In this document: positions 1 through 25,918 of the stretch, in pieces
Layout: each line of letters starts with the position of its first letter
Position numbering within the stretch: position 1 is the stretch's first letter
IMG/VR virus record: IMGVR_UViG_3300046096_000140
Span: 1-25,918 of that record
From: a virus
Lineage: Duplodnaviria > Caudoviricetes
DNA length: 25,918 nt
Reading direction: 5' to 3' (one strand)
Position numbers and translations under genes: made by a program
Notes under the pieces: generated by a model
The model's input: only the letters and a program-made list of their open reading frames with translations
What the model was told of the DNA's origin: nothing
Database searches by the model: none

Positions 1-886
1 AGTAACTCAAATCATCATCGTCTCCATCATCAGCAACTGCTTTCTTTTTGACTGGTTCGATTTTGCGAGGGGCAGATTCAGTCTTTGTCTCGAATGGAGG
101 ATCATCGTCATCAATGGAGGTATTGCGAGATGCTGCTGGTTGAACAGAACTACCACTCATGACCTTTTCAAATTCTGCTTTGAGAACATCATAAGCCTTG
201 AACCTACCGGGATCGGTAAACTCACTCAGGCGATGGCAACCATCAATTGCTGCTTGTTGCTTTTCTTCGTCACCACCAAACAGTTCGGCAACAGAGTCAA
301 ACTCAGAACTGTCGTAGTTGGTATAACCAGCAACTTTCTTCATGCGAAGTTTGAAGTTCGCACCTTCCCAAATGTCATACACCAAAACCGGCTTATCATC
401 ATCAAACTCTGGCTTTGCTTTAGCAACAATCATATCATGAATTTTCTTGCCATAACGGAACAAAAATGTCTTACCATTATTGTCTGGGTTTGCTGGGTCT
501 TTCAGAACCACGATGTTGGAAATGTATTGAGTGCGGCGTTTACGCTTGCGAACCTCTTCTTGGATAGAAGGATCGTTGGTTGCCCAATCAGCGGCATTGC
601 GGTCACTTACGGGGTCAGGCAAGCCGATAGTGCTTGGAGACTCATTGATATACCACTTACCAGTTGTGCCCTTAAACCCAAAGGAATAAGTTTTAACCCA
701 AGGCAAGTCGTCACCTTTTACGGGAGGAAGAAAGTGAATAACAGCAGAGCCATTACCTTCTTTATCGGGAGTCATTGACCAAAACCGAGTATCTTCTTTT
801 CGATTATTTCCACCACCATCAATGTCTTTGGTGATTTTATCAAAAATGGAGGCACGGGATTTGCGGAGTTCGGACAGAGTTGTCAT
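1..886 (-). CDS. gp32: Single-stranded DNA-binding protein gp32 (runs off the window edge)
   Basis: Manual translation: MTTLSELRKSRASIFDKITKDIDGGGNNRKEDTRFWSMTPDKEGNGSAVIHFLPP..., with an acidic tail near the window edge. This fits the T4 gp32 N-terminus and its position after gp59. An alternative ATG lies at 892. Not in the ORF track. Confidence 0.95.
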   Translation of the reverse strand, partial: MTTLSELRKSRASIFDKITKDIDGGGNNRKEDTRFWSMTPDKEGNGSAVIHFLPPVKGDDLPWVKTYSFGFKGTTGKWYINESPSTIGLPDPVSDRNAADWATNDPSIQEEVRKRKRRTQYISNIVVLKDPANPDNNGKTFLFRYGKKIHDMIVAKAKPEFDDDKPVLVYDIWEGANFKLRMKKVAGYTNYDSSEFDSVAELFGGDEEKQQAAIDGCHRLSEFTDPGRFKAYDVLKAEFEKVMSGSSVQPAASRNTSIDDDDPPFETKTESAPRKIEPVKKKAVADDGDDDDLSY

Positions 887-1478
887 ATTCATCTTTCAAT
901 TTATAGTTGCTGAAGAAGTCGTCGATTTGGCTTGAATGCTTGAGAGCTAAAGTGCCTTGCTTGACGAAACGGTTTGCTTTGTTCATGCGAACAACATACT
1001 TAGGTGCATCAAAACCGTCAATCATGGAAAAAATTGGCGTATGCCGGTTAATCATAATGACAGTCTCATACTGAATATGCCGTGATAACACTGCTGAAAT
1101 GAACCTCTTTTGAAGGAACCCTTCCAGTGATTTGGCTTTTCCTGAATCAATCAAGGAGCCAATCCACGACAAATCTCTATCCAAAACATGATCAAACGAC
1201 TGTTTAACCATGTTCCAGTGAGAATAGTTCTCCAACCCTTCTTCTGGGTCAGAATAGAGGAAATCTTTGAATCCATACAGCATGTTTGCTGCTGTCAATT
1301 CAATGATTTCTCGTTCGGTTTTAAGAGCCTTGATGAAAGGCAGAATGCGATTGAAATCGCGGCGGGATGATTCTGTTGGAGACCAACTCAGTTTTCCATT
1401 TGATTGGAAAACGTCATAGTTGGTAATGAAATGAAGACGAGTTGTGATGTAAAGACGAAACGCTTTTTCAGGTGTCAC
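840..1478 (-). CDS. gp59: Helicase loader gp59
   Basis: N-terminus AFRLYITTRLHFITNYDVF...GK resembles gp59; 212 aa; gp33-gp59-gp32 synteny. Confidence 0.85.
   Translation of the reverse strand: MTPEKAFRLYITTRLHFITNYDVFQSNGKLSWSPTESSRRDFNRILPFIKALKTEREIIELTAANMLYGFKDFLYSDPEEGLENYSHWNMVKQSFDHVLDRDLSWIGSLIDSGKAKSLEGFLQKRFISAVLSRHIQYETVIMINRHTPIFSMIDGFDAPKYVVRMNKANRFVKQGTLALKHSSQIDDFFSNYKLKDEYDNSVRTPQIPCLHF
898..905 (-). promoter_or_regulatory. Possible T4-type late promoter (TATAAATT, 7/8 match to TATAAATA) upstream of gp32
   Basis: Minus strand reads ctataaattgaaagatgaatATG. Confidence 0.4.
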
Positions 1479-2022
1479 TTCGGTTCAAGAAAGTTTTTTG
1501 TGGTTGAGCAGTTTCTTCAAACGTAAATGTTCGACCATTACGAAGCATGGAATGAAACTCTCCCACTCGATTTGGCTTAAATGTTCCAACTGGATGAGTT
1601 TTTCCCTTTCCGGGGAATGCATTCTCATTGGTTCCAATCAGAACGGCTTCTTCTCTGTCATGTGGTTTGTGGAGAATTGAGTCTTGATCGTATTTTTCTC
1701 CATGTTTCAATAGAAAATCTTTGAGCTTACCGCCATCATCTGAGTCGGAACCAATGACGACAAATGCTTTTTCATTGACAGGAGTTTCGTGATCGGTTCC
1801 CTTGTGTTCAATGTATTTCCCGTTTACAGGAACGTAACCGAATCCATGAGCACGAATTTCCCCACGAAGTTTTTCATATCGCTCAACATTTTCTTCGTCA
1901 GGCAAGTTTTGACGACTTGCCGTTAGAATACCAACCTCACGATTTTTGGTATGACTCAGGAGCCGGGAAAGGTTACTCTCATTGAGAATATCTTCTGCAA
2001 TTTCAATTAAAGATTTTGTCAT
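1468..2022 (-). CDS. Conserved phage protein (DUF3293-like), possibly a processed head/internal protein
   Basis: SRLLSH...GILTASR...L..EIR..GFGY.PV.G.Y.E...E..F.V...KYDQDSIL pattern recalled from T4-like phages; likely start MTKSLIE at 2022. Confidence 0.6.
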   Translation of the reverse strand: MTKSLIEIAEDILNESNLSRLLSHTKNREVGILTASRQNLPDEENVERYEKLRGEIRAHGFGYVPVNGKYIEHKGTDHETPVNEKAFVVIGSDSDDGGKLKDFLLKHGEKYDQDSILHKPHDREEAVLIGTNENAFPGKGKTHPVGTFKPNRVGEFHSMLRNGRTFTFEETAQPQKTFLNRSDT

Positions 2023-2023
2023 T

Positions 2024-2296
2024 TTATTCAATACAAGCTGTGTTATATGCAATTGGGGTGGTGCGAGACATTGAGTATTCTGTCTTGGCTTCTTGGTAAA
2101 TTTTCTGTTTCAATGTTATTGAAATCAGTGTTGCCAAATCTTCATACTCGCAACCATGAACGTCTGCATACTGACAGATGATCTGAAGGTATGACAATTC
2201 TGGGTGAGCAATCTTAGACTCCTCTACCCAGATTGAGAATTTAGACGATGAGGCAGCGTGGAGGGCTAAATTCGGCATTTCGACTATTTGGGTCAT
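2024..2296 (-). CDS. gp33: Late transcription coactivator gp33
   Basis: FS..VE......SYL..I..Y...GCEYE....LIS..LKQKI..EA pattern; size and synteny. Confidence 0.8.
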   Translation of the reverse strand: MTQIVEMPNLALHAASSSKFSIWVEESKIAHPELSYLQIICQYADVHGCEYEDLATLISITLKQKIYQEAKTEYSMSRTTPIAYNTACIE

Positions 2297-2438
2297 CTTT
2301 TCGGGTTACCTTGTTGGATGGATGAAGTAGCCATCGGTCACCAAGATTTGCGATTGCCTTTTGAAGGCGCTCTTGATTGCGCTTCACGAGTTCATCAATT
2401 TCTTGGTCACTGATTGCTGGTTTGATGTATTTGGACAT
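2241..2438 (-). CDS. Hypothetical protein
   Basis: 65 aa ORF directly downstream of a consensus promoter. Confidence 0.7.
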   Translation of the reverse strand: MSKYIKPAISDQEIDELVKRNQERLQKAIANLGDRWLLHPSNKVTRKDDPNSRNAEFSPPRCLIV

Positions 2439-2444
2439 GATGGT

Positions 2445-2473
2445 ATTGTATCAAAAGTTTGGTTGAATGTCAA
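2445..2473 (-). promoter_or_regulatory. Sigma70-type early promoter, probably leaderless transcript
   Basis: TTGACA-N17-TACAAT with TG extension; only 6 nt between -10 and ATG at 2438. Confidence 0.8.
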
Positions 2474-2480
2474 GCTAAAA

Positions 2481-2957
2481 TCAATGAATTCCATACAGAC
2501 GAAGAACGGGGAGCCATCCAAGAATGAAAAAAGAAACATATGAGGACGCCATCCAACAGACATAACGAGCCCGATATTTACCAATCAGAGATGGTGGTTT
2601 CAGAGCAATCAAAAACACGTGAACAACCGCTACAACAACGAACGCATAGTTAAACAGTTCGTCCTTTGTCATCAACGGATATTTATTGGAAAGCCAAGAA
2701 TTGATGCCATATCCATGAAAAAAGGCCATCATCATGGTGATGAAAAATATCACCAAAAAGAAATTGTCCTTTGAACGATTGACACCAAACTTTACGACAT
2801 TATGTAAGTTTTCTTCCAATGTTTTTGGGTTCTGTGTCAATCGAGTTTTGAATGTTAACCCCATTCGCATTTCAACTGTCCATATGATAACGTATATCGT
2901 GGCATAGATCAAAAATGCTTTGGAGTGTTCAGTGAAGAGTAGGTCAGAGTAGTTCAT
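2481..2957 (-). CDS. Hypothetical membrane protein
   Basis: 158 aa with about four hydrophobic segments; promoter immediately upstream. Confidence 0.7.
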   Translation of the reverse strand: MNYSDLLFTEHSKAFLIYATIYVIIWTVEMRMGLTFKTRLTQNPKTLEENLHNVVKFGVNRSKDNFFLVIFFITMMMAFFHGYGINSWLSNKYPLMTKDELFNYAFVVVAVVHVFLIALKPPSLIGKYRARYVCWMASSYVSFFILGWLPVLRLYGIH

Positions 2958-2964
2958 GGCCTGA

Positions 2965-2994
2965 ATTGTATCACGATTTTTACGTGATAGTCAA
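2965..2994 (-). promoter_or_regulatory. Sigma70-type early promoter
   Basis: TTGACT-N18-TACAAT; TATCACG/CGTGATA inverted repeat in the spacer; 7 nt to ATG at 2957. Confidence 0.7.
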
Positions 2995-4677
2995 CAGCGC
3001 AAAATCATTTTTCTTCTCTACCCTGATTGAACGGTCAAAAACTTCTGGAACAACGTCTTTGTGTGACACCACAAAAACATGGATTCCTGTCCCGATGCTC
3101 TCCAAGATGTTCATGAAAACGTCAATAGCATCGGCATCTAAACTCTTGTCAAGGGTTTCATCAAAAATCAGTATGTTTGTGACTGCTGAATTTTTCTGAA
3201 GAGCAATTTCACGCCATGCAAACAGGATAGCCAAGTCAATTCTTTGTTTCTCTCCCTCCGAGAAAGAATTGTATGAAAAACTGTCTCTGTTTCTTGACTT
3301 GATGGTTTCATTGAACTCGCTATCAAGTTCAAAATTCACAAACAAATCAAAGAGTTGAAGAAAATGGTTGATCTTTTGGTTCATGAGTGGAATGAACTCC
3401 TGAACGATCATTGCTTTGACTCCAGAGTCCTTACAAAGTTCCTGTGCTGCCAAAAGAATTGACTGTCGAGCAACCAAGGCGCTCTTTGATTCAACCAGTT
3501 CCTCCATTGTCGATAATGCTTCAGTAACATTCTGTTTGACTTTGATTTCAGTGTCGCTCACGTCCTTTAAAACCAGTCCAGAAAGCTGTTCAGTCAGCGT
3601 TTTTATCTTCCAATCTGTCTCATTGACCTTTACCAAAGAATCTTCCAATTCTTTCAGGACAGTTTGAAGTTCTGTTTGTTTTTGTTGTAAATTTACAACA
3701 ATTTCATTCATTTCGTTTCGTTTAGATTCCAACTCAGAAATTTTCTGATTTGACTTGGCATCAATCTCCAATCTTACCTTTTCATCAATGACTTGCTCAC
3801 AAGTCGGGCACTTCTCCTGATGGTAAAATTCTTTTGTGTCGATCAGGGTTTGAATTTCAGTTGAAATTTTAACCAAAGCATTACTGGCCGATGAACTTGC
3901 CTTTGTCAATGCTTCGTTCTTTGCTTTTGTTTTTGATAGCTGTTCTGAAGGCTCTGTAACACTTGAACGAAAATCGTTCAGAGTTTTTAGTTTATCAAGA
4001 ACATCTTGTCTCTGTCTCTCTATATCACTGGCTTGCTTCTGCTTTTCTTCTTGAATAGAATCAAGAACTTCTTTTGATTTTTTCAAACCATCTTTAACTA
4101 CAGCAACCTTGATGTCAATATCAGAAATATCTTTTTTGGTTGTTGCAATCCTCTCTCGAACAACCCTTGCGGCCTCAGTAAAGATTTTGATTGGAAGCAT
4201 TGTCTCCACAACTTCTCGTCGCTGTGGAGTCGATAATCGCATGAAAGGAATGTAGTTTGCCGAACCAATAACAACAACCTGTTTAAACGTCATGAAGTTC
4301 ATGCCAAGAATCCCATCAAGATATTCCTGATACGATCCTCGGACAGCTTCCTCTTCAATTGGAATCCCGTTCTTCTCAATCAAAAACACCGAAGGTTTCT
4401 GTCCACGAGTAACGGTATATGTGTCACCATCACGAGTGAACGCTCCCCTAACGACCATGCCCTTACCATTGATACTGTTAATCAGTTGACCGAGCTTAAT
4501 GTCTCGATATGGTTTACCAAAAAATACATAGCACATTGAATCAAGAAGGATGCTGGATTTTCCTGCTCCATTCTTTCCTGTAATGATTGTATTTCGGTGA
4601 GTATTCAGTGTCAGTTTGGTCGGGGCGTTCCCATAGTTCATGAAGTTTTTAACTTCAATCCACTCAAACAAAATCAT
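2980..4677 (-). CDS. gp46: Recombination endonuclease ATPase subunit gp46 (Rad50/SbcC-like)
   Basis: Walker A GKNGAGKS, zinc hook CPTC, signature FSEGEK, Walker B LIFDE, H-loop VVSH. Confidence 0.97.
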   Translation of the reverse strand: MILFEWIEVKNFMNYGNAPTKLTLNTHRNTIITGKNGAGKSSILLDSMCYVFFGKPYRDIKLGQLINSINGKGMVVRGAFTRDGDTYTVTRGQKPSVFLIEKNGIPIEEEAVRGSYQEYLDGILGMNFMTFKQVVVIGSANYIPFMRLSTPQRREVVETMLPIKIFTEAARVVRERIATTKKDISDIDIKVAVVKDGLKKSKEVLDSIQEEKQKQASDIERQRQDVLDKLKTLNDFRSSVTEPSEQLSKTKAKNEALTKASSSASNALVKISTEIQTLIDTKEFYHQEKCPTCEQVIDEKVRLEIDAKSNQKISELESKRNEMNEIVVNLQQKQTELQTVLKELEDSLVKVNETDWKIKTLTEQLSGLVLKDVSDTEIKVKQNVTEALSTMEELVESKSALVARQSILLAAQELCKDSGVKAMIVQEFIPLMNQKINHFLQLFDLFVNFELDSEFNETIKSRNRDSFSYNSFSEGEKQRIDLAILFAWREIALQKNSAVTNILIFDETLDKSLDADAIDVFMNILESIGTGIHVFVVSHKDVVPEVFDRSIRVEKKNDFALLTIT

Positions 4678-5704
4678 AATTTCCTAACTGGTCAAAAATG
4701 TCCGACATTTCTTTCAATACAGCATCTCCATCTTGGATTCCATTGGATTTGATGTATGACGATACATAGTCGATTTGCGTTCTCGGAACAACGGAGTCGA
4801 TGGCGGTTTCAGTAACCACATCTTCATTCGTCTCCAACACCTTAATATCTTCAATTGGGGAAAATCCCATCATTCTCTCTCGATACTCCCCAAATTCTTT
4901 GGTCTTGGCACTGGAAGAATCAACTCGAATTCGATGGATGCCTCCATGAATGTCGTCTTTGGTAAATTCTTGTGGATAATCCCACACATGAAACATGGAC
5001 TTGTTATTTTTCACCCTTTCCATGTTTTTACCATCAAATACCCAAAATCCCTTGGGGTCTTTATAGTCAACCCACGTCAACTCATATGGAGTGCCGGTGT
5101 AGTGAACATTGTCTCGAATAGAATGTGTGTGATAGTGTCCAGAAATGACTTTATCAAATCTACCATAGTCGGTGTGGACGTGACCTGCGGTTGATAGTGT
5201 CCCGCGATGATATTCAAATCCCAAGAACTCAAAATGTCCAACCGCAACCGAAGCCTTGCTATTTTTCAATAGTTCCTCGGTTTCTTTCTGAGTCTCACGA
5301 CAAATCCAAGGAAAGCAAGCAAAATCAATTCCACCAAAGTTCACATCCTGTGGTGATGTAATGATGTTAAATTTAGGGTTGTTGTATGGAACAAGAACCT
5401 CTGAAACAGTGTTCAAAGAAGTCTTGTCACGATAATAACAGTCGTGATTGCCGATAATAACCAAGAGTTCGATTTTACGTCGAACCAACTCGTTCAGAAA
5501 TCTTTCTTTAATGAAGTTGCTGGCAAATGTTGTTAGGTGCGATGGCACATCAAACATGTCTCCGACTTGAAGAATATGTTTGATTCCACGATCCTCCATG
5601 AAATCAAACATATTGTCAATAGATTTTCCAAAATAGTCATGAAAAGCTGGTGATGACTTGCGAGCACCAATATGCATGTCTCCAAGAACCACAACCATAA
5701 TCAA
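4664..5704 (-). CDS. gp47: Recombination endonuclease nuclease subunit gp47 (Mre11/SbcD-like)
   Basis: Metallophosphoesterase motifs GDMH, GDMFD, GNHD, GHFE, SGHYH. Confidence 0.96.
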   Translation of the reverse strand: MIMVVVLGDMHIGARKSSPAFHDYFGKSIDNMFDFMEDRGIKHILQVGDMFDVPSHLTTFASNFIKERFLNELVRRKIELLVIIGNHDCYYRDKTSLNTVSEVLVPYNNPKFNIITSPQDVNFGGIDFACFPWICRETQKETEELLKNSKASVAVGHFEFLGFEYHRGTLSTAGHVHTDYGRFDKVISGHYHTHSIRDNVHYTGTPYELTWVDYKDPKGFWVFDGKNMERVKNNKSMFHVWDYPQEFTKDDIHGGIHRIRVDSSSAKTKEFGEYRERMMGFSPIEDIKVLETNEDVVTETAIDSVVPRTQIDYVSSYIKSNGIQDGDAVLKEMSDIFDQLGNYDFV

Positions 5705-6246
5705 TCCTCAATGGAAGCAGTGCTGGACTTGCGTTGGTCAGAAAGTTCTTTGGCTCGCAGTTTGGTTTTCTCTTTTTTTGCAGCAAGTTTTTCTTCAAAC
5801 TCATCAACGTCGAAATATGGAATGAAGTCGTTTGATGTTGGGTCAATTTCTCCATCATTACCAATCTCGTCATCCATGGATTCCAGTGGATTGGTGATAT
5901 ACATTTTTGCCTTGACGTATGACTCTCGCTTTTCGTTCCAAATCATGTCAATGAAAACCCTGAAGCATACCCGACTGAAGTATGAGAATGCATATGGACT
6001 CAGGTTGGCATCATATTTTAGAACTTTCTCGCAACAAGTAACGTATGCCTCGGAAACCATATCGTCACGAAAAGAATATCGAGCGAAGTTGTATTTCGAG
6101 GCATACTGTGTTGCAATCAGCATGAAACAGTCTGCAATGAATTTAGGGATGTCTGGTTGAGGGTTCCCTTTATCCATTTCACCCAAGGCAAAGTCACGGT
6201 AGGTGCGGAGAGCATTGGAGAAATCTTGATTGTTGACGTAATTCAT
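5701..6246 (-). CDS. gp55: Late sigma factor gp55
   Basis: YVNN.DF, NFARYSFRDDMVSE, PYAFSYF motifs; EK.E.Y.K C-terminal part. Confidence 0.95.
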   Translation of the reverse strand: MNYVNNQDFSNALRTYRDFALGEMDKGNPQPDIPKFIADCFMLIATQYASKYNFARYSFRDDMVSEAYVTCCEKVLKYDANLSPYAFSYFSRVCFRVFIDMIWNEKRESYVKAKMYITNPLESMDDEIGNDGEIDPTSNDFIPYFDVDEFEEKLAAKKEKTKLRAKELSDQRKSSTASIED

Positions 6247-6278
6247 TGTTGGTTATGGTAAAGTTGAACATAGACTGT

Positions 6279-6307
6279 ATTATAGCAAAAACACATAACC
6301 AAGTCAA
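6279..6307 (-). promoter_or_regulatory. Sigma70-type promoter for gp55-gp47-gp46
   Basis: TTGACT-N17-TATAAT with TGn extended -10. Confidence 0.8.
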
Positions 6308-6311
6308 GCGT

Positions 6312-8156
6312 TTAGTTCAAATCTATCCGACTTGCCTTAACTGAATACTTCCCACCACAAGTGACGCTGGCATTTTTTGAAACGTATGTGTCAAAATTTC
6401 CCTCTACATTCATGTTGGCATTTCCGCCAACAAGAACTTCTGCATTTCCATCAACTTGTATTTTTGTGTTTCCTTGAACAACGATAGTCAAGTTTCCCAT
6501 AACGCTTGTATCTGAGTCTTGAGCAACATGCGTTCGTTGGTTTCCCTCAATGATGGCGTTTGTGTCATATGCGGAAATCTGATTGATGTCCTTTTTTGAC
6601 TTCACAACAAATGTGCCATTTGGATGAACTTCAATGAATGAACCTGATGCATGATAAACGTGCAATCTCTCATATCCCGGAGTGTCATCGAGTTCAACAA
6701 CATGTCCAGAAATGGTTTCCGTTACCTTATTGAATGGATACTTCGTGTTGTATTGTGTTTGTGGTTCAGATATTGTTGCCTTACCAGCACTTTTTCCTGT
6801 TGTTAGAGACCTACGCTTCTTTTCAATGGCTGTATCACTAATGATACCACGAGCAAGTCTGGATACATCAACTTCATTATGCCTTCGTGGGAACTCTCCG
6901 TTCGGATCAACGAACCCTCTGATTGGGTTATTTGCCGAAGGAGCAACAGAAATTTTCTTCTCAGTTACAATCTGCTTCGTGTCCTCTTTGAACTCAACCT
7001 TTTTCTCCTCTTTCAGCACAACTGGTTGACAAACTCCATTTTCATAGGTTCTTGTAATGGCAATAAGTTGTGTTTTTTCTTCGTTGAATCTACGAATCAA
7101 CCCCGGCCAGAGTTTTGGCGAAGATTTGAAATTAACTTCAACATTTTGTATACGATAGTCGTACAAAATTTCAATGACTTTTGAATCACAAACATTTGGT
7201 TCTGGGTTACCAACAGCACTCTTTATGATTGATGCTGCTCCTCCCGGACCATGTTGAACTGACATTGACCAAATTGCTTCATGGATAGCTTTTTTCCTGT
7301 TTGTTATGCTTGGAGGAAGTTTGTCTACACAAACCTGATAGTATTGTCGTTCAATGTATTTGTGTTGGTCAGCAAGAAAATCAACCCTATTTGAACTCCC
7401 TAAACTTCTCCACATTGAATCGAATGCTTGAGTTGCTGGAGACAGCCCGCCAAATTTATCAGAATAAACTGATGCTTTAAGATACTGATTGACTGGAGAA
7501 TTTATGATCTGTGCTTTTTTAACACTGTCTCTTGTTGGGGTATCTGGTCCCTTCAGGTATGAAGCAAACTGATATGCTCCATATGAAGCTCCACCCAAGT
7601 CAGCACCGTTTGAATATGCATTAACTGTTCCTGGGTTTCCATTGGATTCATGTTTTGCCGAAACCGAACCAAGTTTTGACGGAATAACCCTTCCCGGATC
7701 GTTTGAATTTTCTTCAACAATTGGAGTTGGGGTTTCAGTTGGAGGTGTTGGTGGAGAAGTTGTTACTGGAGTCCCATCGCTTGTTGAGATCGGATTTCCT
7801 GAACTATCTCTAACGACGTTTTGGTCATCAACAGAACTTTCGCTGAATATCAACTCTTCACCAACAGCATCCTTCACCTCTTTAACTGGGTTTCCATGAA
7901 TTGAACCAATAACTACTGGGTATTGATTATCGTTGTCCAAAAATTCAACAGCAACCCATGCTCCCTGAACAATTCCAGTTGGCGATATTCCAATACCAGA
8001 TACACTACCCGATTGAATAGGACACAGACACATTGCCCACGGCAAACTTGAGATTGGGACAAGACTTGTATCGTCTGTGTGAATGCCGAAAATTCGGACA
8101 CGAACTCGACCTGCTTTTAGTGGGTCGTTAATATCTTCAATTACACCAAATTTCAT
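6312..8156 (-). CDS. gp5: Baseplate central spike/tail lysozyme gp5
   Basis: N-terminal OB-fold (GVIEDINDPLKAGRVRVRIFG.H, LPWA), central muramidase-like domain, YPFNKVTET.SGH..E.DDTPG.ER, beta-helix repeats, C-terminal SRIDLN. Confidence 0.95.
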   Translation of the reverse strand: MKFGVIEDINDPLKAGRVRVRIFGIHTDDTSLVPISSLPWAMCLCPIQSGSVSGIGISPTGIVQGAWVAVEFLDNDNQYPVVIGSIHGNPVKEVKDAVGEELIFSESSVDDQNVVRDSSGNPISTSDGTPVTTSPPTPPTETPTPIVEENSNDPGRVIPSKLGSVSAKHESNGNPGTVNAYSNGADLGGASYGAYQFASYLKGPDTPTRDSVKKAQIINSPVNQYLKASVYSDKFGGLSPATQAFDSMWRSLGSSNRVDFLADQHKYIERQYYQVCVDKLPPSITNRKKAIHEAIWSMSVQHGPGGAASIIKSAVGNPEPNVCDSKVIEILYDYRIQNVEVNFKSSPKLWPGLIRRFNEEKTQLIAITRTYENGVCQPVVLKEEKKVEFKEDTKQIVTEKKISVAPSANNPIRGFVDPNGEFPRRHNEVDVSRLARGIISDTAIEKKRRSLTTGKSAGKATISEPQTQYNTKYPFNKVTETISGHVVELDDTPGYERLHVYHASGSFIEVHPNGTFVVKSKKDINQISAYDTNAIIEGNQRTHVAQDSDTSVMGNLTIVVQGNTKIQVDGNAEVLVGGNANMNVEGNFDTYVSKNASVTCGGKYSVKASRIDLN

Positions 8157-8158
8157 TT

Positions 8159-8932
8159 TTAACCAATCGTGCAGTGATGAACTCGGAATGTTCCCTTGGG
8201 GGTTACCATCCGTTCTTCTTTACTTGGATCAATATTTATGACAATGTTTCGAGGAAGAATGATTTCCCTTTCTCCTTCATGGTCATCGCCGCGAACGTAT
8301 GCACATGGATGTCCCTTTGGAACATGGATTTTCATGATGTCACCATGTTCTGGATGCTTTGATGCAAAATCATTGGCTGCTCTAATCGACAAACTTGTTG
8401 ACGTAAATGCGGGATGATGAACGCTATTAGAAGCCTCTAAGACAGCCGCATGTTCCTTAGACGTGCCTGACCATACAACCATGTCCATCGGTGCCTTGTG
8501 GCTCGATATAACGTCATCCAGAGGCATCCTATCGACCTTCTTTCCGTCAATAAGGTCTTTATTGATTGACGAATCCTTGACATACGCATGAATGACTTTT
8601 TGTTCCTTACTCGTATAGTCTGGAAACTTTGAATCAACAGCATCAATTGCCTTGCGAAGTCCAATCTGAAACGCTTTCCTTGCCGAAGACTGAACTTGAT
8701 CTGCTCTGTCTGGATGAACACGAGAAATTCGACCATCGGGCATGGCAACTGCATACATCTCTGGGTCGGTTGGATGATTTATTAGAGTGTCACCAACAAA
8801 ATCTTTTGGTGATGGAGCATGCTCCTTTGGGCCAAGATAGTTAAAGTATTGTGGAGTCTCAAACGACTCATTGACATCACCAACCCTGTCAATATCAGAA
8901 AAGCTCTTTGGAATCGAAGGATGGATTCTCAT
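8159..8932 (-). CDS. ADP-ribosyltransferase (Alt/VIP2-like, R-S-E clade)
   Basis: VVWSG (usual YRG position), FTSTS, EGEREIILPRN (ExE catalytic motif). Confidence 0.8.
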   Translation of the reverse strand: MRIHPSIPKSFSDIDRVGDVNESFETPQYFNYLGPKEHAPSPKDFVGDTLINHPTDPEMYAVAMPDGRISRVHPDRADQVQSSARKAFQIGLRKAIDAVDSKFPDYTSKEQKVIHAYVKDSSINKDLIDGKKVDRMPLDDVISSHKAPMDMVVWSGTSKEHAAVLEASNSVHHPAFTSTSLSIRAANDFASKHPEHGDIMKIHVPKGHPCAYVRGDDHEGEREIILPRNIVINIDPSKEERMVTPKGTFRVHHCTIG

Positions 8933-10218
8933 TTTGAAATTAAACTTTCTTTGTTTAGTTTAAGCGACATACTATGTCTTTCTCTGTCAAACGTATGATG
9001 TATCCCAGTAACCAAATATCGACCACTGAAAACTCGATCAGCAGTTGATAAAAACGTCGTATCGACTGACTCTCCATCGGGAATATGTCCAGAGAACATT
9101 ACGAACTCAACAACTTGTCCCGTCAAGATTCCCATTCTTCCGGGAACGTCTATTTGGATAGTTTGTGACTGAATACTTGAAATTTCAGTCAGACGTTTTC
9201 TAAACCAAACATCTGAACTATCATCAACCATGCCATTAAAACTTGAACTTGGAGTGACCTTTGTTCTAAAAACAGAATTGAGTTTGCGAACAGCGTTGTT
9301 TGTTCCAAGAGGAGATTTGTTTAACCTATTGTATTCTTTAAATGAATCAGTGAAGTCATATAAGTCGTACAGATACTCTTTCTTGAATGGATCAACTCTT
9401 AGAGTCCGAGCACCAAGAGCACCAGAACTAACTCGATTGATGTAGTCAAACGTATCATCTACCCACATATTTTCAACAATCGACTGTCGGTTATCGAATG
9501 AGGTGTCTCCAAGTATGTTTGACACTTCAGACACATTTCTTGTCTTTGGGTTGATTGTAAAAAAGTAAGTTGCTGATGCTGGCTTATCGACCAAGTTGTC
9601 AATTGCATCAAAAACAAAATAGTCCATGTTTTCAAAAAATACAAATGACGGAGAACGCTGCTTCTTTGAAATGGCCCTCTCCATGATGTACCTAATGTTT
9701 TGACTTGGTGACCAATAGTTTGAGATGTATGAAATGTTACCAACAGACTCTCCGAGAACAAGAGTCTTTTCTGTCATGAGTGAACCAGTTTTGCTTAAAA
9801 TGGATTTTACCAAGTCACTTGGGTTTCCAGAAAAAGATTTAGGTATCTTTATATTCATGTCAGCAAGACACTCAAGAGACAAGCACTTTAGAGTATAGAC
9901 AAATCCTCGGTCAGAGATTTGCTCTCTATCTGAGAGTTTATACAAAAAGCACGTATACGTATTCAGTCCACCGACGTTAGCCTGATCTCTTAGGTCTATC
10001 GTGATAAGTTCTTCTCCAATGATTGGAAGTTTGTCGATCAGTCCGATATTGTCCATGATGGAAATATCAAGAGACATGAAAGGAGACGAGATGCTTTCAT
10101 ATACATCAATTTTCACCATAAGGTCAGTTATGTCTACCGGAGACTCACTGCTGAAACTATGGAGATGGATGTAATTTAAAAGATACCCACCAATTTGTGT
10201 TGTTTTTTCGGTACTCAT
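8929..10218 (-). CDS. Baseplate hub protein (gp27-like/contractile tail hub)
   Basis: I.VYESI..P.....I.I.D...L...LPIIGEE, FVFFE, VPG...G, SGRYLVT.I.H motifs; lies between gp53 and gp5. Confidence 0.75.
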   Translation of the reverse strand: MSTEKTTQIGGYLLNYIHLHSFSSESPVDITDLMVKIDVYESISSPFMSLDISIMDNIGLIDKLPIIGEELITIDLRDQANVGGLNTYTCFLYKLSDREQISDRGFVYTLKCLSLECLADMNIKIPKSFSGNPSDLVKSILSKTGSLMTEKTLVLGESVGNISYISNYWSPSQNIRYIMERAISKKQRSPSFVFFENMDYFVFDAIDNLVDKPASATYFFTINPKTRNVSEVSNILGDTSFDNRQSIVENMWVDDTFDYINRVSSGALGARTLRVDPFKKEYLYDLYDFTDSFKEYNRLNKSPLGTNNAVRKLNSVFRTKVTPSSSFNGMVDDSSDVWFRKRLTEISSIQSQTIQIDVPGRMGILTGQVVEFVMFSGHIPDGESVDTTFLSTADRVFSGRYLVTGIHHTFDRERHSMSLKLNKESLISK

Positions 10219-10703
10219 GTAGAAATTGTGTTAATGTAGTTTCCAACAAATTCAGACAGAACTTCTTGTTTTAAAATCTTGATGTTTCTCTTTTTTTCAT
10301 TCTCTGAAATTTCATACTCAAGATTCGTGACTATAATCTTTTCGGTATTGAATTCATCTGTCGGTCTACCATATAGAGGTTCGATGTAGTGATGAACGCC
10401 AAGAATATCGGTATATTTTTTCTGACAGTATTTTCTAAGAATCTTATCAGACTTTGGAAAATCTTCATATGGGTCAAATTTTTCATTCAGAAGCATTATA
10501 ACCCAATGATATGCAGTTGTCCCATAAAATTTATACGAAATCATCTCTGGGGTTTCATTGTCTGCAATCCGATAGTCCGTGAAAAACATTGGTTCATTTT
10601 TTAACTTTGGGTCAAGTCTCACCACTCTAATTATGTCCTGAACAGCAACGCTCTCTGTCTTCGATATTTTGTACGGTATGACTGGAAAATTCTTAAAAAG
10701 CAT
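10215..10703 (-). CDS. gp53: Baseplate wedge protein gp53
   Basis: LFKNFP.I.Y, ETPEMISYKFYG...YHWVIMLLN..DP, HHY, EYE...NE.KR.IK.L motifs. Confidence 0.93.
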   Translation of the reverse strand: MLFKNFPVIPYKISKTESVAVQDIIRVVRLDPKLKNEPMFFTDYRIADNETPEMISYKFYGTTAYHWVIMLLNEKFDPYEDFPKSDKILRKYCQKKYTDILGVHHYIEPLYGRPTDEFNTEKIIVTNLEYEISENEKKRNIKILKQEVLSEFVGNYINTIST

Positions 10704-11858
10704 CAGAAGCCCTTCCTGACTCTATCTTGAGTCAATGTCTCGATTTCTTTGAACCGAAGAGACATATTGGTAATGATTGGTTCACCATTCTCCAAAGACT
10801 GAAAAGTTCCTTGTGAGCCATAATTTACACTGATTGACTCAAGAACACAACTTGAAATTTTGTTCAATGATGTGTTCTCTTTTTCTGCTCCGGTAGAATC
10901 AATAAACCCATACTGAATGTCAAATTCTGCTGGGTACAAATACAAAAACTGACCGTATCCCTTCAGAACCTCGGGATGAGAGTATAACTTGAATGCATAT
11001 ATGATGTCTTTCACCATCAGTGCCTCAACGCTGTCATTTGGTGCAAACTGAAACTCAAACTGAAAAGACCTATTGCCCATTGATTTAAACAACAAGTCTT
11101 TCTTTGGGTTATATGCCGTTCTTGATAGAGTTGAGACTGTGTTATTGCTTGATGCAGCCAAAATTCTACCAAGGTTCTTTGTAACAGCCATTGGAGAATC
11201 CATTGCTTGTTGAACTGCTCCAGCTAAGTCAGAGTTTGCCAATCGAGCCAACTTGTCTTCTGATATATCATAATTGGCATAGTGACTCGTTGAAATTGAT
11301 GCTGGCGCATATAGAGTTATGGACGACTCCAATCTCTTTTGACAGCTTCAAAGTTTCTGTTATCGTATTCCCAAACGCAGCAGTACCTGCTGCTCCAACT
11401 GCTCCACCAACTCCGGCAGCAACTGCCTGATATTTTCCAGCAAACAGGTGCTTTGCTGCAGCCGCTGCTGTCATACCACCCAATACAATGCTTGCTGCCT
11501 TTGCGTTCGCATTTACTGTTTCAACTGACCCAGTGTTAGTTCGGTTCTGATCCTGATAGTCTACCGGCCTATCCGTAAAAGACACATTTTTTTGAGTAAT
11601 CAATGATGATTCTTCATCTAAATTTATAAAAAATCGAACAAAATGGTTGTTCAATGGTTTTATTGGATACTTTAGAGAAGAATTTATTCTTCGATCTTGG
11701 TCAGTAACAGTTGAAGCCGCTTCAACTGTTGGTTCTTTTGGCGTATTGTCAGCAATTGTGTTTATTACCGTAACGGCATTAACAACACCATCATCACCTG
11801 GAGCAGATTCAAACCCAGCAACATTCCCATTTGAATCAAAAATTACATTGTTTGCCAT
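10703..11858 (-). CDS. gp48: Baseplate tail-tube cap gp48, split by a frameshift at ~11330-11347 into ORFs 11268-11858 and 10703-11332
   Basis: N-terminal part has LKYP...HFVRFFIN. C-terminal part has ITLYAP, NP...LLFK....RSF.F.F.FAP, YPAEFDI.Y, CVL..I.VNY, L.FKE.E.LT. Confidence 0.85.
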
Positions 11859-11877
11859 AAATTCTTCCTTTTCTTGA

Positions 11878-11893
11878 CTACTTATCTAAGTAG
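11878..11893. promoter_or_regulatory. Palindrome CTACTTA-tc-TAAGTAG between divergent gp48 and gp4; candidate bidirectional late promoter
   Basis: TAAGTAG is present on both strands in a 38 bp intergenic gap and resembles T4 TATAAATA. Confidence 0.45.
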
Positions 11894-11896
11894 CTG

Positions 11897-12337
11897 ATGA
11901 CAAAATACCGCCAAGGCATATTCAAGCCAAAGAACACATCAAAATACAAAGGTGACCCAACAAACATCGTTTATCGGTCATCATGGGAAAGGATTGTCTT
12001 TTCGTATCTCGATCAACATTCAAACTGTATTGGTTGGTCGTCCGAAGAAACTATCATTCCGTATCGCTCTCCCGTTGATGGAAAAATTCACCGATACTTC
12101 GTTGATATAAAAGCAACATTCAAGACAAACAATACCGCAAAAACTTTTCTGATTGAGATCAAGCCGTTTGCACAAACACAACCACCAACCAGTAAGAACA
12201 AAAGAGTTCTATTGGAAGCAACAGCAACTTATGCTGTCAATCAAGCCAAATGGGATGCAGCAAGGAAACTTTGTAAAGAGTCTGGATATGAATTCATGAT
12301 TCTGACAGAGTATGAGATAGGTCTCAAAAAGCGTTAA
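11897..12337 (+). CDS. gp4: Head completion protein gp4 (TnsA-like nuclease fold)
   Basis: G.FKPKN..KYKGDPTNIVYRSSWE, WSSEE..IPY.SP.D...HRYFVD, EIKP..QT, NQAKW..A. Confidence 0.95.
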   Translation: MTKYRQGIFKPKNTSKYKGDPTNIVYRSSWERIVFSYLDQHSNCIGWSSEETIIPYRSPVDGKIHRYFVDIKATFKTNNTAKTFLIEIKPFAQTQPPTSKNKRVLLEATATYAVNQAKWDAARKLCKESGYEFMILTEYEIGLKKR

Positions 12338-12416
12338 AACGGCCTACAAGGCCATCAAAACGATTTGGTAAGGGGTCAGGTAGTACAACCAACTATAACG
12401 TCTTATAGAGCCTTTA

Positions 12417-12716
12417 AAAATTATTTTGAGCGAGGGCTTGACAAGGAAGTCGTGATGTGATACACTCAACCTTATGTGGAAGATTGTACAATAATATATT
12501 CAAAAATTAGTGTACGGGCCGTAGGCCCATAAATCCCTATGGGGGATTTATATAAGAATATAATTATATACTAATTTTAGAATCCTTAGAGGATTCTAGG
12601 CCTACGGCCATTGTTTAATTATTCAAAAATTAGTGTACATTTATACAATCTTCCACATAAGGTTGAGTGTATCACGAAACTCATTCGTTGTCAATACCTC
12701 CGCGCAAAATAATTTT
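12417..12716. repeat. Large inverted-repeat element with two convergent sigma70 promoters and nested repeats
   Basis: Perfect 32 bp arms 12457-12488/12644-12675; outer arms 12417-12432/12701-12716 (1 mismatch); each arm carries TTGACA-N17-TACACT. Confidence 0.9.
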
Positions 12717-12718
12717 GC

Positions 12719-12747
12719 TTGACATGCTCTGAAAGCTGTGTCACACT
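12719..12747 (+). promoter_or_regulatory. Sigma70-type promoter, probably leaderless
   Basis: TTGACA-N17-CACACT, 6 nt before ATG 12754. Confidence 0.55.
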
Positions 12748-12753
12748 ACGAAA

Positions 12754-13242
12754 ATGAACATACAAGAATCATATAACTTAAAAGTTTTGCTTGAAACTTT
12801 AGACAAGCCATACTCACTCACAGACATAACAGATAAGAACGACCACATAGTTCAACATCTACGGTCAGTTGATGGAGCAACGGACATCAAACTTCAGGCA
12901 GTTGATGTTCACCCAGAACAAACATTCATATCCTACTTGAAAGATGGAGCATATGAAATTCACCATCACGTTTCAAGAGATGCTGGTCAATTCAATGGAA
13001 AGAACATTTCAAAAACAACGCCATCTAAATTTGTCTCAACGGTTTTTGATTTCGTTAAAAGTAAAGTTGATGATGGACATCCTGTCAGAATCATTTCTGC
13101 TGATTCGCATTTTAACGTATATCATCGGCTATCAAAAATAATTTCCAACAAACATGGATTTTCGGTAACTGACGGAACAAAAGATTCTGATGGAAACAAC
13201 GTCTTTACTATCTCAAAAGAGAAATTTAGTTATGGAACATAA
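12754..13242 (+). CDS. Hypothetical protein
   Basis: 162 aa ORF following a promoter. Confidence 0.75.
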   Translation: MNIQESYNLKVLLETLDKPYSLTDITDKNDHIVQHLRSVDGATDIKLQAVDVHPEQTFISYLKDGAYEIHHHVSRDAGQFNGKNISKTTPSKFVSTVFDFVKSKVDDGHPVRIISADSHFNVYHRLSKIISNKHGFSVTDGTKDSDGNNVFTISKEKFSYGT

Positions 13243-13702
13243 TCAATTTTTGAATCAAGTCTTTTTGGCATCTCTTTCTATCAGATATGAGACTACCAAG
13301 ATTGAACATGAGATTTCAGACAAACATGTCGAAGATGGCTTCAGTGAAGTCAATGTTTTTGAATGTAAGGATACGTCATATCAAATTTTTGTTGGTAAGC
13401 GCGGATATTTCAATGAATTTTTTGTTGTTCAAGATGGCGCAGAGGTAAACACATTGAATGACCCAAAACTGGTTGCAACTGTTATTGAAATCGTTCTCAC
13501 TCAAGGCCCAATGCGGGTTGTTGATACAATGGAGAACTCCATCACATGGAAGCATCTGTTCAACATCATTGCAACAGTAAAGCCGATCCACGTTGGATAT
13601 ACTGAGTGCTATGGGAATGGGTTCCATGTCTTTGTTGTTCAAAAACGACACCCATCACTTATTCCACTGAAAATCAACAAACCTCTAAAAATTGTGCTAT
13701 AA
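13232..13702 (+). CDS. Hypothetical protein
   Basis: Likely start MEHNQF at 13232, overlapping the upstream stop; the track start at 13190 is also possible. Confidence 0.7.
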   Translation: MEHNQFLNQVFLASLSIRYETTKIEHEISDKHVEDGFSEVNVFECKDTSYQIFVGKRGYFNEFFVVQDGAEVNTLNDPKLVATVIEIVLTQGPMRVVDTMENSITWKHLFNIIATVKPIHVGYTECYGNGFHVFVVQKRHPSLIPLKINKPLKIVL

Positions 13703-13776
13703 TTCAAACCTCTTTACTTGAGGAATAACCAATTTGAGCTACACGTTTCTGACAAATCATATCAAATTTCCATAAA

Positions 13777-15021
13777 ATGCCAACAATCCTTAAAGCTTAT
13801 AAGTACCGAGTCTATCCGACTCAAGTACAAGCTGAGTTCCTTGATAGGAACTTTGGAGCAGTGCGTTTTCTATGGAATCAATTTGTTTCATCGTTTAATA
13901 GCTATAACGTCGGTCCAGTCATACCGGAGAACGAGAAAATCCTGAAAGATAGGAATCTCTGGATGCATGACGTTATCTCGTATGCTCTCCAGCAAAAGAG
14001 GATGGACTGGTTTGAATTCAAGAAACAGTTCTTCAATAAGAAACGAAAAGTCAAGTTAGGTAGACCGTCATACAAGAAACGCAATGTTTCTAATGATTCT
14101 TTCCGGTTACCCGGAGCATGCATCGGATTCAATGCTGGAGTGAATTTCGCCAAAGGAACAATAAAGCTTCCTAAAATGACTCCGTTGAAAGTCGTTTATG
14201 ATCGACGTTTCTCGGGTCAACTTCGTTCAGTAACACTTTCAAAGAACAAATGCAATCAATATTTCGTTTCAATACTCGTTGAAACTGAAACTGAAACTGA
14301 AACTGAAACTGAAGTAAAACAAAATACTGGTCGCTCAATCGGTATTGATCTTGGTCTAAAGCATCTTTGTATCCTTTCAAACGGCATGAAGATTGATAAT
14401 CCAAGATGGTTTCGTAAAACTCAAACGAAACTCAAAAGAGCGCAGCAGCATCTTTCAAGGAAGACTAAAGGGTCTAACCGTAGAGAAAAACAACGATTGA
14501 AAGTAGCAAAGCTACATCAAAAAGTTGCAAATCAACGAAAAGACTTTCAGCATAACTTTTCGACATGGTTAGTAAACAACTATGATACAATCATTACTGA
14601 GGACTTAAACGTCAAAGGTATGGTCAAAAATCGTAAGTTGGCTAAGTCGATTAGTGATGCAAGTTGGTCAAGCATGGTCTCTATGATTTCTTATAAGTCA
14701 AACTGGTACGGTAGGTCATTTCATAAGATTGATCGTTGGTGTCCATCAAGTAAGACTTGTTCTCATTGCGGTCATAAAGAAAACAACATGGGATTGCAAA
14801 TTCGTGACTGGAAATGCCCAAGTTGTGGAACTGAACATGATCGTGACTTAAATGCTGCTTTAAACATACTCCATAAAGGTCTTGACGATCTTTATGGGGT
14901 TTCATCGGAAGAATTATCCGATTACAGACGTGGAGAAGGATTAAGACCCGAGGCGCTTGCGCCGAAGGCACCTTCATTGAACCGTCTAGTCAGTTTTATC
15001 GAATTTGATAGAACGACGTAA
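13777..15021 (+). CDS. tnpB: RNA-guided endonuclease TnpB (IS200/IS605 family), no adjacent tnpA
   Basis: KAYKYRVYPT..Q HTH, RuvC-I GIDLGLK, RuvC-II ITEDLNV, zinc finger SSKTCSHCG...CPSCG, RuvC-III HDRDLNAALNI. Confidence 0.96.
   Translation: MPTILKAYKYRVYPTQVQAEFLDRNFGAVRFLWNQFVSSFNSYNVGPVIPENEKILKDRNLWMHDVISYALQQKRMDWFEFKKQFFNKKRKVKLGRPSYKKRNVSNDSFRLPGACIGFNAGVNFAKGTIKLPKMTPLKVVYDRRFSGQLRSVTLSKNKCNQYFVSILVETETETETETEVKQNTGRSIGIDLGLKHLCILSNGMKIDNPRWFRKTQTKLKRAQQHLSRKTKGSNRREKQRLKVAKLHQKVANQRKDFQHNFSTWLVNNYDTIITEDLNVKGMVKNRKLAKSISDASWSSMVSMISYKSNWYGRSFHKIDRWCPSSKTCSHCGHKENNMGLQIRDWKCPSCGTEHDRDLNAALNILHKGLDDLYGVSSEELSDYRRGEGLRPEALAPKAPSLNRLVSFIEFDRTT
14281..14313 (+). repeat. (GAAACT)5 microsatellite in tnpB encoding ETETETETETE
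   Basis: Seen directly in sequence. Confidence 0.95.
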
Positions 15022-15066
15022 TTATTCAGACCAACCTATTCGGTTGCGAGTATAACCACTTGTAAT
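14895..15066 (+). ncRNA. Putative TnpB omega/reRNA and right end, overlapping the tnpB 3' end
   Basis: Hairpins TCGGA/TCCGA, GGCGC-tt-GCGCC, TTTTATCGA/TTGATAGAA, CAACC/GGTTG; TTCAG at 15025-15029 resembles an IS605 right-end cleavage motif; boundaries uncertain. Confidence 0.55.
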
Positions 15067-15075
15067 TGACGTGAA

Positions 15076-15273
15076 ATGACAATTTTAATTGCACATCACC
15101 CCGAGACAGATGATTTGGCTTTGTTTGAAAGTGATGGTGAGTTCTGGATTGGAGTCTATGACAAGTTTTTGACTCACCAAAATCCAGAACCATCATACAC
15201 ATGGATTTCAAATGCAACCAGTAAGGCTGATGGAATCCGAAAACTGTTTCAGTTGGACAAGAACACATGTTGA
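15076..15273 (+). CDS. Hypothetical protein
   Basis: 65 aa ORF overlapping the next gene. Confidence 0.65.
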   Translation: MTILIAHHPETDDLALFESDGEFWIGVYDKFLTHQNPEPSYTWISNATSKADGIRKLFQLDKNTC

Positions 15274-15431
15274 TTTTGTCTGTTATTGCTATTTGGTTTA
15301 TTGCCTCTGGGGTATGGTTCTATCAAAACAGAGGCAATAACTCCAGAAAAGACAAAAAGACTGATTGGATTTTCATCCCGCCAATTCTTTTAGTTGCCTT
15401 TGTTATTTCTCTGTTTAAGTTTCCGCAATGA
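15267..15431 (+). CDS. Small membrane protein (54 aa, two hydrophobic segments)
   Basis: Manual translation MLILSVIAIWFIASGVWFYQ...WIFIPPILLVAFVISLFKFPQ; ATGA overlap with 15428. Confidence 0.65.
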   Translation: MLILSVIAIWFIASGVWFYQNRGNNSRKDKKTDWIFIPPILLVAFVISLFKFPQ

Positions 15432-15610
15432 AGACTTCTGAACTACCAAAGGTCGGTCATGCCGGTTGGGCAAGATTTAAAGTCATGGGAGAGGGTGTGG
15501 TTATTGGGCAGAAACACTACTTCCGAGCCACTTTCTTTGGAATAATGGATCATTTCGTTGATTCAAACCACACAGTTTCGACAGAGATCGAATCCAATGA
15601 GAATTTCTGA
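15428..15610 (+). CDS. SDLP-family small protein 1 (MKTSELPK)
   Basis: Shared N-terminal motif; stop lies inside the next motif. Confidence 0.7.
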   Translation: MKTSELPKVGHAGWARFKVMGEGVVIGQKHYFRATFFGIMDHFVDSNHTVSTEIESNENF

Positions 15611-15761
15611 CCTTCCAAAGATTCACGAACATCATAGTATACTGCTGTTGTTCATTCAATGGTGGTGGCCTTATCCGTTACCACCGGGAGAGTGTGCTGT
15701 GACGAAAGCAGGTATCAATGAGTCAACTGTGAACTTGGTGAAAATCAATGAAGACATCTGA
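15597..15761 (+). CDS. SDLP-family small protein 2 (MRISDLPK)
   Basis: Start re-assigned to the motif ATG at 15597. Confidence 0.7.
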   Translation: MRISDLPKIHEHHSILLLFIQWWWPYPLPPGECAVTKAGINESTVNLVKINEDI

Positions 15762-15933
15762 TCTACCATTAATATCGCCGTATGACGGAATACAGGCATT
15801 TCCTACTTCTTGTCAATGGGTAGTTGTTTTCCCAATTGATTGGAAGAAAGTGAATACAATTTTCCATTCACTTCACAGTCTTCAAAAACCATTCTACCAA
15901 TTTGTACCACTTGGACGTTATGCAGACCTCTGA
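15748..15933 (+). CDS. SDLP-family small protein 3 (MKTSDLPL)
   Basis: Shared N-terminal motif. Confidence 0.7.
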   Translation: MKTSDLPLISPYDGIQAFPTSCQWVVVFPIDWKKVNTIFHSLHSLQKPFYQFVPLGRYADL

Positions 15934-16081
15934 ATTACCTCGACGGAAAGCCGGTTTTGATTGGGGATTTGACACACCTCACATGAAGGTTATGTTGACC
16001 ATCCAAATCGAATACATCTTTGAATTACACGATATGCAAAACAACATCAGGTTAACCCTGAGACAAATCAAATGCGAGTGA
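15920..16081 (+). CDS. SDLP-family small protein 4 (MQTSELPR, 53 aa)
   Basis: Manual translation; not in the ORF track. Confidence 0.7.
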   Translation: MQTSELPRRKAGFDWGFDTPHMKVMLTIQIEYIFELHDMQNNIRLTLRQIKCE

Positions 16082-16236
16082 ATGATCTACCAAGAATCGG
16101 TAGTCGATGGATCAAACCGTTTCAATTGGTTTTTCGTGTTGGTAGACCAACAGCGACAGTCTACTTCATGCGAGAATGTAGCAAAATGTATGCTGTAATC
16201 CATGAATCTCTAAAGAACGTCAAATATGAAAGTTAA
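16072..16236 (+). CDS. SDLP-family small protein 5 (MRVNDLPR, 54 aa)
   Basis: Manual translation; not in the ORF track. Confidence 0.7.
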   Translation: MRVNDLPRIGSRWIKPFQLVFRVGRPTATVYFMRECSKMYAVIHESLKNVKYES

Positions 16237-16771
16237 AATCTCAAACTACACCACTTGGTATGGCCCATACCAGATAGCAGGAATACTATTGTTCTGGATG
16301 GACAAAGAAGATGACCGGGTTCACAAGTTTGGTGAATGGCTATCCGAGACATTTCTCAATGACTTCTGTGAGTGGGTGCATTCTAAGAAGAAGCGAAAGA
16401 TTGATGTTCAGATTGATAACTTCGATACGTGGAACATGGATCATACTCTGGCGCATATCATCCTTCCGATGCTGAAGACAATCAAGGAGCAGAAGCAGGA
16501 TAGTCCATATACCGATGATAGTGATACACCAATCTGGCTCCACTCTACTCTACTCCCTGCAGAGGACGACTATCACACCGATGGACATTTCCATGCGCGG
16601 TGGGTATGGATTCTCGATGAGATGATCTGGACATTTGAACAGATTGTTTGTGACGATGAAGAAACGGAGATGATTCTGGCGGGTGATTGGAATAAACGAG
16701 ACCTCCATGAGAAACGAATCTCCAATGGTCTGAGGTTGTTTGGAAAATACTACCGGAGTTTGTGGACTTAA
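16226..16771 (+). CDS. Conserved phage hypothetical protein
   Basis: V.ID..DTWNMDHTLA.II.PML..W.WILDEMIW.F...G.RLFGKYY..LW pattern recalled from T4-like phages. Confidence 0.8.
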   Translation: MKVKISNYTTWYGPYQIAGILLFWMDKEDDRVHKFGEWLSETFLNDFCEWVHSKKKRKIDVQIDNFDTWNMDHTLAHIILPMLKTIKEQKQDSPYTDDSDTPIWLHSTLLPAEDDYHTDGHFHARWVWILDEMIWTFEQIVCDDEETEMILAGDWNKRDLHEKRISNGLRLFGKYYRSLWT

Positions 16772-16828
16772 TTGACTACAGTTGATTTTCTGTGATACAA
16801 TAGAACCATCAACAGGAACTACATCATG
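16772..16828 (+). promoter_or_regulatory. Repeated early promoter+RBS cassette, copy 1
   Basis: TTGACTACAGTTGATTTTCTGTGATACAATAGAACCATC...AGGAACTACATCATG. Confidence 0.9.
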
Positions 16829-17056
16829 AAAATCCACAAGACTGTAGTCACGATTACCGTCAAAAACTCCATTGACGATACGTATCGTCTCGAAGAAGGC
16901 AACATTGAAGTGTGGTATGATCGTTCTGCTGGCGTCTGGATTGCTGCTGTGTTCAATTCCATCGGTGACCAGATTGGAGATGCAGAGTTTGCTGGGTCAA
17001 GGATACGGGCGTTCAACTCAATTGCCCGTTATCGTGACGACATCCGAGTCATCTGA
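16826..17056 (+). CDS. Hypothetical protein
   Basis: Starts at the cassette ATG with an AGGA RBS. Confidence 0.8.
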   Translation: MKIHKTVVTITVKNSIDDTYRLEEGNIEVWYDRSAGVWIAAVFNSIGDQIGDAEFAGSRIRAFNSIARYRDDIRVI

Positions 17057-17070
17057 AAGGAACATACATA

Positions 17071-17403
17071 ATGAACAAAACAATCAAAGTTAAAGTTAAG
17101 CATCAAGGTGATGCCGTTGTTGGCGAAGAAGGATACATGGCTATCCGTGGCGAAAACGTCGTTGCTTTCTATTTGGATGGATGGGGTAAAACTGGTCGTG
17201 CATACTGCGAAGCATCTTCTTGTTCGTTGATGATCAACGGTATACAAAAAATGTATCCATCAATGCTGATCTCTGATGGCGATGATGAATCTGCTTGGTC
17301 TGAAATCTACTTCCCTGAATTTGAAGGATGGGACGTTCATTCTGTCAATGGTGGCAAGACCATGAGTGTTTGCTTGATTAAACCTGAATCTTTCAAGGAG
17401 TAA
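17071..17403 (+). CDS. Hypothetical protein
   Basis: AAGGAA RBS; 110 aa. Confidence 0.8.
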   Translation: MNKTIKVKVKHQGDAVVGEEGYMAIRGENVVAFYLDGWGKTGRAYCEASSCSLMINGIQKMYPSMLISDGDDESAWSEIYFPEFEGWDVHSVNGGKTMSVCLIKPESFKE

Positions 17404-17406
17404 ATT

Positions 17407-17874
17407 TTGGCAGCAATTGAAAAAATTTGTGAATTCTTAGGTGAGTATGCATCCACAGAGATGTACCGATACAAGCGCAATCATATCCAAGTGATGCCGA
17501 AGTTCCGCAAAGAATTCCGGGGCAAAGATCATGTGTTGCACATCTTCAAACCTGAAGTTCGGATTGAAACAAAAGGTAAGTCGATCATCTGGATTATGGG
17601 TGAAAATTACTTCCATCCGTATGACGAAAATGACTATCAAACATATCAGGCATACGTTCAGGGAGAGCTTGCCCACTGGCGAGGTAAACTTGTCAATGAA
17701 TATGAGTTTGCATTGGAAGTTCCTGATCTTCCCGGCGAAGTTGGGGGCATCTACATGAACGAGACTTACAACTTACGACAAACTATCAAGCGGCTGAAAC
17801 GCATGTTGCGTTGCCGTGAAGTCATCATCAAGAAACACAACTGCTCTTACTGGGAATGGAGACAATCTAAATGA
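17407..17874 (+). CDS. Hypothetical protein
   Basis: AAGGAG RBS, TTG start, 155 aa. Confidence 0.75.
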   Translation: MAAIEKICEFLGEYASTEMYRYKRNHIQVMPKFRKEFRGKDHVLHIFKPEVRIETKGKSIIWIMGENYFHPYDENDYQTYQAYVQGELAHWRGKLVNEYEFALEVPDLPGEVGGIYMNETYNLRQTIKRLKRMLRCREVIIKKHNCSYWEWRQSK

Positions 17875-18125
17875 GTGGCGGTCACTTTGACTACAATCAG
17901 TATCAGATTCAAGACATCATTGAGAAGCTTGAATCCCATTTGAATGGGACTGAACCGTTCTATGAAGATTACAGTCAAGAAACTCTGGATGAGTTCAATA
18001 AAGGCTTGGATATTCTCAAGAAAGCCTATGTTTATAGCCAGAGGATTGACTGGTTGTTGAGTGCCGATGACGGGGAATCAACTTTTCACCGGCGACTAAA
18101 TGAAGAATTAGATGCACTTGAGTGA
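17871..18125 (+). CDS. Conserved phage hypothetical protein (MSGGHFDY family)
   Basis: MSGGHFDYNQY...AYVY.QRIDWLLS.DDGE..F..RL pattern; GGAG RBS. Confidence 0.8.
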   Translation: MSGGHFDYNQYQIQDIIEKLESHLNGTEPFYEDYSQETLDEFNKGLDILKKAYVYSQRIDWLLSADDGESTFHRRLNEELDALE

Positions 18126-18318
18126 TTTGCCATCAACAAAATCTGATGGAAGCACAACCTGCTTCCGTGTGGTGTTTCTTCCATCTACAATTGCAAAAAG
18201 ACCAAGCGATTATCAAGTGAAATCTGTCTGGACGTCATTGACTCACAAGTATTTCCACTTGAGCGAACCAATTTTGAATTCTGTTGGAAAAGTTTTGACT
18301 ACAGTTCAGCTTCTGTGA
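18112..18318 (+). CDS. SDLP-family small protein 6 (MHLSDLPS)
   Basis: Shared motif; ends at a TGA inside the next promoter cassette. Confidence 0.65.
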   Translation: MHLSDLPSTKSDGSTTCFRVVFLPSTIAKRPSDYQVKSVWTSLTHKYFHLSEPILNSVGKVLTTVQLL

Positions 18319-18362
18319 TACAATAGAACCATCGAAACAAACCACAAGGAACCTTTATCATG
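18295..18362 (+). promoter_or_regulatory. Repeated early promoter+RBS cassette, copy 2
   Basis: TTGACT-N18-TACAATAGAACCATCGAAACAAACCACAAGGAA...ATG. Confidence 0.9.
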
Positions 18363-18692
18363 ATTAAAGAATTCAACGGCAAGAAATACATTTTCATTTC
18401 GCATGACATTAAAGTCTCTTATGCGTGTCCTAAATGTGTAGCATGGAATAAAACTGATCTCTGCAACGCCCTCAGTGATGATTGCGATGACGGCTACTTT
18501 TCTGAAGCCGATGACCGAACACCAGAAGTCACGGACAACCAAGAACAAATGACTCTCCGCGATCAGTTTGCAATGGCTACAATCAACGGTCTGGTTGCAA
18601 GTAAAACTTATTCAACAGAGCATGGTGCGGAATTTGCAGCCAGAACAGCATATGCATTTGCTGATGCGATGATGAAAGAACGTGCAAAATGA
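18360..18692 (+). CDS. Hypothetical protein: Cys-rich N-terminus fused to a common phage 'MTLRD.FA...AY..ADAM...R' domain
   Basis: Motifs seen in translation. Confidence 0.8.
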   Translation: MIKEFNGKKYIFISHDIKVSYACPKCVAWNKTDLCNALSDDCDDGYFSEADDRTPEVTDNQEQMTLRDQFAMATINGLVASKTYSTEHGAEFAARTAYAFADAMMKERAK

Positions 18693-18931
18693 TTCCAATC
18701 TGTAATCTCTGGGTCAATCCAGAAACCCACAACTATGAAGTTGACCGTTGCGATCATCCAATATCGGAGTTGATTCCTGTTGTAAAGCAACAGGCTCCGC
18801 TAACCCATGATCAGATTGAAGCCATTGGGAAACTGATTCTTGATCACGGGTTTCACGAATGGGAAGGACTGCAACCTTGGGTATATACCTTCGTCAAAGC
18901 AGTTGAAACTGCACACGGAATTACAAAATGA
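18689..18931 (+). CDS. Hypothetical protein
   Basis: ATGA overlap; C-terminal PLT.DQI...F..AVE.AHGI pattern common in phages. Confidence 0.75.
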   Translation: MIPICNLWVNPETHNYEVDRCDHPISELIPVVKQQAPLTHDQIEAIGKLILDHGFHEWEGLQPWVYTFVKAVETAHGITK

Positions 18932-19077
18932 CCGTTTTCAAGTATTTTTCAGTGCGTCGAAATAGAACCAATTGCATCATCCGATGGACTCGTTTTAACT
19001 TGGCTGAATTTGACAACATTGATGCTGGATACTGTCTCGATAATGAAGCAGTTTGTTTTGCAGGGGAGATGAAATGA
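18928..19077 (+). CDS. Hypothetical protein (49 aa, MTVFKYFSVRR)
   Basis: Manual translation; ATGA overlaps at both ends. Confidence 0.65.
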   Translation: MTVFKYFSVRRNRTNCIIRWTRFNLAEFDNIDAGYCLDNEAVCFAGEMK

Positions 19078-19250
19078 CAACATGGGTTCTTTTCTTCTGG
19101 TTCACTTCTGGCTCTCAGATGGAGACTGGAACAATCCAGAATCTAAAATCGCTTGATGAATGCAATAGAGTTGCAATTGTCATCAATGATACGATGCCAA
19201 GACATCCTCGTGTTCCCTGTCATCGTTGCATTGAGGTCTATACGAAATGA
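19074..19250 (+). CDS. Hypothetical protein (MTTWVLFFWF...)
   Basis: GGAG RBS and ATGA overlaps; start re-assigned to 19074. Confidence 0.7.
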   Translation: MTTWVLFFWFTSGSQMETGTIQNLKSLDECNRVAIVINDTMPRHPRVPCHRCIEVYTK

Positions 19251-19654
19251 CAAACTTCGACCACATTTACATGCAGATGGCGAGGGAGATTGCTACAGCA
19301 TCCAAGGCAAAGCGAAAGAAAGTTGGGTCAATCCTTGTCACAAACAATGGAGTCTTGTTGCCCGGATACAATGGCACTCCCGCTGGATGGTCTAATGCAT
19401 GCGAAGATTCAAATGACGTCACTCTACCAACGGTGATTCATGCGGAACTTAATTGTATACTGAAGGCTGCAAAAGAGGGCGTCAGTGTCATTGATTCGAC
19501 AATCTATGTAACACTATCGCCGTGCCTTGCTTGTTCCGCAATGCTTGCTCAAGCTGGAGTAAAACGGATCGTGTATGACGAGGAATATCGAGACCTTAGT
19601 GGTGTGAATCTGTTGCTTCAGAAAGACATCTTAGTTGAGCGTCTATGCGAGTGA
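19247..19654 (+). CDS. cd: dCMP deaminase
   Basis: GYNGTP.G..N.CE, HAE.N, TLSPC..C zinc-deaminase motifs. Confidence 0.95.
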   Translation: MTNFDHIYMQMAREIATASKAKRKKVGSILVTNNGVLLPGYNGTPAGWSNACEDSNDVTLPTVIHAELNCILKAAKEGVSVIDSTIYVTLSPCLACSAMLAQAGVKRIVYDEEYRDLSGVNLLLQKDILVERLCE

Positions 19655-19845
19655 GTGACCTTCCATGTATCCAATTCATTGATCGGCTCGATGTAATGTC
19701 AACAAGGTGGAACATTTCAGCGCCTTCACTAGGCAGACCCATTAGACGCACAAACTTAAACTTGACTTTAGACAAGTTTTGGTCAATTCAGATAGTCTTT
19801 AACTATTTGACTACAATTCGTTTCCTTGATACAATAGAACAATGA
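19645..19845 (+). CDS. SDLP-family small protein 7 (MRVSDLPC)
   Basis: Shared motif; contains the dCMP deaminase stop codon. Confidence 0.65.
   Translation: MRVSDLPCIQFIDRLDVMSTRWNISAPSLGRPIRRTNLNLTLDKFWSIQIVFNYLTTIRFLDTIEQ
19807..19844 (+). promoter_or_regulatory. Truncated promoter cassette, copy 3 (leaderless)
   Basis: TTGACT-N17-TACAAT-AGAACA-ATG. Confidence 0.8.
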
Positions 19846-20162
19846 AACAATATAAACAAATCCACATCGCCTTCCCTGACATTGACTTTCAGAGAGCCAT
19901 TCGCATGACATTTACTGCTTTGGTTGAAAACGACGAGTTTCTGTGTGCAGCCCCAAATAATCAAAAAGAAGCCATCGTTATTTTGGCTGCTGCTTTTGCC
20001 AAAGCCAACTACTTGCTTAGGTGGGACAAAGAACCACGGGATCACAGTGATTACATTCGGTCAAAACTTTATGTTGGTTGCACACCACACCCTCTGGATT
20101 GGGATGTTCAGTATTACTACGATACAGCATCAAAAGAAGTCTACTCTGGAACATGTAATTGA
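19842..20162 (+). CDS. Hypothetical protein
   Basis: 106 aa ORF between two cassettes. Confidence 0.75.
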   Translation: MKQYKQIHIAFPDIDFQRAIRMTFTALVENDEFLCAAPNNQKEAIVILAAAFAKANYLLRWDKEPRDHSDYIRSKLYVGCTPHPLDWDVQYYYDTASKEVYSGTCN

Positions 20163-20224
20163 CTACAGTTGAGTTTTCGTGATACAATAGAACCATCGAA
20201 ACAAACCAAGGAAACTTTATTATG
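20159..20224 (+). promoter_or_regulatory. Repeated early promoter+RBS cassette, copy 4
   Basis: TTGACTACAGTTGAGTTTTCGTGATACAATAGAACCATCGAAACAAACCAAGGAAACTTTATTATG. Confidence 0.92.
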
Positions 20225-20590
20225 GCAAACTACAAAATCGGTGATCGTGTTGAATACATTGTTAATGGTGTTGTCTATGACACCGGAACTGTTACTCGTG
20301 TAGAAAACTGGGATGCTGGCCAGTGGTGGGCTAGGTGGGATTCTGATTCAATGGAGAATACTTTCGATGAGACTGACGATGCTTTTCGCAAAGTCGTAGC
20401 AACTACTGAATGGTTTGAGAATACTTCAACAAGAAACATTCGTCCGAAATTCATGTTTGAATTTCTGATGTCAGATGGAACTGTTCGTCAAGGTGGAATT
20501 AACGAAGTTCCGGGAATTGACTGGAACACCAACAAAGAAGATGACGGATACCCTCACGTTGTCAAGTATCGACTGATCAGCACCATTTAA
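20222..20590 (+). CDS. Hypothetical protein with SH3/KOW-like N-terminal domain (paralog of 21189-21458)
   Basis: YKIGDRVEYIVNGVVYDTGTV...WWARWD. Confidence 0.8.
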   Translation: MANYKIGDRVEYIVNGVVYDTGTVTRVENWDAGQWWARWDSDSMENTFDETDDAFRKVVATTEWFENTSTRNIRPKFMFEFLMSDGTVRQGGINEVPGIDWNTNKEDDGYPHVVKYRLISTI

Positions 20591-20608
20591 CTAAAAGGAA
20601 ACTACATC

Positions 20609-20962
20609 ATGGAACTCGCATTTTTCGTTTATCTCGCCGGTCTTGTTGGGAAAATATCATTCGCTTTGTTCATCATATTGTTCCTTTACGGAGTTGGTGT
20701 TTTTGGATACACGGTATACGTCACCGCCGATAACACCGATAGTTACCGCAAGAAAATCCCATACCAGAAACGATGGGCAATTGGATGGCTTTGTTTAGCA
20801 ATGTTGTCTGCTTTCATTCCATCGGAAAAGACTATGTGGCTAATTTTGGGTGCGTATGGCACACAAAAAGCAGTGCAGTCAGAGATTGGTGCTGATATCA
20901 TTGAAATCATCAACCTGAAGATCAAGAAAGAACTCGAAGCAATGAAAGGCGAAAAGAAATGA
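20609..20962 (+). CDS. Membrane protein
   Basis: Hydrophobic segments; FIPS.KT...I pattern; RBS AAGGAAACTACATCATG. Confidence 0.8.
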   Translation: MELAFFVYLAGLVGKISFALFIILFLYGVGVFGYTVYVTADNTDSYRKKIPYQKRWAIGWLCLAMLSAFIPSEKTMWLILGAYGTQKAVQSEIGADIIEIINLKIKKELEAMKGEKK

Positions 20963-21180
20963 TTACTGTCAATATGTCCAACAAGTTTCTGAAGCTGAAT
21001 CATCGGAAGCAGAAAAAGAAAATCAACTTGATGTTGCGAACCTTGATTCATAATGCCTTGATGTATGCAGGGGTTGATTCAGTTCCACTTGTTCGTGACA
21101 CCAAGAGGAGTTTCGTGCAATTTGCAACAGCAGACATTTCTGGTAAACGGGTAACATTCACATTCTGTGACGAGATTTAA
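20959..21180 (+). CDS. Hypothetical protein
   Basis: ATGA overlap, 73 aa. Confidence 0.6.
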   Translation: MITVNMSNKFLKLNHRKQKKKINLMLRTLIHNALMYAGVDSVPLVRDTKRSFVQFATADISGKRVTFTFCDEI

Positions 21181-21188
21181 GGAATCAT

Positions 21189-21458
21189 ATGTCGAAATTT
21201 AAAGTTGGTGACCGTGTTCAATATGTCGTTGATGGTGTTGTCTCTGATACAGGGACGGTTGTTCGACGATATAATGAAAATGAAACTTCTTGGTGGGCTA
21301 TGTGGGACGGAACGAATAGAGAACAGCACTTCAATGATGACAACGATAATTTCCGTCGCATCCCTCATACACTTGAAGAAACCGTTGCCATGCTGACGAA
21401 ATCTTTGGATGAAGTCAAGGCAACTCTACAACAACTGATTGCAAAACAATCATTATGA
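21189..21458 (+). CDS. Hypothetical protein, SH3/KOW-like domain plus coiled coil (paralog of 20222-20590)
   Basis: FKVGDRVQYVVDGVVSDTGTV...WWAMWD; AAGGA RBS. Confidence 0.8.
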   Translation: MSKFKVGDRVQYVVDGVVSDTGTVVRRYNENETSWWAMWDGTNREQHFNDDNDNFRRIPHTLEETVAMLTKSLDEVKATLQQLIAKQSL

Positions 21459-22558
21459 TTAAAATCAACCATAAAATACCAACTCTATCTGAGTGTCGTC
21501 AGATAGCAGCACAGAAACCAGAGTTCCGTGAGATCAAAAAAGACGGATATGTTGTTTTTGATTATGCCATCAATGACAGTCACACATTCGATAATCCAAG
21601 TTCATTGGAGATGCGTGGCATTGCATTCAATGAACTTGGCGTTGTTGTTTCTCTTGGGCTTCATAAGTTTTTTAACTATGGAGAAAAACAAAATCAGAGC
21701 ATCGTTTTGGATGGAACCGAAGAAGTTCTGGAAAAACTTGATGGGTCAATGATTCGAGTCATCCAAAAGGGAGACTCATGGGTATTTGGGACTCGGGCAG
21801 GAGAAACTGATTACTCGGTTATGACTCATCGTTGGCTTGATTCACAACAAGACGATGTTCGGAACGGATATGTCGAATTTATTGAGATGTGTTTGAGTCA
21901 GAGTTTTTTCCCAGTCTTTGAGTTTTGGTCTCCTGAAAATTCAGTTGTTATTAACTACGACAAACCTTTCTTGAAACTGTTGGCTATTCGGGACTACAAC
22001 GGCGATTATGTCACCTATGAAACCATGCGGTATGTTTCTGGAATATATGGTATTGGGATGGCCTCCAAACAGAGTTTTGGGTTTGATGAAGCCATTAAAA
22101 CATATTCTTCCATGACTGGCATTGAGGGATTCATTATCCGAAATCAAGGTGACTGGGTGAAAATCAAAACCGAAGAATACTGTATGATTCATCGGGCAGT
22201 TGATGGAATCAAATTTGATAAAGATGTGTGCTTGGCAGTTTTGGACGGTTTGATTGATGACATCATTCCAAAGTTGGTTGAACCTCGAAAGTCACAAGTG
22301 ATTGCATTGAGTGATTCTATTGTTGCAGCAATGCAACGAATTTCAACTGAAGTGAAGGCACACTTTGAAGTTTTAATGAACCTCTGTGATGATCGCAAGA
22401 CCTTTGCGATTGCTATTCTTGATAACAAATTCAAGTCAGAACTGTTTGCATTGGCAGATGGAAAAGATGTTGACGTTGTTATTCAGAAGCGTTTCCGAAC
22501 TGCTGCTGGAGGTATCCACACTTGGGCTGCATTTTACAAAGAATTTGTTGAAACTTAA
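21455..22558 (+). CDS. rnlA: RNA ligase 1 (T4 RnlA/gp63-like)
   Basis: E.RG..F, HKFFNYGE, motif I EKLDGS, FE..SP.N..V..Y, EGFII, VKIK..EY...H. Confidence 0.92.
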   Translation: MIKINHKIPTLSECRQIAAQKPEFREIKKDGYVVFDYAINDSHTFDNPSSLEMRGIAFNELGVVVSLGLHKFFNYGEKQNQSIVLDGTEEVLEKLDGSMIRVIQKGDSWVFGTRAGETDYSVMTHRWLDSQQDDVRNGYVEFIEMCLSQSFFPVFEFWSPENSVVINYDKPFLKLLAIRDYNGDYVTYETMRYVSGIYGIGMASKQSFGFDEAIKTYSSMTGIEGFIIRNQGDWVKIKTEEYCMIHRAVDGIKFDKDVCLAVLDGLIDDIIPKLVEPRKSQVIALSDSIVAAMQRISTEVKAHFEVLMNLCDDRKTFAIAILDNKFKSELFALADGKDVDVVIQKRFRTAAGGIHTWAAFYKEFVET

Positions 22559-22566
22559 CAGTTCCC

Positions 22567-22631
22567 TTTACCTTTCTTGGTTGATGTGATACAATTCAGT
22601 CATCAACCAAGAAAGGTTTTTCCACATCATG
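22567..22631 (+). promoter_or_regulatory. Promoter inside a perfect 17 bp inverted repeat (promoter stem-loop)
   Basis: TTTACC-N17-TACAAT; arms 22570-22586 and 22601-22617 flank the -10 box. Confidence 0.8.
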
Positions 22632-22991
22632 TCTTCCATCCGAATCAACCTCAAACAGTTTCTTGTCAATAGCAGCGATGGTGTTGACTTCTTCAATCGC
22701 CCACAGACCTATGGTAACTTCCGTATGGCTGTTGCTGGTGCGTCACTGAATTGCTATCAGAACAAGACTCGTATCGTCTACACGAAAGAGAAACGTCGTG
22801 CCAAACGGATCGTCGCGCCACAGTTGACTGCCTCTGGTAAACCAAGCAAGAAACCTCCAGTTGTTCAGAACATTCCGGGTCATGTTCGGTGGAAAATCTA
22901 TGCAATCCCAAACGTGATCGTAAAGATGATCGAAACGCAAGGTCAGAAAATCGTTCAACATAAAAACCATTTTTCAATTGAAAGCAAATGA
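22629..22991 (+). CDS. Basic hypothetical protein
   Basis: 120 aa, K/R-rich, follows the promoter. Confidence 0.75.
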   Translation: MSSIRINLKQFLVNSSDGVDFFNRPQTYGNFRMAVAGASLNCYQNKTRIVYTKEKRRAKRIVAPQLTASGKPSKKPPVVQNIPGHVRWKIYAIPNVIVKMIETQGQKIVQHKNHFSIESK

Positions 22992-23281
22992 TGCACAATG
23001 ACACAATCACAATCGACGGAGTTCAATATCTCCGGGCAGGAACCATCAAAGTCAATGATGAATTCCGCAACATCGTTGAAGCCGTTGGTTTTGACTTGGA
23101 TCGTTTGATTAGAGACGCCAAAGAAATTCAAGCTGACTATGCTCAACAGGGACTGACCCACAATTCCTTGGAGAACGAGGGATACTTGCGCGGCCTGCTT
23201 ACTGTAAAGGGTTCCTTTGACTATCACGTCAAGTCGTATCAACTGGAAGAAACATCTGAGCATGTTGGTGTTTGCTGCTGA
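22988..23281 (+). CDS. Hypothetical protein
   Basis: ATGA overlap; ITIDGVQY.R N-terminal motif common in phages. Confidence 0.75.
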   Translation: MMHNDTITIDGVQYLRAGTIKVNDEFRNIVEAVGFDLDRLIRDAKEIQADYAQQGLTHNSLENEGYLRGLLTVKGSFDYHVKSYQLEETSEHVGVCC

Positions 23282-23373
23282 AACAACTGGTAGCTATCTG
23301 TGGCTACTTGTTGGTATGATCGAATGCTTCATTTCCCCTATTGAGGGGATTGATGACGAAGAAATTTAAAATC

Positions 23374-23565
23374 GTGCAAATCTCTGACCTCCCAAAGAAA
23401 CATGAACGCTTGGTATATTGTCTCGATAGGGTGGCTGGCGACACATTACTCAACGTGCATGCAGAATGCATGTGTCACAATCTGCAAACATTCAAGTATG
23501 TTATTGGTGTTGCTTCTGGAATTTACAAACAGCATGCACCCATGATGAAAAATGAAAATCTCTGA
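23374..23565 (+). CDS. SDLP-family small protein 8 (GTG start, MQISDLPK)
   Basis: Shared motif; start re-assigned to GTG 23374. Confidence 0.65.
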   Translation: MQISDLPKKHERLVYCLDRVAGDTLLNVHAECMCHNLQTFKYVIGVASGIYKQHAPMMKNENL

Positions 23566-23719
23566 CCTACCGAAGCCACCAACTAAAATCGACTACCGAA
23601 GGACAACTTTGTTTTACGTTGTGGCTCGGGTCCACAACTTGTGGACATTGATTCCGAGGTATGGGTACGTTTCAACTTTGTTTCCAAGATGGGTGCTGGT
23701 TCTAAATGAATACCTCTGA
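23552..23719 (+). CDS. SDLP-family small protein 9 (MKISDLPK, 55 aa)
   Basis: Manual translation. Confidence 0.7.
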   Translation: MKISDLPKPPTKIDYRRTTLFYVVARVHNLWTLIPRYGYVSTLFPRWVLVLNEYL

Positions 23720-23924
23720 TCTACCATCAATGAAAACCAAGTGTGGAGTCGTTGTGGATGACTACGACTTTGAAACTCATTACTGGGCGGTTAGTGCTGT
23801 CGTCACAAAAACGGAGCTTAGTCTGAACACAGATGATCTTTATGTTGAATTTTCACCAATCGTTGATGTAATTGCCGAAATGGGATGGGCACTGGGATGG
23901 GCACTGAGTGAAGAACTATGCTGA
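23706..23924 (+). CDS. SDLP-family small protein 10 (MNTSDLPS)
   Basis: Shared motif. Confidence 0.7.
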   Translation: MNTSDLPSMKTKCGVVVDDYDFETHYWAVSAVVTKTELSLNTDDLYVEFSPIVDVIAEMGWALGWALSEELC

Positions 23925-24097
23925 TACTTGACTTACCAAAGCTGAATCCAACTTACCCATCCTATGATTATGTGTGGGACGTATCACAATTCATTACTTG
24001 TGATTTTCTTCATTATCAAGGTATTCTCCGAAATTTTGTTCATCTTCACCGAGACATTCAAGGCGTTCTACCAATTGAGGATGACGAACTATGGTGA
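23918..24097 (+). CDS. SDLP-family small protein 11 (MLILDLPK, 59 aa)
   Basis: Manual translation. Confidence 0.65.
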   Translation: MLILDLPKLNPTYPSYDYVWDVSQFITCDFLHYQGILRNFVHLHRDIQGVLPIEDDELW

Positions 24098-24252
24098 TAG
24101 GCGAACTACCGAAACTTGAAAAGATTAGTGACTGCTACGAGGAAATTCTTCACTACGACACATACAATCGGTTACGACCAGAAGTTGTTAGCAAGACTCG
24201 ACCAATCGTGCAAATACTTGGAAAAATTCTGGTGGATTTTGACTGCAGTTGA
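24091..24252 (+). CDS. SDLP-family small protein 12 (MVIGELPK, 53 aa)
   Basis: Manual translation; ends inside the next promoter cassette. Confidence 0.6.
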   Translation: MVIGELPKLEKISDCYEEILHYDTYNRLRPEVVSKTRPIVQILGKILVDFDCS

Positions 24253-24304
24253 TTTTCTGTGATACAATAGAACCATCGAAACAAACCAAGGAAACTTTAT
24301 CATG
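24239..24304 (+). promoter_or_regulatory. Repeated early promoter+RBS cassette, copy 5
   Basis: TTGACTGCAGTTGATTTTCTGTGATACAATAGAACCATCGAAACAAACCAAGGAAACTTTATCATG. Confidence 0.92.
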
Positions 24305-24679
24305 AAAACAGTCAAAGTATCCGAAGCCACAGGCCCAGTCCTCAACTGGCTGGTGGCGAAAGCCAACGACGAAAAAGACATCCTGTATGCACAGCACCAA
24401 TATGGGCGTTTGGTTATTCGGACAGCAGGTGATCATGAAACATGCGACAGTGAATGGTCCTATGCTCCGTCAACCGACTGGGCACAAGGTGGCCCACTGA
24501 TCGAGCGAGAGGAACTGCATCTACGCAAGTCAGGTTGCGAGTGGCGGTGTGACTATTGGAACGATTCGACACTGAATTTTGATACCAGTTACGGCGACAC
24601 ACCACTCATAGCAGCCATGCGCTGCTACGTAGCAAGCAAACTCGGTGACGTCGTTGATGTTCCAGATGAATTGATTTGA
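24302..24679 (+). CDS. NinX/DUF2591-like phage protein
   Basis: L.W.VAKA...PSTDWAQGGPLIERE...G.TPLIAAMRCYVASKLGD.V.VP. Confidence 0.8.
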   Translation: MKTVKVSEATGPVLNWLVAKANDEKDILYAQHQYGRLVIRTAGDHETCDSEWSYAPSTDWAQGGPLIEREELHLRKSGCEWRCDYWNDSTLNFDTSYGDTPLIAAMRCYVASKLGDVVDVPDELI

Positions 24680-24740
24680 CTACAGTTGAGTTTTCGTGAT
24701 ACAATAGAACCATCGAAACAAACCAAGGAACTACATCATG
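24676..24740 (+). promoter_or_regulatory. Repeated early promoter+RBS cassette, copy 6
   Basis: TTGACTACAGTTGAGTTTTCGTGATACAATAGAACCATCGAAACAAACCAAGGAACTACATCATG. Confidence 0.92.
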
Positions 24741-25184
24741 TCAATCGGCAAATACTCCCCAACCGTATCTCGTGCATACGTAGTCAACCAAAACTGGTTC
24801 AAAGAAGTCTATGATGACAATGGTTGGGTCACCAGCTATGATGCCCAAGGCTATGATCGGTATGGATATGATAAAGATGACGTTGACCGTGCCGGTAACA
24901 ATGAATATGCATATGCATATTCAGAGAATGAAGGTCTCTATGAAGACGTTCAATCCGAGTGGGGATATGACGGCAACACACCAGTTTGTCTTGTGAAGAA
25001 AGTCACTCCAGTTCAAACCACAATGGTGACTATTGAAATCGACACGTTGCGTCAGATTCTCAATACACTTCGTGAAGTCACTACGACTTTCTTGGATGTT
25101 GATGGACAATTTGGTAAGTGTGAACAGGATACAATCGAAAAAGTTTATGCAGCTATTGCGTTGATTCCATCTGAAGTGAAATGA
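24738..25184 (+). CDS. Hypothetical protein with (G)YDxx repeats
   Basis: YDDNG..SYDAQGYDRYGYDKDDVDRAG. Confidence 0.8.
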   Translation: MSIGKYSPTVSRAYVVNQNWFKEVYDDNGWVTSYDAQGYDRYGYDKDDVDRAGNNEYAYAYSENEGLYEDVQSEWGYDGNTPVCLVKKVTPVQTTMVTIEIDTLRQILNTLREVTTTFLDVDGQFGKCEQDTIEKVYAAIALIPSEVK

Positions 25185-25206
25185 ATACGCCCTTGGTGGC
25201 AGAAAA

Positions 25207-25377
25207 ATGAAAATCTCTGACCTGAGACACCTTAAACTTCGTCGAAATGGTGCTATAGTCTCGGTTATTGGATTTCCCGTTACTCGTTCTATGGCGCATG
25301 CATACGCTTATATGGCGAATTTTCTACCAAACGACAAAATAAACTTGGTAAGATTGACTACAGATCAGATTCTGTGA
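25207..25377 (+). CDS. SDLP-family small protein 13 (MKISDLRH, 56 aa)
   Basis: Manual translation; DNA ATGAAAATCTCTGACCT identical to member 9; ends in the cassette TGA. Confidence 0.65.
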   Translation: MKISDLRHLKLRRNGAIVSVIGFPVTRSMAHAYAYMANFLPNDKINLVRLTTDQIL

Positions 25378-25419
25378 TACAATAGAACCATCGAAACAAA
25401 CCAAGGAACATTTATCATG
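25354..25419 (+). promoter_or_regulatory. Repeated early promoter+RBS cassette, copy 7
   Basis: TTGACTACAGATCAGATTCTGTGATACAATAGAACCATCGAAACAAACCAAGGAACATTTATCATG. Confidence 0.92.
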
Positions 25420-25788
25420 AAACACCCACACGCCGAATTGATGAAAGCCTATGCCGACGATTGCACTCTGAAATTTCAAATCAAAGAGCATTGGGGTTGG
25501 TCTGACTGCAATTCACCGCGATTCTTTAAAAATGTTGAATACCGAATCAAACCAGAAGAAGTGAAAATGATTCGTGTTGGTCGCCATGAATGGGAAGAAC
25601 CATTGAAAGAATTTCCTACCGTTGGAACGGTTTGGACATTCTCTTTTGAGCATCACTCTTTACAAGAAATTGTCGATCCGTGGTTCATTAGAAAGGCGAT
25701 AAGCGAAGGCACAGCCCATCGAACCAAAGAAGCTGCACGACAGCACCGAGAAGCTATGCAATGCATCAACCGTGGAGACATTGAATGA
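25417..25788 (+). CDS. Hypothetical phage protein
   Basis: HPHAELM..YA.D...W.....P.F....EYRIKP pattern common in phages. Confidence 0.8.
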   Translation: MKHPHAELMKAYADDCTLKFQIKEHWGWSDCNSPRFFKNVEYRIKPEEVKMIRVGRHEWEEPLKEFPTVGTVWTFSFEHHSLQEIVDPWFIRKAISEGTAHRTKEAARQHREAMQCINRGDIE

Positions 25789-25918
25789 CCTACCCAAAGA
25801 TCAAAGCATACAACTCTTACTACATCACAATTGGGGATTCTCTTGACGATGTTATTGAGTCACTAAGTTCTATTAAGAATGACATGACCGAAAGGGGCAT
25901 TACTACCGTAAAGATTGA
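25785..25918 (+). CDS. Hypothetical protein (partial, MTYPKIKAYNSYY...)
   Basis: ATGA overlap; open to the window end. Confidence 0.6.
   Translation, partial: MTYPKIKAYNSYYITIGDSLDDVIESLSSIKNDMTERGITTVKI

Follow-up and report, generated by a model that had tools for sequence, protein, structure and literature searches.

Micro-genes of a freshwater T4-like phage lineage: a fast-evolving family probably renewed by crossovers in a shared start motif

Results

Micro-genes at the locus

The 25,918-nt stretch of viral DNA analyzed here (the window) carries 13 micro-ORFs of 53–72 aa, all on the plus strand, that share an N-terminal motif but differ in their tails. The positions, N-termini and lengths listed in the initial annotation were all reproduced, as were the start-to-start periods of its two arrays. 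Array A (periods 169/151/172/152 bp) opens with micro-gene 1 (15428..15610, 60 aa), which overlaps an upstream 54-aa ORF by 4 nt and has orthologues in the relatives G001 and L068, the L068 copy being frameshifted. It continues with micro-gene 2 (15597..15761, 54 aa, 14-nt overlap; dN/dS 0.08 against G001), lost from L068 via a motif crossover; micro-gene 3 (15748..15933, 61 aa, 14-nt overlap), swapped in G001 at the motif; micro-gene 4 (15920..16081, 53 aa, 14-nt overlap), with an L068 orthologue, half-shared with a G001 member; and micro-gene 5 (16072..16236, 54 aa, 10-nt overlap), with orthologues in G001 and L068 (dN/dS 0.46 and 0.31, respectively).

Two members stand singly. Micro-gene 6 (18112..18318, 68 aa; dN/dS 0.24 against G002) overlaps an unrelated 84-aa gene by 14 nt, and L068 has the same 84-aa gene with no micro-gene behind it. 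Micro-gene 7 (19645..19845, 66 aa) overlaps a dCMP deaminase gene by 10 nt; in its G002 orthologue, residues L6-P7 are preserved through compensating single-base shifts. Array B (periods 178/154/212/173 bp) comprises micro-gene 8 (23374..23565, 63 aa), which has a GTG start, no overlap with an upstream gene and no orthologue among the family sequences; micro-genes 9 (23552..23719, 55 aa) and 10 (23706..23924, 72 aa), each with a 14-nt overlap and a relative among G002 members; micro-gene 11 (23918..24097, 59 aa, 7-nt overlap), with two related G002 copies that have differing upstream neighbors; and micro-gene 12 (24091..24252, 53 aa, 7-nt overlap), whose tail is found in L060 behind a different gene, with identity from nt 13. 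Micro-gene 13 (25207..25377, 56 aa, no upstream overlap) has a degenerate motif in which D-L-R replaces D-L-P, and a frameshift shortens its G002 orthologue to 20 codons; micro-gene 13 is possibly decaying. A candidate 14th member near 25772 was rejected, as the open frame there opens a different, unrelated gene, which has a 93-aa orthologue in G001.

The pattern [MV]xxx[DE]LP matches the window 12 times, on the plus strand only and spanning 15428–24091, compared to a mean of 0.42 and a maximum of 2 in 100 dinucleotide shuffles. Open frames of this length are uncommon in the micro-gene region, where just 22 of 331 off-frame ATG/GTG starts reach at least 53 codons, and the two non-coding frames of the tails each contain 34 stops per 592 codons. 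Similarity beyond about eight residues had been reported as absent. This holds insofar as the 13 members fall into 13 separate similarity groups, but motif position 9 is mostly I/L and a helical hydrophobic period recurs in the C-terminal halves.

A repeated promoter cassette

A second repeat, consisting of a sigma70-like promoter and a ribosome-binding site ahead of orphan genes, has seven plus-strand copies in the window: 16772..16828, 18295..18362, 19807..19844 (a short form), 20159..20224, 24239..24304, 24676..24740 and 25354..25419. Micro-genes lie on the same strand as this repeat and often immediately before it. Four of the five micro-gene groups terminate within a copy: the second and seventh copies provide the last codons and stop of micro-genes 6 and 13, while the third and fifth overlap the ends of micro-genes 7 and 12. 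This overlap of group ends with the promoter repeat had been overlooked previously. We found no hairpin shared by the seven copies (folds of -2.7 to -11.0 kcal/mol). Strain joints and loose ends occur at several promoter copies, although such repeats can also misplace contig pieces.

A composite start/stop motif

At 52 of 69 junctions the upstream gene's stop lies inside the motif, ending at +14, +4, +10 or +7. The 14-nt overlap is the dominant type (33/69), and it is found in 6 of the 13 window members vs. 0 of 23 neighbor genes. The initial annotation had not remarked on this upstream stop codon.

Codons 5–7 (D/E-L-P) have a pS of 0.72 and a pN of 0.14, which indicates conservation at the protein level, although selecting members by the motif accounts for part of the low pN. 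The leucine keeps a leucine codon in 65 of 69 cases, with 14 TTR and 1 TTY, a codon-wobble pattern, and the synonymous variation described earlier for the motif codons was reproduced. Codons 2–4 (pS 0.56, pN 0.54) are mostly part of the previous gene. Of the constant eight-residue tag first proposed, residues 5–7, and partly 8–9, are therefore conserved as protein, whereas residues 2–4 track the upstream gene; the tag is a composite.

Shine-Dalgarno pairing of -4 kcal/mol or stronger was predicted for 20 of 69 members, 14 of 23 neighbors and 99 of 500 random sites. Since this site is weak in most members, the stop/start overlap would be expected to couple translation of adjacent micro-genes. 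Coupling by termination-reinitiation, as described in PMC6728339 and PMC10666635, likewise involves overlapping stops and starts and a weak or variable Shine-Dalgarno dependence; overlaps of 1 and 4 nt are the commonest there, in contrast to 14 nt in the micro-genes, where the overlap is also moved along by recombination. Two other roles for the junction were rejected: a programmed frameshift that would read through the in-motif stop into a polyprotein, since overlaps use two frames (+14 vs. +4/+7/+10) and the start codon persists, and a hairpin between the motif and the upstream Shine-Dalgarno site, which gave no folding signal (mean z +0.27).

Relatives and database searches

Scanning relatives for the motif revealed many further members: 32 in a 129-kb contig, 16 in a 34-kb contig and 75 in six contigs. 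Among the databases searched, the family was seen only in one uncultured freshwater T4-like lineage. A profile built from the entire family made too weak a search query, and in pattern scans unrelated repeats accounted for 21 of 24 metagenome loci and 1 of 5 viral loci; at 9 of 13 loci the pattern matched unrelated proteins present in a single copy.

PHROGs yielded nothing usable for the 13 window members, and a Pfam and PHROGs search with 51 members gave best E-values of 0.03–0.04, for single members only. No match to the micro-genes was found by PDB sequence search, no usable match to micro-gene models in BFVD, nothing usable in the ESM Atlas, no usable match to the family in isolated phages (tblastn, blastn), and none to known anti-defence or host-takeover families in PHROG and Pfam. 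The possibility raised initially that the tails represent a known, diverged domain thus found no match in Pfam, PHROG or PDB. Prokaryote genomes matched neither the promoter repeat nor the tandem motif, which gives no host clue. Among the sources listed as carrying the sequence, none was an RNA data set.

Exchange between strains

The initial suggestion that recombination at the motif builds the arrays is borne out by comparisons between strains. When orthologous pairs switch neighbors, 16 of 17 change at the motif (about ten events), with alignments ending at nt 11–13 and 20–21, and alternative alleles ending at motif positions were found within the same lake samples. Whole micro-genes are lost or swapped at these in-motif crossovers. 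The exchanged segment begins at D/E-L-P, takes in the tail with its stop, and ends with the start and first codons of the following gene, so that a newly acquired tail is placed in frame after a start codon; because the crossovers fall inside the motif, every such tail comes by a start codon and overlapping stop. Crossovers in mid-tail occur too, and repeated sequence draws recombination passively; both points count against the main reading given below.

Coding status and selection

Tail dN/dS was 0.60 (0.46–0.78, 12 pairs), below the 1.15 and 1.16 obtained in shifted frames and above the 0.24 of neighbor genes. If the pairs are disaggregated, those among IMG/VR contigs gave 0.34 (0.23–0.48, 6 pairs) and those with three metagenome contigs 1.15 (0.78–1.77, 6 pairs). 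Frameshifts affect four copies, and among 74 uncut copies 6 have fewer than 45 codons; together with the ratio of 1.15, this means that some copies may lack function. The tails show a third-position excess. Frequent stops in orthologues, named initially as evidence against genes, did not appear, stops and frameshifts being only occasional. With tail dN/dS below that of shifted frames, the motif above chance and the frames open, the earlier preference for genes over a DNA or RNA repeat holds, and the micro-genes behave as real, fast-evolving genes.

Discussion

Based on the sequence comparisons, we consider the locus to hold lineage-specific, fast-evolving micro-genes that are swapped at crossovers in a 20-base start motif and likely encode a renewable set of early host-interaction peptides, for counter-defence or takeover (probability roughly 0.55). 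The motif holds the gene's own start, usually the previous stop, and the conserved D/E-L-P codons; crossovers would be made by the phage's own recombination system, and the repeated promoter would drive early transcription. A putative common handle is D/E-L-P, whose distance from the N-terminus is fixed, and a variable amphipathic C-terminal helix would set the target. The helical period of the C-terminal halves and the layout common to two AlphaFold models speak for this reading. However, unrelated single-copy phage proteins also begin with the family's N-terminal word, which may therefore represent a generic structural opening instead of a handle. Membrane peptides were considered and rejected (0 of 38 reach a 19-residue hydropathy of 1.6).

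A bolder proposal, which we regard as rather doubtful, is that the 20 bases are three things in one: a start/stop junction, an in-frame recombination point and the code for a handle read by a single phage or host partner. If true, the family would amount to a naturally occurring plug-and-play library for peptide display: dozens of unrelated helices would be made, coupled, reshuffled and brought to one shared machine against host defences.

Alternatively, all members could be very old copies of one small domain in which D/E-L-P is a structural element packing on the C-terminal helix rather than a handle for a partner, with the same shuffling anatomy; we think this possible, but not probable. 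Lengths are shared (50–72 aa in 38 groups), the second halves carry a helical period consistent with a common C-terminal amphipathic helix (i/i+4 z = 6.1, 38 groups), and hand-picked alignments contain an aromatic-x-V segment followed by a helix. There is a modest excess of between-group pairs scoring at least 35 (40 vs. 15 reversed, of 3235), and chimeric members join some groups. Nevertheless, the 82 tail sequences remain in 44 groups, mostly unalignable with each other; hhalign on 399 group pairs gave 7 hits vs. 7 reversed at E<0.01; and leave-group-out profiles passed for 5 of 38 groups vs. 3 of 38 reversed. Two AlphaFold models have the same secondary layout and no compact fold (pTM 0.24 and 0.29, from shallow alignments).

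The motif could also be a new capsid-targeting sequence, with peptides packaged inside the head and injected alongside the DNA, like T-even internal proteins. This is improbable, though the design has a precedent in a T4-like phage, as PMC3012670 describes a constant N-terminus on diverse bodies. According to PMC9026906, the first 10 residues suffice in T4 and targeting persists when processing is blocked, so the missing cleavage site does not exclude such a role. Against it, L/I-x-E ending at residues 8–12 occurs in 3 of 38 groups (2.5 expected by chance), and the tails are lysine-poor (0.59 of background) with net charges of -12 to +6. Three longer ORFs in relatives also have leaders that end in L/A-x-E and look unlike the motif; going by T4 biology, these are probably head-protein leaders.

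Less probable still, the units could be mostly neutral or selfish cassettes copied and re-inserted by the motif, their open frames only relaying translation. The dN/dS of about 1 with metagenome contigs, the broken copies and the fast turnover fit this view; the ratio among IMG/VR pairs, the values of 0.08–0.24 for two genes, the saturated synonymous change in D/E-L-P and the helical pattern do not, and many members are the final gene ahead of a new promoter, with nothing to relay to. A CRISPR-like, regulatory or recombinase-site repeat with non-coding spacers, suggested by the regular repeat-spacer look and by crossovers at the repeat, is disfavoured and very improbable given the codon-wobble variation and third-position excess, the lack of an Rfam match to the motif repeat, and folding analysis in which no local RNA structure was seen at micro-gene starts.

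The micro-genes, viewed as swapped host-interaction peptides, resemble several known systems. The initial annotation knew of no T4-like system with such a design, but PMC3012670 describes the T-even internal proteins as highly diverse defence proteins that have nothing in common except an N-terminal capsid-targeting sequence. IPI, IPII and IPIII (PMC3012670, PMC9026906, PMC9391042) likewise place a short constant N-terminal peptide on diverse small bodies in T4-like phages, and IPI and IPIII counter host defences. The micro-genes differ in having another motif, no L/I-x-E prohead-protease site and no PHROG, Pfam or PDB relation to those proteins; they also number 32 copies in a 73%-complete genome, and their motif holds the previous stop. 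In the PeSL cassettes of the RB49/phi1 hyperplastic regions (PMC2839356), also T4-like, short repeats shuffle small orphan genes. The window's promoter repeat is their counterpart, although it lacks a consistent stem-loop; as PeSLs are described as an intergenic promoter plus stem-loop, the micro-gene motif is a second shuffling repeat, coding and inside gene starts. Jumbo phages G and 121Q (PMC5646251) share a large expansion of small function-unassigned genes, more than 30 in tandem, but these are reported as very similar duplicates in one array, whereas micro-genes are mostly unalignable and form many short arrays and singletons.

If the peptide does serve as a handle, whatever it binds would be a new hub in phage-host conflict or in head packaging, and the 44 tail groups could be screened directly against bacterial defence systems. 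Most counter-defence genes of phages are small orphans, and little is understood of how they arise and turn over. The family offers a concrete route, in which a coding motif allows small genes to be gained, lost and rearranged with frame and start preserved.

The Micro-Genes as Coding Sequences

All 13 ORFs that the initial annotation proposed as tagged micro-genes (15428..25377, plus strand) are present, five in array A (15428..16236), five in array B (23374..24252) and three singly. The pattern [MV]xxx[DE]LP occurs 12 times in the window, against 0.42 in shuffled sequences, and of the region's 331 off-frame starts, only 22 open at least 53 codons. A codon model, with the other genes as its training set, favors the frame of the motif for 50 of 68 family members; members score below neighboring genes, which were part of that set. 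In DNA-level alignments of the tails (the parts following the tag), dN/dS is 0.60 (0.46–0.78) for 12 orthologous pairs, which remained from 16 after four were dropped as redundant or paralogous, and 1.15–1.16 when the same pairs are read in shifted frames. Neighbor genes give 0.24 (0.20–0.29; 14 pairs). Six tail pairs among IMG/VR contigs yield 0.34 (0.23–0.48) and six with metagenome contigs 1.15 (0.78–1.77), which may reflect decay or diversifying selection. Damaged copies occur (four frameshifted, one with an early stop), and six of 74 uncut copies are shorter than 45 codons. The micro-genes behave as genes under weak, uneven selection, and they form a birth-and-death family.

Family Size and Distribution

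Scans with the motif and the promoter repeat (a sigma70-type promoter plus ribosome-binding cassette) recovered the IMG/VR contigs G001 (129 kb, 73% complete) and G002 (34 kb). A third, G003, represents the window's own strain across the six members it includes, and G005 matches G001 in motif sites; three short metagenome contigs, out of 24 matched loci, are further relatives. Members number 75, of which G001 carries 32, G002 16, the window 13 and the three short contigs together 14. In a complete 216-kb phage whose capsid protein is 77% identical, the motif matches once (vs. three times for the control pattern), and in four more distant records 2–4 times. With a profile built from 25 hand-picked members, a search of 1.84 billion representatives returned 14 proteins, namely 13 members or close variants and one simple repeat; all eight loci found with a stricter pattern lie in the same four contigs. 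The family has no match in Pfam, PHROG, PDB or BFVD. By these searches it appears large and confined to one lineage.

Isolated short motif copies among larger genes (G001 12967; G002 16088; 34 and 14 codons) are probably remnants. The start of an unrelated gene at 25785–25918 lies on motif-like DNA (16 of 17 consensus bases plus one extra base) and was rejected as a member; its G001 orthologue has 93 aa. Unrelated viral contigs (L035–L039, L042, L043, L045, L046) encode single-copy proteins of 47 to >110 aa that start with an M-K-x-S/T-D-L-P-K word.

A Composite Tag at Gene Junctions

Among 38 representatives of tail similarity groups, motif codons 5–7 show pS 0.72 and pN 0.14, the low pN being partly built in by member selection and the saturated synonymous change not; codons 2–4 show 0.56 and 0.54, and codons 10–14 are saturated. 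All six leucine codons occur at position 6 (14 TTR vs. 1 TTY among 69). The upstream gene's stop ends at +14 (33), +4 (10), +10 (5) or +7 (4) at 52 of the 69 junctions, the +14 stop being almost always a TGA spanning codons 4 and 5; no 14-nt overlap exists among 23 neighboring genes of the window. Because the upstream stop lies inside the motif, codons 2–4 also encode the end of the gene before. The tag is composite. In one orthologous pair L6-P7 is kept through compensating single-base shifts, a single hint that its distance from the N-terminus may matter.

Shine-Dalgarno pairing of members is near background, so translation by reinitiation is likely. Reinitiation at short overlaps is supported by PMC6728339 and PMC10666635, in which we saw no 14-nt case.

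Exchange of Genes at the Motif

Among 27 aligned pairs, both flanks of the motif are shared in 10 and a single flank in 17. Setting aside one of the 17 as an indel artefact leaves 16, representing about ten events, in which the switch lies at the motif. Where tails are shared, identity starts at nt 11–13 in three cases; pairs with a common upstream gene lose identity at nt 20–21. Since the switch positions lie inside the motif, what moves does not coincide with the gene but is offset from it. Contig L068 lacks gene 2 of array A, G001 has another gene in place of gene 3, and gene 12 in contig L060 has a different upstream gene and different residues 2–4. Of 71 alignment ends inside members, 30 lie within −5 to +27 (21% expected by length); the ends are not mutually independent, and of those outside that interval many are at the promoter repeat. 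Mid-tail switches are also present (e.g., gene 12 vs. G002 at nt 60). Both allele types occur among contigs of a single lake sample. Loose ends of lake contigs lie at 15427, 15439, 15451 and 15761, with a further one at 15510, and one joint connects 15761 to 16069.

Genes are exchanged between strains at the motif. Crossovers would be made by the phage's own recombination system; T4 is described in PMC9391042 as recombining at short homologies. The motif may be kept for the sake of crossovers or merely used passively by them.

Tails

After removal of the motif and the last four residues, 82 tails fell into 44 groups. The window's 13 tails occupy 13 of them, which bears out the earlier claim that its members share no similarity beyond the tag; between-group similarity is only slightly above reversed controls, and hhalign over 399 group pairs gave seven matches at E<0.01 against seven reversed. 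Common to the tails are enrichment in tryptophan, cysteine and valine and, in their second halves, a 3.6-residue hydrophobic period (i/i+4 z = 6.1). Two AlphaFold models, resting on hand-picked shallow alignments, show a turn at residues 3–5, an uncertain middle and a 27–32 residue C-terminal helix (pTM 0.24 and 0.29). This is compatible with a handle-linker-helix design and equally with one eroded domain.

Promoter Repeat and Genome Setting

The promoter repeat has seven copies in the window. Four of five micro-gene groups end inside one, and array A has none upstream within the window. Early expression of the micro-genes may be inferred from this repeat, which is similar to the PeSL cassettes described for RB49 and phi1 (PMC2839356), but its copies have no stem-loop in common. 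A second paralogous family with a common N-terminal half (YKIGDRVEY-type) and variable ends mostly stands first behind the repeat (window 20222–20590 and 21189–21458; G002, locus L033, 12533–12952, 11202–11462 and 5087–5269), and a third small one with a W-x-(V/I)-N-T-Q-T-like segment lies near repeats in G001 (72614, 97424, 97833, 99198).

The window spans its entire 25.9-kb virus record. Its left half carries T4-type core genes (gp59, gp33, gp46, gp47, gp55, gp5, baseplate and head-closure genes), and the right half small orphan genes, a dCMP deaminase and an RNA ligase. No close isolated phage was found, the best match among 50,697 records reaching 37% identity for gp46 and 36% for RNA ligase; all three runs holding at least half of the region are freshwater metagenomes. 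The gp5-like baseplate hub (6312–8156, minus strand) has a middle (about residues 158–367) that matches unnamed PHROGs of large proteins, not the hub family itself, and a 257-aa ORF (8159–8932, minus strand) between gp5 and a tail gene weakly matches Alt-like ADP-ribosyltransferase families. Array A is closely preceded by a TnpB-like transposase gene (PHROG 506; 13777–15021) containing an (AAACTG)n run that codes ETETETETE; its relatives are placed differently in G001 (L031 11593–12840, on the opposite strand directly after array A) and G002 (L034 2489–3709). Just before array B, 23217–23369 is an apparently truncated copy of a 57–58 aa hydrophobic gene, intact in G001 (107693) and L068 (846).

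Relation to Known Systems

The nearest design is that of the T-even internal proteins, diverse defence proteins described in PMC3012670, PMC9026906 and PMC9391042 as having only a capsid-targeting leader in common. The micro-genes show no excess of the L/I-x-E cleavage site (3 of 38 groups, 2.5 expected by chance) and no sequence relation to these (no PHROG, Pfam or PDB match), and are therefore not classed with them; the family may nevertheless work similarly. Three longer ORFs in relatives with leaders ending L/A-x-E (L027 16169, plus strand; L027 11556 and L033 16519, minus strand) are candidates for true head-targeting propeptides of the lineage. Large arrays of small genes are reported from jumbo phages in PMC5646251. 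In the main texts of literature mostly outside subscription journals, we found neither this motif described nor any coding motif that acts both as a gene junction and as a site of crossover.

We consider it highly probable (about 0.85) that the micro-genes are real, that they overlap and are shuffled at the motif, and that their family is undescribed. The fuller explanation, in which their products would also act in host interaction through the common handle, is favored by a modest margin over even odds, lower because its functional part is inferred.
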